Below, piece after piece: positions 1 to 64,000 of a DNA stretch of 64,000 nt. The notes below the pieces were generated by a model. That model was not told where the DNA came from, ran no database searches, and saw only the letters and a list, made by a program, of their open reading frames with translations. The stretch lies in the NCBI RefSeq assembly GCF_054482525.1, contig NZ_JBTHVG010000003.1. One strand, 5' to 3'. The position numbers were made by a program, and so were the translations under genes. The stretch is from a plasmid. The number at the start of each line of letters is the position of its first letter. Positions within the stretch are counted from its first letter, which is position 1.

Positions 1-13
1 TATTAATTACACT

Positions 14-352
14 ATGGCCAAAAACATACCCCTCTTACTTTATCAGTCCATTTTCCGGTGGAACTTAATCCTGGGGTGGCTAATCGTTTTTCTGCCCTAT
101 CTATTTGCCATGCTAGCAGATGGAATGTACCAGTGGAAATTGAAGAGGTACGTATTTGGTAAGGTTACAGTTCAGTTTTATCGTATTTGGTTTCGAGCAT
201 TTTGGGTGATCAGTGCTTTAACGATGGTCTACCTGGTCATGCCGAATATGTCACTATTTAACAATATCGCTCAACTTTTCCCACCAGTCGCTTTATTGAT
301 ACTGGGAATTGCATTGAATCGCTTGTGGTCTAACTTTCAAAAACTCATGTAA
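14..352 (+). CDS. small integral membrane protein (hypothetical)
   Basis: ORF with several hydrophobic segments; followed at 11-bp and 2-bp gaps by two same-strand genes, suggesting an operon. Lies 13 bp from window edge so promoter not visible. Confidence 0.4.
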   Translation: MAKNIPLLLYQSIFRWNLILGWLIVFLPYLFAMLADGMYQWKLKRYVFGKVTVQFYRIWFRAFWVISALTMVYLVMPNMSLFNNIAQLFPPVALLILGIALNRLWSNFQKLM

Positions 353-362
353 AGGTGGTCAG

Positions 363-1544
363 ATGTTAAGCAGTAAAAAAAGGAAGTCCCCTACAAATAT
401 CAAAGAATCGCTCAATGATAACGCTGACCGTTTTTATAAGATGTTTCGCATTCATACCACGGCAAAAGTTGCTATGTCGCTAATTGCCATGACCGCTGTA
501 GGGTTTTCTTTCTACAATCTTTACGAACAATGGCAGGACGCTGAAGGGAAGAAAGACCATATAGCTGTAATACGGATTTCTGGCGAGATGGGTACCGGCT
601 CGGAAACGGGCGATGGAACAGTGATCGCAACAGCTCTTGCCAAAGCTTACAATAATCCCCATGCCAAAGCAGTTATTATCGAGGCAGAGTCAGGTGGTGG
701 TGGTCCCTCTGACGCCATCATTATTTACCGCCAGATAAACGCGCTTAAAAACCACCAGCCACAGATTGAACGCGTATCAGATGCCGGTTGCTCTCTTTCA
801 TCTGTAGCCGCTGACAAGAGTAACAAAACCGGGAGCACAGAACGTGGCGATGAAGCACGGTCGAAGCAAAACTCCCTCGAAGTACTCTCCAGCGGTACCG
901 GTCGTTTTTTCTCTGATATCGCAGACTCATATAAACCAATCATCGTTAGTGTGAAAGGCATATGCGCATCCGCATGCTATTACGCGGTATCGCCCGCTGA
1001 TGCAATTTATGCCGACAGTAATGCCCTGATCGGTTCTATCGGTGTGCGTATGGACCACTGGAATCTGTCAGAGATCATGAGCACAGTAGGCGTCAAGAAT
1101 GAGCCCCTTACGGCCGGTGAGTTCAAAGATGCTCTTGACCCCTTCCACCCATTGTCCGATTCAACGAGGGAGTTCATGCAGAAGGAGATCCTGAACACGA
1201 TGCATGAAAAATTTATAACTGATGTTGAACTTGGACGGGGTAAAAAGCTTCTCTCGCGTCATGATGCCGATGCTGTTTCTCTCTATTCAGGCCGTGTATG
1301 GCCAACACCTCAGGCAGTTAAGTACGGCCTGGTGGATGGAGATCTTACGTCAGTAGAGATCCGTACACGTCTTTCAAAAATGTACTCCACTGACACGTTC
1401 AAAAACTACAATGAGCCTCATCGTAATCTCCGTTCTGCACTCGGCATGCTGATGAGCCTGTCTTCAAATATTGAGAGCCTTACCGGTACCACTACCCGCT
1501 TGGTAGAATCTGTTAATGCCACCAGCTACCCCTCTGTGAGGTAA
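363..1544 (+). CDS. S49-family (SohB/SppA-like) serine peptidase
   Basis: Translation aligns by eye to SohB/SppA core ('KGICASACYYAVS...ALIGSIGV', 'PQAVKYGLVDGDLTS'); N-terminal hydrophobic anchor; ~55-aa insertion before the Ser motif. Confidence 0.5.
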   Translation: MLSSKKRKSPTNIKESLNDNADRFYKMFRIHTTAKVAMSLIAMTAVGFSFYNLYEQWQDAEGKKDHIAVIRISGEMGTGSETGDGTVIATALAKAYNNPHAKAVIIEAESGGGGPSDAIIIYRQINALKNHQPQIERVSDAGCSLSSVAADKSNKTGSTERGDEARSKQNSLEVLSSGTGRFFSDIADSYKPIIVSVKGICASACYYAVSPADAIYADSNALIGSIGVRMDHWNLSEIMSTVGVKNEPLTAGEFKDALDPFHPLSDSTREFMQKEILNTMHEKFITDVELGRGKKLLSRHDADAVSLYSGRVWPTPQAVKYGLVDGDLTSVEIRTRLSKMYSTDTFKNYNEPHRNLRSALGMLMSLSSNIESLTGTTTRLVESVNATSYPSVR

Positions 1545-1545
1545 C

Positions 1546-2277
1546 ATGGATGCTTTCAATCTGCTGTGGAGCATTACGGGGGTAGCTTTCATTATCCTTA
1601 TTTTCGTCGTGTTGCTGTGTCTGTTGGGTTTTATGACCTCTGCCATAGCGGAACGGCGGACTGCAAAGGCAATTGAATCTGGGCTTCCTGAAGAAGCTCA
1701 GGGGCTACTTAGTGATCTCACCTTTCAGTTGTCGGCTCATAGCACTACTCAGGTTGATCACATTCTCGTAGCCCCACATGGTATATACGTCATAGAGCAG
1801 AAAAACTACGTAGGCAAGCTCTACGGTACTCTGGAGGAAAGCCACTGGCGGAAATGGACTCAGTCCCGAACCCTCAAGTTGCAGAACCCGTTTAAGCAAA
1901 ACCAGGGGCACATCAGGGCTATTCAGTCTGCTCTTAAGGCTAGAGAACTGGAATGTATCAATGTCGTCATCATAAACGGACGTTGTAAGTTTGATGGCAT
2001 CAAGCCGGAATGGTTATGTATGGGGATGGACGATTTTATCCATAAAGTCAAACAACGACGAGGGCTACGGTTGTTCACACCGGAGTCTGTTCAGCACATC
2101 TGTTCGGTGTTGAAGTCAACAAGGAAGTCGCCAGGGCTCTATACGGACCTTACTCATATTCACAACATAACGACAAAGTACAAAGCCCCGATGAAATTCG
2201 AGCAACGAGTAACATACATTCTGCTCAACTTTATCCATTATCTGTGGGCAAGTCTGTTCACTAAGCAGAAGCCTTAG
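1546..2277 (+). CDS. NERD (nuclease-related domain) protein, membrane-anchored
   Basis: N-terminal TM helix followed by NERD-like signature 'VDHILVAPHGIYVIEQKNYVG'. Confidence 0.55.
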   Translation: MDAFNLLWSITGVAFIILIFVVLLCLLGFMTSAIAERRTAKAIESGLPEEAQGLLSDLTFQLSAHSTTQVDHILVAPHGIYVIEQKNYVGKLYGTLEESHWRKWTQSRTLKLQNPFKQNQGHIRAIQSALKARELECINVVIINGRCKFDGIKPEWLCMGMDDFIHKVKQRRGLRLFTPESVQHICSVLKSTRKSPGLYTDLTHIHNITTKYKAPMKFEQRVTYILLNFIHYLWASLFTKQKP

Positions 2278-2563
2278 CGCTCTATCATTGGTAAGGCTGT
2301 AAAATGTCTGCAAAAGGCCCCATCGGTAAATTGTTGGGGCTTTTTCTTTGCGTAGTTCTGATACGGTTTATCCTGTGGAGCATTATGGCCACCAGCCAGC
2401 TGGTGACTGGCCAACGCTTTGTATGACGTAGCCTACTCAGGGCAGGCTATTTTAGAGGGACCGATTTTTATCCGGGCTAATTTAGAAAGAGATAATTTGA
2501 ACTTAGGCGGGCTGACCACCAGCAGAGAGGTAAATCACTAGCCGGTGATATTGACAGAAGTCG

Positions 2564-2926
2564 TCAGGGGTTTAACGCCGGAATATTTTGCCAGGCCTCC
2601 TGCAAGGTCTGCAAGACTTCTACAAGTGATAGTGACGGCCACAGGACTGTTTCCGTCATTATCACTCCAGGTGGCTCGCACTCTACTGGTACCAGAATTA
2701 AAACAACACGAGTTCCTTTTACCTGGTAGGCAAGGTTTACTGCCGGTTGGCGGTAGGAGGCCAGTACACCCTCACCATATTGAGCAGGGTTACTTGCCCA
2801 GTTCCGCACCATTGCATACACCTGAGGCATATACCGACTATCCAGATCCCCTTTGGGCCGTCTGAACGGCACGATTTCTTCTGAGCGGTAGGTGGTCGTT
2901 GTTGTATTGGTTGTCATCTTTGTCAC
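2564..2926 (-). CDS. hypothetical protein
   Basis: ORF, co-directional with neighbours; Thr-rich N-terminus. Confidence 0.3.
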   Translation of the reverse strand: MTKMTTNTTTTTYRSEEIVPFRRPKGDLDSRYMPQVYAMVRNWASNPAQYGEGVLASYRQPAVNLAYQVKGTRVVLILVPVECEPPGVIMTETVLWPSLSLVEVLQTLQEAWQNIPALNP

Positions 2927-2982
2927 CTCCCCTGTTCGTCCATTTAGAGTTTTAAGCTGCTTTACACATCACACTCAACTGA

Positions 2983-3267
2983 TTATTTAAGCTGGTCATC
3001 GTCTCTGGCCAGCATAGCCCAACCATTCGACTGGTTTTCGCGGGAGTAAGGATTCATTTCAAAATAACTATCTACCGCGTCGCTGTCCGCAACAGAACTG
3101 TTGTTAGCTCTCTTTGAACCCTGAACCACTACAGCATCAACCTCTGCGGCTTTCCCGTTGCGCTGTACCAGGATTTTAACCGTCTTGGGCTTACGTCTTG
3201 CGAGCAGTTTGTTGGCGATAAAAAGCACAACAATCCAGGCCAAAAGCACGTATAAAAATTTATTCAT
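2983..3267 (-). CDS. small membrane-anchored hypothetical protein
   Basis: ORF with N-terminal hydrophobic helix; palindromic motif copy ~165 bp upstream. Confidence 0.35.
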   Translation of the reverse strand: MNKFLYVLLAWIVVLFIANKLLARRKPKTVKILVQRNGKAAEVDAVVVQGSKRANNSSVADSDAVDSYFEMNPYSRENQSNGWAMLARDDDQLK

Positions 3268-3428
3268 AATGCCCTCCTTTGTATGTGATTATTATACCTG
3301 CTTCCATTGCAGGCCAAACAGGTTCGGTGTATGAAAAATAGACTTCTCTCCGGCGTATAGCAATCTACTTACTGATCTGTTTTCGTATCAAACTGTATGG
3401 CATAACCGAGGGGCGTACGTGGTGAGTC

Positions 3429-3444
3429 AGAAAGTTACTTTTCC
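3429..3444. promoter_or_regulatory. palindromic motif copy (agaaagttacttttcc)
   Basis: Read directly; 5' of gene 2983-3267. Confidence 0.4.
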
Positions 3445-3623
3445 GTAATAGTTAATTTCAGATCCTTCTTCCAGTTACGCTTCAGTATAAAACCGATACC
3501 CTCTAATTCAGCATCCTTCACGTTTAATACGCTTCACTTTAAGGCAGGGCTTTTCGGTTGATATGAATTCTTTTTCCGGTTGCTGGACATGGGTTTCATC
3601 CTGATAGTTAAAATTGCAGGCTA

Positions 3624-3926
3624 TCAGTCACCACCACCACCTCCTCCTCCTCCTCCTCCACCGCCACCATCACAACCACCAGCTATGCTATTTTCACCAT
3701 TACAATCACCTCCGAGGGGGTTCAAATGGCTGCTCCCCTGTAGATGGTGTCCTTGCCAGATCGAACCCGAACCAGCGCCTCCTGAGCGTCTTTGCTTGCC
3801 CTGAGGCAATTGTGCAGGCTCACCAGCACCGGCGGTCCCAAAAATGTCCCGGGCAATTTTATAAAGAAGGTAAAAAGGTACGCCCAGCATCATAAAAAAG
3901 ATTCCTGAAAATATTACACGTTCCAT
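3624..3926 (-). CDS. Gly-rich hypothetical protein with C-terminal poly-Gly tail
   Basis: ORF with hydrophobic N-terminus and terminal Gly run encoded by a (CCN)n tract. Confidence 0.3.
   Translation of the reverse strand: MERVIFSGIFFMMLGVPFYLLYKIARDIFGTAGAGEPAQLPQGKQRRSGGAGSGSIWQGHHLQGSSHLNPLGGDCNGENSIAGGCDGGGGGGGGGGGGGD
3628..3680. repeat. (CCN)n trinucleotide simple-sequence tract
   Basis: caccaccaccacctcctcctcctcctcctccaccgccacca read directly; codes poly-Gly on minus and poly-Pro on plus. Confidence 0.8.
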
Positions 3927-4358
3927 TGATGATCTCCTGTCTTGTGAGAGACCAGTTATATCAGGGTGATTCAGTATTTCCGTTTAGAAAAGAGTACTAA
4001 TTTGGCCCTGTTCGATCTTAATTTGCCATCCGGGAAAAAGTCATAGGGATAGGCCTGCCAGAGTCAATAACTTCCAGTGATCTGGAGGAGACCCCGGCTC
4101 TCTGAGCCCTCATGGATGGTACGGCTTTACCCCCTGTAAACAGATTCACGTTCCGCAGGACAAACATCGACTACTGACGTCTCATATTTGCTGACGCTAA
4201 TCCGACGTCTCATTGCCGTCTGCTTGTTTTCTTTAAAGGGTGTATTAGACGAATATCAAATCGGAATGGTAGGGGATGTGTGGGCACCATGCCCGGCCCT
4301 CTTTGAGCATCTGAGAGATTGGAGACCTAGCCGGGTAAGATAGCTACTTTCTTACGGG

Positions 4359-4727
4359 TTACCCTTCAAATCCAAAGACGAAACGGACGCTGCCGTTCTC
4401 CACGTGGAGACGCTTTACTTCTTCGACAAATTCCTGGATCACCTCTCCGGCGTTATCGGGTGGTATGGCTGACAAAATTTCTTCCGAAGTCAGCCATGAG
4501 TATGAATGTTCACCGAATAAATCATCATCTTCGGACGGTATATCATCAGGTAATCCGCGTAATGCGTGGATAAAAACTGCTGATGTGCTCGCCCTTTCAC
4601 GATCTACATCAAATCCGAGCCAGGCAAAGTGGAGATATGATCGGTCCCCTTTATAATTGCTTGATAAATTAATCCATTTACCAGGCTTTTCTTCCCTTTG
4701 AAATCGCCAGCAGATATCAACGCCCAT
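4359..4727 (-). CDS. hypothetical protein
   Basis: ORF, co-directional block. Confidence 0.3.
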   Translation of the reverse strand: MGVDICWRFQREEKPGKWINLSSNYKGDRSYLHFAWLGFDVDRERASTSAVFIHALRGLPDDIPSEDDDLFGEHSYSWLTSEEILSAIPPDNAGEVIQEFVEEVKRLHVENGSVRFVFGFEG

Positions 4728-4891
4728 TAAGAAACTCCATTACTATCGTTCGTATGAGATAACTATCATTTCAGAATACTATGACTTCTTCCCGTATAGA
4801 ACTAATCGCTCACGCCAACTGGGCGAAGCCAACCGGTTCCGCCACTTCGCTCATTGGTTTTTAGGCGTAAGCACTGAAGCCAGTCTCCATG

Positions 4892-5434
4892 CTAACTGGC
4901 GAGCCTGCGAAAGTCAGACTCGTTGTTATAAAGCGGCATATCGTAAGCGGTGTCTGAAATGAACATGCGGATCTGCTCAAGCGTCATGCCACAATGAAAA
5001 CGGTTTACGCTCACATTGGCCCGGGGGAAGTCAGCACAAAACGCATTCAAAACATTTTCATGGACAATGCCAATGTTGATCAACGCAGCTGGCCCGTTGT
5101 CACGGAAGGATACGACACGGAATCCCCCATACCAGCCTGAATGGGAGAAAAATGAAAATGCGCCGGATGCCAGACCATTAGACAGGTCATAGCGCAATTT
5201 CCCGCACAGAGACTGGCTGTCTTTGCTGTACACGCGATTAATGAAAATACCGGGACCAACTTCTACCGGCTGCTTGTTGCTTGCTAAACACGGAAAGCCC
5301 ACCAGCGAAACCTCCCTTTCTCCTGACCAGTTTACCTGATACCCGGCAGTGAGAAAGTCCGTCAGTTCTACGCCAGAAAGAGCATTAATGGCCGCGATAT
5401 CGGTAGTCAAAATATTTACGTTTTTCATATTCAT
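4892..5434 (-). CDS. hypothetical protein
   Basis: ORF, co-directional block. Confidence 0.35.
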   Translation of the reverse strand: MNMKNVNILTTDIAAINALSGVELTDFLTAGYQVNWSGEREVSLVGFPCLASNKQPVEVGPGIFINRVYSKDSQSLCGKLRYDLSNGLASGAFSFFSHSGWYGGFRVVSFRDNGPAALINIGIVHENVLNAFCADFPRANVSVNRFHCGMTLEQIRMFISDTAYDMPLYNNESDFRRLAS

Positions 5435-5495
5435 CTCATCTTTATTCTAAAGTGCGTTTTTTGTCTATCAGCCCGAGGATTGAAAATTTGAATAT

Positions 5496-5933
5496 TTAAT
5501 GTGACAGATAAATACCTGTCACTTTTTCAAAAACAGCCTGTAATTGAATATCGAGAGAGTTCATTTTAAAATCCACCAGCTCAGCTTTATTATCGCAAAC
5601 CAAATAAAAATAGGAGTCAAATGCGTCTGTATCTTCATCTTTAAAAATACGGAAGGAATTAATTTTATCATGCCCTTCAAATTCGGCATGAATACCATAG
5701 CGAACCGAGCCGTCATCGAACTGAACAACCCGTCGTACAGAATTAATCCGGACGTACTGTTTTAAGGCCCTCGCGAAATCGGCATTTAACGCCAACGCTC
5801 GTAAGATTGAATCAGCGGTTTCATTCTGCTTTTTACGATCGTATTCAAATATCCCACAGCCGGTGTTACGAAAGACCGGCTGAAGAGCATTAACCAGGTT
5901 GAAGGAATCCACGTTTCTGTCGTTTCTGTACAT
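5496..5933 (-). CDS. hypothetical protein
   Basis: ORF, co-directional block. Confidence 0.35.
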   Translation of the reverse strand: MYRNDRNVDSFNLVNALQPVFRNTGCGIFEYDRKKQNETADSILRALALNADFARALKQYVRINSVRRVVQFDDGSVRYGIHAEFEGHDKINSFRIFKDEDTDAFDSYFYLVCDNKAELVDFKMNSLDIQLQAVFEKVTGIYLSH

Positions 5934-5977
5934 GAGATATCTCCTGCCCCTCCGCTATACGAAGGGGCTTGATAGGG

Positions 5978-6274
5978 TTACTGCCAGGCTGCGATCACTT
6001 CTTCGCACTGGAAATGAGATAAGCACTGCTGGAGTAGAAGAGCCAGCACCGCTGTGTTAGGGACGCGATTGTTACACCACGCGTTGAAAAGCAGCTGCCA
6101 TGGACCGGCATAATACCCGGCCAGTTTCTTTTTTTGTTTAGCTGTACGGCAGCGGGAAATGGCCTGCTGATAAAGGCTTTCATTCTCATCACCAGCCCGT
6201 TTTTGCAGAGTGCGATAAATATACGAATAAAGACTGTCAGAACAGTTTGAAGCGTACGCCAGTTGTTTTTTCAT
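5978..6274 (-). CDS. hypothetical protein
   Basis: ORF; GGTTATTAG-type box ~45 bp upstream. Confidence 0.3.
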   Translation of the reverse strand: MKKQLAYASNCSDSLYSYIYRTLQKRAGDENESLYQQAISRCRTAKQKKKLAGYYAGPWQLLFNAWCNNRVPNTAVLALLLQQCLSHFQCEEVIAAWQ

Positions 6275-6315
6275 AATACCTCCTGTTTAGAAGTATTATA
6301 TGTAAACAGCCTCAG

Positions 6316-6332
6316 CGGCTAATAACCCGTAG
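6316..6332 (-). promoter_or_regulatory. GGTTATTAGCC-type box
   Basis: ctacgggttattagccg ~45 nt 5' of start 6274. Confidence 0.3.
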
Positions 6333-6394
6333 CAATATAATTTGCATTTTTTCTATTTCTGAAGACGCTTTTTAAATTAATATTTACTGAGTTA

Positions 6395-6673
6395 TCACAA
6401 CTTATTATTCTTCCCGTCTGCTGTTTTATTAATCCCCCAGTTAGTAATCACGCCAAGTCGGCGCAATTTTTCACGTTGTTCATAAATAAAAAAATCGCCA
6501 AGGCAGTCTTTTAAAACTTCACTATCCTGATATTTTATTTTTTGAAGCATCCTCGCAACTATGGCGCGTTTCAGGAATATGGCTGCATCAGACTCAAGCA
6601 TTTGTGAGGACTGTCTGACGGTCTCCTGCATGTCGACGATACTGCTGAGCTTTCGTCTGACCACGCTTAGCAT
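6395..6673 (-). CDS. hypothetical protein
   Basis: ORF. Confidence 0.3.
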   Translation of the reverse strand: MLSVVRRKLSSIVDMQETVRQSSQMLESDAAIFLKRAIVARMLQKIKYQDSEVLKDCLGDFFIYEQREKLRRLGVITNWGINKTADGKNNKL

Positions 6674-6857
6674 AGTGTCCGGGAACCGCTTAGCGGCTGA
6701 ATGTAACCCGCAACAACGTTACGCATTGTTTTACTCACTGCAATTTTCCATTTAAGTCTGTTTGTTCCACCAGCTGCTAACATCAGCGTTATTCATCCTG
6801 AGGTTTCGCCCGCGATTGACAGATCAGAGGCAGCATGGATGAAATTGCCAGAGTAGA

Positions 6858-7139
6858 TCACTGCATACGCGAATAGTGGTTTGTATTCAGTTCTGCGTTT
6901 GCCTGCTTTTCCAGTGCTGTCATAACCCGGCGGAGCATCGCCAGAGCCTGAACAGGCGAGCTCCCAAACTGCACTTTCACTTCAGCCGTATCATGATCCT
7001 GAATCAGGTCGAGTATATTCACTTCGATCCCTGCCCCGTTTTCATCTTTTGCCGTGCACTGAATACTTACCCGGGTCACCGAATCCGTCAGGACTGGCAG
7101 TGGGTTAGTTTTGTCTACGTTGATAACAGCCTTCTTCAT
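6858..7139 (-). CDS. hypothetical protein
   Basis: ORF immediately downstream of a ParB-like gene. Confidence 0.3.
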   Translation of the reverse strand: MKKAVINVDKTNPLPVLTDSVTRVSIQCTAKDENGAGIEVNILDLIQDHDTAEVKVQFGSSPVQALAMLRRVMTALEKQANAELNTNHYSRMQ

Positions 7140-7204
7140 TGCCCTGTTTCCCCTTGTCCTGAAAAAGTTACCGACCCGTCCGGATGGAGGGGTCGGTCAG
7201 AAAA

Positions 7205-8389
7205 TCATGACTGTCCCTTGTTCATCTTATCAGCATGCTTACGCAGGTACTCTTTCAGGTCAGCATGAGCGTTGATGATATCGTTCATTTCATCATTGGT
7301 CAGAACAAGCGTGTAAGTATCAGTACTGACAGATTCACCTTCTTTAAGCTTGGCTTCTTCAGCAATACGTTCAAAAATCGGGATCGCGGTGTCTGCAATG
7401 ACGGTCACAGTCTTTTTGTTCAGAACGCTGGACATGGAAGGTGCTTTACCTGCCGGGTTCTGTTTAGGAGCGCTGTCCTTTGGAGCTGGAGCCGGTTCCT
7501 GTACCGGTGGCGTATCCAGCGTCTCCGTATTGCTTTCATCGTTCAGTTGATCCGGTACCGGGGTGTTATCGGTAGTATCATCTGCCGGTTGCTCAGCACC
7601 GATGTTTTCCGGAGTCTGCGGATCTGCCATGCGCTCTTCTACCTTGGCAGCTTTGACGAATTTCAGCGTGTTTTTCGTCGCCTTGCCATAGATGGAGATC
7701 GCTTTGTTGATGTTATCTACCGCATCCTCACCGCTGTACATATACTCGTCCAGTGCAACGTACATGCTCACCTGATCGCTCACAAGCATGGTCTGTAGTT
7801 CAGAAGGCAGGTCCAGTACGCGAACCATCTGGCGAAGATGCTGCTCTGATTTACCACGTTTTTTTGCCAGTTCCGCAAAGGTCTTAGGCTCTTCTTTATC
7901 TTCAACCAGACGCTTAATTGAAAGCGCTTCAGCTACGACAGACAGCGCCAGGTTGGAGTTGCCGGTCAGGGTGAAGAGTTCTGCTTTTGAAGCGCTACCG
8001 CGAAACTCTTCGCAGCGAATACGAGTAATGCGTTCACGCCCTTCTGCTTCCAGCTGGCGGTTTGCAATAGCGATGGAACGGATACGGCAAGCCCCCTGAC
8101 GCAGTACAGGTACGCCATTAACCATCTGAACAACGATAGGCGTCACGCTGAACGGGTCTTCCATGTAGGCATCGGCCAGGCTGTTCAGGTGTTCCACAAC
8201 GTGAGGCATTGAATAGTAGAGCTCGCCCATACCGGCCGTGCGGGTGTTAAAGCCTTCCTGCTCTACAACAACCGAAGGGTCAATGATAAGGCCGTTGCCT
8301 TTACGGGCACCGTTACCAGTGCGTTCCAGGTAACCACGAAGGCTGATTTCGTTGCTGTTGTTTTTTACTTCAGTTTCGATTGCGGACAT
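7205..8389 (-). CDS. ParB-like nuclease-domain protein (paralog 1)
   Basis: ParB/Srx-type N-terminal motif 'VLRQGACRIRS', HTH-like segment, acidic Pro-rich C-terminus; ~400-bp upstream leader with two palindromic motif copies. Confidence 0.6.
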   Translation of the reverse strand: MSAIETEVKNNSNEISLRGYLERTGNGARKGNGLIIDPSVVVEQEGFNTRTAGMGELYYSMPHVVEHLNSLADAYMEDPFSVTPIVVQMVNGVPVLRQGACRIRSIAIANRQLEAEGRERITRIRCEEFRGSASKAELFTLTGNSNLALSVVAEALSIKRLVEDKEEPKTFAELAKKRGKSEQHLRQMVRVLDLPSELQTMLVSDQVSMYVALDEYMYSGEDAVDNINKAISIYGKATKNTLKFVKAAKVEERMADPQTPENIGAEQPADDTTDNTPVPDQLNDESNTETLDTPPVQEPAPAPKDSAPKQNPAGKAPSMSSVLNKKTVTVIADTAIPIFERIAEEAKLKEGESVSTDTYTLVLTNDEMNDIINAHADLKEYLRKHADKMNKGQS

Positions 8390-8476
8390 TTTTGTTCTCT
8401 TTTTTGGTTGGTTGTTTAACTGCGCTACAACACAACAATACCAGGTTCGACATTTTTCCTAATAGGTTGCGGAGAA

Positions 8477-8493
8477 GAAAAAGTAACTTTTTT
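8477..8493. promoter_or_regulatory. palindromic motif copy (gaaaaagtaactttttt)
   Basis: Read directly; 5' of ParB-like gene 7205-8389. Confidence 0.4.
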
Positions 8494-8603
8494 TAAAAAT
8501 TTTCCTGAGGCAATACTACTCGATCCGTCCGTTTTAAATCTTCACAACAGTGGGCCGTTTTTACGTTTAAGCAAAATAACTGGTTCAGAAGGTGACTCAG
8601 AGA

Positions 8604-8619
8604 GAAAAGTTACTTTTCC
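8604..8619. promoter_or_regulatory. palindromic motif copy (gaaaagttacttttcc)
   Basis: Read directly; second copy in same leader; preceded by ggtgactcag as at 3421. Confidence 0.4.
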
Positions 8620-9490
8620 GGTTGTCTGGGCCAGTGATGGGAGAGTGGCAGGACAGGAATGGCTAAACCGGTGCGGGTCTCTTGTAAGTCGCAGGGGATT
8701 CAGGAGATATAGAGGTAAACTGGTACGTTCAGTTTTTGGATTGAGCCGGGCTTTTGGCCCGGGCTTAAGGAAGCAGAAATTTGAACGAACTGGCAGGTAA
8801 TGCTTTATGCCGCCGACAGCTGGCCGTCAGTGCTTTGCTGTTCTGGTTTGACAGTTGGGGGATAACCGGCAGTTAGCCGCTGGCATTCCGCATCACAGAA
8901 AGCCCTGAGGTTGCTGAAGACGGACTCCATGAAATCAGCATGAGCATACGAGTCTACAGGACGTGTCTTGTTATCTTTCATCTTGTTCTCCTCAATCATT
9001 ATTAAAACCAGCGGATTTAGTTTCTGGCGCTCCATCTGCTGACCGGCTTTCCCAGAGAGCAGCGATGTGTCGGGTTCTTTTTCTCATTTTATCGTTTTCA
9101 TCGGGCCCATCCGGGCGTATAAGAGACCGATTTGGCATGTTTAGGAAACGTACTGGCGTAATTAAAAGCTGAGGTTGGATTTGGAATAAAAGGATGCTTT
9201 TCCCGTTTGTCGGGTCTTTCGCCACCGCTGCACGATGATTCTGTCAGGCATTCTGCGCCCTCCCAGGCTGCACATCTGGAAACAAGCGTTGGGATGTTCC
9301 CTTCCCCTGCTCACCGTAGAAAGATCGGCAAGTCCCGACGGTCGTTCCGTACGAGCCGGGTCCAAATAATGAATAAATAAAACGCCGCTTCAATTGTATT
9401 GACAATAGAAGTCAGGAGGATCATAGTGTCATTCATGGTGCGGCTTTCACACCACCGCCCCGGCGGTACCGGGCAGAACTGGAGTACCTC

Positions 9491-10435
9491 ATGAAACTTT
9501 CCCGTCAGACGACTTCTGATACTTCTGTTGATGGCCGTTCACGCGCATATGCCTGGGGCCGTGTCCATTATTTCATTATCGAACATGCACCAATGGCTGA
9601 GCTGGTCGCTATTGACGAGCTGCTGGAAAAAGCTGGCTGGAGCAATGACGGCTGTCCGAACTATGAGAAAGATGACGAGTTTGGTAATGCTGGTTACAGC
9701 TGTGGTTACTGGATCGATATTGACAGCGTGGGAAGCTTCAAGGCTGACTACAAACGTCTTAAGGGGGAGATTAGTGCGCATATCGCCTCAAAGGCGGCAG
9801 AGGTGGAGATCCGCGTACTGGACTCGATGTCCGACAAAGAATGTAAAGATGTTGCCTCGGTGGCATCTACTGTTCGCCGTGACTTACGTACGCAGTCCGA
9901 ATCGCTTCATTCACTGCGTACAATCGTAACGGTTGATCATTACAATCCCTATGTGACCACCAGCCGCCCGCTGAGCATTTCCGCCTGGACACTTATCCAC
10001 GACTGTCTGAAAACAGGCACCATCAATGACGTCTGTTCACGGTTGAGTTCATTAATCCTGCACTCTGAAGCCGCGATTGCCCGTTGTAAGGGAAGCTCCG
10101 ACTACTCTTCGGAACACGCTCAGCTATCGTTTTTTGCTGGTAACGACTATGTCACCAGACGCACCCTTGTTGATGCAGCTCACGAAGAGGCTCTGCGAAT
10201 GAACCGCCGCTTTGATGAACGCATTGCAATGAACGCGGATTCTGATGCCAGAAGGCTCCAGTGCGAATTCAACCTTAGCAACCATGTCGTACAGCGTAGG
10301 ACCGTTGAATCTGCTCATATCCAGGCACTCAATGAAGACGTCACCCGTTCACAGGCGGAACCACGCTGCCCTGGAAAGCTTCTTCTGAATATGACCAGTC
10401 ATGAGGAAGTGCGGGACTCACTGAGCGCCTGTTAG
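9491..10435 (+). CDS. hypothetical protein
   Basis: ORF in a plus-strand block of four genes. Confidence 0.35.
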   Translation: MKLSRQTTSDTSVDGRSRAYAWGRVHYFIIEHAPMAELVAIDELLEKAGWSNDGCPNYEKDDEFGNAGYSCGYWIDIDSVGSFKADYKRLKGEISAHIASKAAEVEIRVLDSMSDKECKDVASVASTVRRDLRTQSESLHSLRTIVTVDHYNPYVTTSRPLSISAWTLIHDCLKTGTINDVCSRLSSLILHSEAAIARCKGSSDYSSEHAQLSFFAGNDYVTRRTLVDAAHEEALRMNRRFDERIAMNADSDARRLQCEFNLSNHVVQRRTVESAHIQALNEDVTRSQAEPRCPGKLLLNMTSHEEVRDSLSAC

Positions 10436-10531
10436 TCCAGCGACACCCCCTGCGGCTCTACTACCGGGCCGCAGTCTGCTCCTGCCCAGATGGTGCCAGT
10501 GGTGTAATGAATTTGTTTAATAAGGCTAAGT

Positions 10532-11134
10532 ATGATGAATAAAGAACAACTAATCGACAAACTGGAACGCGTGGTATGTGGTCAGTACTCCTACGAAATG
10601 CAGGAGCTTGCGTATTCGGCCCTCTGCTGCATTAAAGGCACCCCGGACGACTGCGCTAAGTTCCCTGTTACGCGTCCGCTGCCTGACACCTTAGTGGACG
10701 TATGGGACGAAATCGGGCAATACCTTGGCACAGGCAAAGCCATTGAAACTCGCAGTTGCGGCGTTTCGCTTCTGCTTCATGGACACTGCTACGATTCAAA
10801 TCATGTGCTTTACTGGCGCAATGCTGGCGCACTTCCAGCAGCTTGCGATACGCCACTGGCTGGTGGGTCTCGCAAACTGTTCACCTGCTCAGCCTGTGGA
10901 GTGGACGGTCTGGATGAACCACCTGAAACCAGTTGCCACTGCTGCACAGAGGGGGCCCACTGGGTTGAGAGCAGGCTCTTCACCTCCGGGCAGGCAGACC
11001 CTGAAGAATTTAGACCCGTGGCGGTCGTGAAAGAGTGTGCAGGCTCAACGCCGGATGATCGGCTTATCTGGAGTGTGATTGAACAGCTCAACGGCGAACT
11101 GGCGGAAGGCGATAAACTATTTAAGCGACGCTGA
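10532..11134 (+). CDS. Cys-rich hypothetical protein
   Basis: ORF with several CxxC-like pairs. Confidence 0.35.
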   Translation: MMNKEQLIDKLERVVCGQYSYEMQELAYSALCCIKGTPDDCAKFPVTRPLPDTLVDVWDEIGQYLGTGKAIETRSCGVSLLLHGHCYDSNHVLYWRNAGALPAACDTPLAGGSRKLFTCSACGVDGLDEPPETSCHCCTEGAHWVESRLFTSGQADPEEFRPVAVVKECAGSTPDDRLIWSVIEQLNGELAEGDKLFKRR

Positions 11135-11187
11135 CAGATCACGGCAGCATTTATAACAGACGAACTCCAGAATAATTTAAAGCAACC

Positions 11188-11544
11188 ATGAACATGAAAA
11201 AGCCCAAAGCTGCATTACAGAATGCCATGAAAGAAGATGTGCCAGCTGTGACACAGATTCAGATGCGATCTACGGTTTCCAGAAAGGTTCGCTATGTAAA
11301 ACAGGCAAATCGAGAGGGTCTGAAATTATCTGAGTGGATGTCGCGGCATCTCGACGCTGTCTGTGATACCGCAGATGAGATTCATAAAGGCAAACGCTCA
11401 ACTCCGGTTGCGCCTGGGAAGATTCCCCCAGAGGTATACCAGGTGATATACGATCAGTGCGGCGGGTTCGTGGAGTGTGATGCTAATGCCCAGGTTATCT
11501 GGGAAGCCTGCCGTAATGCCATTCTTAACGGAGACAAAGGGTAA
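11188..11544 (+). CDS. hypothetical protein
   Basis: ORF. Confidence 0.3.
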   Translation: MNMKKPKAALQNAMKEDVPAVTQIQMRSTVSRKVRYVKQANREGLKLSEWMSRHLDAVCDTADEIHKGKRSTPVAPGKIPPEVYQVIYDQCGGFVECDANAQVIWEACRNAILNGDKG

Positions 11545-11574
11545 ACGGCAGGTATCGCCTGTCATTTTACCCTT

Positions 11575-11793
11575 GTGAGGACAATACTGATGAACCATGA
11601 GAGCCGAACTGTATACCTGAACACGGCCATTGAGGCCCTGCTGAAAGCTGAGGCGGCTCTGAACGATCTGGCATTAGCCTATGAGCTTAAACCTGATGAA
11701 AAGGCAAGCGCATGCCATCCCAGAACCGGCACACTTTCCACTGCGTCCCAGGTAAAAAAACTCCGCCGTGTCCTTGAGAAGCAGAAGGTATGA
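11575..11793 (+). CDS. hypothetical protein
   Basis: ORF. Confidence 0.25.
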   Translation: MRTILMNHESRTVYLNTAIEALLKAEAALNDLALAYELKPDEKASACHPRTGTLSTASQVKKLRRVLEKQKV

Positions 11794-12199
11794 AGGGCTG
11801 CATCAGCCAGGCCCGGATATAAATACATGCTCTGCCAGGTGAGTACCACTGCCCGGTAGCCGAATGATAAGTTTTGATTTCACGGTTGCAATTTCTCCCT
11901 CTGGCATCACTGCTCCACGATGCACCCCGATCAGCTTAGCGTCTGAAAATGAAGATGCACCGGACCTGCATGAAGCGGAACGGTGCCCAGCTGAGTGTTT
12001 GTGGGCACAATGAACCGCAATTTCATGATGGGAATGAAAGATGGCTGGTGGCCCGCTGATATGAACGCTTACCCTGCATAACGTTACTAACCACAATCTT
12101 TTCACTAAAAGAAAAAAGGGTTCCTCCGCTTTAGAGGAACCCTTTCAAAAGGTGCCGATGGCATACTAATCCACACCCTGAAAAGAGGGGGGTTGCCCC

Positions 12200-13538
12200 C
12201 ATAAGCGCTAACTTAAGGGTTGTGGTATTACGCCTGATATGATTTAACGTGCCGATGAATTACTCTCACGATAACTGGTCAGCAATTCTGGCCCATATTG
12301 GTAAGCCCGAAGAACTGGATACTTCGGCACGTAATGCCGGGGCTCTAACCCGCCGCCGCGAAATTCGTGATGCTGCAACTCTGCTACGTCTGGGGCTGGC
12401 TTACGGCCCCGGGGGGATGTCATTACGTGAAGTCACTGCATGGGCTCAGCTCCATGACGTTGCAACATTATCTGACGTGGCTCTCCTGAAGCGGCTGCGG
12501 AATGCCGCCGACTGGTTTGGCATACTTGCCGCACAAACACTTGCTGTACGCGCCGCAGTTACGGGTTGTACAAGCGGAAAGAGATTGCGTCTTGTCGATG
12601 GAACAGCAATCAGTGCGCCCGGGGGCGGCAGCGCTGAATGGCGACTACATATGGGATATGATCCTCATACCTGTCAGTTCACTGATTTTGAGCTAACCGA
12701 CAGCAGAGACGCTGAACGGCTGGACCGATTTGCGCAAACGGCAGACGAGATACGCATTGCTGACCGGGGATTCGGTTCGCGTCCCGAATGTATCCGCTCA
12801 CTTGCTTTTGGAGAAGCTGATTATATCGTCCGGGTTCACTGGCGAGGATTGCGCTGGTTAACTGCAGAAGGAATGCGCTTTGACATGATGGGTTTTCTGC
12901 GCGGGCTGGATTGCGGTAAGAACGGTGAAACCACTGTAATGATAGGCAATTCAGGTAATAAAAAAGCCGGAGCTCCCTTTCCGGCACGTCTCATTGCCGT
13001 ATCACTTCCTCCCGAAAAAGCATTAATCAGTAAAACCCGACTGCTCAGCGAGAATCGTCGAAAAGGACGAGTAGTTCAGGCGGAAACGCTGGAAGCAGCG
13101 GGCCATGTGCTATTGCTAACATCATTACCGGAAGATGAATATTCAGCAGAGCAAGTGGCTGATTGTTACCGTCTGCGATGGCAAATTGAACTGGCTTTTA
13201 AGCGGCTCAAAAGTTTGCTGCACCTGGATGCTTTGCGTGCAAAGGAACCTGAACTCGCGAAAGCGTGGATATTTGCTAATCTACTCGCCGCATTTTTAAT
13301 TGACGACATAATCCAGCCATCGCTGGATTTCCCCCCCAGAAGTGCCGGATCCGAAAAGAAGAACTAACTCGTTGTGGAGAATAACAAAAATGGTCATCTG
13401 GAGCTTACAGGTGGCCATTCGTGGGACAGTATCCCTGACAGCCTACAAAACGCAATTGAAGAACGCGAGGCATCGTCTTAACGAGGCACCGAGGCGTCGC
13501 ATTCTTCAGATGGTTCAACCCTTAAGTTAGCGCTTATG
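12200..13538 (+). mobile_element. IS186 (IS4 family), complete
   Basis: Transposase recognised from memory as IS186; terminal inverted repeats cataagcgctaacttaaggg / cccttaagttagcgcttatg; flanked by duplicated GC-rich gggggttgccccc target. Ends +/- a few bp. Confidence 0.85.
12249..13367 (+). CDS. IS186 transposase
   Basis: 372-aa ORF 'MNYSHDNWSAILAHIGKPEELD...' with IS4-family 'YRLRWQIELAFKRLK' motif. Confidence 0.85.
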   Translation: MPMNYSHDNWSAILAHIGKPEELDTSARNAGALTRRREIRDAATLLRLGLAYGPGGMSLREVTAWAQLHDVATLSDVALLKRLRNAADWFGILAAQTLAVRAAVTGCTSGKRLRLVDGTAISAPGGGSAEWRLHMGYDPHTCQFTDFELTDSRDAERLDRFAQTADEIRIADRGFGSRPECIRSLAFGEADYIVRVHWRGLRWLTAEGMRFDMMGFLRGLDCGKNGETTVMIGNSGNKKAGAPFPARLIAVSLPPEKALISKTRLLSENRRKGRVVQAETLEAAGHVLLLTSLPEDEYSAEQVADCYRLRWQIELAFKRLKSLLHLDALRAKEPELAKAWIFANLLAAFLIDDIIQPSLDFPPRSAGSEKKN

Positions 13539-13561
13539 GGGGTTGCCCCCCTCTTTGTCAG

Positions 13562-13720
13562 CTACTTACCGGATTCGTAGGCCAGGATAGCAAATACCTC
13601 CCTTGTTCCGTCTTTCATCCGCAACTCGCAAAGCGAGTTTCGTGTGAGCCAGGTGAATATCAACAGCGTTAAACAAACTATTAATATGCACAAAACAATG
13701 GGTTGGTTCGGCATTTTCAT
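13562..13720 (-). CDS. hok: Hok/Gef-family type I toxin
   Basis: 52-aa product '[52 protein letters not shown]' closely resembles Hok/FlmA; an overlapping mok-like extension reaches 13777. Confidence 0.75.
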
Positions 13721-13818
13721 GGCCTTCTTCTCCTTGCATTTAAGCAGGCAAGAGGCTACGCTGTGTGTGACTAGCATACAGGGGCCTCGGGTTGTACTGA
13801 CCCCAGAAAGTTGGACAG

Positions 13819-14670
13819 TTAAACACGAGGCATATAGGTCTGATTCCGATATTCAATTGGAGTCAGACCTTTTAATTTCAGGCTAATTCTTCTGCTGTTG
13901 TAGTATTCAATATATTCCGTAACAGCATCCTTCAGCTCGCTTATATTACTGAACTCATCAAGATAAAAACACTCCGACTTTAAGGTTCCAAAGAAACACT
14001 CCACCACAGCATTATCCAGACAATTGCCTTTTCTGGACATGCTTTGTTTAATACCATGTTCTTTAAGGATATTTTGATATCTTCTCATACGATACTGCCA
14101 TCCCTGGTCAGAGTGCAGAACAGGATGCTCGTGAGGATTAAGCTTTTTGAATGCCTGATCGAGCATATTCTCGACCATGTTCATCACTGGTCTTTCCGAA
14201 AGGCTGTAAGAAATAACTTCGTTGTTGAAGAGATCTATTACTGGAGACAAATACAGCTTGCGCCCATTGACTGCAAATTCAGTAACATCGGTAACCCACT
14301 TCTCGTTTGGCCGCGTAGCCTTGAAATCTCTTTGGAGAACATTGGGGGCGGTTTGCCCTACCTCTCCTCTGTAAGAGCGGTATCGCTTGACCTTAATCGC
14401 TGCCTTCAGTGAGAGGATTCCCATCAGGCGCTGAACAGCTTTATGGTTAATCTGTTTCCCTTCTCGATGAAGAGACAGCGTTACCCTACGGTATCCGTAT
14501 CGGCCTCTATTCTCATGATAAATCTCACCAATACGCTTTTTAACGTCCGCATACTTGTCAGGCTTGCTGAGAGCCTTTAGATGGTAATAAAACGTACTGC
14601 GCGGTATCTCCGCAGCCCTGAGAAGCTCATCAAGAGGATAAAACTGCCTTAGCTCGTTGAGTACTTTCAC
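13819..14670 (-). CDS. IS150 OrfB (IS3-family transposase catalytic part)
   Basis: 283-aa ORF overlapping orfA end; DDE integrase-like. Confidence 0.8.
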
Positions 14671-15188
14671 TTTTTCGTGGGATGAGCTAAGGCTTTCAGC
14701 TTTTTTAGATACACAAGCCGCGTTTCAAGAAATCGAACTTGCCTTTCAAGATCCTCAATGCGTCGGTCTTTTGACAGCTCCAATGCTGATGCCGCTTTTT
14801 CTGGATCAACTGATATTGCAATGTTTCTTTTGGTGCCAATCTTGAGCGCGCGTAAACCAGCTTCTCCGCGCTCTTCATAAACCTTCAGCCACCTGGCTAC
14901 AGAACCACTACCAGCAAGCATAAAGTGAGCAGCAGCCTGATTAAGGGACATGTGCTGCTCGATCACCGCTTTCACGACCTTAATACGCAACTCAGGATCA
15001 GCACTAACACCTTTAGGTTTGGGAATTAAACCTTTTTCTCCATGTTTTTCATAGAGGGCAACCCATGTCCTGACCTGGGTTCGGGGGACACCAAAACGTG
15101 CCGAGATGATCCTGTAACCATCATCAGTAGTGAAGTAGTGATTCACGACTTCAAGGCGCTTTTCAAAAGGGTATTTTGGCTTTGACAT
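14667..15188 (-). CDS. IS150 OrfA (IS3-family transposase N-terminal HTH part)
   Basis: 173-aa ORF inside IS150. Confidence 0.8.
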   Translation of the reverse strand: MSKPKYPFEKRLEVVNHYFTTDDGYRIISARFGVPRTQVRTWVALYEKHGEKGLIPKPKGVSADPELRIKVVKAVIEQHMSLNQAAAHFMLAGSGSVARWLKVYEERGEAGLRALKIGTKRNIAISVDPEKAASALELSKDRRIEDLERQVRFLETRLVYLKKLKALAHPTKK

Positions 15189-15520
15189 ATCAGGGGCTAT
15201 TCCATTTCATCGTCCAACAAAATGGGTGCAGTACAGGTTAATTGAAAAATTACTCGGGGCTTTCTGCTTTTACCACAGTCAAACAGTGTTACCGCTGGCT
15301 GGGGCAAAAGCCTCCAGCACCAGCGTCATTATATCACTCTGCCCTGATCAGCCAAACACCCTGCCTGCATAAATCATTGATTTATAATTTATTTGACATG
15401 AGTCACTTCCGGTTGTCGGAGACAGTCTTTTTACACTAAAGAAAAGGGTAACGGGCAGCTGCTTGGTCGGAACATACAGTGCAGTTCCTGCCCGTTTAAT
15501 TTCCGGATGCAATGGTAGGA

Positions 15521-16126
15521 TCAGGAGGCACTGGTTCCGTTGATTAGGGAAAGCTTATGTGCCTGAATACGGCTGTATTCGAGATGGGATGGAATATTAC
15601 AGATGCGCTCCAGTCGATCATGCAGCCTCGTGTAGGTCAGTCGATGAATACCGGACATTTCATCAAGTAGCCAGCGCTTGATGTAAGGGTTACAGGAAAG
15701 CCGGGCAAGATCGTCGTCATCCACTTCGTCAAAGAACCAGTACTGCTCCATCGGGACTACCTGAAATATCCACGGCCGGGGATAGTCCCCTGTGACAACC
15801 AAAAACCATGCGAGAAAGCATAGACACAGCTCAACGATCATCAGCATCGAAAATTGCGAATAACTTAGACCAGGCACATAGGGTGAACTATCCGCAACAT
15901 ACCCCCTGAACAATTCCGCCACAAGGTAGCCCAATAGCGACAAGGCCAGCATCAGGGTCAGGATTAATCCCCCATTAAACGCTACCGAAGCCTTTTGAAC
16001 CCGATCAGGTGCTGTCCGGCTGCGATAGTTGGTCACTACTCTTTCTACAAGTGCCCTTATGGCAGCCTGTTCTTTACTGACATCAGCTCCGGAAAAACCG
16101 GACGGGCTTTTATTTAATTCAGTCAT
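15521..16126 (-). CDS. integral membrane hypothetical protein
   Basis: ORF with several hydrophobic helices. Confidence 0.4.
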   Translation of the reverse strand: MTELNKSPSGFSGADVSKEQAAIRALVERVVTNYRSRTAPDRVQKASVAFNGGLILTLMLALSLLGYLVAELFRGYVADSSPYVPGLSYSQFSMLMIVELCLCFLAWFLVVTGDYPRPWIFQVVPMEQYWFFDEVDDDDLARLSCNPYIKRWLLDEMSGIHRLTYTRLHDRLERICNIPSHLEYSRIQAHKLSLINGTSAS

Positions 16127-16341
16127 ACCCCACTCCTGTTATGTGCTCTACTGAACAAACACGTAGATCATACAGAGCTCACGGACGCACTCCTGCCAGA
16201 TAAAGGAGGGAATTTGGCTGTAAGACGGTTAGCCAACAGTTCAGGTTATGCGTGGGATCCGGCCAGTCAGAAAGGATTCCGTTATTAACAGGCAAGGTTA
16301 AAGGCAGATGGACGTTGAAATTGTGGATGCTAAAAGGGGTA

Positions 16342-16623
16342 TTACTCTTTTTCCTGCATAGCGGCTTTTTCAGCCCGGGTGGCCAGGCGAGCATTTCCGA
16401 AAGGTTCACGGACAAGCAGGGGCTTCTCCTTCTTCCAGCCCCTGATAGCCGTTTCTCCAAAACGACGTGGTGCATTGCCGTTCCAGCGAGCAATCACATG
16501 ATTATCATGAATTTCTATAATGACAACGGGGTGGACAATGACCGTTGTAATGGTGGTATTTCCCATTTTGGTACGGGTTACAGACCAAACCTGCATCCCG
16601 GATTCCAGCTGGCTGATTTTCAT
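16342..16623 (-). CDS. hypothetical protein
   Basis: ORF. Confidence 0.3.
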   Translation of the reverse strand: MKISQLESGMQVWSVTRTKMGNTTITTVIVHPVVIIEIHDNHVIARWNGNAPRRFGETAIRGWKKEKPLLVREPFGNARLATRAEKAAMQEKE

Positions 16624-16997
16624 ATTATATCCTTAAGCCAACACGAACTGCGCCACAAAAATTAATGTGGCGCAATTTACCATAAACAATAAACATCAGA
16701 TACCCGTGAAGAGATTTCCCTTTATTTTAAAATTCTTCTGGAGAAAAAATGATATTTCCAGAAGAAGTCAGCGAAATTCAGAAACGGCCATCACAATGGT
16801 GCTGCGCTGACGCTGGCGTTCTGCCTTGCGCTGCCTGCGGCGATAGATCTATTTTGCGCTGACGTAAGGGCAGTCCTCACGGGTATACCAGCAGCAGCCG
16901 CAAGGTTCGGGCCGGGGTTTTCCGGCAAGTCCAAATGGTTTCATCAAGTCACCTTTTTAATATTTTTAATGGCAAGATACTTCCCTAACACATTGTT

Positions 16998-17309
16998 TTA
17001 TCGCATATAACGCTGTTGCATAAACAGATACAGATAACCCTCAGGAGAAAACATGCAAAGGTTATCAGTGATAACCGCATCCAGATACCGAGTGTCAGTC
17101 TGTAAACGTTTTATCACCAGAAAATGTGCTGCCGCAGCCTTAATGCCAGAACTACCGTTTACAACATTATGTATACCCGCTTCGAATAACGAACGAGCAT
17201 GAATTACCTTTTCCCGGGCCGCTTCGATCTCCGCATTAATAACGCATTGCCGCGCCTGGATGACTGCCTCTCCGGTTAAATCGCGGAAATTCATTAGAGA
17301 TGTGATCAT
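16998..17309 (-). CDS. hypothetical protein
   Basis: ORF; GGTTATTAG-like box upstream. Confidence 0.3.
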   Translation of the reverse strand: MITSLMNFRDLTGEAVIQARQCVINAEIEAAREKVIHARSLFEAGIHNVVNGSSGIKAAAAHFLVIKRLQTDTRYLDAVITDNLCMFSPEGYLYLFMQQRYMR

Positions 17310-17531
17310 GATTAACTCTCCAGATTATGTGGAATCATTATAACAACTGGCATCCCGCCACAAATAACCTGAGAAAAATTCTTTGAAATATTCCTATATA
17401 TAAGGAATTACAGTCGGAAAAGAAACGATGAAATAGCGCCGACCGCTTAAAATCGATAAATTAAAATGGACGGCACTGGAATGAAAAACTGAAAGTAGTA
17501 AGACCGTAATTATCCTTCACGGATGTAAGCT

Positions 17532-17732
17532 TTATAAGAGGAGTACTGGCAAAGCTTTGCCAAGTACTTCGGCGGTTGTGTCTACGATTTTACGGATGTC
17601 ATCGATCTGCGAAGGCTTATTCAACACCACCGTAAAAAGCTCTCCTTCGTTATCAGCCTGCTCGCAGTTTCCGTATCGGCTCCCGTCGTACAGCTGCACA
17701 ATACGTGACATAGAAGACTTTGTTTGTTTCAT
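17532..17732 (-). CDS. hypothetical small protein
   Basis: ORF directly downstream of small paralog A. Confidence 0.3.
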   Translation of the reverse strand: MKQTKSSMSRIVQLYDGSRYGNCEQADNEGELFTVVLNKPSQIDDIRKIVDTTAEVLGKALPVLLL

Positions 17733-17771
17733 GGCTTTGCACCTGCTTTTAGGCAGTTTGGTTACTGGTTA

Positions 17772-17996
17772 TCAGAAGCTGGTTTCATGCGCTTCCGGCT
17801 GGGACACGAACTGGTATTTGACGCCGCCAGGCACACCTACTGCTTCGGCAATAGAGTCGCAAAGCCGCGATAAATCATTTAGTGTCATCGGATATTCAAT
17901 ATCTACAGAATATAAAGCACCTGCATTTTCAGCATCTTCGATGTTTTTATACTGGGCACTAAATATAGCAATGGTCTGAATTTCGTGGTTATGCAT
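17772..17996 (-). CDS. small conserved protein, paralog A of 22961-23200
   Basis: Shares 'D(I)E(Y/H)PMTLNDLS(R/L)LC(D/E)S(I/V)A(E/D)AVG(V/A)PGG(V/I)KY' with the 22961-23200 product. Confidence 0.45.
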   Translation of the reverse strand: MHNHEIQTIAIFSAQYKNIEDAENAGALYSVDIEYPMTLNDLSRLCDSIAEAVGVPGGVKYQFVSQPEAHETSF

Positions 17997-18050
17997 GAAC
18001 CGGTCCTTATTAAATTATAAAAGCCACCCGAGAGTGGCCTGAGTTGAAAC

Positions 18051-18254
18051 TTAAATCTGTGAAGTATTTTTGAGAGATTTTTTGCGATCCAGATGCCGGG
18101 CAACAATGGTTCCGATAACAAGTAGCATGATGACCGCACTGAAGAAGGTGCTGTCAGGGACGCCCTGGAAAAAATCACTGAAACTGTAAACAATAAAAAT
18201 CAATGCGCAAAAATAGAAAACGATACGAACATAAGGGGTAAAAAACATTTTCAT
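18051..18254 (-). CDS. small membrane protein (hypothetical)
   Basis: ORF with two hydrophobic helices; palindromic motif ~140 bp upstream. Confidence 0.35.
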   Translation of the reverse strand: MKMFFTPYVRIVFYFCALIFIVYSFSDFFQGVPDSTFFSAVIMLLVIGTIVARHLDRKKSLKNTSQI

Positions 18255-18390
18255 CGGTTGCCTTCCATTCAGGGAGAATTCTCAGTAATTACATCACACC
18301 TGAAGAGAAACTATTTTCGTATAAATGAGCATTTTCGACATATCAGAGGGGGGGTTTACTCATAAATGAGGTAGTAAGGGTCACACTTGA

Positions 18391-18407
18391 GGTGAAAGTT
18401 ACTTTCC
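18391..18407. promoter_or_regulatory. palindromic motif copy (ggtgaaagttactttcc)
   Basis: Read directly; 5' of 18051-18254. Confidence 0.4.
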
Positions 18408-18806
18408 TGGCTGCGAACGAACTATCTCAAATGTTAGAGGTGTGCGTTCGCCTTGAGAGCCTCATGCCCTGAGGAGCTCAACTTGAGCCGATAGTATAAA
18501 CCTGGCTCCAGATGGCTTGCTGGCTGGCATAACTCCACGAGGCCGAGCCGGAACAGGACCGGAGAGCTCCTGCACGTCACATCATCAGGATTCCCCATAA
18601 ACGTACGCCGTTCTCTGGCCCGTCTGAAATTGCCAGAGATATCATAGACCGTGCCGGATGCCATCCGTCGTAACACGTAAATCTGTGCCATTGTAAGCTT
18701 CTGGGCGGAACTGCTTAAACCTGACATACCTTCCCCTCCTTATATAAAACAATCCGCCAGCAGCTCGACTGGCGGACAATGTTTGACTGGCAACAGCAAG
18801 GACATA

Positions 18807-19298
18807 CTATTTAGTGACAAGTTTGATCTTGGTTTCACTCATTCGAAGTCGAAACTCCTGAAAACCCTGCTCTACCGCTAACTCCAGCCACTCAACGGGA
18901 ATGGTATAGCTACAATCAGACCCACCCAAAGCGGCATCACAAGCGTAATCCCAGTCCTCATCCAGTTTTGGATTCATCCCCTGGGCGTAAGCCACAGTAT
19001 CGCGGGATGCGGGAGAGCCCTCAAGCTCAGCATTAGTGATCAGGTATACACCATGACTGTGCGCGAGAAGCACTTTTGGCACCAGATGTGTGCTGGCAAT
19101 TTTTGAGGATGAGGGAAAGAAAACCCTACCAGCTTTACGCGCCTCTTCTTCAGTCTGTCCCTCAGCGTTAAGGAGGGCTCCCCCCGGATAGCATGCCGGG
19201 TCATAGATCTGATCTGCGGTGACCGAAAACGTTTTTGCGGTGCGAATTTCTTCGATCAGTTTATTAATATCCGCCATTTCAAATACGAGAGTGGTCAC
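18807..19298 (-). CDS. hypothetical protein
   Basis: ORF; probable GTG start coupled to upstream gene. Confidence 0.4.
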   Translation of the reverse strand: MTTLVFEMADINKLIEEIRTAKTFSVTADQIYDPACYPGGALLNAEGQTEEEARKAGRVFFPSSSKIASTHLVPKVLLAHSHGVYLITNAELEGSPASRDTVAYAQGMNPKLDEDWDYACDAALGGSDCSYTIPVEWLELAVEQGFQEFRLRMSETKIKLVTK

Positions 19299-19302
19299 AG
19301 GC

Positions 19303-19614
19303 TTACTCTCCCTCTTCAGTGGACAACATCAGATACTTTGTTGCCAGCAGAAGCTCTCCCACATCCTTGAGGGACAATTCAGCTTTGCCTTCTACGGCAA
19401 GCTGCAAGCGCTGTCGAATTGCATGAACAGAATCTGAAGATAAAGATGCCATTTTGCGCAAAACGGCATTAGCCTTTTCTACAGCAGGATACAGAATTTC
19501 TGAGTTGGTATTATCTTCGTCATTATCAAAGATAATTTCAGAATCCATATTGATGTTATCTTCAAGCCAGCTTGAAAGCACTTCAAGTAATGACATCACC
19601 TTTTCAATTTGCAT
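19303..19614 (-). CDS. acidic hypothetical protein
   Basis: ATG at 19614 with GGAGG 7 bp upstream; the ORF-track start at 19650 is a TTG extension. Confidence 0.4.
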   Translation of the reverse strand: MQIEKVMSLLEVLSSWLEDNINMDSEIIFDNDEDNTNSEILYPAVEKANAVLRKMASLSSDSVHAIRQRLQLAVEGKAELSLKDVGELLLATKYLMLSTEEGE

Positions 19615-19660
19615 ATCGCCTCCTCTGTTAATGTGAAACAAATATAACAAAGTGGCTTAC

Positions 19661-19677
19661 CCGGCTAATAACCTGAG
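19661..19677 (-). promoter_or_regulatory. CTCAGGTTATTAGCC-type box
   Basis: Gene-orientation sequence ctcaggttattagccgg, ~50 nt 5' of ATG 19614. Confidence 0.35.
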
Positions 19678-20129
19678 CAGAAAGTTTTCGCACTTTGTTT
19701 GAAAACAACTTTTCTGCTCAGGTTAATGTTAAAGTCGCTGTGTAAAAGATAAAGGGCACTAAAGATGATTTAAGCATCAAACAGACTAAATCGGATTCCG
19801 TCTTTTATATCGCTTTTAAAATAGAATGAATGAAATATAAATTTAGCGTTTATGATTGAACGCTGTAGAGGTTGATTTATCCAGTGATATTCAGTTTGGG
19901 GCCTTAAAAAGGTTTTATTTTGGATTCGAATTACAAAGGGAGCACCGACATTTTTCTGGGGGCTCCCGCAGAGAAAAAGCGGTGAGGCTATGAAGACGAA
20001 GAGGAGGTATTCGACGAAATACTGTATGGCCACAGGAGAGCTTCAGCACCCATATCCTGCCGTCTCGCTCGCCTGTAATGATTTCAACATGTACAACGTC
20101 ATACCACGTAGTTGTATTTCTCACTTTGT

Positions 20130-20450
20130 TTATGCTTCCTGACACCGTGTGAACGCAATCTTCGTCTGGATGCGTTCATAGATGGAAAACTGCCTTTCAA
20201 TGGAACCGGCATTAGACAGTAATTCATGAAGCTCAGCAGAGTCTGTATCGGGAACGATAGCTACAGAAACTCCATATCTCCGTCCAATTTTGATTAGGTG
20301 CGCAAGCTGTTCTTTTTCGGATTCTGTGAGCATTGCCAGATCTCTTCCGGACACCTGCTCTATAAACGAACCAAGGTTTTTGGGAAAAAAGGGTTCGGCA
20401 TCAGAGTTATGTGCTGGGCGCGTCTGCGGCTTATCGAAGCTATTGGGCAT
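20130..20450 (-). CDS. hypothetical protein
   Basis: ORF; palindromic motif ~150 bp upstream. Confidence 0.35.
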   Translation of the reverse strand: MPNSFDKPQTRPAHNSDAEPFFPKNLGSFIEQVSGRDLAMLTESEKEQLAHLIKIGRRYGVSVAIVPDTDSAELHELLSNAGSIERQFSIYERIQTKIAFTRCQEA

Positions 20451-20599
20451 GAATAGAACCTATACAGTTAGAGAACTGGAGAATGGATAAAGACTCTATG
20501 AAAATCAGTTGTGCTACACTCGAATGCTAATCAAGCTTTATGATGGCTTTAGTAGGGATGGCCGTCAACTTAAACCGATAAGAAGGGAGCCATTTATCG

Positions 20600-20614
20600 T
20601 TAAAGTAACTTTCC
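20600..20614. promoter_or_regulatory. palindromic motif copy (ttaaagtaactttcc)
   Basis: Read directly; 5' of 20130-20450. Confidence 0.4.
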
Positions 20615-20629
20615 CGGATGATGCTCTTT

Positions 20630-20857
20630 TTACGAAATAAGTTTCTCACACTCCTGTATAAGAGTCGCCCTGGAACGAGATCGACTGGCTTTGCTTAATG
20701 AAGAGCGTAGTTGATGTTCATCAACCCCATCAGCGATAAACTGACCGATTTTTGTTTCAAGCCGCTGCATTGCCTCGTAAAGCTTGGCATCCGCATTATT
20801 TTTAAGAAACCTCAGTATATAATCAGCAATAATTTGGACGGGAGTGAACTTATACAT
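20630..20857 (-). CDS. hypothetical small protein
   Basis: ORF. Confidence 0.3.
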   Translation of the reverse strand: MYKFTPVQIIADYILRFLKNNADAKLYEAMQRLETKIGQFIADGVDEHQLRSSLSKASRSRSRATLIQECEKLIS

Positions 20858-30436: not shown

Positions 30437-31057
30437 TTAATCAGCCTCAAGATTCTGGAACTCAATGAGCTTTTGCTCACACTCCTCCCTGCCCCACGAT
30501 CCCTGCCAGTCACAGATGTCCCGGTACTTACTTTCCAGCTTATCCATCTGTGCGAGATTAGCTGTTGCGAAGTCTGTCCATATGTCATGCCAGCAAGCGT
30601 TGTACGTAACGCCAGCTGGTGGACAATACTCCATTGCATCAGCATTAATAATTTCAACGCGAAGATCGGTTGCAAACGAGGCTGCAACGAGGTTAATAAC
30701 ATCCTGTTCTTTTTCGATTACCGTGACATGGGTTACATCGTCTTTCTGAAGAATGGCGTGGAGCACCATACCAAGACCAAGACCATTAATGAGCACCCGC
30801 CCGGTGGCTCGCTCTATAAAATCCTGGCAGGTTCGGATCTCCATCGGGGTATTGGACATCACCACATCCCAGCCGTTGGACAAGCGGCGATATCTACCGG
30901 GCGGGATAAACTCATCTGTATTACCAGTACACTCGGCACGAAGGGCGAGGGTCAGCGCCTTATCTGTGGTAATTTCGAAAGTGTCCAGTTTCCAAGTTCC
31001 GGACTTGCCGTCTTTAACGGGTAAATCAGAAAAGCAGCTCTTCATCGAGGCAACCAA
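30437..31057 (-). CDS. class I SAM-dependent methyltransferase (substrate unknown)
   Basis: Gly-rich SAM loop 'VLINGLGLGMV' and downstream acidic motif. Confidence 0.5.
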   Translation of the reverse strand: MVASMKSCFSDLPVKDGKSGTWKLDTFEITTDKALTLALRAECTGNTDEFIPPGRYRRLSNGWDVVMSNTPMEIRTCQDFIERATGRVLINGLGLGMVLHAILQKDDVTHVTVIEKEQDVINLVAASFATDLRVEIINADAMEYCPPAGVTYNACWHDIWTDFATANLAQMDKLESKYRDICDWQGSWGREECEQKLIEFQNLEAD

Positions 31058-31200
31058 AATTCCAGTAGTTTTGTTACGCTGAACCTACCACAAACCCGCT
31101 CTTAATGAAGGCATCAGGAGCGATAGCGATCTTTGAGGCATCGTTTAAAACAGCGGCATCCTGTAACAGACACCCGATATTTTTTTTAATGCCGCAGGTG

Positions 31201-31458
31201 TTAAAGGTAGCGTTGCAAAGTTGCAACATCTTCAGGGGCAACCTCCACGCAGCTCCTGACACTGTAGTGATTTTCGCCGTTGTAGTCATAAACCCCACCG
31301 TCTTCAAAACTCAGCTGTTCAACCTCGCCAGCACACTCGGAAATCAGTGCCGTCTGGCAAGCATTTTTCTCACAATCGCTGACGAGTATACGAACATAGC
31401 TTTTCTCATGGTCGCCGTTACGGTTCTGGATCTTTACGATAAAGTGTTTTTCAGACAT
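31201..31458 (-). CDS. hypothetical small protein
   Basis: ORF. Confidence 0.3.
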   Translation of the reverse strand: MSEKHFIVKIQNRNGDHEKSYVRILVSDCEKNACQTALISECAGEVEQLSFEDGGVYDYNGENHYSVRSCVEVAPEDVATLQRYL

Positions 31459-31522
31459 TTGTGCCTCCAGCTCAGGTTGAGGTTAATTTAGCGTTGCCCC
31501 GGTTCACCGGGGCAAGAATAAA

Positions 31523-31951
31523 TCAACCCTTAATGAAATTGTGCCCCCAGGTGTTAGGCTTAAATGCCTGCTCTTTGATATATGTTTTCATTACCTTGCA
31601 GGTTTTTTTCAGGGCTTTGGTATTGGCATCGGTTACTGGGATAAAATGGCGAGAATGACGGTTTTCCCGGTACTGCTTATCAGCGTTTGGGTCAATTGCT
31701 TCGCTTTGCAGGAGCCCTTCGTGCCTGCCAATTACTATTACGTAGTTCATTTCACCTGAAACACGATCCGTGAGTAATTGAAGGGAAATATCAGCTGCTC
31801 GCGTGGCCTGGCTTGCAGATATTTTTGCATGCAAGAAAGCCCCCTTTCTGAATTTGGCCGGAGTTAGCCCTGTAATATCCTCAACACTAAAATTAAGTGA
31901 GGAAAGAATTGAAAATAAGTCGCAGCTAATGACTTCAGTATTATTAGGCAT
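31523..31951 (-). CDS. hypothetical protein
   Basis: ORF; GGTTATTAG-like box upstream. Confidence 0.35.
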   Translation of the reverse strand: MPNNTEVISCDLFSILSSLNFSVEDITGLTPAKFRKGAFLHAKISASQATRAADISLQLLTDRVSGEMNYVIVIGRHEGLLQSEAIDPNADKQYRENRHSRHFIPVTDANTKALKKTCKVMKTYIKEQAFKPNTWGHNFIKG

Positions 31952-32045
31952 TTTACCCGTCCCCGTCCATATTCATGATACGGTAATGATACCAGGTCGA
32001 TATCATTACCTAATAACTTGGTGAAAGAAAATCTGTAATTTTTAG

Positions 32046-32423
32046 TTAACTAAAATTAATAGTCTCAATACTGCTCAAGAATTCTTTTTTTACGTCCGGT
32101 GTAAAAGGTATACGTTCAATGTATTTATAAAGTGTCGCAAATGTTTTGGGTTCAATGTTTCGGGAGATAATGTCATCAATCGGATCTTCGAACATATTGA
32201 TAAAGATATCGACATGCTGCTCTCCGCTTTCTGATGCCTTTGAAAGAAGACTGACCACTTCAATGTAGCGATTATCCTGCTCTGCAATGAACAACCAGTG
32301 CCCTTCGTTAAAGGCGGGTGCAGCGCTGTAGCGTTTAACAACAATTTCTGAAAGATTATATCCTGCCTGATTCAGCAGATTATTAAAGTTGAGTTGAGTT
32401 GAAATCACGTCTAACGTTTTCAT
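32046..32423 (-). CDS. hypothetical protein
   Basis: ORF; both upstream motifs present. Confidence 0.35.
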   Translation of the reverse strand: MKTLDVISTQLNFNNLLNQAGYNLSEIVVKRYSAAPAFNEGHWLFIAEQDNRYIEVVSLLSKASESGEQHVDIFINMFEDPIDDIISRNIEPKTFATLYKYIERIPFTPDVKKEFLSSIETINFS

Positions 32424-32469
32424 AAAACCTCCTTTTCATCTGTACTTATTATACTGTTACCCAACCCCC

Positions 32470-32487
32470 AGCTAATAACCTCCCAGC
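32470..32487 (-). promoter_or_regulatory. GGTTATTAGC-type box
   Basis: ctgggaggttattagctg ~50 nt 5' of start 32423. Confidence 0.35.
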
Positions 32488-32590
32488 AAATTTTCAGAAA
32501 AAAAACACCGCCTTTTATTTAAGATTGAACACATCCTTTTTAAATACCAACAATGATTATGAAACCACAATGTAAGTGAAGCGCCATTAT

Positions 32591-32606
32591 GGAAAAGTAA
32601 CTTTTG
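32591..32606. promoter_or_regulatory. palindromic motif copy (ggaaaagtaacttttg)
   Basis: Read directly; 5' of 32046-32423. Confidence 0.4.
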
Positions 32607-32830
32607 TGCAGCTCATAAATTTTATTTATTAGTTACGTTCCTTTGTCTTGTGGTCGAAGTTCATCAGGCGAGGCCTAAGAAGAATATGTGTGGTTTCAGC
32701 CAATGCGGTGATCGGGCATTATAATTTGGTCGGGCTATTATACGTGGGTAAAGGTAGTGGTAGGGAGAGGATCAGGTTAAATTGCATTTTCCCGGTTGCC
32801 TTCCCTGGCCTACCGGTTTCAGGTCAGACG

Positions 32831-33874
32831 CTAAGACCAGCGGTAATACTTAAAGTAGTCCTCATTTACAGCCAAAAACTCCCTTAAACCGTTCATTAAT
32901 CCCTTTTCAAACGCTGTAACGATAAACCGGTATCCGTCCAGTGTTTCAATGTAGTAGATCCCGCCCGGTGTTATTCCAACATGCAACACCTCGGCTGTCA
33001 TCATAAACTGGCCTTCCGGAAAATCATGCGACAGGTATATAAAACCCGTCGTGGCCGGTGCGGGTGTGGCATTCACTAAGACACCGTTAAACTGCTGCCC
33101 GTGCCTCGCCGGTACAAGCTCACTTCCCCTGGTTGACTTATCGAGCAGCCCCTTAACATCTTTTTGCTCTTTAGATGAGGTATAGCCCCGCACATCACTC
33201 CCATCACCTGGGCGAGAGCCGGTGCCGACATGTGCAAGACGACGGTAAGCGCTGCGCATATTGATGTGGCAGGATGCCCCGGCTCTACCCTGAAGCCTTA
33301 CGCCAAAATCTTCGCAAAGTAATAAAATCTGACGTAGCTGGTGTTCATACACGGACGCAGAAAGTGAAAGGTTGAAACTGGAAAAGGTCAGTTCTAAAAC
33401 CTTTTCCCGTTTGTCATTGAAATGTGCTTCCAGCCTGATGATTGGCTTTTCCGACATTGCAAAAGCTTTGTCCGTTGCTCTGTACCGGCATTCATCTCCG
33501 AAACATTCTTCAACAACGCTGGCTATAACCGTGTCGTGATCGCCATCTTCCGGAGCTGGCACAAAGATTTCAAATTGTGCCGGTGTCTCCGGCTCCAGCA
33601 GAACGGGATATAAACGCGGAGAATTAAGCAATGCGCATTCAGAATTAATGAGCTTAACCCAGGCGCTTTTGTCGTCCGGATCCTTAAGCTGCTGTCCAAG
33701 GTTATCGCAAAAGTCTACTATCTGACGGGTATGCTCATCCGTGACTGCACAGATCAGGTTAAGACCATGCGTGGCCATACTCAATTCCCGGGTTCGGGAC
33801 TGGGAATTGATCGACCAGGGGTTAAGTGAAAGCGAAATAGGGCTTATGGAAGGGACGACCGTCTCATTCTGCAA
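32831..33874 (-). CDS. hypothetical protein
   Basis: 347-aa ORF downstream of higB-like gene; no HTH recognised. Confidence 0.4.
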   Translation of the reverse strand: MQNETVVPSISPISLSLNPWSINSQSRTRELSMATHGLNLICAVTDEHTRQIVDFCDNLGQQLKDPDDKSAWVKLINSECALLNSPRLYPVLLEPETPAQFEIFVPAPEDGDHDTVIASVVEECFGDECRYRATDKAFAMSEKPIIRLEAHFNDKREKVLELTFSSFNLSLSASVYEHQLRQILLLCEDFGVRLQGRAGASCHINMRSAYRRLAHVGTGSRPGDGSDVRGYTSSKEQKDVKGLLDKSTRGSELVPARHGQQFNGVLVNATPAPATTGFIYLSHDFPEGQFMMTAEVLHVGITPGGIYYIETLDGYRFIVTAFEKGLMNGLREFLAVNEDYFKYYRWS

Positions 33875-34020
33875 ATCTGTAAGCTGGCAGTTCGCAGTAG
33901 GCTTCGGGGAAAGGGTACTAAATATGTAACTTGCCTATTGTTTAGTACTGGCCTGGATATAAAACATCGCGTCCATGCTTGTATCCCGGGATGAAATTGA
34001 AAATAGCTTCATTTTTAACC

Positions 34021-34317
34021 TTAATGGATGAGCGATTTATAGTCATGTGCTGACAAATGGACATTATGTGCGCCATCATTCCATTCAAAGAATAATCGAT
34101 ACTTAGAGTTTACTCGAATGGAGGAATAACGGTTTGACGTCATTCTTAAGCGTTCATAACGCAAGCTGTTGGATAATAACTCCCGCTCACTCTGGACATT
34201 ATCCAGCGTTTCGAGTCGACACAGAATCGCGTTAATAATTTCAGAAGGAATACCTGCCGTTGTTTTTCCATTACGGAAGAACTTTTCAAGCCGTCTGTCT
34301 TTAAATGAATGGATCAT
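34021..34317 (-). CDS. higB: HigB-like toxin (RelE/ParE superfamily)
   Basis: 'FKDRRLEKFF...IPSEIINAILCRLETLD...SIRVNSKYRLFFEWNDG' aligns by eye to HigB toxins. Confidence 0.6.
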   Translation of the reverse strand: MIHSFKDRRLEKFFRNGKTTAGIPSEIINAILCRLETLDNVQSERELLSNSLRYERLRMTSNRYSSIRVNSKYRLFFEWNDGAHNVHLSAHDYKSLIH

Positions 34318-34366
34318 AGTTCCTCCGTAATAATTGACCTTAAAATTAAATTAAAAGGGCTTTGAA

Positions 34367-34837
34367 TTAATGAATCCCTAAAATGCGGGCGGCGACTGCC
34401 AGCTGCTTATCACTTAACTGACGCTGGTGGGTTAAAGAAGACTTAAGGCTTTCCAGAAAATTATTACTGCTGGATTGCTGGGTGATTGCATCAACCATTT
34501 TTTGATGAGATCTGCACCATGCATTGAACGCAGAGTTGTGGGCGTTTTCAGTCCTCAAACGCTCGTTTTGCAAGGATGCTGACACTTTGCGGGCAGCTTG
34601 AGCATTAATGCGGTACAGCGCATTCAGCGTGTAAGCAGTGCGGGTCGTTTCGAGGCTGTAACCCGTGGCTTTACAAGCCATACAGCGACTTCTATAAAAA
34701 TGCTTACGCTCTCCCCGACCATTGCATTTATCGCAAAGAATACGAAAAGTATATTCCGCAGTACCTTTTACAGAATCAACACAGCGGATTTTTGCGCTGG
34801 AGATTTCAATTCCACTGCGATCATAATATTTGGTCAT
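34367..34837 (-). CDS. hypothetical protein with Cys-rich zinc-ribbon-like segment
   Basis: 'CDKCNGRGE...CMACKATGY'; both upstream motif types in its leader. Confidence 0.4.
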   Translation of the reverse strand: MTKYYDRSGIEISSAKIRCVDSVKGTAEYTFRILCDKCNGRGERKHFYRSRCMACKATGYSLETTRTAYTLNALYRINAQAARKVSASLQNERLRTENAHNSAFNAWCRSHQKMVDAITQQSSSNNFLESLKSSLTHQRQLSDKQLAVAARILGIH

Positions 34838-34888
34838 AATGTGATTCCTCCGGTTAGTTCTGGAGTAATCATGACAGAATGAATCTAC

Positions 34889-34905
34889 TGGCTAATAACC
34901 TGAGA
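34889..34905 (-). promoter_or_regulatory. CTCAGGTTATTAGCC-type box
   Basis: ctcaggttattagccag ~55 nt 5' of start 34837. Confidence 0.35.
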
Positions 34906-35271
34906 GTAAATATTTTAAAAAAACATTGAGAGAGGGTCTGCAAATTTATACACGAAGGATTCAAATATAATTTTGTTTAAAAAATTAAGAGCATTCTGAA
35001 GTAAAAGTGCATCAAAAAGCATTCATGGATAAATCATGTACTGGTGCCAGCCATTTAAACGCGGGCATTGTTCCGGAGTGATTAAACGGTTTAGCATCAT
35101 AGATTAAAACCAAAAGGAAGGCGTCCTTCCCGTCTCGGGAATATTACTTTCCCGTTTGCAATTTAAGAGCCACTTAATGAGAAAGTAATAATTAAGTCAT
35201 GCTCAACTCTACATATTACATTGAGGATGGCGTAACAGGGTACGGCATACTACCGCACCCTTCTGAAGAGC

Positions 35272-37662
35272 TTATGTTTGAGGGAATTCTATAGCAAATG
35301 TGGCCGTGCCAGATTGACCACTTACAGCGGGAGTAACGGGATACGTGCGCTCTTCACCATTACCAAGATCCAGTGACAGCGATTTAGTTTCACCAGGCTG
35401 GACCGTAACTCCGGCAACCGTAACGCCGAACTGGGCATTTTTCTGAACAGTCAGGGTTCCGTTTAACTGTCCGGTAATGATAGAACCGTCCTGACGCCGC
35501 AACACACTGGTTCGGATGATGGCCAGCGGCGTGTTGTCCGTTGCTTTCAGTGCTACGGCTGTGGCCAGCGTCTTGAGATTATCCAGCATAATCAGATTCG
35601 CAGGCTGGTAGGTAAAATTAAGCGTTTTAGTGGTCCGGTTACCTGATTCGTCAATAGCCAGTGCCTCCAGATGATACATCTGTCCCGATTCGTCAGTGTT
35701 GGGGAAGATTCTGGGGTATTCCGGAATAAAGACATCCTTGGATAACGGCGTGAATGCCAGGGTGACCTTTTCAGAGTTAGGTCCACCAGCGAGCTGAAGC
35801 GATGTCAGGGAAGCATCCCCAGAGGCATCAGTAACGCTTATGCGAAGGTTCTCAAGCCCTTTAACCAGTTTTCCTTCTGCGTCTGCGCCATTAAAACTGA
35901 ACGCGATAACCGGAAGCGTTGAGTCAATTTTCAGCGGTGCATTAAGCGTTTTGGTTCCGGTGTTTCCAACAAGATCCGTGGCAGAGACGCTAACCACCGT
36001 ATAATCCCCGTCCGGTAGACCAGCGTATGAGAAGGTGGCGTTTTTGGTTTTATAATCGCTTTCACTGACGGTCACAGGCTTCAGCGTGAAAGGTTCCCCC
36101 CGGGCATTTTTAAGGGTGGCTTCGAAAACTTTGGTATCCCAGTAGCTGATGTTCCAGGCGTTGACGCGATCATTATCGGTGGCCGTCATAGTGATTGTCT
36201 TGGAGGCCTTGTTTACCTGAGCGACATTAACCACCGGTGGGTTGTTATCCCAGATAACCGTAAAATTACCAGCAAGCGCATCGAATATGCTGTCACCATC
36301 TTTTCCCGAGTAAAGGTGCAGATACTCAAATCCTTTGTCACTGGTGTAGTTGAAGTTAACCGTCATCTCGCATGAACTTTGTCCGATAGGTATAGTGCAG
36401 AACCAGGCTGCATTTTTTACCGTTCTGAACTTTTGCACGTATGGTCGGGGTTCAGCGGTTACCTTTATGCGGCTAATGGTGGCGGTTTTAACGCTGATTG
36501 AGGCCTGAGTTAACCACTCACTGGTATCACTCCGGTACATCTCTTTAGCCACTATCTTCGGGGCTATTTCCATCGCCGGGGCTGGAGTGAAGTTGAGGGA
36601 GTTATGATGAATTCGTCTTACTCCTCCTGCCAGAGTCTGGAATTCATGATAAGTATCCCCCACATTGGGATATATGTATTTGAAAGTATAAATATTATAA
36701 GTGCTATCGGACGTCTGGAAATTCGAGTCCGCCCAGCCATATTTGGAACCGTTAACAGCAGTAAAGTCACTTTTTTTCCTTAATACCCGTACGGAAATAG
36801 GGTTCTGGAAGACGGTCATGCCAGACTGATAAGTGACCCATGATCCGGTAGTGGCGTCCTGCACCTGGATGATATCGTCAGGCTTAACCCGATCAATTAC
36901 GCTTCGGCGGCTTAGTTCGATCCTGTTTCCCGCTTTGTCATAAAGGTAGATCCCCACTTTATATTCAGAGCGGTTTTCCGGTGCCAGGGCATTGCTGCTT
37001 GCGTCGGCGACTTGAACGGTTACGCTACCTTCCACTGTATTAATTTCCGCTGGCTTTTTACGCTCCACTCCAGCGGCATCGGTTATGAAATATTCAGCAT
37101 TAGCAAGCCCGGAACCTTTATCACTCAGTCCATTAAAGACCAGTGCCTGGACGCTGGCGTACTGCATACCGGCTGGTACTGAAGTGAAGATCGCTTCGCT
37201 GCCAAAGTTCCACCCGTTTCTCGTATAACTTATGGTACCCGTTGCCGGAGGCGTTCGGTCAATTGCAAGCGGGTAATCCTGCCGGGAGACCTCCTTCCCT
37301 TGCAAGTCGGTAATCACCTCTCTGAGGGTGAAGCTATCTTCTCCCATCGCTGGTACGGTCAGAGTCTTGCCGTAATAATCAAAGCCTGTCGAAGATGTGG
37401 TACGGTCATCTACGGTAACCAGGCTGCTTTTCGTGCTCCAGATGAGGCTCCCGTCACTTTTCAGCAGACTGAGCGTAATATAACGGTCCAGACCGGAAAT
37501 AACGGCAACGTCAAAGCTCGTTACCGGATTAATCCATACGGATGCAGGCGATACGGTCTTTTTAACGTTCAGGGTATCTTTAAAGCTGAATTCTGCGATT
37601 TCAGCGGAAGCTCCTGCGCTGAAACCTGCAAATGCAATAAGCAGGGCTAGTTTGATTTTCAT
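35272..37662 (-). CDS. large secreted protein, paralog A
   Basis: Signal peptide 'MKIKLALLIAFAGFSAGASA'; probable start 37662 with AGGAG RBS (ORF-track start 37689); ~800 aa sharing N-terminal 'FKDT..ISGLDR', 'LENLRI' and 'PEYPRIFPN' blocks with paralogs B and C. Confidence 0.6.
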   Translation of the reverse strand: MKIKLALLIAFAGFSAGASAEIAEFSFKDTLNVKKTVSPASVWINPVTSFDVAVISGLDRYITLSLLKSDGSLIWSTKSSLVTVDDRTTSSTGFDYYGKTLTVPAMGEDSFTLREVITDLQGKEVSRQDYPLAIDRTPPATGTISYTRNGWNFGSEAIFTSVPAGMQYASVQALVFNGLSDKGSGLANAEYFITDAAGVERKKPAEINTVEGSVTVQVADASSNALAPENRSEYKVGIYLYDKAGNRIELSRRSVIDRVKPDDIIQVQDATTGSWVTYQSGMTVFQNPISVRVLRKKSDFTAVNGSKYGWADSNFQTSDSTYNIYTFKYIYPNVGDTYHEFQTLAGGVRRIHHNSLNFTPAPAMEIAPKIVAKEMYRSDTSEWLTQASISVKTATISRIKVTAEPRPYVQKFRTVKNAAWFCTIPIGQSSCEMTVNFNYTSDKGFEYLHLYSGKDGDSIFDALAGNFTVIWDNNPPVVNVAQVNKASKTITMTATDNDRVNAWNISYWDTKVFEATLKNARGEPFTLKPVTVSESDYKTKNATFSYAGLPDGDYTVVSVSATDLVGNTGTKTLNAPLKIDSTLPVIAFSFNGADAEGKLVKGLENLRISVTDASGDASLTSLQLAGGPNSEKVTLAFTPLSKDVFIPEYPRIFPNTDESGQMYHLEALAIDESGNRTTKTLNFTYQPANLIMLDNLKTLATAVALKATDNTPLAIIRTSVLRRQDGSIITGQLNGTLTVQKNAQFGVTVAGVTVQPGETKSLSLDLGNGEERTYPVTPAVSGQSGTATFAIEFPQT

Positions 37663-38157
37663 GGGTTGTCTCCTGATCAGGTTCCCCATGATACTTTTTC
37701 AGTGTTCGAGATCTTTTCGGGAAAATAGCTAATTTTAATGTTTTTCTTTTCTGCCCGGCGGGACCTGTTTTGTTCCATTTTTATCAGTGAATGTAATGAG
37801 ACCGATTCGTCCACTGTTAACAGTGTAAAAGCGAGGTTGAAAGCCAGCTTTGAGAAGGTTTTCAATAGCTGAAAAAAAATCTTTTTTGAGCATTGGTTTC
37901 AAGATGGTTTTCCTTTTATGCCCGGTGCCGCCGGGACGGTGGCATTAAATATACGCCATGTAAGTAAATTAATTTTTACCCATTTGATTGTCAATACAAA
38001 CAAAAAATAAACCATGTTTATTATTTTACCAGCGATGCTATTTTAAAGTCCGTCTAAAATAAAAAACCAAAAAGTTAAATTTGAAGCCATCCTTCCTAAA
38101 TTCATTTCTTGCGCATATTAGCCCCTGCTTTAAGTATATAATTTTTGAAAAAGTTGT

Positions 38158-38176
38158 CTGGAGGTTATTAGCTCGT
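38158..38176 (+). promoter_or_regulatory. GGTTATTAGC-type box (plus-strand gene)
   Basis: ctggaggttattagctcg ~50 nt 5' of ATG 38223. Confidence 0.35.
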
Positions 38177-38222
38177 GCATCTGGATTGTTAATATAAAGC
38201 CAACACAGAAAAGGAAAACAAA

Positions 38223-38987
38223 ATGTATAAATTAGTATCTCCTCGTGAACTGACTGAGATTATTACCGGTTTACTGCTTAAACCTGAACTCCTTGGTGAG
38301 CTGGACTCACCAGAAAAGCATCGGATGTTTATGGCAGATTTAGGCCGGGTGGTGGCAGAACATTGTGGAGGTCTGGTAAACAGCGTCGTCTTGCCAGGAG
38401 CTGAAGTTACAGTGCCGGATGGGTTACCGCTTAACGGCCAGCCAGTACGTTATCTCGGAATCAAAGAGAGCATCCCTCACCTCCTTGTAGAGCCTGATGC
38501 TTCCTTACCTTCGCTCGCTAAAAACGTCTGGATGTATGCAGATCCTGAAGGCTGGAAAGAACATTTTGGAGCTGAGGAAGACTGCCTTACTCATGAAATG
38601 ATGCAGCTGTTCCGTAAAGGTATCCAGGCTCTTCAGAAGGAGCATGATACCCCTGAAATTAGCCTCACACTTCAGGACTGGCGCCTGGAGGAGGAAACAC
38701 TGAGAGAAGAGGACAGTCAGGCCTATCAGGTCAGCGTTACCGGCCAACATAACATCCACTGTGAAGTTGTTAACAAGGAAGGTAACCCCTGTTTTGGTGT
38801 CATGTTCGAAATCGATCAGGGTGTGCCTGCCTTACACATCAACACCGGCGGGGATATGTTGCTCCACATTCATTGCGCCCATAACGGACTCGTTCTGACC
38901 CCTGATGCAAGCGGTCAGCGATTTGAGAAGGCTCCCGTTGACCGCTTCGCTTATAACAGCCCATCCCTGCTGTTGTCTGCCGACTAA
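38223..38987 (+). CDS. hypothetical protein
   Basis: ORF; GGTTATTAG box ~50 bp upstream on plus strand. Confidence 0.4.
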   Translation: MYKLVSPRELTEIITGLLLKPELLGELDSPEKHRMFMADLGRVVAEHCGGLVNSVVLPGAEVTVPDGLPLNGQPVRYLGIKESIPHLLVEPDASLPSLAKNVWMYADPEGWKEHFGAEEDCLTHEMMQLFRKGIQALQKEHDTPEISLTLQDWRLEEETLREEDSQAYQVSVTGQHNIHCEVVNKEGNPCFGVMFEIDQGVPALHINTGGDMLLHIHCAHNGLVLTPDASGQRFEKAPVDRFAYNSPSLLLSAD

Positions 38988-39004
38988 CCAAGGCCAAATC
39001 TGAA

Positions 39005-39829
39005 TTGTCCTGTTTAAGTAACCAACCCGCTGCCGCCAGGCGGGTAAATCCTCTTAATGGAGTTTTAATGCAAATCTCAACTGAAGTTCTGAACGTCTTA
39101 TCTCGCTGCCGTGCTGAAGGGAACTTTCTTTTCCTGGCCGACCAGCTCGACCGCAGCATTTATGTTAAGACAAACAAAGTGCTGGAAGCTGCCGGTGGCA
39201 AATGGAACCGAAAAGAGCAGGCACATATTTTTACGGCGGATGCAGCTGAGCGTATCGAGCAAATCATTCTGACAGGTTCGGTCGACATCCCACGTGATTT
39301 GTTCAATTTCTTCCCTACCCCTGAGAATTTAGTCACAGATATGGTTCTACGCGCTGAACCAGCTGCCGGGGAACGTGTTCTGGAGCCTGAGTTTGGTGAT
39401 GGCCGCATTCTGAAAGCCTTAAAACTGGCGGCTCCGGATGCATTGATTACCGGGATCGAATTGAACGATGAGCGATTCCTTGCAGTGAAGAACGATAGTG
39501 TCCTTAGCACAGGGGCCGAGCTGGTGCATACCGACTTTCTTGGGTACCAGCCCGATGAAACTTTTGATGTTATCGTTATGAATCCACCATTCCTTAAACG
39601 CTCTGACGTTAAACATGTCATGCATGCCATCGCAATGCTCGCTAAGCGAGGTCGCTTACAGGCCATTCTGTCAGCTGGGGTATTGTTCCGGGAAGACACA
39701 CTGACAAAAGCGCTCAGGGAGCGAGTCAAACAACTTGGCGGACAAATTTCGCCTCTTCCGGATGATACATTTAGGGAGTCCGGAACAAAGGTCAAAACAG
39801 CCCGCCTTGAAATTGATCTTCGCCGCTAA
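39005..39829 (+). CDS. N6-adenine DNA methyltransferase-like protein (short form)
   Basis: SAM motif 'VLEPEFGDG', motif IV 'VIVMNPPF'; core paralogous to C-terminus of 56156-57847 (shared 'ITGIEL'). Confidence 0.6.
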   Translation: MSCLSNQPAAARRVNPLNGVLMQISTEVLNVLSRCRAEGNFLFLADQLDRSIYVKTNKVLEAAGGKWNRKEQAHIFTADAAERIEQIILTGSVDIPRDLFNFFPTPENLVTDMVLRAEPAAGERVLEPEFGDGRILKALKLAAPDALITGIELNDERFLAVKNDSVLSTGAELVHTDFLGYQPDETFDVIVMNPPFLKRSDVKHVMHAIAMLAKRGRLQAILSAGVLFREDTLTKALRERVKQLGGQISPLPDDTFRESGTKVKTARLEIDLRR

Positions 39830-39922
39830 CTGACAAGCAACCGGAAAGAAATCTTAATACGAGTAGCCGGTTAAAGTTACCTGACCGGCTTAACTGACTA
39901 AATCAATAAAGAGTGAACAGAA

Positions 39923-40186
39923 ATGACGCATACTGCCGTTTCTCAGGCTAATAGTGCTTTGCAGCTACCCACGCTGGAGCATGTCTACGCACTTCTGAAA
40001 GCAAATTGTAAACCTGACCGCTTTGACGGGCGTGACGGACCCGTGTGGGGCCAGGAATACTCGTGGAATCTGGCAAAAGATCGCTTACAGGATCTGGAGA
40101 AATACGGTAAGGCATATGTCTCCCGTCATGAAGACCGTATGGGGGAAGGATTTAGTTTTGGTCCTGACCTGTTAATTATTCGCTAA
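39923..40186 (+). CDS. hypothetical small protein
   Basis: ORF. Confidence 0.3.
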   Translation: MTHTAVSQANSALQLPTLEHVYALLKANCKPDRFDGRDGPVWGQEYSWNLAKDRLQDLEKYGKAYVSRHEDRMGEGFSFGPDLLIIR

Positions 40187-40206
40187 CGCTCTTAAGGCCT
40201 GATGAT

Positions 40207-40818
40207 ATGGTAAGCACAACTGGAAAAAATATGTTTTCAAAGCCTATGACCACTTTCACACCAGAACGTATTGAACAAATTTTGGAATTTTCCGAGGGTA
40301 GTAACCCAAGCGAAGCAATGAGTCTTAGAGCTGACGAAGTTGCTGTACTGGCACGTATTGGAAAGGCAGTTATGTCGATTGCGCCTGTTTATCAGTGCGA
40401 GTTTTGCCACCATGACGCAACCGGGCAACTTCAGTGGCACTGGGAAGATGTGAACAAAGCTTTTTATGATAAATACGATCCAGACAGACGCGGAAGACGT
40501 CGAATCCTCTATACCGCCCCGCCGATGCCTTTAGTTTCGGCTGACCTGCTTAACATGGCTTCATCTGCTATTGAAGACTTGCTCACTAACAAAGACAGAA
40601 GTGGTGCGGGAATGTGGAATGACATTCCAGAACAGCTACGACGCGCAGCAGAACTGGTAATGGATAATAGCCGGGCCGCTGAAATAGAAGCGATGCTGAT
40701 GCGTCTTTATGTAGAATGTGACACCGGTGAGCGCAGAGGCAACGGCAGTCAATCTGGCGTAGCAATGCCTTCGTGGCAAACCGTTGAAGAGGCACGTGTG
40801 TTGCTGGGGGTGAAATGA
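40207..40818 (+). CDS. hypothetical protein
   Basis: ORF. Confidence 0.35.
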   Translation: MVSTTGKNMFSKPMTTFTPERIEQILEFSEGSNPSEAMSLRADEVAVLARIGKAVMSIAPVYQCEFCHHDATGQLQWHWEDVNKAFYDKYDPDRRGRRRILYTAPPMPLVSADLLNMASSAIEDLLTNKDRSGAGMWNDIPEQLRRAAELVMDNSRAAEIEAMLMRLYVECDTGERRGNGSQSGVAMPSWQTVEEARVLLGVK

Positions 40819-41282
40819 TGCAGTTCTCGCCAGGGCAGTTTGTAATTCACAACAAGAAGCGCCTTGCGGAACGAAGGTAGACGTACTGACTGAGGTTCAC
40901 TCCCCTCTCGACTGGTGGCGTAATACCGCCAGGTTTTGATTCATATATGCCGTCCGTTAACGCATTTATATCTGTCATACCTAATTTATCCTGATTCTTT
41001 TTTACACAAAGTAAAAGCATCACTTAATGCGATATGTGGATGCCGATAGTTTCAGGCTAATGTTATAAGTTTTGCAATCGTTGCCAGTTTGGATACCACA
41101 GCAATGTCAGATGTAATTCCAAAAAGAAAGATTTACGTCCTGAACGCACAATAAGGTTTGTCGAAAGGCAAATTATAGATTTGTAATTTCGAGCACCATA
41201 TGGAGAAGTTTTTTATACTTTTACGAACATAGTGACCTTTAGGAAAAGCTTAAAATAACACCAAACCTAAAGGGGAATAAGA

Positions 41283-43703
41283 ATGAAACATCTCGCTTTT
41301 ATTACTGCTGTAGCCGGACTCGGTATGTCTGTTCAGGCCCCAGCTCAGATATATGAATCGGCCTTTAAGGACACGAACGGTATTGAGATCCACGCCCCGT
41401 CTTCTCGTCTTATGCTTAATCCGGCATCACCGGTAACTTTGACACTTATTTCAGGTCTTGATCGTTTCGTTAATGTCAAAGTCACGAAAGACACTGGAAC
41501 TGTCATTCTTAATACTACGACTACACGGACGGGTGTATCAGACCGACTAACAGCTGCTGACGGTAGTGAGTTCTACGGCAAAAAAGTAACTTTGCCTGCT
41601 TTGGGTGAAGGCAAATTTGTCGTTCAGATAAACGTGTTAGATCTCAATCAGAAGCCTGTAGCGACCTATAACTATAACTGGCTAATTGATGTCACCCCTC
41701 CAGCGGCAAATGCTCTTACCGCTAATACTGGTTCTGGCTCTACCGCTGGTGACGTGTGGAAGCTTGGATTAGAGGCAACGGGGCAGTATGACTTCACCTC
41801 TTCGGGCGTAAGTGATGCAAATGGTATTGATAAGGGCCTAATATATATTTACAGGCAGGACGGTAGCCTCTACAGCACTACACAGATGCAGTATGACGTA
41901 TCCGGCCAAAAGATGTACCACACTTACTCTAAGAATTCAGTTAAGGGAACCGGAATACCAGACAGCAACCTGGATGAAGACTTTACTGCAAAAGTTGTTA
42001 TCTTCGATAACGCAGGTAATAGCCGAACGCTGCCAACTCAAAAATTTCGCTACGACAACACGCTGGGTGAGATGACACTGTGGGCCGTTCATGATCCAAA
42101 TACGTCTTCCAGCGTCGTACCCGGGGTTTCTAATTATCCGGCTTACAAAGCCGGTATGGTCGTTAACGAAAACCCTATTCGATTAGTCTACCGGATCCCA
42201 AAATCTAACTACCGTGCTTATTCAGAAGGTGGGCTTCAGTTCATCAATCAATATTCCGCCCCCAAAGAGATAGCTGTAGACAGCACTTATGCTTATGTTG
42301 AAATGACTCTTCCCTATGGCTCAATTAATGGGGATATGGCTCGTATGGCGAACTTTGGCCAGTGGGGAGGGTATTATCCGTCATACAGCCTCGTTCTAAA
42401 CCCATCTGCAAACCAAACGCCTGCATTTGCGGGTACCTGGGTAGATTTCCTCGATGATAAGGGGAACTGGGTTAAGTGGAAGGATTTTGAGAGTGTGGCT
42501 TCATCACGACTGCCAATTAAAATTTCCCGACTTCGTTTTAACGTTGAAGCCCGGCCCTTTGCACAGGAGATCGGCGGTAAGGCGACCTGCACCATTCCGG
42601 CAGGAAAAACCTCGTGTGAAGCGCCTGAGACGTTTGATATGGCCTTGGGTACCCAGGGCTACAATAGAATCCTTTACTTCGTTCGCAGCATCAGCAATCC
42701 CATTTTGCGGTCTGAGCAATGGATTATGACACGCTGGAACAATAAACAACTGCCGGTAATAAACTCGATATCATATGACGAGACTAACAAGCAGCTGGAT
42801 GTACTGGCGTCACTTGAAGGCGATGGTAACTGGTTCGACTCGGTCTCATTGAGGGAATTTTATCTTTCCGATAAGAACACCGGTACCCGGATGTCACCAA
42901 CAGGCGTAATCAAATCTCGTATCTCAGGTAACTACACGATTGCTTATGATTTATCCCGTCAGTCTGAAGGAAAATACAACGTTGAGGTCAACATCAGGGA
43001 CTTCTTCCAGAACCAGACCAATAAAACTTTCGGAGAAATTGCTCTGGATAACACTCCTCCGACAGTGGCCATAACATTCGACGGAAAGCCGGTAAAAGAC
43101 GATACGGTAGTGTACGGCCTGGAGAACCTCAGGATCGCTCTGGCAGATAATCTGACAACCCCGAGGATAACCCGTCTTCAGCTCGTAGGTGGCCCCACAG
43201 CTGATAACGTTGAGCTTACGTGGTCACCGGCAGGCAAAGATACATACATGCCTGAGTATCCGAGGCTGTTCCCAAATTTCGAACCATCTGAAAATTATTC
43301 AATTAGCGTAACAGTTGCCGATAGTCAGTCGAATACCAAAACCTATACTCAGAAGTTCAGTTATCTACCGAATAACCTTGTGCAGTTACATAATCTACGC
43401 ACATTGTCGGTCAGTTCACCTCTCAAAACGACAGATGGCGTACCACTTGCGTACCTGTCCACTAACGTTCTGCGTAAGACAAATGGAGAAATTGCTAAAG
43501 GGGTCCAGAACGCAACGCTGACTGTGCGGAAGGATGCAGCCTTCGGTATTAAATTTAATGGGGCACAGGCGGCTCCAGGCGAGTCAGTTGAGGTGCAAAT
43601 AGATATGGGCCAGGGGGATAATCTTCTGTTACCCGTTTATCCTTCCGAAAATGGGAAAGTTGGCACCTCAGAATTCATGATTCAGATCGACGAGTTGAAG
43701 TAA
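41283..43703 (+). CDS. large secreted protein, paralog B
   Basis: Signal peptide, 806 aa, conserved blocks shared with paralogs A and C; ATG with AGGGGA RBS. Confidence 0.6.
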   Translation: MKHLAFITAVAGLGMSVQAPAQIYESAFKDTNGIEIHAPSSRLMLNPASPVTLTLISGLDRFVNVKVTKDTGTVILNTTTTRTGVSDRLTAADGSEFYGKKVTLPALGEGKFVVQINVLDLNQKPVATYNYNWLIDVTPPAANALTANTGSGSTAGDVWKLGLEATGQYDFTSSGVSDANGIDKGLIYIYRQDGSLYSTTQMQYDVSGQKMYHTYSKNSVKGTGIPDSNLDEDFTAKVVIFDNAGNSRTLPTQKFRYDNTLGEMTLWAVHDPNTSSSVVPGVSNYPAYKAGMVVNENPIRLVYRIPKSNYRAYSEGGLQFINQYSAPKEIAVDSTYAYVEMTLPYGSINGDMARMANFGQWGGYYPSYSLVLNPSANQTPAFAGTWVDFLDDKGNWVKWKDFESVASSRLPIKISRLRFNVEARPFAQEIGGKATCTIPAGKTSCEAPETFDMALGTQGYNRILYFVRSISNPILRSEQWIMTRWNNKQLPVINSISYDETNKQLDVLASLEGDGNWFDSVSLREFYLSDKNTGTRMSPTGVIKSRISGNYTIAYDLSRQSEGKYNVEVNIRDFFQNQTNKTFGEIALDNTPPTVAITFDGKPVKDDTVVYGLENLRIALADNLTTPRITRLQLVGGPTADNVELTWSPAGKDTYMPEYPRLFPNFEPSENYSISVTVADSQSNTKTYTQKFSYLPNNLVQLHNLRTLSVSSPLKTTDGVPLAYLSTNVLRKTNGEIAKGVQNATLTVRKDAAFGIKFNGAQAAPGESVEVQIDMGQGDNLLLPVYPSENGKVGTSEFMIQIDELK

Positions 43704-43804
43704 CTACCCGGAGCCGACAGTAAAACTGACGGCTTCAATTTTACTGCCCTCCTCGACTCCGATCAGCCAGTACGTCTTCAGAGATTCGCAAGGAAGAACC
43801 GAAA

Positions 43805-43817
43805 GAAAAGTTACTTT
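43805..43817. promoter_or_regulatory. palindromic motif copy (gaaaagttacttt)
   Basis: Read directly; 3' of paralog B, next to iteron field. Confidence 0.3.
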
Positions 43818-43868
43818 AATCGTACGTTTCCAGCGATGCTTTCAAAAGACAATGCATACTCGTTGATT

Positions 43869-44350
43869 ACGACAATGGGAGTGAGTGTCGAACCCCTTGA
43901 GTAAGGATACCTGGTAAATATACAGCCCCGGGGATTCTCTTCCTTCAACCGGGGATGACAACGGGAGTGAGTCCGGCAACTCACACCTGTTGTCACTTCT
44001 CTGACATATCGTCATACGAGCTTACTCAAGCGCATCCACAAAGATGGGATCGTTTTGAATCTAAACTGGTACTGGTTAGCCAGTCACTTGCATCTACTCC
44101 CCCGTCGATATTTAAGTGACAATTGTAGTGATCTGCAATACTGGTGTCTCAGAAACACTGACGACGGTAGAGACTCAATACCCTAACCCCTGACAACAGA
44201 AGTGAGCTTAGAGGTGTTACGCTGCTGTCACCTAATGCTTGGGAATTGCCTGACTCACAACCATTGTCATCCGGAGCTACTGATTAACGTTGAACCGCTG
44301 GACTTTAATGACAGTGGTAGTGATGGATAGGCTCATTTCCATTGTCGTCA
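43869..44350. repeat. iteron-like palindromic repeats (distal part of the repA downstream repeat field)
   Basis: At least five units with gacaaYRRgagtga half-sites, the same core as the 46076-47320 array. Confidence 0.55.
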
Positions 44351-44354
44351 TTTT

Positions 44355-46055
44355 ATCGGAGAACCACGGCAGCCTGGCGGCTGCAAATTGAAAACCGCCC
44401 CGGTTCGTCCTGTTGTTGCCGCACGCCCCGCAGAATATGTATGCTCTGAGGACCTGTTTTATTAAGGACTCATCCCCTTATGTTGACCCGCAAAAGTATC
44501 GATACAGTTCTGCTCTCTGTTGGTGCTGAGAAGCTCTCACAACGAGAATGGGACTGGATGAAAATGCTCAAACCCATGGACCCACCACCTGCGATGGTGA
44601 CGACCTCCATCCTGAAGCGCCGTGGCGATACAGCAGCCCTTACCCTGCTACAGGATACCGGGGTTTAATCCATCCTCATGTTGTCCGGTTTTACTCCCCG
44701 CCCTCTGAAACGTCTGTTCACAGCCAACCAGTGCTGGACGTCCTTCCTGGATGCGGGCGGTCTGCGCGATATCGAGGTTGAAGCCGTCACCAAAATGCTG
44801 GCCTGCGGCACACGGATACTGGGTGTAAAAGAGTTCGGGTGTGATAACCCGGACTGTCAGCACGTAAAGTACCTGACCAACTCATGCGGCAGCCGTGCCT
44901 GCCCGTCCTGCGGAAAGAAGGCCACAGACCTGTGGACAGCAACACAGCTGAATCGTCTTCCTGACTGCGACTGGGTACATCTGGTCTTCACCCTGCCGGA
45001 CACGCTGTGGCCGGTGTTCGAAAGCAACCGCTGGCTGCTGAATGACGTGTGCCGTCTGGCGGTGGAGAATCTGCTGTATGCCGCCCGAAAACGGGGGCTG
45101 GAACCCGGTATCTTCTGCGCCATCCACACGTATGGCCGTCGTCTCAACTGGCATCCGCATGTACATGTGTCTGTAACCTGTGGAGGTCTGAATAAGCATG
45201 GTCAGTGGAAAAAGCTGAGCTTCCTGAAAGACGCGATGCGTTCACGGTGGATGTGGAATATGCGGCAGCTGCTTCTGAAAGCGTGGTCAGAGGGGATGGC
45301 AATGCCGGAGTCGTTGTCACATATCACGACGGAATCACAGTGGAGAAGCCTGGTGCTGAAATCCGGCGGAAAATACTGGCATGTGTACATGTCGAAGAAG
45401 ACAGCCGGAGGGCGGAATACGGCACGCTACCTGGGTCGTTATCTGAAGAAGCCACCAATAGCGGCTTCCCGACTGGCTCATTACAACGGAGGGGCAAGCC
45501 TGAGCTTCCGTTACCTGGACCACAAAACGGGAGAAACGGCGACGGAAACGCTGACACAGCGTGAGCTGGTCGCGAGGCTGAAACAGCACATCCCGGAGAA
45601 GTTTTTTAAGATGGTGAGGTACTTCGGGTTCCTTGCCAACCGTGTGTGTGGAGAGAAGCTGCCGCAGGTGTACCGTGCACTGGGGATGGATAAACCGGAA
45701 CCAGTGGCGAAAGTGTGCTATGCACAAATGGTGAAACAGTTCCTGAGTCGTGACCCGTTCGAATGCGTGCTGTGTGGCTGCCGGATGGTATACCGCCGGG
45801 CCATTGCGGGGCTGAATGTATCAGGGCTGAAGAAAAACGCGCGGGATATCAGTCTACTGAGGTATATGCCGGCCTGACACAGGCTAAGTGTGCCCGGGAA
45901 TCGGTGAAAGTATAAAAAACAGCCTGTTACGGTATAAAAATCGACCATACAGAGAGGGAAACCACCGGAGTGGTGGGAAAAGCAGAAAGGCTCACGTGGC
46001 ATAAGGCGTGGACAATGGTATCGACTGGTTTTTCAATTTCCTATACGTCAAGCCT
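44355..46055 (+). mobile_element. IS91-family insertion sequence (IS1294-like); ends approximate
   Basis: Rolling-circle transposase gene plus small upstream ORF; no inverted repeats; right end near '...tttttcaatttcctatacgtcaag'. Interrupts the iteron field. Confidence 0.6.
44678..45877 (+). CDS. IS91-family rolling-circle (HUH/Y2) transposase
   Basis: N-terminal Zn-binding 'CQHVKYLTNSCGSRACPSCG', HUH-like 'WHPHVHV', C-terminal Tyr-containing region. Confidence 0.75.
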   Translation: MLSGFTPRPLKRLFTANQCWTSFLDAGGLRDIEVEAVTKMLACGTRILGVKEFGCDNPDCQHVKYLTNSCGSRACPSCGKKATDLWTATQLNRLPDCDWVHLVFTLPDTLWPVFESNRWLLNDVCRLAVENLLYAARKRGLEPGIFCAIHTYGRRLNWHPHVHVSVTCGGLNKHGQWKKLSFLKDAMRSRWMWNMRQLLLKAWSEGMAMPESLSHITTESQWRSLVLKSGGKYWHVYMSKKTAGGRNTARYLGRYLKKPPIAASRLAHYNGGASLSFRYLDHKTGETATETLTQRELVARLKQHIPEKFFKMVRYFGFLANRVCGEKLPQVYRALGMDKPEPVAKVCYAQMVKQFLSRDPFECVLCGCRMVYRRAIAGLNVSGLKKNARDISLLRYMPA

Positions 46056-46075
46056 CTTCGTCCTACAGGTTTAAG

Positions 46076-46925
46076 CTGACAATGGTAGTGATTGGATGAT
46101 CTCACTACTGTTGTCACTCAGTTCTTTGAGCGGACCCTTCCCTCGGTTGGTCGGCATTAACAACGGTAGTGACTCGATTGGCTCACTGCCATTGTCATCG
46201 TGTAAATGACGTACCTTATCAGCTCAGCTGAAAGCAATGACAACGGTAGTGACTCTAATTGCTCACTGCCATTGTCGTCGTGTCTATTGAGAGCCTTATC
46301 AGTGCACCTGAAAAGCAATGACAACGGTAGTGATTCTAATGGCTCACTACCGTTGTCACCGTGTGTATTGAGAGGATGGTCCACTTAACTGGACGTATAT
46401 GACAATGGTAGTGACTTTAATAGCTCACTACCATTGTCGGTGTGTGAATTGAGAGGATGAGCAGCTCAGCTGTACGTCCATGACAATGGTAATGACTTAA
46501 TGAGCTCACTACCGTTGTCACCCTGTTAATTAAGAGGCTCATCTGCTCTTCTGGAAGGCTATGACAACGGAAGTGACTTGCTGGGCTCACTGCCATTGTC
46601 GCCGTATGAATTGAGAGGATCATCCGCTCTTCTGGATGGCAATGACAACGGTAATGACTTAATAGGCTCACTACCATTGTCACCCTGTGAATTGAGAGGA
46701 TGATCTGCTTAACCAGACGGCCATGACAACGGTAGTGACTTTCTGGGCTCAATACCGTTGTCACCCTGTGAGTTAAGAGGTTGACCCGCTCTACTGGACG
46801 GCCATGACAACGGTAGTCACTTTCTGGGCTCACTACCGTTGTCGCCATATAGAATGAGAGGAGCATCAGCTCAACTGAACGGCAATGACTACAGTAATGA
46901 GCTGGATGAAGCATAACCATTGACA
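46076..46925. repeat. tandem array of ~81-bp units, each containing a palindromic iteron pair
   Basis: Unit starts read at ~46076, 46157, 46236, 46318, 46399, 46480, 46561, 46642, 46723, 46804, 46885; unit core atgacaacggtagtgac-N-gctcactaccgttgtcac; degenerate copies continue to ~47320. Confidence 0.8.
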
Positions 46926-47388
46926 TCTGGCCCAACCGGAAGCCGTATTCGCCAATCCAATCGAGATTCACAATGGCCGTGACTCGCCGCATTAAGTTCC
47001 GGTGTCCTCCCAAAGCTGAACGCACACTCGGAGGACAATGACAATGCCAGTAAGGTACACATCATTACCATTGTCACTATAGCTACCAGAGAAGCCGGGA
47101 TTTGAATGTCGATGGTAGTGAGTGGGTCAACTCACTGCCATTGTCACCCCGTTACGATATTTTCCGTTGGATGTACTGGCCAATGAAGTAAAGCGTAGAA
47201 ACCGGGTGTTAACAGGTGACTCAGGAGAAAGCGTTGAATTTCGCAATCTCGATCTACATAGGGTGGTAGAGAACAATGACAACGGTAATGACTTTTGACT
47301 CATTACCGTTGACGTGAAAGAGCGGGCTGGGACTAACGAAAATCGAAGAAGTAATTTAGCACCCGGAGCCTAAACCGCCGGGTTAACT

Positions 47389-48477
47389 TTAGCTGGCGTT
47401 GCTGTTCTTTTTCTGGCTTCGAAGACTACGAATATAGCGCAGTTCTTCAGCGGTTAAATCATGGACGGTAAGAACATCATCGCCGTCAATCGGGTCAGCT
47501 GGTGGGCATAACTCACCTTCTAAAACAGAAGACCCTGAGTTCTCTTCTTCATCTTCAACCACTTCTAAAGGAGGCTGAGTATTGTTCAAATTCAGATCGG
47601 GATCCCGCTTATGAATCTGGAAGTATACTTTTCCGTCTTTCTTAATTTCGGTGTACTTGAGGTATCCTATCGATGCCAACTCTTCAAGAGCCTTTCTCAC
47701 GGTAGCATTCTGACTATTTGCTCGTGTTTTGAGGTTCAGACGATTTTTCAGCCGAGTAAGGGATATCGGTATAGGATTTGGCGGTAATGACTCTATGAAC
47801 GTATAGAGAGCCTGGGCGCTTTCCTTCTTGGCCAACTCCTTAATTGCCTTCAGCTGCATCAAAACCTTATGATCGTATTGATAGAGCTCGAAAATCTTAG
47901 GATCAACCTGAAGGACAACCTGATCTGATTCCGGGTCTAACAGGGCAGACTGTACCAGATGCGTTGTATAGACTTTGGACGAGTTATTACTGGTGAACGA
48001 CAAGGTAACGGATGCTAACCTGCGTAAGGAGGCGTCTATACGTTTTCTGGACGCTGTAGATGAGCGATAATTTTCAGGCGTACATAGCTTGAGGAATTCA
48101 GTGAATTTTAAGCTTATCGTGTCATTGTTAATCGGATGATTGGCATAGGTTCGAATGATGCCCATCCACGTCTTAAAATCTACTGACATATTAAGACGCT
48201 CACCGACAATTGAAATATTGGTGAACCCCTCGCTCTCCATTAAAGAGAGCGTCTGTAACTCTTTCGTTGCGTCAAAGCCAACCGTTTTATATTCCCGATT
48301 TTGACGCCCCACACTCTTTGGTGATGGGACGAACAGCCCGAGCCGCATCAAAGCAATAGACTGCACCGTACGGTTGCTGTTAGGACGCAAAATGATGTCT
48401 TTACCTGATTCTTTCTCTCTAACAGAGAAAGCCCTGGTGACCAGGTCCTGCTGCTCAGTATCTTTCTCTTTAGTCAT
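47389..48477 (-). CDS. repA: iteron-type replication initiator RepA (P1/RepFIB group)
   Basis: Segments 'NRTVQSIALMRLGLFVP', 'DFKTWMGII', 'AQALYTFIESLPPNPIPISLTRLKNRLNL' match my recollection of P1 and RepFIB RepA; flanked by iterons on both sides. Confidence 0.75.
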   Translation of the reverse strand: MTKEKDTEQQDLVTRAFSVREKESGKDIILRPNSNRTVQSIALMRLGLFVPSPKSVGRQNREYKTVGFDATKELQTLSLMESEGFTNISIVGERLNMSVDFKTWMGIIRTYANHPINNDTISLKFTEFLKLCTPENYRSSTASRKRIDASLRRLASVTLSFTSNNSSKVYTTHLVQSALLDPESDQVVLQVDPKIFELYQYDHKVLMQLKAIKELAKKESAQALYTFIESLPPNPIPISLTRLKNRLNLKTRANSQNATVRKALEELASIGYLKYTEIKKDGKVYFQIHKRDPDLNLNNTQPPLEVVEDEEENSGSSVLEGELCPPADPIDGDDVLTVHDLTAEELRYIRSLRSQKKNSNAS

Positions 48478-48548
48478 AATAAGTTATCACTGAATGTGTA
48501 AACAGATTGGTGAATAGTAAGCCCCAGCGAACTCTATGTCACTGGATG

Positions 48549-48719
48549 GATCATTGTGATGATCCATATCTGTGCATAAGTTCTACCTAAAAAAACGACT
48601 CCACTCATTAAAACTTGGCAAAAACTCTTTGCATACAATGACCTGCAACTCTTATCAACAACGGATCAGATCAAGTTAAAAAGATCTAATGAAAAGTCAC
48701 TACTATTGTCGCTCTGATC
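48549..48719. promoter_or_regulatory. repA promoter/origin-proximal region with six GATC sites and a palindrome
   Basis: GATC at 48549, 48561, 48664, 48669, 48683, 48716; palindrome ggatcattgtgatgatcc; DnaA-box-like ttatcaaca near 48652. Confidence 0.4.
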
Positions 48720-48800
48720 ACTACTGATGTCAAAAAACTCATTACCAACGTTATAATAATCACTACTAATGTCAAAATAATCACTACTGTTGTCACTGAT
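48696..48800. repeat. upstream iteron cluster 1 (five ~21-bp direct repeats)
   Basis: Repeats of cactacYRWTGTC at ~21-22 bp spacing, ~220 bp 5' of repA. Confidence 0.65.
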
Positions 48801-49108
48801 CACGTCTCAGGCCTTGTGCCGTCTGGCCTGGAGGCAGCGGGGATCTCTTTTGATCTATCAGGAACACTAAGGTACTAATTATTGGAACTACCTTGTGGAA
48901 AATGGGGATAAATAAATGCTTAGTTCTTATACAGGTCTCAACTTGCCTCCCTGATAAAAACTGTCGTCAAAGCTAAATCGCAGCCACAGGCATTTTCGGT
49001 GGATAAATTTTTGAGAAATAGAAGCATACATGCAGACTCGTGTCGCAAGTAATTGAAAGTAATGATTTATTTAAATAATGCGAGTCACCTTACCTCACAG
49101 TGGAAGTT

Positions 49109-49220
49109 TAAGTCTAACCTCACTACCATTGTCACTTAAAATCATTACCAACGTCGAAATAGTCTCTACCATTGTCTTTTAAGTCACTCCCGTTGTCACT
49201 TATGTCGCTACTGTTGTCAG
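49109..49220. repeat. upstream iteron cluster 2 (five ~21-bp direct repeats)
   Basis: cactaccattgtcac-like repeats at ~21-bp period. Confidence 0.6.
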
Positions 49221-49447
49221 TGACAATGCTCCAGCCCAGTAACCATGCGGCCTACAGCGTACCGGGATCTTCTTTGTACTCTCTGGCACCTTTGGGATCA
49301 TTTATTGGATCTACATGAGGGATAAAATCTTTTGACGATTTCGTAGTGCAGTTATACCAGCGACTTAGCAAGACAAAAGCTGCAATTTAGTGACGAGTTA
49401 CTAGTCTGCCCAACAAGAGCAATGCAGAGAAGATATGTGGTGAAATG

Positions 49448-49481
49448 ACCATGGTAGTGAGTCTAATCACTACCATGGTCC
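49448..49481. repeat. isolated palindromic iteron pair
   Basis: gaccatggtagtgagtctaatcactaccatggtc. Confidence 0.55.
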
Positions 49482-49584
49482 GCAGTAAGCGTTACTTACG
49501 CAATGAACGTCGGACTGATTTGCAACAACATGGGCTACGGCGCATCAGAAGGCGGCCGTTGTGCTTCAGCAAAACAGCCCTGCT

Positions 49585-52041
49585 TTATTTTAATTCTTCA
49601 ATGTTAATCATGAACTCAGATCTGCCAGTAAGGCCGGATACAGCAGGGAAAATAGGAAAGCTACGGCTGTCCCCGAGCCCCAAATCCAGTTGAAGCTCTT
49701 TGCTTTCACCTGGCATCGCAGAAACGCCATTTACAGTCACGCCGAATGCAGCGTCCTTACGGACAGTAAGCACTGCGTCCTGAAGCCCTGTAGCGATTGA
49801 ACCATCCTTTTTACGCAGCTGGCTGGCATACAGAACAGCCAGAGCAGTATTGTCAGATGTTTTGAGAGAAGCATTGACAGCTAAGGTTTTCAGATTCTCT
49901 AGCCTGACGAGATTGTTTGGAAGGTAGTTAAATTCGACTGAGCTTTCTTTAACGTTGTTCATCTCATCTTTGGCCTGAACTGTGAGAGTGTATGTTTCGC
50001 CTTCATTAAGAGACGGAAAGATCTTGGGATAATTAGGTGCATACAGGTTGTTTCCCAGATTCACCCAAGACAATTCCACCGCATCAGAAACAGGGCCACC
50101 GCGAAGAGTCATACGGCTTAAGGATGGTTTAGTTAGAGCATCGGTGAGCTGTATACGGACGTTCTCCAGCCCATATACTGTTACGTTTTTGCTGATCGGT
50201 TTTCCTTCGTAGCTAATACTTACAGATGGTGCTGTATTATCAACGACAACTGTTTGATAAGGGAGGTTACCGGTATTGTTGAATGTATCTTGGGCATTAA
50301 TCACCACGTTATAACTGCCTTCTGGTACCTCTTTCATGTTGAACTCATACGTGTAGTTCCCAGACGCCATATTTCTACCTGTTTGTTTGCCGGTTACGCT
50401 TATTTCTGCGTTGTTACGGTTTTTATCTGACAACCAAACTCGATTTACATAAACATGGTCGAAATATGAACCATCTCCAGGTTGATTCACGTAAACCTGG
50501 AGAATGTTGGTGGTTTCATTGTAATCAAATCCAGTGACGGAGGGACCCAGTGTATGCCAGGCTATATTCTCCCATATAGGGGCAAAGAAGGTTGCTTCGG
50601 TGGTTGACCTTACTTCATAGCCACTATGAAGATAACCGGTAGTGCCATTTATAATATCCTGGGGCAAAGAGACGGTACAGGTTGTTGAGCCAGCTGGAAT
50701 ACTGCATGTTGCTCCGCCAGTGATTTTTTGATCATATGGCCTGGCCTGTACATTGAATCGGATATTAGTAAGTTTTATAGGCATATCAGATGCCTTGAAC
50801 AGGTTCCAGTTTACGCTGTTGAACCATGTTCCATCAGCCTTTTGTCGTTCTATGGGTGAACTTCCCCAAGCCGGACTCTTTACAGAGGCAGGATCCCAGT
50901 TGAGCCAGCTGGCATACTGACCAAGATCTCCTCCAGACCATTGATATGTATTCACAGGTCTATAGTAGTTTCCATCTAAGGCACCCTGTGGCAGCTTAAC
51001 TTCCACGTAGACATAGGTGGCATCTTCGGAAAGGACCTGTACTCCGCCATAGTTATTGGTAATGCTCATGCCACCATTTCGATATGGCTTCCAGTTAGTT
51101 CTTGGGATACGTATAACCAACTTGTAGGGGTTTTCCAGCACTGTAAGGCCTCGTTTAAACGGGACGTATCCCGAAGAAATGCCGGGTACAACACTGGTGC
51201 TTACACGTGAGTCATGAACTGCAAATGGCGTAAATTCTCCCATTTGATCGTCATATAAAAACCGCTGGGGAGGAATGTTAAGCGTATTTCCTGCCAGGTC
51301 CGTAACGATGAAATTGAAGGTGAATTCTTCATCAAGATCACTTGAGGGCATGCCAGCCTGGGTGTTCATATCTTTAATCCACGGATAGACCGCACGTTTA
51401 TTGGCTGTGTCATAACTCAGGTTATTGTCGGAGACCACAGAACCATTACTTCGTTTAATGACAAGACGGATCTTGTCAATTCCACTAGCATCCTCAATAC
51501 CGTCTGCAAATATAGAAAACTGGCCACTACCGCCTCGGCCCAACTCCCAAAGTGGCCCAGAAAGTACCATGTCGTAACCTGCGTTTTGACTCGGATAAAT
51601 ACTCTTATAGCGTGGAGGAGTTGTATCAACGATGAAATGATAAGTAGATGTGCTCACTACAGTCTGGCGAATATCCAGAGTTTCATTGACTACAGTAAAG
51701 GTCCCTTCTCCGAGCGCCGGTAGAACCATATCCTTTCCATAGTATTCTGTTCCATCGGCAGCAACGATACGATCTGCAACGCTCGTTTTGGTCGAGACGG
51801 AGGAATACATAACCTTTTTATCGCTGTCTCGTGTGACCGTCACTCGCTCGTACCGATCAAGACCCGATATCAAGTTCAGAGTCAAAACACCAGCGGGATT
51901 AAGATATGTTTGTGTTGCAGGTTTGATATTCCGAACAGCCTTATTGGTATCTGTAAATGAGTAGCTAAATACCTGAGCATGTGCCGAAGATACAGTAGCA
52001 AGGGCAGTTGCAACCATGCAGCCAATTAGAGTTTTACGCAT
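49585..52041 (-). CDS. large secreted protein, paralog C
   Basis: Signal peptide 'MRKTLIGCMVATALATVSSAHA', 818 aa, blocks shared with A and B; ATG with GGAG RBS; two palindromic motif copies 150-235 bp upstream. Confidence 0.6.
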   Translation of the reverse strand: MRKTLIGCMVATALATVSSAHAQVFSYSFTDTNKAVRNIKPATQTYLNPAGVLTLNLISGLDRYERVTVTRDSDKKVMYSSVSTKTSVADRIVAADGTEYYGKDMVLPALGEGTFTVVNETLDIRQTVVSTSTYHFIVDTTPPRYKSIYPSQNAGYDMVLSGPLWELGRGGSGQFSIFADGIEDASGIDKIRLVIKRSNGSVVSDNNLSYDTANKRAVYPWIKDMNTQAGMPSSDLDEEFTFNFIVTDLAGNTLNIPPQRFLYDDQMGEFTPFAVHDSRVSTSVVPGISSGYVPFKRGLTVLENPYKLVIRIPRTNWKPYRNGGMSITNNYGGVQVLSEDATYVYVEVKLPQGALDGNYYRPVNTYQWSGGDLGQYASWLNWDPASVKSPAWGSSPIERQKADGTWFNSVNWNLFKASDMPIKLTNIRFNVQARPYDQKITGGATCSIPAGSTTCTVSLPQDIINGTTGYLHSGYEVRSTTEATFFAPIWENIAWHTLGPSVTGFDYNETTNILQVYVNQPGDGSYFDHVYVNRVWLSDKNRNNAEISVTGKQTGRNMASGNYTYEFNMKEVPEGSYNVVINAQDTFNNTGNLPYQTVVVDNTAPSVSISYEGKPISKNVTVYGLENVRIQLTDALTKPSLSRMTLRGGPVSDAVELSWVNLGNNLYAPNYPKIFPSLNEGETYTLTVQAKDEMNNVKESSVEFNYLPNNLVRLENLKTLAVNASLKTSDNTALAVLYASQLRKKDGSIATGLQDAVLTVRKDAAFGVTVNGVSAMPGESKELQLDLGLGDSRSFPIFPAVSGLTGRSEFMINIEELK

Positions 52042-52194
52042 ATGATGCTCCGGGAATAGGTTATAGCCTTATTCTACGGATTCAGCCTACAAGGTCCGGT
52101 CGGATAAAGTGATAATTTGCCTGTTAAAAGAGACATCAAGTGAGAAAGCAACCAACGTACAGAATGCAAAATGGCGGCAGTGCATCTGGATGAC

Positions 52195-52211
52195 GCAAAA
52201 GTAACTTTTTG
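52195..52211. promoter_or_regulatory. palindromic motif copy (gcaaaagtaactttttg)
   Basis: Read directly; 5' of paralog C. Confidence 0.4.
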
Positions 52212-52259
52212 TATCCACTTTTTTGGATTTTAGCCTTCAAAATGAGTATTCAACCAATC

Positions 52260-52275
52260 ATAAAAGTAACTTTTG
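52260..52275. promoter_or_regulatory. palindromic motif copy (ataaaagtaacttttg)
   Basis: Read directly; second copy 5' of paralog C. Confidence 0.4.
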
Positions 52276-52535
52276 ATAGACGCTGCTCCTTTATGTTTGC
52301 CAATTGTGCTGATATGTTTGTAAATTCAAGGAAGCGAGATTTTAAAAGCATCTGTTGAGTCAAATTTATGTAAAATAACAGGGAAACCATCACTTCTAGG
52401 TTGAGGAAACCCAATGTTATACATGCTCTTATGCTGTTTTCTGATAGACTGGCCCCCTGAATCTCCAGACAACCAATATCACTTAAATAAGTGATAGTCT
52501 TAATACTAGTTTTTAGACTAGTCATTGGAGAGCAG

Positions 52536-52901
52536 ATGATTGATGTCTTAGGACCGGAGAAACGCAGACGGCGTACTACACAGGAAAAGATCGCTATTGT
52601 TCAGCAGAGCTTTGAACCGGGAATGACGGTCTCCCTTGTTGCCCGGCAACACGGTGTGGCAGCCAGCCAGTTATTTCTCTGGCGCAAGCAATACCAGGAG
52701 GGAAGTCTTACTGCTGTGGCCGCAGGAGAACAGGTCGTTCCTGCCTCTGAACTTGCTGCTGCCATGAAGCAGATTAAAGAACTCCAGCGCCTGCTCGGCA
52801 AAAAAACGATGGAAAATGAACTCCTTAAAGAAGCCGTTGAATACGGGCGTGCAAAAAAGTGGATAGCGCACGCGCCCTTATTGCCCGGGGATGGGGAGTA
52901 A
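52536..52901 (+). CDS. insC: IS2 InsC (OrfA)
   Basis: '[26 protein letters not shown]...' recognised as IS2 OrfA. Confidence 0.85.
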
Positions 52902-53764
52902 GCTTAGTCAGCCGTTGTCTCCGGGTGTCGCGTGCGCAGTTGCACGTCATTCTCAGACGAACCGATGACTGGAAAGATGGTCGCCGCAGCCGTCACTCAG
53001 ATGATACGGATGTGCTTCTCCGTATACACCATGTTATCGGAGAGCTGCCCACGTATGGTTATCGTCGGGTATGGGCGCTGCTTCGCAGACAGGCCGAACT
53101 TGATGGTATGCCTGCTATCAATGCCAAACGTGTTTACCGGATCATGCGCCAGAATGCGCTGTTGCTTGAGCGAAAAACCGCTGTACCGCCATCGAAACGG
53201 GCACATACTGGCAAAGTGGCCGTGAAAGAAAGCAATCAACGATGGTGCTCTGACGGGTTCGAGTTCCGCTGTGATAACGGAGAAAAACTGCGAGTCACGT
53301 TCGCGCTGGACTGCTGTGACCGTGAGGCACTGCACTGGGCAGTCACTACGGGCGGCTTCGACAGTGAAACAGTACAGGACGTAATGCTGGGAGCGGTGGA
53401 ACGCCGCTTCGGCAACGAGCTTCCGGCGTCTCCAGTAGAGTGGCTGACGGATAATGGTTCATGCTACCGGGCTAATGAAACACGGCAGTTTGCCCGGATG
53501 TTGGGGCTTGAACCGAAGAACACGGCGGTGCGGAGTCCGGAGAGTAACGGCATAGCAGAGAGCTTCGTGAAAACGATAAAGCGTGACTACATCAGTATCA
53601 TGCCTAAACCAGACGGGTTAACGGCAGCAAAGAACCTTGCAGAGGCGTTCGAGCATTATAACGAATGGCATCCGCATAGTGCACTGGGTTATCGCTCGCC
53701 ACGGGAATATCTACGGCAGCGGGCCAGTAATGGGTTAAGTGATAACAGGTGTCTGGAAATATAG
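52859..53764 (+). CDS. insD: IS2 InsD (OrfB)
   Basis: 301-aa ORF overlapping insC 3' end; recognised as IS2 OrfB. Confidence 0.85.
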
Positions 53765-53918
53765 GGGCAAATCCATCTGATGCTCAACAGTACATTCGTT
53801 ATGTTCAGAGCAATGTCTGCAATAAGTAAAGGATCCGCTAAAGAAAACCGGTCTGAAATATCGCTGATAGTCCTAGCAACACTTGGAATCGCATCACCAT
53901 TCAGGTAATGACTCCAAC

Positions 53919-54422
53919 TTATTGATAGTGTTTTATGTTCAGATAATGCCCGATGACTTTGTCATGCAGCTCCACCGATTTTGAAAACGACAGCGACTTC
54001 CGTCCCAGCCGTGCCAGGTGCTGCCTCAGATTCAGGTTATGCCGCTCAATTCGCTGCGTATATCGCTTGCTGATTACGTGCAGCTTTCCCTTCAGGCGGG
54101 ATTCATACAGCGGCCAGCCATCCGTCATCCATATCACCACGTCAAAGGGTGACAGCAGGCTCATAAGACGCCCCAGCGTCGCCATAGTGCGTTCACCGAA
54201 TACGTGCGCAACAACCGTCTTCCGGAGCCTGTCATACGCGTAAAACAGCCAGCGCTGGCGCGATTTAGCCCCGACGTATCCCCACTGTTCGTCCATTTCC
54301 GCGCAGACGATGACGTCACTGCCCGGCTGTATGCGCGAGGTTACCGACTGCGGCCTGAGTTTTTTAAGTGACGTAAAATCGTGTTGAGGCCAACGCCCAT
54401 AATGCGGGCGGTTGCCCGGCAT
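53919..54422 (-). CDS. insB: IS1 InsB
   Basis: 167-aa ORF overlapping insA end. Confidence 0.85.
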
Positions 54423-54616
54423 CCAACGCCATTCATGGCCATATCAATGATTTTCTGGTGCGTACCGGGTTGAGAAGCGGTGTAAGTGAACTGCAGTTGC
54501 CATGTTTTACGGCAGTGAGAGCAGAGATAGCGCTGATGTCCGGCGGTGCTTTTGCCGTTACGCACCACTCCGTCAGTAGCTGAACAGGAGGGACAGCTGA
54601 TAGAAACAGAAGCCAC
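54341..54616 (-). CDS. insA: IS1 InsA
   Basis: 91-aa '[43 protein letters not shown]...'. Confidence 0.9.
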
Positions 54617-54688
54617 TGGAGCACCTCAAAAACACCATCATACACTAAATCAGTAAGTTGGCAGCATCACCCACCATTCATTGTCGCA

Positions 54689-55153
54689 ATGATTACTATT
54701 AATGAAAGTATGACATCTAAAACAGTAACAGATTTTTCTTTGGGTGCTCAGTGGTACGGAATGGTTTCAGCGGTAGCGCTAATGGGGTTATATGCTCGAC
54801 GCGTTTGGAAAGAGAAGAAGTCCTTATTTACTGGCGCTTTCCTGGCCTCTTCCTTAATGGCCTTTATTTTTACTGACAGCCTTGTTTTCGTATCCCAGAA
54901 GGACACCGGCGTTCTGGCTACTTTCGTACTCGATAAAAACGCTGGAGATATTGATTGTAGTCGCCCGGCTATGATTGTCCATTACAGTAAAGGTGTTCCA
55001 ACGGACTGGCGTTGCCCAACCAGTATCATGTTGATGGCGTATTCTTCATATCCTTTTTTACCCTGGCCTGAGTATAGCCATGGTACCAGCCAGTCTCTTA
55101 CGGTTGTTATTGATACATTTATGGAAAACGCTGTTAATCTCAGCCAAAAATAA
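54689..55153 (+). CDS. membrane hypothetical protein (ORF begins 18 bp after IS1 end)
   Basis: ORF with hydrophobic helix; followed by hairpin terminator; 5' region may have been disrupted by IS1. Confidence 0.35.
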   Translation: MITINESMTSKTVTDFSLGAQWYGMVSAVALMGLYARRVWKEKKSLFTGAFLASSLMAFIFTDSLVFVSQKDTGVLATFVLDKNAGDIDCSRPAMIVHYSKGVPTDWRCPTSIMLMAYSSYPFLPWPEYSHGTSQSLTVVIDTFMENAVNLSQK

Positions 55154-55157
55154 AAAA

Positions 55158-55185
55158 TAAACCTCACTAGTGAGAGGTTTTATAA
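55158..55185 (+). terminator. rho-independent terminator-like hairpin
   Basis: aacctcactagtgagaggtt stem followed by tttat. Confidence 0.45.
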
Positions 55186-55210
55186 ACCTGAGCCACCAAT
55201 CTAATTAACT

Positions 55211-55492
55211 CTATATTTTTGTTTTAGCTTTTTTAAAGATAGACTTACCGAATAAAACAGCAATTATAGAGCAAAGGCCTGGCGTTAGGACAAAAGCTAA
55301 TAATGCACTGCCAAAACTTGTCATTTCAGGCACCAGGAACCAGCTGATAGGCCACGTCAGGGCTGGTAAATTTAGCGGATCATAAAGCGCATGTAGAGCG
55401 CTTAACACACAGTAAAGTGCTAAAAAGCAAACTAGATAAACAACGATCCACATTTTAATTTGCTCAGCAATTTCAAATTTTGGACTGCCCAT
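55211..55492 (-). CDS. small membrane hypothetical protein
   Basis: ORF with hydrophobic helices. Confidence 0.35.
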   Translation of the reverse strand: MGSPKFEIAEQIKMWIVVYLVCFLALYCVLSALHALYDPLNLPALTWPISWFLVPEMTSFGSALLAFVLTPGLCSIIAVLFGKSIFKKAKTKI

Positions 55493-55934
55493 GCTTTACC
55501 TCAGTGGCTGAATATTGATGGTTAATATCTTTAATCACCCGTAAGCACTTAGTGCATACCTTAGTTCGATTTGTCTGCTTGTCCAGAGTGTATTTAACTT
55601 CAAGTTGACCTCCAGCATTAAGCAAAGTGAGCATCTCATCTTCTAACACGCTTCGGTAAATGGTCTTGGCCGAGAGTGTGCCCGGTAACGAGTACTCAAC
55701 ATAATTGTTTGAAACTCTTACCGATTTAGGGATTTTACCACTGAGCTGGGTTTCATTCGTTGAAGGCATTACAGTTACTTTAATCACAGTTGCCGGTGAC
55801 CAGAAATCCTGATAACGCACTTTATGAATTTTATCAGCTCTAAGGCCTAACCACACATTTCCGGCGATAAGAACAATAAGCAATCCATAAACTGATCGTC
55901 GAATGTTACGCCTTTTAATCACAATGTCCCCCAT
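55473..55934 (-). CDS. membrane-anchored hypothetical protein
   Basis: ORF with N-terminal TM. Confidence 0.35.
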   Translation of the reverse strand: MGDIVIKRRNIRRSVYGLLIVLIAGNVWLGLRADKIHKVRYQDFWSPATVIKVTVMPSTNETQLSGKIPKSVRVSNNYVEYSLPGTLSAKTIYRSVLEDEMLTLLNAGGQLEVKYTLDKQTNRTKVCTKCLRVIKDINHQYSATEVKHGQSKI

Positions 55935-56155
55935 CCCTCAAATATCATTCTAAATAACTGCACCAGGATATCATGAGCGTAATTAATAGAATTCTTCATA
56001 ACCGGGGTTTTCAGTTGAGTTTGCGGACTCTTTACTTTGCGGTTTCTCACCCTCTAGTTGAGTATCCCTGACAGGCTTGGATTTACCCATGCTCCTCTGA
56101 AAGGTATCCATAACAAACTCAATATCTTCTTCTGGCAGGCTGGTGGGTTGGTTGC

Positions 56156-57847
56156 TCATAGGACTTCCTCTTGTTGAATACGTTCGGCGTACAGGATGCG
56201 AACCGAAACGGTCGTGTTTTCAAACTCGTTCTCAAAAACGTCCATCCATTCCGTCCGGAATTCTTCCCCCAAAAGGTTATCGAGCCCCTGAAGAGATAAT
56301 GGAAGAACGGCTGCTAGAGATCCCCCGGCTGCGAGATGAGATGCAGCTGCCTGGAGATGCAGCCTGGCCCGGTTATCGGCAAAAGGTGGGTTCATCACGA
56401 CATAATCAAACTTCTTCTGTTGATTAGACTTAGACCATGTGAGGAAGTCAGCTTCTGTCGTATCGTATCCCTTAGCCCGGGAGATAAGGCAATTCAAAGT
56501 ATCAAGCTCGATGCCAGTAACGATCACACCGGCAGGGAATGATTTAAGCAAATCCGCATGGCCAATATTAGGCTCCAGGAGGGTATCCCCTTCCCCTGCA
56601 CCAAGCAGGGAAGATACATATTCGCTGATTCGGCAAGATGAAGGGTAAAACTGATGCGATACAATATCAGGCATCTCCCCTATCTGGCCGATGTAACGAA
56701 TAACCTCACACGGATCATAGGAAAATGTCACATCGTATTTTGTTACTGTTGCCCCTAAGAACCGAAGGGTGTCAGCGGCAACACTCGAAGATTTGCGTTC
56801 GGCGAGAGACCCTAAAGATGTCCAGCAACTCCATTTATTGTCCCCGTCATTTTTAAACATCAGTTCAGAAAGCTGCATCCGGGTATCAAAGTCGATGCAC
56901 TGCTTAAGTACAGGGAATGCCTCCAAAGATTTCTTGCTATGAGCCATACGGTCGGCAGGTAATGCCAGCGGTACGATAGCTGATAAAATATTGTTAAGCC
57001 GCTCGGCGATATCAGGGTGGACGTCAATATGCATTGATCCATTTTTGTAAACCCTGAAACGAATACTGTTGCCATCGATGCAGATCCATTTTCTGAACCC
57101 CTCATGTTCGACCAACGCCTCAACCAATGATTTGGTGTTATGGATCGCCTTCACCTGTTCGCCACGGAAGAATGCGCATATAACGCGGAGCTCGCTCAGC
57201 GGTGAAATGCCAGACTCTTTAAAATCCACCCTTAATTTCTGCCAGGGGTATTTAGACGGCTCGCAAACTCCGGTAGTGATCATGCGGGTGGAGAACCCAA
57301 AAGCTTTGTTTGTCTTGTGACTGCGGCTCAGAGACTGGAAGACGTCGTAAACCCTTTCTTTAATAAATTGATTGCGGTCATTAAGCAAAGCAACGACTGT
57401 GCCCACTACAGCGTCAGCTGTGAAATCAGGGATCACCTGAGGCGGCATAATATAACGGTCGGCCGTAAACTGCTTATCCCATTCGTTACGTTTGGCATCC
57501 GACATGATAGGCAAAACATCAGTGAGTGCCATAACGCATTTCCAGTATTCTGATCTCAGAGCGTTTTCTGCGAACAAAGCATCCGCTTCTGAGATGCTGT
57601 GGTTGTAGCCTGAGAGATAAGAATAAAGTTTCTGGTGATTGTGGGTTTTGAACTGGACAGCCATGAGTTTCAACAAGCAGAGTTCATCATTATAGGACTC
57701 AACAAGATCCGCGATAATGCCGAGCTCTTTGCGCATATCTGGAAGAAATGTTTCAGGAGAGCTAACCACCAGGCTATGAGAGGTTGTTAAAGCCAGTACG
57801 CTGTGACCTGCATTATCGGGTTTAGCTTCAGAATCAAGAGATGACAT
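56156..57847 (-). CDS. N6-adenine DNA methyltransferase-like protein with ~380-aa N-terminal extension (long form)
   Basis: C-terminal 'ITGIEL' and 'DYVVMNPPF' motifs paralogous to 39005-39829. Confidence 0.6.
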   Translation of the reverse strand: MSSLDSEAKPDNAGHSVLALTTSHSLVVSSPETFLPDMRKELGIIADLVESYNDELCLLKLMAVQFKTHNHQKLYSYLSGYNHSISEADALFAENALRSEYWKCVMALTDVLPIMSDAKRNEWDKQFTADRYIMPPQVIPDFTADAVVGTVVALLNDRNQFIKERVYDVFQSLSRSHKTNKAFGFSTRMITTGVCEPSKYPWQKLRVDFKESGISPLSELRVICAFFRGEQVKAIHNTKSLVEALVEHEGFRKWICIDGNSIRFRVYKNGSMHIDVHPDIAERLNNILSAIVPLALPADRMAHSKKSLEAFPVLKQCIDFDTRMQLSELMFKNDGDNKWSCWTSLGSLAERKSSSVAADTLRFLGATVTKYDVTFSYDPCEVIRYIGQIGEMPDIVSHQFYPSSCRISEYVSSLLGAGEGDTLLEPNIGHADLLKSFPAGVIVTGIELDTLNCLISRAKGYDTTEADFLTWSKSNQQKKFDYVVMNPPFADNRARLHLQAAASHLAAGGSLAAVLPLSLQGLDNLLGEEFRTEWMDVFENEFENTTVSVRILYAERIQQEEVL

Positions 57848-57978
57848 TTTACCGGTCCTTTAGAAAAAACTTTTACCAGGATAGCAACGTCGCTCAGTAA
57901 CCTAATAGGTTCAGTGACACGAAAAAGTTTTTTATGTCTCTGAATAAAACTTAAAGATGTCAACTCATAGAAAGAAGC

Positions 57979-58008
57979 AAAAAAAAAGCCCCGCATAAAC
58001 GGGGCAAG
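57979..58008 (-). terminator. rho-independent terminator (minus strand)
   Basis: gccccg-cataaa-cggggc stem followed on the minus strand by a T-run, 3' of the ParB-like gene. Confidence 0.55.
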
Positions 58009-58094
58009 AACGATACATGGAGGTTTAAAAAAGGCGGGCAAAAAGCCTGAATCCTTAATGACTCTGACAAAACCAGCACTTTGCCAAAAGTAAA

Positions 58095-59258
58095 TTATTC
58101 TGCGTCCGGCTGTGGGTCAGTATCCTGATCGGTCTCTTCCCCTGCCTTCTTAGCATTTTTTTTACGTGGGTATTTTGGCTTCTCACCATTAAGTTTTGCC
58201 TGACGATTCTCCGCACGGCGAAGCTGCTTGTTCTCTGATTCTGTGATCTCTTTTGAAAGATTTCTCAACATCTCCAGAGTACTGCGGTTCAACGTAATGT
58301 TGATTTCTTCGTCAGCACTTGAATCTGTCAGCTCCGGCAATTCAATATCCCCCAGTTTCTGTAATAAGCTGGTGGTGATGAGTTTGACGCCTTCTACGGC
58401 TTTTGTGGCAATAACCGGCGGAATCCGTGCTGGCTTGAAGTCTGAAGGTCTGACTCGTACCTGACCATGTTGGGTTTTTTTCACCGTGATGCCATTCGCA
58501 TCGGCCTGCTCAAGTTCTGCGATCATCTTCTTGATACGTGAAATTGCTTCTGTTTCGCCGAGCTCATCGATCAGTGAAAGCACGTTAACATACGAAATAG
58601 CGTCAGCATGAATCCATTTCTTGATAACAACAGAACAGGTTGTCAGGCGGATAAGAGAACTGATGGTCGTCGGGCTTTTATTTTCACGTTGAGCAATTCG
58701 TTCGAGTGACCAGCCAGCAAGAGAATGTAGGCGACGATAGGACTCGCCAAGCGCAACAGGAGAAAGCGCAAGACCACGGTTACCATCAATGGTCGCGAGC
58801 TCACAGCCAATTTCATCTTCTTTAATCTCAACGCAAAGGATTGTGATGTCATGATCTTCATCACATGCCATCATTGCGGCTTTTAAACGGCAGTGCCCCT
58901 GGCGAACAAAAGGTACCCCATCAATGACACGTACTCGGATAGGGTCTACATAGTCACCTCGAATGTAGGCATTCTTGATGTTGTAGATGTGTTCTTCAAC
59001 CTCAGGGAGCTTATAGTAATCGTCACCCATTCCCATTTCGCGGGAGTTGAAGCCTGGCGTGACCTGAATTACTGAAGGGTGGATAGCCCATGCTTTCTGG
59101 TCACTTACTTCAGTACAAAGTTCAGGGTTTGCATCACGGAACTGTTTAAGCCCAGTGACGTAACGGCCTGTGCCAGTAACTACTGAAAAGGCAACATGGG
59201 CCGTTTTAAAGACCTTGTCATTAGCTTGCTGTGTAGGTTCTGTCAGTAAAACACTCAT
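58095..59258 (-). CDS. ParB-like nuclease-domain protein (paralog 2)
   Basis: 'VPFVRQGHCRLKAA' ParB/Srx motif, HTH-like segment, basic/acidic C-terminal tail. Confidence 0.6.
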   Translation of the reverse strand: MSVLLTEPTQQANDKVFKTAHVAFSVVTGTGRYVTGLKQFRDANPELCTEVSDQKAWAIHPSVIQVTPGFNSREMGMGDDYYKLPEVEEHIYNIKNAYIRGDYVDPIRVRVIDGVPFVRQGHCRLKAAMMACDEDHDITILCVEIKEDEIGCELATIDGNRGLALSPVALGESYRRLHSLAGWSLERIAQRENKSPTTISSLIRLTTCSVVIKKWIHADAISYVNVLSLIDELGETEAISRIKKMIAELEQADANGITVKKTQHGQVRVRPSDFKPARIPPVIATKAVEGVKLITTSLLQKLGDIELPELTDSSADEEINITLNRSTLEMLRNLSKEITESENKQLRRAENRQAKLNGEKPKYPRKKNAKKAGEETDQDTDPQPDAE

Positions 59259-59535
59259 AGGGGCTCCGTTACATTTTTCTGCTTACTTTCTGCGTAGCGG
59301 GGATACTACCGAAAAAAAAATTCATAATTTTTCGCAAAAAAGGTACTTTTTGAGCCTATTCTGATTTTTTACAAAAAAAGGTGGCTCCCCATTACTTGTG
59401 ATGGCATAAAAATCGCTTCATAAACAAATACATAAATCCAAAACATAAAGTTCAGGTATAAGTGAGGAAAAATCTTATAAATCCGAAATGCTGAAAGTCA
59501 AAACTGTGCGTCTTAAACAACTTTTTTTTGCTCCC

Positions 59536-59550
59536 TAAGTTATTAGTTAA
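59536..59550 (+). promoter_or_regulatory. box variant (ctaagttattagtta) upstream of Dam-like gene
   Basis: ~60-75 nt 5' of the Dam-family gene start. Confidence 0.3.
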
Positions 59551-59606
59551 AGCCCGTGGTTAGGTACGATACCAGCACCTAAATTTCTCTCTCAGGTATA
59601 GACACT

Positions 59607-60440
59607 TTGACTCGACATCTCAGACACATGCCGATAATCAAATGGGCTGGTGGAAAAACGAAACTGATGCCTTTCATCAGCCATCACTACCCACACGATC
59701 ATAGTTGCCGGTGGGTAGAACCCTTTATAGGCGGTGGTGCCGTTTTTCTGAACATGTTTGCACAAAATGCATTGCTTGCAGATAGCAATCCAGACTTGAT
59801 CAACCTATACAGGACTATTCAAAGACAGAAAACTAACTTTATAAATCAGGTCCAAAACTTGGCGGATAAAACCTTTGTCGAAAAGGACTACTATGAGATG
59901 AGGGACCGTTTCAACAAAACCTGTATTTCTGGTCAATCGCTTCAAAGAGCGGCTTTGTTTTACTCCCTGAATCGCCTGGGCTATAACGGTATGTGCCGCT
60001 ATAACTCAGAAAGAATCTATTCAGTGCCGTGGGGGAAACATACAGAACTGAAGCTTGACCTCAATAAAATAGACTACCTTTCATTTCGTCTTTCAGGTAT
60101 TGAACTGATCACCGCTGGTTTTGAGGAGACTCTGGCCGCAACCGGTGAAGGAGATCAGATTTACTGTGATCCGCCATATGACAAAACAAGCAAAACTAGT
60201 TTTGTCAGTTACGATGGTAAACCGTTCAGCCAAAGCGACCACGTGCTGTTAGCAAATATGCTCGTTGACGCTCACAGAAAAGGCGCTGCTGTTGCGATAT
60301 CAAATAGCCTGACATCATTCACTTTGGGCCTCTATGAAGAGCGTGGATTCGTCATACACAGACTCAGCGCTTACCGATCCGTAGGAAGTAAGCCGAATAC
60401 ACGGAAAACGGAAACAGAAATACTGGCCGTGCTGAAATAG
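59607..60440 (+). CDS. Dam-family N6-adenine DNA methyltransferase
   Basis: 'IIKWAGGK' N-terminal motif and 'DPPY' motif IV; probable true start at internal Met (~59628). Confidence 0.7.
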   Translation: MTRHLRHMPIIKWAGGKTKLMPFISHHYPHDHSCRWVEPFIGGGAVFLNMFAQNALLADSNPDLINLYRTIQRQKTNFINQVQNLADKTFVEKDYYEMRDRFNKTCISGQSLQRAALFYSLNRLGYNGMCRYNSERIYSVPWGKHTELKLDLNKIDYLSFRLSGIELITAGFEETLAATGEGDQIYCDPPYDKTSKTSFVSYDGKPFSQSDHVLLANMLVDAHRKGAAVAISNSLTSFTLGLYEERGFVIHRLSAYRSVGSKPNTRKTETEILAVLK

Positions 60441-60448
60441 AGTAAATT

Positions 60449-61306
60449 CTAATCAACTAGGCTAATCCATTCCTCAAAAGTTAATACCTCAGGGTAAGTT
60501 CGTTGAACATAAGGTATAAACTGAAGCTCTTCTATTCTCCGGTCGCCCCTCTTTCCTTCGCAAATAAATGAAATGAGTCCTTGCTGAGAAAGGCCAGTAA
60601 GGACGCTCATAAGTCTTATATTTAGACTTTTAAGCTGTAAGTCGTTATTAATGTCCTCCACTTTATGAGAGCTCTGGCCTGAACGTTTAAGATACTCGTA
60701 AACCATGAAATTCGAATTTCGTCGTTTTAACAATTTTTCGGTTATGCATTCCTGAATGAAGTCGCCAAGAGCATCTAAAAGCGGACTGAGAACTACCGGG
60801 AAAGTTAATGTGTAACTTTGAGAAGTTTTAGACAAAGTGAATGAGTTTAGAAAGCTAAAGTTTAGTCTCTTTTTTGAATATGGAACATAAGCGACAAGAG
60901 TAGTCGACATAACAGTAAGTAAAGCTTCAAGATGGTTCACTGTTATTAAAGTGGTTTTATCTGTATTTCTAAGATTATGGAAATCAATAAACGCTACTCT
61001 TGAACGGCTAAGCCAATCTTGTACTTTAATGTCGATAGAAAATTGCGAGATATGATTTGAACATTCATTTTGGGTGATAGGGCATGCAGACGAAAGATGG
61101 TTATGGATTATCATGCATAGCACAAAAAAAGGAAAACGGCAGGCTGTGGGGCATTGAAAACCGGTTAAAGAAAGCTTAGACGTTTCATATGCGCTTACCG
61201 GAAAAGTAACTTTTCTTAACGTTGGCTTTGACGATGTTCTTGCATTTTTACAAATGAAACCGAGACCCAGATCATTGTGCATTTTAAAGTCCATCTCCAT
61301 CATCAC
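60449..61306 (-). CDS. hypothetical protein (true start probably internal)
   Basis: Low-GC ORF; a palindromic motif copy lies inside the annotated N-terminus. Confidence 0.3.
   Translation of the reverse strand: MMMEMDFKMHNDLGLGFICKNARTSSKPTLRKVTFPVSAYETSKLSLTGFQCPTACRFPFFVLCMIIHNHLSSACPITQNECSNHISQFSIDIKVQDWLSRSRVAFIDFHNLRNTDKTTLITVNHLEALLTVMSTTLVAYVPYSKKRLNFSFLNSFTLSKTSQSYTLTFPVVLSPLLDALGDFIQECITEKLLKRRNSNFMVYEYLKRSGQSSHKVEDINNDLQLKSLNIRLMSVLTGLSQQGLISFICEGKRGDRRIEELQFIPYVQRTYPEVLTFEEWISLVD
61197..61216. promoter_or_regulatory. palindromic motif copy (ccggaaaagtaacttttctt)
   Basis: Read directly; inside annotated 5' end of 60449-61306. Confidence 0.35.
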
Positions 61307-61537
61307 CTTTTAGCCTTAACTGTATGGTATTGGTATACAAAAAATTAAAATTATAATTAATAAGATTATCATTTTTTTACAATAGAAAAGGTTCTGATAG
61401 AGGGGAATTTAAATGTAAAAGATTTATACTCGCAGATCTTTATGAGGGATAAAACCCATTGCGTAAGCAACAATATTACGTGAGTGAGTCCTAACGACAG
61501 TTAAAGTCTTGGCTCTATATTTAAGCAGCAAAAACAT

Positions 61538-62254
61538 TTAACTGTCTTGGAGTTTATTTAACTTAAAAACTGTTATTGCAGCATAATTTTTCGAATCAAA
61601 TTCATAGAATTTTCTGACTTTTCCAGTCAAATGATAACGTTCACCCAATAAAATGTGATCCTGTTTATCGGCCGTTAAAGCGATCCCGTCATTTCTAACT
61701 TTACCAGTAAATGTAAAAAAATAACTCCCTTTACTTTTTGCGTACGCGGCCCTGACTTCAGTAAATGTTAGTTCAATGCTTATGACCTGGCCGATATTGT
61801 AGCTATGTTTTAAAATTTCTTGTTCATTTTCCGGAGTTTCAGACAACATCACATCAAAAGTTGTAAATAAACAATCCAGCTGGCGTTCTGTCAAGAAACG
61901 GTTATTGTCTAATTGCGCCAATATACTATTAGAAAACTTAGTGTTAGCCTTTTTTGCTTTCTCAATAAGGACGTGGTTTCTGGATTTCCATGCTTCGAGT
62001 GTTGGGTTAACACGCAGTTCCGGAATGTTATCGAGAAAGGTAATTGGCTCTAGTGCCACTAATTTTTCAATAATGGGTCCAACTGTTTGTACCCCATGAC
62101 ACTTTTCACATAAATCAGCCCCTTTGTGGCCTGTGCCCGCACATTCGTTACATTCTCTTTCGATAGGTGCATAATAATTTCCATCTCCGTTAAGTGATAC
62201 ATTCACTGAGGCTGGTACCATATGACCATCAAGAGTAAAGAAAAGAGATTTCAT
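61538..62254 (-). CDS. hypothetical protein with Cys-rich segment
   Basis: 'CNECAGTGHKGADLCEKCHG'. Confidence 0.35.
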   Translation of the reverse strand: MKSLFFTLDGHMVPASVNVSLNGDGNYYAPIERECNECAGTGHKGADLCEKCHGVQTVGPIIEKLVALEPITFLDNIPELRVNPTLEAWKSRNHVLIEKAKKANTKFSNSILAQLDNNRFLTERQLDCLFTTFDVMLSETPENEQEILKHSYNIGQVISIELTFTEVRAAYAKSKGSYFFTFTGKVRNDGIALTADKQDHILLGERYHLTGKVRKFYEFDSKNYAAITVFKLNKLQDS

Positions 62255-62451
62255 TTTCGAAACACCTCCAAACGTGCCTCTACGATTGCTACAGCTTCTT
62301 TCACAGTTTTTTCATAGTGGTCATGCCCTTCAGGAAATTGATCAAAACGTTTACCGTGTTCTAACTCTTCCATGTTGCGTTTAAGGACTTCATGAGTTAG
62401 AAGCAAATCACTATAATTATCGATAAGAGTCAGCTTTATAGGTTTAATCAC
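62251..62451 (-). CDS. hypothetical small protein
   Basis: ORF overlapping next gene by 4 nt. Confidence 0.3.
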   Translation of the reverse strand: MIKPIKLTLIDNYSDLLLTHEVLKRNMEELEHGKRFDQFPEGHDHYEKTVKEAVAIVEARLEVFRK

Positions 62452-62468
62452 TCAACTAATCCTCGTTT

Positions 62469-63524
62469 TTAATATTCCTTAAGGAGATCTCGAATTTCCA
62501 GAAGCTCTTCTAATTTTGGTTTAGAAACAATGATTGCTGTATTTTCGTCGTTAAGTAAAGACAATAAAATATTTAGCTTTTCATCATTCAAGATTATTTG
62601 AACACCATCATTGGAAAATATTACATTATTACTATTAACATTTTTGAACAAGTGTGCACTATCTCTACCAAATTTTAGTTCTGTTTGAGTATTCGTTATA
62701 GATTCCGTATGTGTACTTTCCACAAGCTCAAGAAATTCAGATTTTAGCCGTTCTGTTTTCTTATGCGAGAGGCGCTTAATACCCAAAGTCTTACGAGTGA
62801 CTGCCGAATTTTTCTTTTCTGGTCCGCCTTTATTTAAGGTGTCTGGTCCTGCTCCAGCTGCATTGTGTTCAGGTATGCCTACAATTTTGCTCGTTGTAGT
62901 CTCAATATTCTTAACGCCAGGTAAGAAACCTTCTATATGTTTTAAAACCATTTTGTGATCGTTGGAATATTTTAACATTATTTCAATGGCGAGCGTTTTT
63001 TTGATTAGATTTAGGCTAATCAAACGTTGAAGCTCTAATGGCATATCAAGGATTTTTAGCATATTACGAATTGCGGTAGTTGATCGTTGATATCGCATTG
63101 CTAGTTCTTCAACCGAATACCCGAGACTAACAGCATGAGCTAATGCATGAGCTTGCCCAACCGGATTTAGCCCATTGCTTCTGTTACCATCGAGGTTCTC
63201 AAGGTATTCTTCAATTTCGTTTTTATAATCGATTAGGATAACAGATAATTTTGGAATATTAGCACCTTCAGAAATTGCTAATTTTAAGCCATGAAAACGA
63301 GTATGACCTTGACGAACTAAATATTTACCTTTTCTTTTTACGACCTTGATCATATCAACCTGCCTTCCTTCCTTAAAGGCTTGTTTGATTGACACAATCA
63401 TCGACTTGACAGGTTCTTGTTCGTAACACAAATCTCCGATTACCGCCTCTCGGGGATTAAATCCCTTTTCAATTTCAACTAGATTAGTATCCACTTCAAT
63501 GACTGTATGTTTGCTGTTGTTCAT
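62469..63524 (-). CDS. ParB-like nuclease-domain protein (paralog 3, low GC)
   Basis: 'YLVRQGHTRFHGLKLA' ParB/Srx motif and HTH-like segment. Confidence 0.6.
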   Translation of the reverse strand: MNNSKHTVIEVDTNLVEIEKGFNPREAVIGDLCYEQEPVKSMIVSIKQAFKEGRQVDMIKVVKRKGKYLVRQGHTRFHGLKLAISEGANIPKLSVILIDYKNEIEEYLENLDGNRSNGLNPVGQAHALAHAVSLGYSVEELAMRYQRSTTAIRNMLKILDMPLELQRLISLNLIKKTLAIEIMLKYSNDHKMVLKHIEGFLPGVKNIETTTSKIVGIPEHNAAGAGPDTLNKGGPEKKNSAVTRKTLGIKRLSHKKTERLKSEFLELVESTHTESITNTQTELKFGRDSAHLFKNVNSNNVIFSNDGVQIILNDEKLNILLSLLNDENTAIIVSKPKLEELLEIRDLLKEY

Positions 63525-64000
63525 ATCTTCCTCCTGTTTACTACATGATACATGAACCTCAAATTTGCCAAATAGGGCTGATACATCTAAAAGGTAAACT
63601 CAAAAAATTTGCTTAATAAAATTAAAATAAAAACTGTCTTGAATAAAACAATGATAGTAGACCCTCGTTCATTTCCGTTTGCGATCTGTAGATATTGTTA
63701 AAGGAGCGCTATTCCTTGTTTTATATGGACTTATCATTGTTTTCAACAGGATAGATCAATTCTTTAGATCACTAAAGATCAATAGAGTTCAAGTAAAGAT
63801 CACGGCATCTTTAACTCATTGATTATAGTGACTTTATGAAAGGATCCGGCATTCGGATGCATGCGAAAAGCATTTGAATGAATAAGGAAGGCATTTACTG
63901 GAATGCTTATGGCATTTAGGTTAATGCGTAAAAAGCATTTGCAAGAATATGTTATAAACAGTTTGCCAAATGAAAATCTTATCACCGACGAGTTAAGTTA

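What the first reader, a model, noticed from the sequence alone, without database searches (positions are those of the whole stretch)
43869..46075. IS91-family element inserted inside the iteron field, separating five iteron-like units from the main array
Iteron-like palindromes of the same core occur at 43869-44350 and resume at 46076, on both sides of an IS91-family (rolling-circle) element. The insertion has therefore probably split a once-contiguous control-repeat field, which could alter copy control or incompatibility. IS91-family elements can also mobilise adjacent DNA by one-ended transposition.
Basis: inference. Interest (0 to 1): 0.45.

Follow-up and report, generated by a model that had tools for sequence, protein, structure and literature searches.

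The report
IS1294 inserted in IncHI2 iteron array

Summary
Confirmed and ordinary. The window is IncHI2 plasmid backbone, 99.95-99.99% identical to pE105-4 over the aligned backbone segments. Window 44361-46048 is a 1,688-bp IS1294. It is 100% identical to a copy that the literature names IS1294. It starts with GAAC plus a subterminal palindrome (terIS), ends ...TTTCCTATACGT (oriIS), abuts a CAAG target, and has no target duplication or deletion.

In 1,035 of 1,123 PLSDB IncHI2 records the two flanks are contiguous ("ttatcgga|caagcctc"), so the element split a once-continuous field.

The repeats share the 15-bp core TGACAAYGGTARTGA, with 55 hits against 4.65 expected by chance. The same core forms two sets of five direct repeats 21 bp apart upstream of repHI2 (the origin side). 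Downstream it forms a roughly 80-bp phased series of head-to-head pairs. The IS sits in the linker between the second and third phased units, leaving nine weaker half-sites on the far side.

No half-site, rep gene or origin repeat is damaged. I infer that the effect on copy control is small; this was not tested.

Two side findings. Nine distinct IS1294 insertion sites around repHI2 (the window's plus eight in related plasmids) all point toward the origin. A different IS91-family element occupies exactly the same nucleotide position in p4FM-mcr1, which hints at a target hot spot.

The parts
43870..44347 (.). Distal (left) iteron-like cluster, now cut off from the main array. Nine half-sites of the core TGACAAYGGTARTGA: pairs 43956/43981 and 44309/44333, singles 43870, 44117, 44159, 44191 and 44255. 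Mean 1.7 mismatches per half-site.
   Evidence: Phasing of 79/80 bp with the main array once the IS is removed.
44361..46048 (+). IS1294, 1,688 bp, a complete copy. The terIS end is on the left and the oriIS end on the right.
   Evidence: Exact insert relative to IS-less pTHO-010-1. 100% identical to copies in 9 other loci, including the copy named IS1294 in pNDM13-SR33.
44361..44384 (+). terIS end: terminal GAAC (5'-GTTC on the other strand), then the subterminal palindrome GCAGCC-TGGC-GGCTGC at 44369-44384.
   Evidence: Read from the sequence. Matches the published description of IS1294 terIS (PMC13181058).
44480..44668 (+). Small 62-aa ORF upstream of tnpA (WP_000957857.1, hypothetical protein). 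No family match.
44678..45877 (+). tnpA, 399 aa, HUH Y2 transposase of the IS91 family (WP_000948429.1).
46049..46052 (+). Target tetranucleotide CAAG (5'-CTTG on the minus strand) abutting oriIS. It is native backbone and is not duplicated.
46077..46925 (.). Main array: 11 units with an 80-81 bp period. Each unit is a head-to-head pair of 15-bp cores with a 10-bp spacer plus a 41-bp linker. The last unit is degenerate. Mean 0.6 mismatches per half-site over the first 10 units.
   Evidence: The literature describes 80-81 bp 'long iterons' in R478.
46968..47314 (.). Rep-proximal irregular units: a single at 46968 and pairs 47039/47062, 47107/47132 and 47277/47300.
47389..48477 (-). repHI2 initiator gene, 362 aa (WP_000159529.1).
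   Evidence: Annotation. 50-62% identical to RepFIB-type RepA proteins that carry PF01051.
48697..48795 (-). Five direct iterons with 21-bp spacing, proximal to the rep start codon.
49120..49219 (-). A second set of five direct iterons with 21-22 bp spacing. The A+T-rich stretch between the two sets is the putative origin.
49446..49481 (.). Isolated head-to-head pair of the same core.

Best explanation
The window is IncHI2 plasmid backbone carrying the RepHI2 replicon. The initiator gene repHI2 (47389-48477, minus strand) has two clusters of five direct 21-bp-spaced iterons upstream, on the origin side. Downstream it has a field of about 1.76 kb holding roughly 38 half-sites of the same 15-bp core, mostly as head-to-head pairs in an ~80-bp phased series.

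A complete 1,688-bp IS1294 (44361-46048) entered this field by rolling-circle (HUH/Y2 transposase) transposition. Its oriIS end joined next to a CAAG tetranucleotide (5'-CTTG on the other strand). The insertion point is the linker between the second and third phased units. There was no target duplication and no loss of backbone. Nine weaker half-sites now lie 1.7 kb further from the main array.

What is shown: the identity and ends of the element, the target rule, the former contiguity of the field, and the fact that no half-site, rep sequence or origin repeat is interrupted.

What is inferred: iteron-mediated control (initiator titration and origin-iteron 'handcuffing', as established for P1 incA and F incC) works at a distance and in trans, so the functional consequence is probably small. 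The insertion is then a recent, near-neutral event. It leaves an active IS whose read-through (one-ended) transposition would carry the left-hand iteron units and the Ig-like protein gene.
For: - **Exact insert.** Flanks are 100% identical to the IS-less pTHO-010-1, and the insert is exactly 44361-46048.
- **Empty site is the norm.** It is contiguous in 1,035 of 1,123 IncHI2 records.
- **Family and name.** IS91-family transposase. The element is 100% identical over 1,688 bp to the copy in pNDM13-SR33, which PMC13340070 calls IS1294.
- **Target rule.** Thirteen further distinct sites mapped in other plasmids were all flanked at oriIS by GAAC, CAAG or CGAG with no duplication. This fits the published rules (PMC13181058).
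- **Iteron core.** It is enriched 12-fold over shuffles and shared by the upstream direct repeats and the downstream field.
- **Phasing.** The ~80-bp phasing continues across the empty site.
- **Initiator type.** RepHI2 is 50-62% identical to Rep_3/RepFIB initiators.
- **Literature.** Long 76-81 bp iterons with functional activity are reported for R478 RepHI2A.
- **Divergent relatives.** Two loci with Rep 85-88% identical keep the same core, the two upstream direct clusters, and a dense downstream field that fills the whole intergenic region.
- **Tolerance of insertions.** Complete plasmids exist with IS1294 at 43795, 44291, 47270, 48926 and 49040. The last two lie between the two sets of origin iterons.
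- **Second replicon.** The near-identical pE105-4 carries a second RepB-family initiator gene just past the window's end.
Against: No measurement of copy number, incompatibility or Rep binding is available here. tnpA is transcribed toward the array and antisense to repHI2, and no convincing terminator lies between them, so a regulatory effect cannot be excluded. The exact junction is absent from PLSDB and from 5,426 complete E. coli genomes, so the persistence of this allele in nature is undocumented. RepHI2 itself gives no significant Pfam, NCBIfam or PDB sequence hit. Its classification as a Rep_3 protein rests on homologues.
Confidence: 0.85

Rival explanations
1. The insertion is functionally significant. 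By separating nine half-sites from the array, or by sending tnpA read-through transcription into the array and antisense to repHI2, it changes RepHI2 copy control or incompatibility.
For: The IS lies inside the phased series. tnpA points at the array and at the rep 3' end with no clear terminator between them. The allele is rare: it is absent from PLSDB and from the E. coli complete genomes.
Against: No half-site is destroyed, and rep and the origin iterons are intact. The displaced sites are the weakest, with mean 1.7 mismatches against 0.6 in the array. Iteron control acts at a distance and in trans in P1 and F (established knowledge). Plasmids carrying far more disruptive IS1294 insertions at 47270, 48926 and 49040 exist as complete records. 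A second replicon is present in the backbone.
Confidence: 0.2
2. The left cluster is decayed relic DNA rather than working iterons. On this reading the IS sits at the edge of the functional field, outside it, and splits nothing that matters.
For: Spacing is irregular and mismatches are more frequent. Between the two IncHI2 lineages, 4 of 14 substitutions fall in half-sites against 3.0 expected by chance. That gives no sign of purifying selection, though the test has low power.
Against: The units at 44230 and 44309 keep the 79/80-bp phase of the array. In the R478-like lineage the 43956/43981 pair is close to consensus. In two divergent relatives the whole downstream intergenic region, up to the next gene, is packed with good half-sites at irregular spacing. 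Irregular spacing is therefore normal for this field.
Confidence: 0.25
3. The two repeat clusters are naturally separate, and the intervening DNA is an old resident of the backbone.
For: None found.
Against: 1,035 of 1,123 records have the empty, contiguous site. The insert is 100% identical to IS1294 copies on unrelated plasmids.
Confidence: 0.01

Closest known systems
IS1294 (IS91 family; Tavakoli et al. 2000)
   Same: 100% identical over 1,688 bp to the copy named IS1294 in pNDM13-SR33. Same ends: terIS GTTC plus a palindrome, and oriIS ...CCTATACGT. No inverted repeats and no target duplication. The target tetranucleotide has T in second position and lies next to oriIS.
   Different: Nothing in the element itself. 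Only the insertion site is new relative to PLSDB and the E. coli complete genomes. The target here is 5'-CTTG rather than the 5'-GTTC usually quoted for IS1294.
RepHI2A replicon of R478 (Page et al. 2001; Gilmour et al. 2004)
   Same: Same initiator: the R478-like lineage differs by only about 2% in the field. Same 80-81 bp 'long iterons' near repHI2.
   Different: This lineage has one fewer 81-bp unit than pC16_001 (R478-like) or p22C057LT1, and two fewer than p17Sal018. The array is interrupted by the IS. I could not read the primary papers, so their repeat maps were not compared base by base.
P1 incA / F RepFIB downstream iteron arrays (copy-control loci of Rep_3-type replicons)
   Same: The layout is origin iterons, then rep, then a second iteron array downstream. 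RepHI2 is 50-62% identical to RepFIB-type RepA proteins.
   Different: The downstream sites here are mostly head-to-head pairs in ~80-bp units rather than single 19-21 bp direct repeats. A control role for the array was not tested here.
IS1294 and a related IS91-family element (probably IS1294b; name from memory) in or next to the RepHI2 field of other plasmids: pE105-4, p602A1-220K-mcr3, p22C057LT1, pSI102-1, 1205p1, p4FM-mcr1
   Same: Same or closely related element, same replicon, same orientation rule. p4FM-mcr1 has the insertion at the identical nucleotide.
   Different: The sites differ (43795, 44291, 47270, 48926, 49040) except in p4FM-mcr1. There the element is the 1,713-bp relative.

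Membership tests
IS91 family / IS1294 | HUH Y2 transposase with an N-terminal zinc-binding domain | tested here: met
   NCBIfam NF033538 at 309.6 bits (cutoff 125). Pfam Y2_Tnp at 1.6e-57 and Zn_Tnp_IS91 at 3.7e-21.
IS91 family / IS1294 | No terminal inverted repeats and no target-site duplication | tested here: met
   The empty site 'ttatcgga|caagcctc' compared with the filled site shows no duplicated bases. The two ends are unlike each other.
IS91 family / IS1294 | Target tetranucleotide 5'-GTTC or 5'-CTTG abutting oriIS; terIS ends in 5'-GTTC next to a palindrome | tested here: met
   CAAG at 46049-46052. GAAC at 44361-44364, followed by GCAGCC-TGGC-GGCTGC. Thirteen further distinct sites mapped in other plasmids show GAAC, CAAG or CGAG. 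Rules taken from PMC13181058.
IS91 family / IS1294 | Sequence identity to a copy named IS1294 | tested here: met
   100% over 1,688 bp to the element in pNDM13-SR33 (CP092912), which PMC13340070 describes as IS1294. The ISfinder reference itself was not available.
IS91 family / IS1294 | Rolling-circle transposition activity, including one-ended events | not testable with these tools
   Literature only.
Iteron-controlled replicon (Rep_3 / RepFIB type) | Initiator belongs to the Rep_3 family | tested here: inconclusive
   Direct Pfam, NCBIfam and PDB sequence searches gave no significant hit. Homologues at 50-62% identity carry PF01051 and are named RepFIB RepA or RepB family.
Iteron-controlled replicon (Rep_3 / RepFIB type) | Tandem direct repeats of about 17-22 bp beside the rep gene | tested here: met
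   Two sets of five cores at 21-22 bp spacing, at 48697-48795 and 49120-49219. The layout is conserved in divergent relatives.
Iteron-controlled replicon (Rep_3 / RepFIB type) | The repeats flanking the IS share the origin iteron core | tested here: met
   The same 15-bp core occurs in all clusters: 55 hits against 4.65 expected.
Iteron-controlled replicon (Rep_3 / RepFIB type) | Rep binds the repeats, and the downstream array exerts copy control or incompatibility | not testable with these tools

The most novel reading that the evidence does not exclude
The linkers beside iteron palindromes of the RepHI2 field may be a genuine landing hot spot for IS91-family rolling-circle elements, with insertion orientation set by forks leaving the RepHI2 origin in both directions.

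Support:
- Two different canonical elements occupy the identical nucleotide and orientation: IS1294 in the window and a 1,713-bp relative (probably IS1294b; name from memory) in p4FM-mcr1.
- Another IS1294 sits 69 bp away in pE105-4.
- All nine distinct IS1294 sites within a few kb of repHI2 have tnpA pointing toward the origin. The extra copy of the 1,713-bp relative to the right of rep in p4FM-mcr1 does too.

If true, Rep-bound iteron arrays (fork pausing or exposed single strands) would attract HUH transposases. IS orientation would then serve as a natural record of which plasmid origin fires and in which direction.
Probability: 0.25. Interest if true: 0.5.

Novelty: already known. Interest (0 to 1): 0.22.

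Why it matters
It matters little in itself. IS1294 and the RepHI2 long-iteron replicon are both described, and the insertion breaks no functional element. It is useful as an exact structural marker for tracing this IncHI2 sub-lineage. It also shows that the downstream iteron field tolerates insertions.

The side observations could be worth a systematic survey: a strict orientation flip of IS1294 across the origin, and the same site used by two different IS91-family elements. They bear on how rolling-circle IS elements choose targets and on which of the two IncHI2 origins is used.

Tried and rejected
- **Primary papers.** Page et al. 2001 and Tagg et al. 2014 are not held. The original IS1294 record AJ008006 is not in the collections. 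I therefore tied the name to a literature-named copy instead.
- **RepHI2 family searches.** Pfam, NCBIfam and PDB sequence searches found nothing significant. Homologues were used instead. I did not run a structure prediction because homology settled the point well enough.
- **Folding the IS ends as single strands.** Energies were no better than shuffles, with z-scores of 0.16 and -0.76. I cite the terIS palindrome only as read from the sequence.
- **Promoter and terminator scan.** Nothing rose above background.
- **Selection test on left-cluster half-sites between the two IncHI2 lineages.** 4 of 14 substitutions fell in half-sites against 3.0 expected. This is uninformative.
- **Hot spot by frequency.** Only 13 of about 1,123 IncHI2 records carry IS1294 within a few kb of the field. 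The region is not frequently hit. The hot-spot idea rests on site coincidence, not on frequency.
- **Orientation search bias.** My first orientation tally was biased, because the search joined only same-strand pieces. I repeated it with a reversed-IS chimeric query.
- **Sister-plasmid check.** p4FM-mcr1 does not share the window's IS2 and IS1 insertions. Descent from a common IS-bearing ancestor is therefore not supported, though it is not excluded.

Full report
**1. What the window is**

The region matches more than 1,000 IncHI2 plasmids of Escherichia, Salmonella, Enterobacter and relatives. The aligned backbone segments between 29998 and 64000 are 99.95-99.99% identical to pE105-4 (NZ_CP072315.1), apart from the IS differences described below. 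Annotated relatives place repHI2 (WP_000159529.1) at window 47389-48477 on the minus strand. Large Ig-like-domain protein genes lie on either side, at 41283-43703 and 49585-52041.

**2. The repeats**

The 15-bp core TGACAAYGGTARTGA, allowing up to 3 mismatches, occurs 55 times in the window. Dinucleotide-preserving shuffles give 4.65 on average and 10 at most. All but five hits lie between 43870 and 49481; one of those, at 46010, falls inside the IS.

Upstream of repHI2 there are two clusters of five direct copies with 21-22 bp spacing, all in one orientation (48697-48795 and 49120-49219). They flank an A+T-rich stretch. A head-to-head pair lies at 49446/49467. This is the classical iteron-origin layout.

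Downstream of repHI2 the same core appears mostly as head-to-head pairs, with 15-bp arms and a 10-bp spacer. Eleven units have an 80-81 bp period at 46077-46925 (Tandem Repeats Finder: period 81, 9.3 copies). Irregular units lie at 46968-47314, next to the rep stop codon.

Left of the IS there are nine further half-sites:

| Position | Form |
|---|---|
| 43956/43981 | head-to-head pair |
| 44309/44333 | head-to-head pair |
| 43870, 44117, 44159, 44191, 44255 | singles |

These are weaker than the array sites: mean 1.7 mismatches per half-site against 0.6 in the first ten array units. About 0.035 hits would be expected there by chance.

Reviews citing Page et al. 2001 and Gilmour et al. 2004 describe 76-81 bp 'long iterons' beside repHI2 in R478. 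One also says that cloning experiments suggested they are functionally active.

RepHI2 itself gets no significant Pfam, NCBIfam or PDB sequence hit. It is, however, 50-62% identical to many RepFIB-type RepA proteins that carry PF01051, the Rep_3 family.

**3. The inserted element**

Against the IS-less pTHO-010-1, the window's flanks are 100% identical and end at 44360 and 46049. The insert is therefore exactly 44361-46048, or 1,688 bp.

- The empty site reads ttatcgga|caagcctcttc.
- The filled site reads ttatcgga|GAACCACGGCAGCCTGGCGGCTGC ... TTTCCTATACGT|caagcctcttc.
- No base is duplicated or lost.

The element encodes a 399-aa IS91-family transposase (NCBIfam 309.6 bits; Pfam Y2_Tnp and Zn_Tnp_IS91). 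A 62-aa ORF lies upstream.

The left end carries GAAC (5'-GTTC on the other strand) followed by a 6-bp-stem palindrome. The right end abuts CAAG (5'-CTTG). Both fit the published description of IS1294: terIS cleavage site 5'-GTTC next to a palindrome, target tetranucleotide next to oriIS, no target duplication (PMC13181058; PMC5043248).

The element is 100% identical over its full length to the copy in pNDM13-SR33, which PMC13340070 names IS1294. In all 13 further distinct sites I mapped in other plasmids, the oriIS end abuts GAAC (9 sites), CAAG (3) or CGAG (1).

**4. Did it split a continuous field?**

Yes. A 611-bp probe across the empty site is contiguous in 1,035 of 1,123 PLSDB records that match it. 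All are at least 95% identical.

With the IS removed, the unit at 44309 lies 80 bp from the unit at 46077. The degenerate unit at 44230 lies 79 bp further left. The IS therefore sits in the linker between the second and third members of the phased series.

The exact filled junction is absent from PLSDB and from 5,426 complete E. coli genomes.

**5. Is the left cluster part of a working field?**

Direct evidence is lacking. Two IncHI2 lineages differ at 14 of 769 positions here. Four of those fall in half-sites against 3.0 expected, which is uninformative.

In two divergent relatives (Rep 85-88% identical; L012, L013) the same core is retained. So are the two upstream direct clusters. A field of about 1.3-1.4 kb, with 29-34 half-sites at irregular spacing, fills the downstream intergenic region up to the next gene.

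Irregular distal units are therefore a conserved feature. The regular 81-bp array of IncHI2 looks like a local amplification. Its copy number varies: one extra unit in p22C057LT1 and pC16_001, two extra in p17Sal018.

**6. Likely consequence**

Nothing functional is interrupted: no half-site, not rep, not the origin iterons. By analogy with P1 incA and F incC, where iteron arrays act at a distance and in trans (established knowledge), moving nine weak sites 1.7 kb away should matter little.

Tolerance is also suggested by complete plasmids with IS1294 at 43795 and 47270 (p602A1), at 44291 (pE105-4, CP090540), and inside the putative origin at 48926 (p602A1, p22C057LT1, pSI102-1, pJT01) and 49040 (1205p1). 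A second RepB-family initiator gene in the backbone lies just beyond the window's end.

This inference is untested. tnpA is transcribed toward the array and antisense to repHI2 with no clear terminator between them.

One-ended transposition, documented at 1-14% of events for IS1294 and IS1294b, proceeds from oriIS past terIS. It would therefore carry DNA to the left of 44361. The first surrogate end, GAAC, is at 44292.

**7. Side observations**

(a) *Orientation.* I searched with chimeric queries carrying the IS in either orientation. Nine distinct IS1294 sites lie within a few kb of repHI2.

| Side of rep | Sites | tnpA strand |
|---|---|---|
| Left | 41375, 42874, 43795, 44291, 44360, 47270 | plus |
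| Right | 48926, 49040, 50292 | minus |

There are no exceptions. Target tetranucleotides are about equally available on both strands. A two-sided sign-type probability is about 0.004.

This matches the published IS91-family bias 'against fork movement' (PMC3971601), provided forks leave the RepHI2 origin in both directions.

(b) *Same site, different element.* In p4FM-mcr1 a different, canonical 1,713-bp IS91-family element (probably IS1294b; name from memory) sits at exactly the window's insertion point and orientation. Its flanks are identical to the window's. Full-length copies 100% identical to it occur on many other plasmids. p4FM-mcr1 does not share the window's IS2 and IS1 insertions.

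Either this CAAG is a preferred target, or one element replaced the other. I could not decide between the two.

**8. Verdict**

The observation and the main interpretation are correct. The thing itself is a known IS in a known replicon, so novelty is low. The functional claim remains open and is probably minor.

Noticed in passing
window 41375-50292 (sites mapped from L001-L005 and L014-L016): All nine distinct IS1294 insertion sites around repHI2 have tnpA pointing toward the origin: plus strand to the left of rep, minus strand to the right. The switch lies between 47270 and 48926. This is consistent with the published IS91-family orientation bias against fork movement and with bidirectional firing of the RepHI2 origin.
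   Followed up: partly
L017 5201-6913 (p4FM-mcr1), equivalent to window 44360|46049: A different canonical 1,713-bp IS91-family element (402-aa transposase, unrelated 5' region; probably IS1294b, name from memory) occupies exactly the same nucleotide position and orientation as the window's IS1294. Either the site is a target hot spot or one element replaced the other.
   Followed up: partly
window 44291|44292 (pE105-4 = L003/L007; also NZ_CP090540.1): The closest relative in PLSDB (99.95-99.99% identical over the aligned backbone segments) carries IS1294 69 bp to the left, at a GAAC, in the same orientation, and has nothing at the window's site. The two are independent insertions in sister plasmids.
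   Followed up: yes
window 48926 and 49040 (L004, L005, L014, L015, L016): At least five complete plasmids carry IS1294 between the two clusters of direct origin iterons, inside the putative RepHI2 origin. In one of them (1205p1) a deletion reaches window 55321. Either the distal iteron cluster is dispensable or these plasmids rely on the second replicon.
   Followed up: partly
window 52446-53775 and 53904-54671: Relative to pE105-4 the window has two extra adjacent insertions: a ~1,330-bp IS2-like element (IS3-family orfA/orfB on the plus strand) and a 768-bp IS1 (insA/insB on the minus strand). Short overlaps of the alignment blocks at their boundaries are consistent with short target duplications.
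   Followed up: partly
window 47389-48477 (-): RepHI2 gives no significant hit in Pfam, NCBIfam HMMs or PDB sequences, although homologues at 50-62% identity carry PF01051 (Rep_3).
   Followed up: partly
window 46077-46925; L005, L006, L008: The number of 81-bp units varies between plasmids: one extra unit in p22C057LT1 and pC16_001, two extra in p17Sal018.
   Followed up: partly
L012 6259-9623 and L013 6260-9468: Divergent RepHI2-like replicons from sequencing-run assemblies (Rep 85-88% identical) keep the same 15-bp core and the two upstream clusters of direct repeats. Their downstream field is irregular rather than an 81-bp array. A second Rep3_N-type gene lies about 1.7 kb upstream of rep.
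   Followed up: partly
window 47277-47314: The last palindromic iteron pair, about 75 bp past the repHI2 stop codon, also scores as a terminator-like hairpin followed by a T-rich tail on the minus strand. It may double as the rep terminator.
   Followed up: no
L010 (pJZ27-tet(X4)) 12-1700 and 2287-3212: On an unrelated F-type plasmid, IS1294 again lies a few hundred bp downstream of a RepB-family initiator gene and points toward it, just beyond a small set of iteron-like repeats. This is the same geometry as in the window.
   Followed up: no

Follow-up and report, generated by a model that had tools for sequence, protein, structure and literature searches.

Sequential IS2 and IS1 insertions within a single 208-codon gene of an IncHI2 plasmid backbone

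Features of the locus and identity of the two elements

The window analysed here is a 64-kb stretch of plasmid DNA (64,000 nucleotides), in which an IS2 element and an IS1 element lie 128 bp apart (53776-53903), each bounded by its own target site duplication (TSD), with three fragments of one gene around and between them. The features of the locus are as follows.

52297..52326, plus strand: candidate native sigma-70-like promoter, TTGCCA-18-TAAATT (9/12 in a consensus scan)
52414..52444, plus strand: 5' gene fragment from the reconstruction, codons 1-10 (MLYMLLCCFL) and base 1 of codon 11
52440..52444, no strand: left copy of the IS2 TSD, TCTGA, present as a single copy in IS-free plasmids
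52445..53775, plus strand: IS2 isoform (IS3 family, IS2 group), 1331 bp, apparently intact, with tnp genes codirectional with the interrupted gene
52536..52901, plus strand: IS2 orfA (insC), HTH protein of 121 aa, NF006928, equal to K-12 InsC
52853..52859, plus strand: IS2 A6G (AAAAAAG) −1 frameshift motif within the orfA/orfB overlap
52859..53764, plus strand: IS2 orfB (insD), 301 aa, DDE (rve) catalytic domain, NF006918 and Pfam rve
53776..53780, no strand: right copy of the IS2 TSD, TCTGA
53781..53903, plus strand: middle gene fragment from the in-frame reconstruction, codons 12-51 together with bases 2 and 3 of codon 11 and base 1 of codon 52
53895..53903, no strand: left copy of the IS1 TSD, CACCATTCA, present as a single copy in p14EC029b and pSTM6-275
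53904..54671, minus strand: IS1A-like IS1 of 768 bp, apparently intact, its ins genes antiparallel to the interrupted gene
53919..54422, minus strand: IS1 insB reading frame, 167 aa, Pfam DDE_Tnp_IS1 (E = 2e-78) and NF033558
54341..54616, minus strand: IS1 insA, 91 aa, Pfam Zn_ribbon_InsA and HTH_Tnp_IS1
54672..54680, no strand: right copy of the IS1 TSD, CACCATTCA
54681..55153, plus strand: 3' gene fragment, the remainder of codon 52 to codon 208 and the stop codon, from the reconstruction
55159..55180, no strand: terminator-like hairpin with flanking T/A runs between convergent gene ends, scored on the minus strand

Sequence reading and a script showed that IS2 begins with TAGACTGGCCCCC... 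at 52445 and ends with ...GGGGCAAATCCA at 53775. Its termini, TAGACTGG... and ...GCAAATCCA, form imperfect inverted repeats with ends matching those of K-12 IS2A, and a repeat tool placed the terminal inverted repeat arms at 52454-52486 and 53735-53767. Two overlapping frames, an HTH-containing OrfA and a DDE/rve-containing OrfB, are bridged by the −1 frameshift motif as in other members of the family, and the 5-bp target duplication that is expected of IS2 is present as TCTGA on both flanks. OrfA scored 276 bits against the NF006928 model "IS2 repressor TnpA" (cut-off 229), OrfB scored 708 bits against the NF006918 model "IS2 transposase TnpB" (cut-off 597), and the Pfam domains HTH_Tnp_1 and rve were found in these proteins. 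The element resembles IS2A of E. coli K-12 in its equal length of 1331 bp with ungapped alignment, its termini, its orfA/orfB organization with an A6G frameshift, its 5-bp target duplication and an identical InsC. By contrast, it differs from IS2A by 55 substitutions (95.87% DNA identity), and 10 of the 301 InsD residues are changed (291/301, 96.7% identity). In the ISfinder convention, elements share a name when their DNA is at least 95% identical to the reference and/or their transposase at least 98% identical to it; here the DNA value lies above the 95% threshold while the InsD value lies below the 98% one. Judged by this sequence comparison, the element is best called an IS2 isoform and not the K-12 sequence itself. 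The PGAP label for IS2 of the window type is merely 'IS3 family transposase'.

The IS1 element starts with GGTAATGACTCC... at 53904 and ends with ...GTTGGCAGCATCACC at 54671, with 23-nt inverted repeat arms detected by the repeat tool at 53904-53926 and 54649-54671. An A6C frameshift motif was located at 54365, and the consensus scan found a promoter-like site for insA within the IRL end (54664-54637, minus strand), directed inward. K-12 IS1A has the same length of 768 bp, the same 23-bp inverted repeats, a 9-bp duplication and the same insA/insB arrangement with an A6C frameshift, and the two differ by six substitutions (99.22% identity), none of them noteworthy. The attributes by which the IS1 family is recognized were all found, namely 768 bp with repeats of about 23 bp, insA/insB with A6C, a duplication of 9 bp (8-11 bp being expected) and near-reference identity. 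The curated cut-offs of the protein models were exceeded by IS2 TnpA and TnpB as well as by IS1 InsA and InsB. Both elements look transposition-competent from their sequences and are full length with intact frames and frameshift motifs, and no further copy of either IS1 or IS2 was found in the 64-kb window. A preliminary description of this DNA, made from the letters alone, had proposed an IS2 starting at 52445 with TSD TCTGA, and an IS1 with TSD CACCATTCA at a distance of 128 bp. All of these coordinates proved correct to the base, and the identities of both elements were borne out by the protein models and the K-12 comparison.

Reconstruction of the interrupted gene and its predicted product

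For reconstruction, each element was deleted together with one copy of its TSD and the flanks were rejoined. This yielded a single in-frame 208-codon ORF running from ATG 52414 to the stop codon at 55151-55153, with GAGGA located 6 nt 5' of the ATG. IS2 interrupts codon 11 and IS1 interrupts codon 52, and the gene now exists as three pieces of 10, 41 and 157 codons. The middle piece constitutes most of the 128-bp spacer and is 100% identical to the corresponding sequence of IS-free plasmids. The two elements had initially been viewed as insertions into DNA beside a membrane-protein gene; instead, both actually lie inside one and the same gene. The 154-codon ORF at 54689-55153, with its ATG 18 bp past the IS1 end, corresponds to residues 55-208 and starts at the internal Met55. 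The suspicion that this ORF is truncated was right, as 54 more upstream codons are present in IS1-free relatives, whereas the further idea that its native 5' region had been removed or replaced was not, since this region survives as the displaced fragments at 52414-52444 and 53781-53903. An identical 5' end in relatives without IS1 had been named as the finding that would speak against truncation, and comparison with IS1-free relatives gave the opposite, the 5' end of the 54689 ORF not being the same without IS1. The three ORF fragments should accordingly be annotated as one pseudogene split by two IS elements and not as separate small genes.

Two PGAP models of the gene product exist, one of 208 aa (WP_000966519.1, in pSA186_MCR1) and one of 198 aa (WP_046788420.1, in pSTM6-275 and p14EC029b), the latter starting at an ATG that shares its A with the final position of the TCTGA duplication. 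A protein search retrieved homologs of 206-212 aa with 37-47% identity and full query coverage. Alignment showed that the N-terminal MLYMLLCCFL is conserved in the homologs with 40-47% identity, L6 being invariant and M4, C7 and F9 being present in at least 90% of them. Conservation of the first ten codons in such distant homologs indicates that the coding start lies upstream of the IS2 site, and hence that IS2 is intragenic. The 198-aa model, which is used even on IS-free plasmids, seems to be an artefact that stems from plasmids bearing IS2, with the conserved start 10 codons further upstream. The candidate native promoter lies about 90 bp 5' of ATG 52414 and now reads into the left end of IS2. 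The number of sigma-70-like sites in the region equals the expectation from shuffled sequence, and this promoter is a weakly supported candidate.

An AlphaFold2 model of the 208-aa protein built from a 19-sequence alignment (pLDDT 77.5, pTM 0.70) contains predicted helices at residues 2-26, 34-59, 65-96 and 99-122, followed by a small beta domain that holds the invariant C144 and a WRCPT motif, and then a C-terminal helix. Hydropathy is concordant with helices 1, 2 and 4. The gene product is predicted to be a small plasmid-borne inner-membrane protein with four helices and a Cys-containing C-terminal beta domain. In the model, the IS2 site falls within helix 1 and the IS1 site within helix 2, and the 154-aa remnant is without the whole of the former and the greater part of the latter in the four-helix bundle. 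Searches against Pfam and NCBIfam gave no family match above the curated cut-offs, the sub-threshold matches being SPW (18.6 bits versus 31.5) and DUF2127 (17 versus 24.3). Foldseek against the PDB returned 0 matches at E ≤ 0.001, with generic helical bundles only. A homolog with about 45% identity resides in another plasmid backbone, where its neighbours are mucAB-like, pemIK and DotM-type transfer genes and include no gene for an Ig-like protein, and because backbone and neighbours both differ from those described below, synteny gives no functional clue.

IncHI2 relatives and the order of the insertions

The reconstructed 1101 bp was found uninterrupted and 100% identical in 852 PLSDB plasmids of IncHI2 type, with hosts that include Escherichia, Salmonella, Enterobacter, Klebsiella and others, and the intact locus was also present in 193 complete E. 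coli genomes, nearly always on plasmids. That the excised sequence exists intact at 100% in 852 records puts the insertion pattern far beyond chance. A total of 1106 PLSDB plasmids match the locus, 954 of which are typed as conjugative. Window positions 46100-61314 are collinear with pSTM6-275 (IncHI2A, MOBH) at 99.97% except for IS2 and IS1. In pSTM6-275 the locus lies near repHI2, its neighbours being a divergent gene for an 818-aa Ig-like protein, with repHI2 3.1 kb past it, and convergent small genes followed by the gene for a DUF4942 protein. This collinearity with an IncHI2A plasmid bearing repHI2 indicates that the window represents IncHI2 backbone.

Queries with the whole region, or with the spacer and both IS elements, were swamped by IS copies and yielded no record holding the complete arrangement, and junction-specific queries were used instead. 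The IS2 right junction, queried with the terminal 60 bp of IS2 and the adjoining 128-bp spacer, was fully covered in 246 PLSDB plasmids, or about 22% of the 1106 carrying the locus. One plasmid with IS2 only, p14EC029b, matches 49716-53903, including the whole of IS2, with one mismatch and resumes at 54672 with 100% identity, the two pieces overlapping by exactly the 9-bp CACCATTCA. Taking IS1 and one of the two 9-bp copies out of the window thus gives the p14EC029b sequence. By contrast with the 246 plasmids for IS2, the IS1 junction was fully covered in 0 PLSDB (2024) records. The combined IS2-spacer-IS1 arrangement had 0 matches among the complete E. coli genomes of RefSeq, none of which carries the IS1 right junction at the same position (two near-misses only), and a junction-specific 42-aa ORF reading into IS1 at the left junction had no entry in the exact-product index. 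A draft contig of the IS2 lineage (L011) is unbroken across the IS1 site. Exact matches to the 154-aa remnant were considered as a possible sign of a shared IS1 truncation and were rejected, the contigs being drafts of the IS2 lineage whose sequence stops at the right end of IS2; another draft contig (L010) was rejected as a carrier of the IS1 junction and holds an IS91-family insertion.

Given the 246 IS2-junction plasmids and the identity of p14EC029b to the window minus IS1, sequence comparison places the IS2 insertion first and the IS1 insertion later. The absence of the IS1 junction from PLSDB, from RefSeq complete E. coli genomes and from the exact-product index suggests that the IS1 insertion is recent or private to the window's plasmid; the great gap in age between the two events had not been recognized in the preliminary description. 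The exact match of IS-free and IS2-only relatives, together with the lack of a further IS1 or IS2 copy in the window, also upholds the earlier view that these are simple insertions and not a composite transposon. As an inherited feature, the IS2 junction (TCTGA, codon 11) cleanly marks a large sub-lineage of IncHI2, the IS1 junction is a marker of the window's particular plasmid, and both are usable for epidemiological tracking, with little import beyond annotation and plasmid typing.

Probable sequential inactivation and competing readings

We propose that two independent, sequential and simple transpositions struck one IncHI2 backbone gene. The IS2 isoform entered codon 11 with duplication of TCTGA, and the IS2-bearing plasmid lineage then spread widely. 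An ancestor of the window's plasmid later gained an IS1A-like element, oppositely oriented, in codon 52 with duplication of CACCATTCA, leaving the gene in three pieces, most likely without a functional product, in a plasmid that seems to tolerate the loss. We assign a probability of about 0.92 to this reading, in which sequential simple insertions of IS2 and then IS1 hit a single IncHI2 backbone gene that is most likely dead. Judging from the interrupted frames, the gene is most likely inactive in the window's plasmid, and its function was probably impaired already in the lineage with IS2 alone. The wide spread of the IS2-bearing lineage suggests that the gene is dispensable for IncHI2 plasmid persistence and that its loss would be neutral.

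The insertions may alternatively reflect a gene that is a preferred IS target, or one selected for inactivation, the double insertion being part of a recurrent pattern. Several independent junctions within the same 627-bp gene are consistent with this idea. In pTB4019 and pTB4328, whose backbone is free of IS2, an IS1 in the same orientation lies 11 bp further upstream than in the window and is bounded by a separate duplication, TGGAATCGC. Contig L010, which has no IS2, carries about 1.84 kb of IS91-family sequence inserted at 53885/53886. In two other draft contigs (L014 and L015), the gene is joined at 54881/54882 to the end of an IS91-family element that is present in the window at about 44360, while a further one (L013) diverges after 54698. 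Three of the independent junctions fall within about 20 bp, and the flanks are AT-rich (35-46% G+C versus 52-57% in the IS elements). However, an equal-length control query in the neighbouring DUF4942 gene was non-contiguous in 8 of 1108 PLSDB records, and the residual of the target locus outside the single IS2 lineage is also 8 (1106 − 852 − 246). Moreover, the extra junctions come from a far larger draft collection without a baseline, and several of them may be assembly breaks or IS-mediated deletions. With 8 non-contiguous PLSDB records at both control and target, no enrichment was shown for a hot spot, and we consider a recurrent target unlikely. An even lower likelihood is given to the more specific proposal that 53884-53903 is a micro-hotspot of about 20 bp (with three independent hits, two of IS1 and one of an IS91-family element) and/or that the intact protein is costly and its inactivation repeatedly beneficial. 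If the intact protein were indeed costly, the IS2-disrupted lineage (22% of the PLSDB locus carriers) might have been successful partly through its loss. In pSA186_MCR1-type plasmids, an IS1 lies just downstream of the intact gene and replaces most of a 93-aa gene.

Hybrid promoters have been reported at IS2 and IS1 ends, as for IS2 at ampC, which raises the possibility that the insertions are regulatory, in which case an IS end would supply an outward or hybrid promoter for a shortened but functional protein (154 aa here and 198 or 191 aa in IS2-only plasmids). That PGAP annotates a 198-aa product immediately after IS2 in p14EC029b fits this possibility. Outward hybrid promoters at the IS ends, which the preliminary description had suggested looking for, did not emerge from the consensus scan, as no outward plus-strand site of at least 9/12 was present at the IS2 or IS1 junctions, and the best plus-strand junction score in a looser scan was 7/12. 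Apart from the inward insA promoter in the IRL end of IS1, the one good site near the junctions was a chance-level promoter-like hybrid on the minus strand at the IS2 right end. The 17 nt preceding ATG 54689 contain no purine-rich ribosome-binding site, the remnant would by the model be deprived of helix 1 and most of helix 2, and the conserved N-terminus argues that full length matters. A regulatory role is accordingly regarded as improbable. IS2 transposase read-through or a weak IS-end promoter could give some remnant transcript; nevertheless, the lack of a credible outward promoter or ribosome-binding site for the remnant favors the reading that sequential insertion has left the gene most likely dead.

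It is very improbable that the IS1 copy is an assembly artefact in the form of a misplaced repeat: its junction was seen in no other record, but a perfect 9-bp duplication of native sequence around a full-length 768-bp IS1 is the signature of real transposition and not a product of misassembly. IS1-flanked composite transposons such as Tn9 exist, and the window's elements resemble Tn9 in lying close together on a resistance plasmid; by contrast with Tn9, they are not two copies of one IS, have no cargo between them and carry a duplication each, in place of the same IS twice bracketing cargo within one outer duplication. That the IS2-128 bp-IS1 block arrived whole as a composite or co-mobilised unit is hardly credible despite the short spacing, given a perfect separate duplication for each element, a 128-bp spacer that is native to the gene and reads in frame with the sequence on either side, 246 IS2-only records, and elements of different families with no second copy in the 64-kb window.

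Sequential insertion of IS2 and IS1 is a textbook insertional inactivation by IS elements that are among the best known in bacteria, in a well-sampled plasmid family and is already known in kind. In papers listing IS1 and IS2 on IncHI2 plasmids, no description of this locus was found. Backbone-gene knockouts by IS elements have been described in an IncX4 plasmid, where IS2 lies in virB6, and in an IncHI2/HI2A/N plasmid, where IS100 lies in traI (PMC8386294). Similar to those cases, a large resistance plasmid here has one of its backbone genes truncated by simple IS insertion, while in contrast to them, two different IS elements occupy one small non-transfer gene without assigned function.

IS1 and other breaks in the membrane-protein gene

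The gene for the 208-aa membrane protein, which is split in the window by IS2 and IS1, is also interrupted or flanked by mobile elements in other assemblies.

Insertions in or beside the 208-aa gene (record coordinates)
2796-3572 of pTB4019 (L012, NZ_AP038818.1; also in NZ_AP038824.1): independent IS1 insertion in the gene
4008-4778 of pSA186_MCR1 (L002): IS1 directly downstream of the intact gene
2147-3983 of L010 (GCA_018566905.1, DAEFWB010000014.1): IS91-family insert of ~1.84 kb inside the gene, at window-equivalent 53885/53886

The IS1 site of pTB4019 lies 11 bp upstream of that in the window and is occupied in the same orientation, with TGGAATCGC as the target duplication and IS2 absent from the backbone; the upstream Ig-like gene of this plasmid is shortened too, with another IS3-family element abutting. 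IS1 just 3' of an intact gene was found in pSA186_MCR1, three similar PLSDB records and two seawater E. coli, the pSA186_MCR1-type junction falling at window-equivalent 55222-55213 with the convergent 93-aa gene mostly gone.

The window has an IS91-family element of its own, with an Ig-like paralog gene (41283-43703) on one side and the repHI2 region on the other.

IS91-family features of the window
44360-46050: IS91-family element (Pfam Zn_Tnp_IS91 and Y2_Tnp)
44678-45877, + strand: its Y2 transposase ORF

No similarity between this element and the L010 insert was detected by blastn. In two other assemblies (L014 and L015), the 208-aa gene abuts the terminal 78 nt of the window's element (44360-44437) at window-equivalent 54882. 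Finally, in L013 (a contig from Logan SRR8655894) the gene turns into unrelated sequence from 3173, past window-equivalent 54698, after which comes a gene encoding an ODP (PF19583) domain. Deletion, rearrangement or contig chimerism may explain this divergence.

Start codon and codon 77

RefSeq models of the gene disagree, giving 198 aa in pSTM6-275 (L001, 6345-6941) versus 208 aa in pSA186_MCR1 (3315-3941). The 198-aa model (WP_046788420.1) starts at an ATG created beside the IS2 site and has been applied even to IS-free plasmids, whose conserved 208-aa ORF is intact; it looks like a carry-over from an IS2-bearing lineage. Start codons are again inconsistent for the ~45% homolog (L007-L009, 6001-6693), whose annotated length is 230 aa or 212 aa depending on the record. 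The backbone around this homolog carries mucAB-like, pemIK and DotM-type genes, and one copy belongs to a 5.6-Mb chromosome record. At codon 77 (window 54766), the window encodes Tyr77 (QWYGM), whereas Ser77 (QWSGM) is found in the majority of close relatives in the protein database. Although minor, this polymorphism may be useful for tracing the sub-lineage.

Neighboring genes

The replication region of the window sits between two large Ig-like paralogs of common domain architecture (DUF4165, Big_3_2 and Big_3_3). Ig-like proteins encoded on IncHI plasmids have been associated with conjugation.

Flanking genes of the window
41283-43703, + strand: secreted Ig-like paralog, 806 aa
49585-52041, - strand: secreted Ig-like paralog, 818 aa
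56156-57847, - strand: protein with a DUF4942 domain at its N-terminus, 563 aa

The last of these had been labeled a methylase block in the preliminary description; every match of its C-terminal part to methyltransferase models (MTS, N6_Mtase, Eco57I) was under the cut-off. A separate Dam-family methyltransferase is annotated in relatives ~3.5 kb beyond the DUF4942 gene (11415-12227 in pSTM6-275).

What the first reader, a model, noticed from the sequence alone, without database searches (positions are those of the whole stretch)
63750..63805. Cluster of four AGATCA (GATC-containing) direct repeats upstream of the third ParB-like gene
Four GATC sites at 63754, 63767, 63777 and 63798, each embedded in AGATCA, lie about 230 bp 5' of the ParB-like gene 62469-63524 and within 4 kb of a plasmid Dam-family methylase gene. 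Clustered GATC repeats are classic Dam-methylation-sensitive regulatory or sequestration sites, so expression here may be coupled to the hemimethylated state of newly transferred or replicated DNA. They could alternatively be a binding site for the ParB-like protein.
Basis: partly seen in the sequence, partly recalled or inferred. Interest (0 to 1): 0.4.

Follow-up and report, generated by a model that had tools for sequence, protein, structure and literature searches.

The report
GATC repeats of a plasmid origin
The four AGATCA repeats are real, but they are the Dam-methylated core of a P1-type plasmid replication origin serving the replication-initiator gene that starts one base after the window ends, not a switch for the neighbouring ParB-like gene; this is an ordinary, already described kind of element.

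Summary
Four AGATCA hexamers lie at 63753, 63766, 63776 and 63797. This is the densest 50-bp GATC cluster in the window and is far from chance as an oriented hexamer array.

The context changes the reading. The window comes from an IncHI2 (R478-type) plasmid and ends one base before the ATG of a 291-aa Rep3-family initiator that is 45% identical to phage P1 RepA. Between the repeats and that ATG lie five iterons spaced 21 bp apart. Directly upstream lie two decayed DnaA boxes. P1 oriR has the same layout, and there GenBank annotates the GATCs as Dam methylation sites.

All 11 Rep relatives examined (37–100% identity) carry 3–6 GATCs at the same distance from rep; ten carry 4–6. Most of them have no ParB-like neighbour. 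Across three IncHI lineages the four hexamers and a fifth GATC never vary, while the half of the spacer next to the ParB-like gene is unalignable.

Most likely function, inferred by homology and not tested: the origin-opening and Dam/SeqA-sensing core of the RepHI1A-type origin. Novelty and interest are low.

The parts
63731..63748 (+). Two tandem decayed DnaA-box homologues (TTATCATTG, TTTTCAACA) directly upstream of the GATC array
   Evidence: These align column for column with P1 TTATCCACA/TTATCCACT (annotated as a DnaA binding site) and with IncHI1 TTATCCACG/TTTTCCACA. In IncHI2 they carry 4 and 2 mismatches to TTATCCACA, so DnaA binding here is uncertain.
63753..63802 (+). The finding itself: four AGATCA units (63753, 63766, 63776, 63797), the GATC-heptamer array of the origin core and the inferred Dam/SeqA target and strand-opening region
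   Evidence: Searches give the positions. The GATCs lie at -247, -234, -224 and -203 from the rep ATG; in P1 the annotated Dam sites lie at -254 to -203. All 24 hexamer columns are invariant in three IncHI lineages against 18 of 26 spacer columns (Fisher p = 0.003). All 11 Rep relatives have a GATC cluster in the equivalent place, 10 of them with 4-6 sites.
63843..63846 (.). Fifth conserved GATC (GGATCC), abutting iteron 1
   Evidence: Invariant in alignment A1. An equivalent GATC is present at -158/-159 in IncHI1.
63849..63955 (+). Five direct iterons (GCATTY-N5-MAT core) starting at 63849, 63870, 63891, 63912 and 63935, spaced 21, 21, 21 and 23 bp; inferred binding sites of the Rep initiator and probable seat of the rep promoter
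   Evidence: One search gives the motif and register. 79% of columns are invariant across IncHI lineages, against 27-36% in the flanks. The number and spacing match the five annotated RepA iterons of P1 incC. The same motif recurs in arrays downstream of rep in IncHI1 (about 12 copies) and R478 (about 9 copies).
62469..63524 (-). ParB-like ORF (351 aa), the divergent neighbour; not part of the origin
   Evidence: Weak match to the ParB N-terminal domain (TIGR00180, 33.9 bits, below the cut-off). It is syntenic with rep in IncHI1 and IncHI2. No such gene is the upstream neighbour in P1, SJ46, pMT1 or FIB-K, which carry the same GATC array.
59607..60440 (+). Plasmid-borne Dam-family N6-adenine methyltransferase gene; a possible trans-acting modifier of the array (inference only)
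   Evidence: TIGR00571, 228 bits. RefSeq names it a Dam family methyltransferase. It is conserved in the same synteny in IncHI1.

Best explanation
The AGATCA array is the GATC-repeat core of the vegetative replication origin of one of the plasmid's two Rep3/RepFIB-family iteron replicons. MOB-suite types this replicon IncHI2A. Its Rep is about 86% identical to that of IncHI1A-typed plasmids, so it is most probably RepHI1A(R478).

The origin reads, 5' to 3' on the + strand:
- DnaA-box remnants, 63731-63748
- four AGATCA units, 63753-63802
- a 40-bp spacer
- a fifth GATC, 63843
- five iterons, 63849-63955
- the rep ATG at 64001, outside the window

By homology with P1 oriR, the proposed mechanism is as follows. 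Rep bound to the iterons, helped by DnaA, opens the duplex in the AT-rich GATC-repeat segment. Full Dam methylation of the repeats is needed for, or favours, opening. After the fork passes, the closely spaced hemimethylated GATCs are bound by SeqA, which holds the new origins silent until they are re-methylated.

Shown here: the anatomy, the homology to P1 oriR, and the conservation. Inferred: Dam dependence, SeqA binding, and the site of strand opening.
For: - Plasmid identity. The window is IncHI2: 1114 plasmid records match at 95% identity or more. R478 itself starts its numbering at this rep gene.
- The initiator. A RepB-family initiator starts at window position 64001. It has Pfam Rep3_N and Rep3_C domains. 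It is 45% identical to P1 RepA, E = 2e-79.
- The P1 reference. GenBank annotates P1 oriR as a DnaA site, five Dam methylation sites at -254 to -203, five iterons at 21-bp spacing from -160 to -57, then repA. The window has GATCs at -247 to -203 and five iterons starting between -152 and -66, at 21-bp spacing.
- Nucleotide-level homology of the core. P1 reads TTATCCACATTATCCACTGGATAGATCCAAT and IncHI2 reads TTATCATTGTTTTCAACAGGATAGATCAAT.
- Family-wide presence. All 11 Rep-family loci (37-100% identity) carry a GATC cluster at -345 to -285 from a conserved QPVAL anchor: 10 loci have 4-6 sites there and pMT1 has 3 more widely spaced ones. That is 2.9 GATC per 50 bp in the peak bin against about 0.2 elsewhere.
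- Conservation within IncHI. The hexamers and the fifth GATC are invariant in three IncHI lineages while the spacers vary. The GATC array is 84% invariant and the iterons 79%, against 27% for the half of the spacer next to the ParB-like gene. The distant blastn search aligns only 63731-63949 with IncHI1.
- Control iterons. Iteron arrays lie downstream of rep, like P1 incA.
- Internal replicate. The second Rep paralogue in the window (47389-48477) also has DnaA box, GATC heptamers and iterons upstream. The two GATC-densest stretches of the window both sit at Rep origins.
- Literature. A review places a P1 DnaA-box array 'upstream of DUE' (PMC4980987). [quoted passage not shown] A preprint states that such hemimethylation systems were identified in RepFIB and P1 plasmids (10.1101/2025.02.19.639193).
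Against: - No experiment on IncHI origins was available. The primary papers on RepHI1A (Newnham & Taylor 1994; Page et al. 2001) are not held, so Dam dependence, SeqA binding and the opening site are extrapolated from P1 and RepFIB.
- The two DnaA boxes that flank the array in P1 and IncHI1 have decayed in IncHI2, with 4 and 2 mismatches.
- The G+C-rich stretch that follows the repeats in P1 is missing: 63803-63842 is 63% A+T.
- The most A+T-rich stretch of the spacer (63590-63665, 78% A+T) lies elsewhere, so the opening site is not proven.
- The plasmid has a second replicon, so this origin need not be the one mainly used.
Confidence: 0.85

Rival explanations
1. One reading: the GATC cluster is a Dam-methylation-sensitive operator or promoter element. 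It would couple transcription of the ParB-like gene (62469-63524, - strand) to the hemimethylated state of newly replicated or newly transferred DNA.
For: The array lies in the shared divergent spacer, 230-277 bp upstream of the ParB-like ATG. The ParB-like gene is syntenic with rep in both IncHI1 and IncHI2, and a Dam-family gene is nearby. An origin core could also influence a divergent promoter.
Against: The same array at the same distance from rep occurs in P1, SJ46, pMT1 and FIB-K replicons whose upstream neighbour is not this gene. The 206 bp next to the ParB-like gene are not conserved between IncHI lineages, while the array and iterons are. No sigma-70-like promoter overlaps the array on the - strand, even with relaxed criteria. 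The distance is long for an operator.
Confidence: 0.06
2. The AGATCA repeats are a binding array (centromere- or operator-like) for the ParB-like protein encoded next door.
For: ParB-family proteins bind repeated sites near their genes, and the repeats are adjacent to a ParB-like ORF.
Against: The motif is a 6-8 bp direct repeat, not a parS-type inverted repeat. No ParA partner is adjacent; the neighbours are a 66-aa ORF and a zinc-finger-like ORF. No comparable cluster lies near the other ParB-like genes of the window, where AGATCA occurs only as singletons. The array is conserved in replicons where no such protein is encoded next to rep.
Confidence: 0.03
3. The GATCs mainly regulate rep transcription (a Dam-dependent rep promoter) rather than origin opening or sequestration.
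For: The array lies upstream of rep on the same strand. Dam-dependent initiator promoters exist, for example dnaA (general knowledge).
Against: In P1 the annotated PrepA lies inside the iterons, about 100 bp downstream of the Dam sites. Here the array is 203-247 bp from the ATG with five iterons in between, and no consensus promoter is found at the array.
Confidence: 0.05
4. Chance clustering in AT-rich intergenic DNA, with no function.
For: Four plain GATCs within 44 nt arise somewhere in 6.6% of simulated 64-kb sequences.
Against: Three or more oriented AGATCA within 44 nt arose in 0 of 500 simulations, and the local-background P is 0.0004. The hexamers are invariant across three IncHI lineages while the spacers vary. 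A GATC cluster is present at the same position in all 11 family members.
Confidence: 0.01

Closest known systems
Phage/plasmid P1 oriR origin core (five GATC-containing 7-bp repeats between the DnaA boxes and the incC iterons)
   Same: The initiators are homologous (45% identity). The order is the same: DnaA boxes, GATC heptamers, five iterons at 21-bp spacing, rep, then downstream control iterons. The distances from the ATG match (P1 -254 to -203; here -247 to -203). The heptamers are similar (wAGATCC versus wAGATCA). The DnaA-box/first-heptamer junction can be aligned directly.
   Different: There are four GATCs plus one isolated GATC instead of five. The base after GATC is A, not C. The flanking DnaA boxes have decayed in IncHI2. 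There is no G+C-rich stretch after the repeats. The iteron sequence is unrelated (GCATTT-N5-AATG versus GATGTGTGCTGGAGGGA). The upstream neighbour is a ParB-like operon. Dam dependence has not been tested for this origin.
RepHI1A replicon of IncHI1 plasmid R27 / RepHI1A(R478) of IncHI2 (Newnham & Taylor 1994; Page et al. 2001; cited, not readable here)
   Same: Rep is 86% identical to that of IncHI1A-typed plasmids. The four AGATCA, the fifth GATC and the five iterons are conserved position for position. R478 numbering starts at this rep.
   Different: IncHI1 keeps two good DnaA boxes (one mismatch each) where IncHI2 has 4 and 2 mismatches. The sequence on the ParB-like side is unrelated. The equation of this locus with the published 'RepHI1A(R478)' rests on typing and on the titles of papers I could not read.
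RepFIB replicons (P307, pColV-K30 REPI, Klebsiella FIB-K)
   Same: Same Rep family (42-46% identity). Five to six GATCs at about 11-bp spacing at the same distance from rep.
   Different: They have more sites with more regular spacing, a GATCC context and different iterons.
E. coli oriC 13-mer / GATC region with SeqA sequestration
   Same: Closely spaced GATCs lie in the A+T-rich unwinding part of an origin next to DnaA boxes. The expected consequence is SeqA binding when hemimethylated (general knowledge; PMC2865523).
   Different: This origin is driven by Rep and iterons, not by DnaA alone. There are far fewer GATCs (5 against 11). There is no sequence homology.

Membership tests
P1 oriR / RepFIB-type iteron origin | Adjacent Rep3-family (WH1-WH2) initiator homologous to P1 RepA | tested here: met
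   Pfam Rep3_N and Rep3_C. 45% identity to P1 RepA, E = 2e-79. The gene starts at window position 64001.
P1 oriR / RepFIB-type iteron origin | Array of four or more GATC-containing short repeats about 200-255 bp upstream of the rep ATG | tested here: met
   GATCs at -247, -234, -224 and -203 here; P1 annotated Dam sites at -254 to -203. All 11 relatives have a cluster in the same place, 10 with four or more GATCs and pMT1 with three.
P1 oriR / RepFIB-type iteron origin | DnaA box(es) immediately upstream of the GATC repeats | tested here: inconclusive
   The homologous positions exist (63731-63748) but carry 4 and 2 mismatches to TTATCCACA. IncHI1 relatives have one mismatch each and P1 has 0 and 1.
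P1 oriR / RepFIB-type iteron origin | About five direct iterons in helical phase (about 21 bp) between the repeats and rep | tested here: met
   Starts at 63849, 63870, 63891, 63912 and 63935 with spacings of 21, 21, 21 and 23 bp. They are conserved in IncHI1.
P1 oriR / RepFIB-type iteron origin | Second, copy-control iteron array downstream of rep (incA-like) | tested here: met
   This lies outside the window. The motif recurs about 12 times in IncHI1 (L002 3854-4375) and about 9 times in R478 (L017 1014-1600).
P1 oriR / RepFIB-type iteron origin | G+C-rich stretch between the GATC repeats and the iterons (P1 core) | tested here: not met
   63803-63842 is 63% A+T and poorly conserved (28% invariant). 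This is a P1-subgroup trait, also absent from the IncHI1 and Cronobacter relatives.
P1 oriR / RepFIB-type iteron origin | Autonomous replication of the fragment; dependence on Dam methylation; SeqA binding to the hemimethylated core | not testable with these tools
   Only the titles of primary papers on P1, REPI and R478 were seen in reference lists. Nothing experimental on this origin was seen.
Dam-regulated promoter/operator (pap, agn43, IS10, traJ type) | GATC sites overlapping a promoter hexamer or a regulator-binding site of the controlled gene | tested here: not met
   No sigma-70 consensus promoter in 63400-64100. A relaxed scan finds none over 63750-63805 on the - strand. The array is 230 bp or more from the ParB-like ATG.
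ParB-parS partition site | Inverted-repeat or longer repeated ParB boxes next to a parA-parB operon | tested here: not met
   The repeats are direct 6-8 bp units. There is no ParA neighbour. The ParB-domain match is below the cut-off. The motif is conserved in replicons where no such ParB-like gene is the upstream neighbour.

The most novel reading that the evidence does not exclude
The IncHI backbone conserves its own Dam-family methyltransferase gene about 3.3 kb from this origin, in the same synteny in IncHI1 and IncHI2. The plasmid carries two origins with GATC-heptamer cores. The plasmid Dam might exist to set the methylation and sequestration timing of its own origins independently of host Dam, for instance just after conjugative entry or in hosts with low Dam. 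The divergent ParB-like operon might then be co-switched by the same hemimethylated array. Nothing here tests this reading; it is merely not excluded.
Probability: 0.08. Interest if true: 0.45.

Novelty: already known. Interest (0 to 1): 0.15.

Why it matters
It matters little beyond annotation. The result places the vegetative origin of one of the two IncHI2 replicons at about 63731-63955 and explains the GATC cluster as a family trait of P1/RepFIB-type origins.

It also corrects a mis-assignment to the ParB-like gene, which arose because the rep gene lies just past the window edge.

IncHI2 plasmids are major carriers of mcr and ESBL genes. If the inferred Dam/SeqA dependence holds, Dam would be a host or plasmid factor needed for their maintenance, but that idea follows directly from the P1 work and is not new.

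Tried and rejected
- **Promoter scans.** A strict sigma-70 scan of the spacer found nothing. A relaxed scan found only weak 8-of-12 matches, none over the array on the - strand. Neither the rep promoter nor the ParB-like promoter could be placed.
- **DnaA boxes.** A search at up to 2 mismatches in L001 gave 46 hits against 46 expected. It is uninformative on its own; only the alignment with IncHI1 and P1 gives the two boxes meaning.
- **Rfam.** An E-value scan of the spacer, rep and flank found no RNA family.
- **Small ORFs.** ORFs 63679-63822 (+) and 63800-63985 (-) overlap the array. I rejected them as coding because of a 1-nt indel between GATC 3 and 4 in the IncHI1 lineages and because the conservation follows the repeats, not codons.
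- **Primary literature.** Page 2001, Newnham & Taylor 1994, Abeles & Austin 1987, Abeles 1993, the R27 genome paper and the P1 genome paper are all not held. The IncHI comparative preprint does not mention iterons, GATC or methylase.
- **Plain GATC count.** As a statistic it is weak at window scale (6.6% of simulations). The oriented hexamer count and the conservation carry the argument.
- **NCBIfam on Rep.** No hit; Pfam was needed.

Full report
**Observation**

The sequence at 63750-63805 reads gatAGATCAattctttAGATCActaaAGATCAatagagttcaagtaaAGATCAcgg. GATC starts at 63754, 63767, 63777 and 63798, each inside AGATCA, all in one orientation, with spacings of 13, 10 and 21 bp.

This is the densest 50-bp GATC cluster in the window. 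The significance depends on how it is counted:
- Four plain GATCs within 44 nt appear somewhere in 33 of 500 Markov-1 simulations of a 64-kb sequence, so this is only marginal.
- Three or more oriented AGATCA appear in 0 of 500 simulations. Only 16 AGATCA exist in the whole window.
- Against the local 33%-GC background, a cluster of four or more has P = 0.0004.

The last 2 kb of the window match 1114 plasmid records at 95% identity or more. These are large conjugative plasmids of Escherichia, Salmonella and Enterobacter that MOB-suite types IncHI2A.

In many records, including R478, the sequence immediately after window position 64000 is base 1 of the record and the ATG of a 291-aa 'RepB family plasmid replication initiator'. 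The finding therefore sits in a 476-bp divergent spacer between the ParB-like gene (- strand) and a rep gene (+ strand) that the window edge cut off.

That Rep has Rep3 WH1 and WH2 domains. It is 86% identical to the Rep of IncHI1A-typed plasmids, 42-46% to RepFIB proteins and 45% to P1 RepA, E = 2e-79.

**Anatomy**

Between the array and the rep ATG lie five direct repeats with a GCATTY-N5-MAT core. They start at 63849, 63870, 63891, 63912 and 63935, spaced 21, 21, 21 and 23 bp.

The same motif recurs in arrays downstream of rep in relatives that have no IS insertion: about 12 copies in an IncHI1 plasmid and about 9 in R478. They are therefore iterons, with an origin set and a control set.

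A fifth GATC (63843) abuts iteron 1. Directly upstream of the array are TTATCATTG and TTTTCAACA (63731-63748).

**Comparison with P1**

The GenBank record of P1 annotates oriR as follows:
- a DnaA binding site
- five 'Dam methylation sites', at -254, -231, -220, -210 and -203 from the repA ATG
- five RepA iterons at 21-bp spacing (-160 to -57), with PrepA inside them
- repA
- the nine incA iterons

In the window, the GATCs lie at -247, -234, -224 and -203 (plus -158), and the iterons start between -152 and -66.

The cores align at nucleotide level:
- P1: TTATCCACATTATCCACTGGATAGATCCAAT
- IncHI1: TTATCCACGTTTTCCACAAGTTAGATCAAT
- IncHI2: TTATCATTGTTTTCAACAGGATAGATCAAT

The array is therefore the homologue of the P1 origin-core GATC repeats.

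**Family-wide test**

I anchored 11 loci on the conserved QPVAL motif of Rep. The loci were IncHI2, two IncHI1-type lineages, a Cronobacter plasmid, two RepFIB plasmids, E. coli pE105-1, P1, SJ46, a Klebsiella phage-plasmid and Yersinia pMT1, spanning 37-100% Rep identity.

Every one has a GATC cluster at -345 to -285. Ten have 4-6 sites there. pMT1 has three in that range, more widely spaced, with two more just upstream at -377 and -363. The peak 50-bp bin holds 2.9 GATC per locus, against about 0.2 in other bins. In P1, SJ46, pMT1 and FIB-K the annotated upstream neighbour is not a ParB-like gene of this kind.

**Conservation within IncHI**

The alignment covers three lineages:
- All 24 hexamer columns are invariant, against 18 of 26 spacer columns inside the array (Fisher p = 0.003).
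- The array is 84% invariant and the iterons 79%.
- The ParB-proximal 206 bp is 27% invariant, the 40-bp spacer 28%, and the last 45 bp 36%.

A sensitive blastn search aligns only 63731-63949 with the 281 IncHI1-type records. A 1-nt indel inside the array rules out the small overlapping ORFs as coding. The GATC at 63683 is not conserved.

**Internal replicate**

The window holds a second Rep paralogue at 47389-48477 (- strand), 43% identical to the first. Its upstream region carries two ori-like modules, each made of DnaA box, (A/T)AGATCC heptamers, a G+C-rich stretch and iterons. This region is the other GATC-dense spot of the window.

**Mechanism**

The anatomy and homology are shown. The function is inferred from P1 and RepFIB.

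From the paper titles and reviews available here:
- P1 replication requires methylated DNA, and adenine methylation controls oriR at two levels; the REPI (RepFIB) replicon is also Dam-controlled (reference list of PMC2865523).
- The P1 DnaA-box array lies 'upstream of DUE' (PMC4980987).
- Hemimethylation systems of this kind are described for RepFIB and P1 plasmids (10.1101/2025.02.19.639193).

From my own knowledge of the P1 work (Brendler, Abeles and Austin; Park and Chattoraj), not verifiable here: SeqA was discovered partly through its methylation-specific binding to this P1 core, and strand opening maps to the repeats.

I therefore propose that 63753-63802 is where the origin opens, that it must be Dam-methylated to fire, and that SeqA sequesters it when hemimethylated.

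**Differences from P1**
- The base after GATC is A rather than C.
- There are four GATCs plus one isolated GATC, rather than five.
- There is no G+C-rich stretch after the repeats.
- The DnaA boxes have decayed in IncHI2, though not in IncHI1.

**Rival readings**
- A Dam-sensitive promoter for the ParB-like gene is unlikely. The array follows rep and not that gene across the family, the gene-proximal DNA is not conserved, and no promoter-like site overlaps the array.
- A ParB-like binding site is unlikely for the same phylogenetic reason. The motif is also a short direct repeat, with no ParA partner nearby.
- Chance is excluded by the conservation.

**Verdict**

The element is an ordinary member of a well-described class of origin, in a replicon that has itself been published (the title of Page et al. 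2001, cited). Novelty: already known. Interest: low.

Noticed in passing
window 47389-49330: A second Rep3/RepFIB-family initiator gene lies at 47389-48477 (- strand, 362 aa), 43% identical to the rep at 64001. Two tandem ori-like modules lie upstream of it: a distal one at about 49330-49115 and a proximal one at about 48915-48690. Each consists of DnaA box(es), (A/T)AGATCC-type heptamers, a G+C-rich stretch and about five iterons. In the proximal module three heptamers have lost their GATC (TAGTTCC, TAGTACC, GTGTTCC). This is probably the RepHI2A replicon. The duplication of the origin module is unexplained.
   Followed up: partly
window 63731-63748: The two DnaA boxes flanking the origin core are good in IncHI1-type plasmids (TTATCCACG, TTTTCCACA) but decayed in both IncHI2 variants (TTATCATTG, TTTTCAACA; 4 and 2 mismatches). 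The GATC array and iterons stay intact. [quoted passage not shown]
   Followed up: partly
window 63542-63555: A tandem heptamer TACATGA TACATGA (on the - strand TCATGTA TCATGTA) lies just upstream of the Shine-Dalgarno sequence of the ParB-like gene. It sits inside a block (63535-63556) that is invariant in three otherwise diverged IncHI lineages. It may be an operator or a translational control site for the ParB-like operon.
   Followed up: no
window 56156-63524 and L018 (IncHI1 NZ_CP053049.1 180134-187532): A gene block is conserved in order and orientation between IncHI1 and IncHI2, next to rep: DUF4942 protein, ParB-like, Dam-family methyltransferase, hypothetical, zinc-finger-like, 66-aa ORF, ParB-like. 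The plasmid thus carries its own Dam-family enzyme 3.3 kb from a Dam-site-bearing origin.
   Followed up: partly
L001 9061-10289 (NZ_CP022451.1), about 180 bp past the rep stop; outside the window: In this and apparently many related IncHI2 plasmids an IS3-family element is inserted between the first and second downstream (control) iterons. It separates rep from most of its incA-like array. R478 has no such insertion (L017).
   Followed up: no
window 63979-63987: TTATCACCG lies 14 nt before the rep ATG and resembles the TTATCACCA box that P1 has between its iterons and repA. It is not conserved in IncHI1.
   Followed up: no
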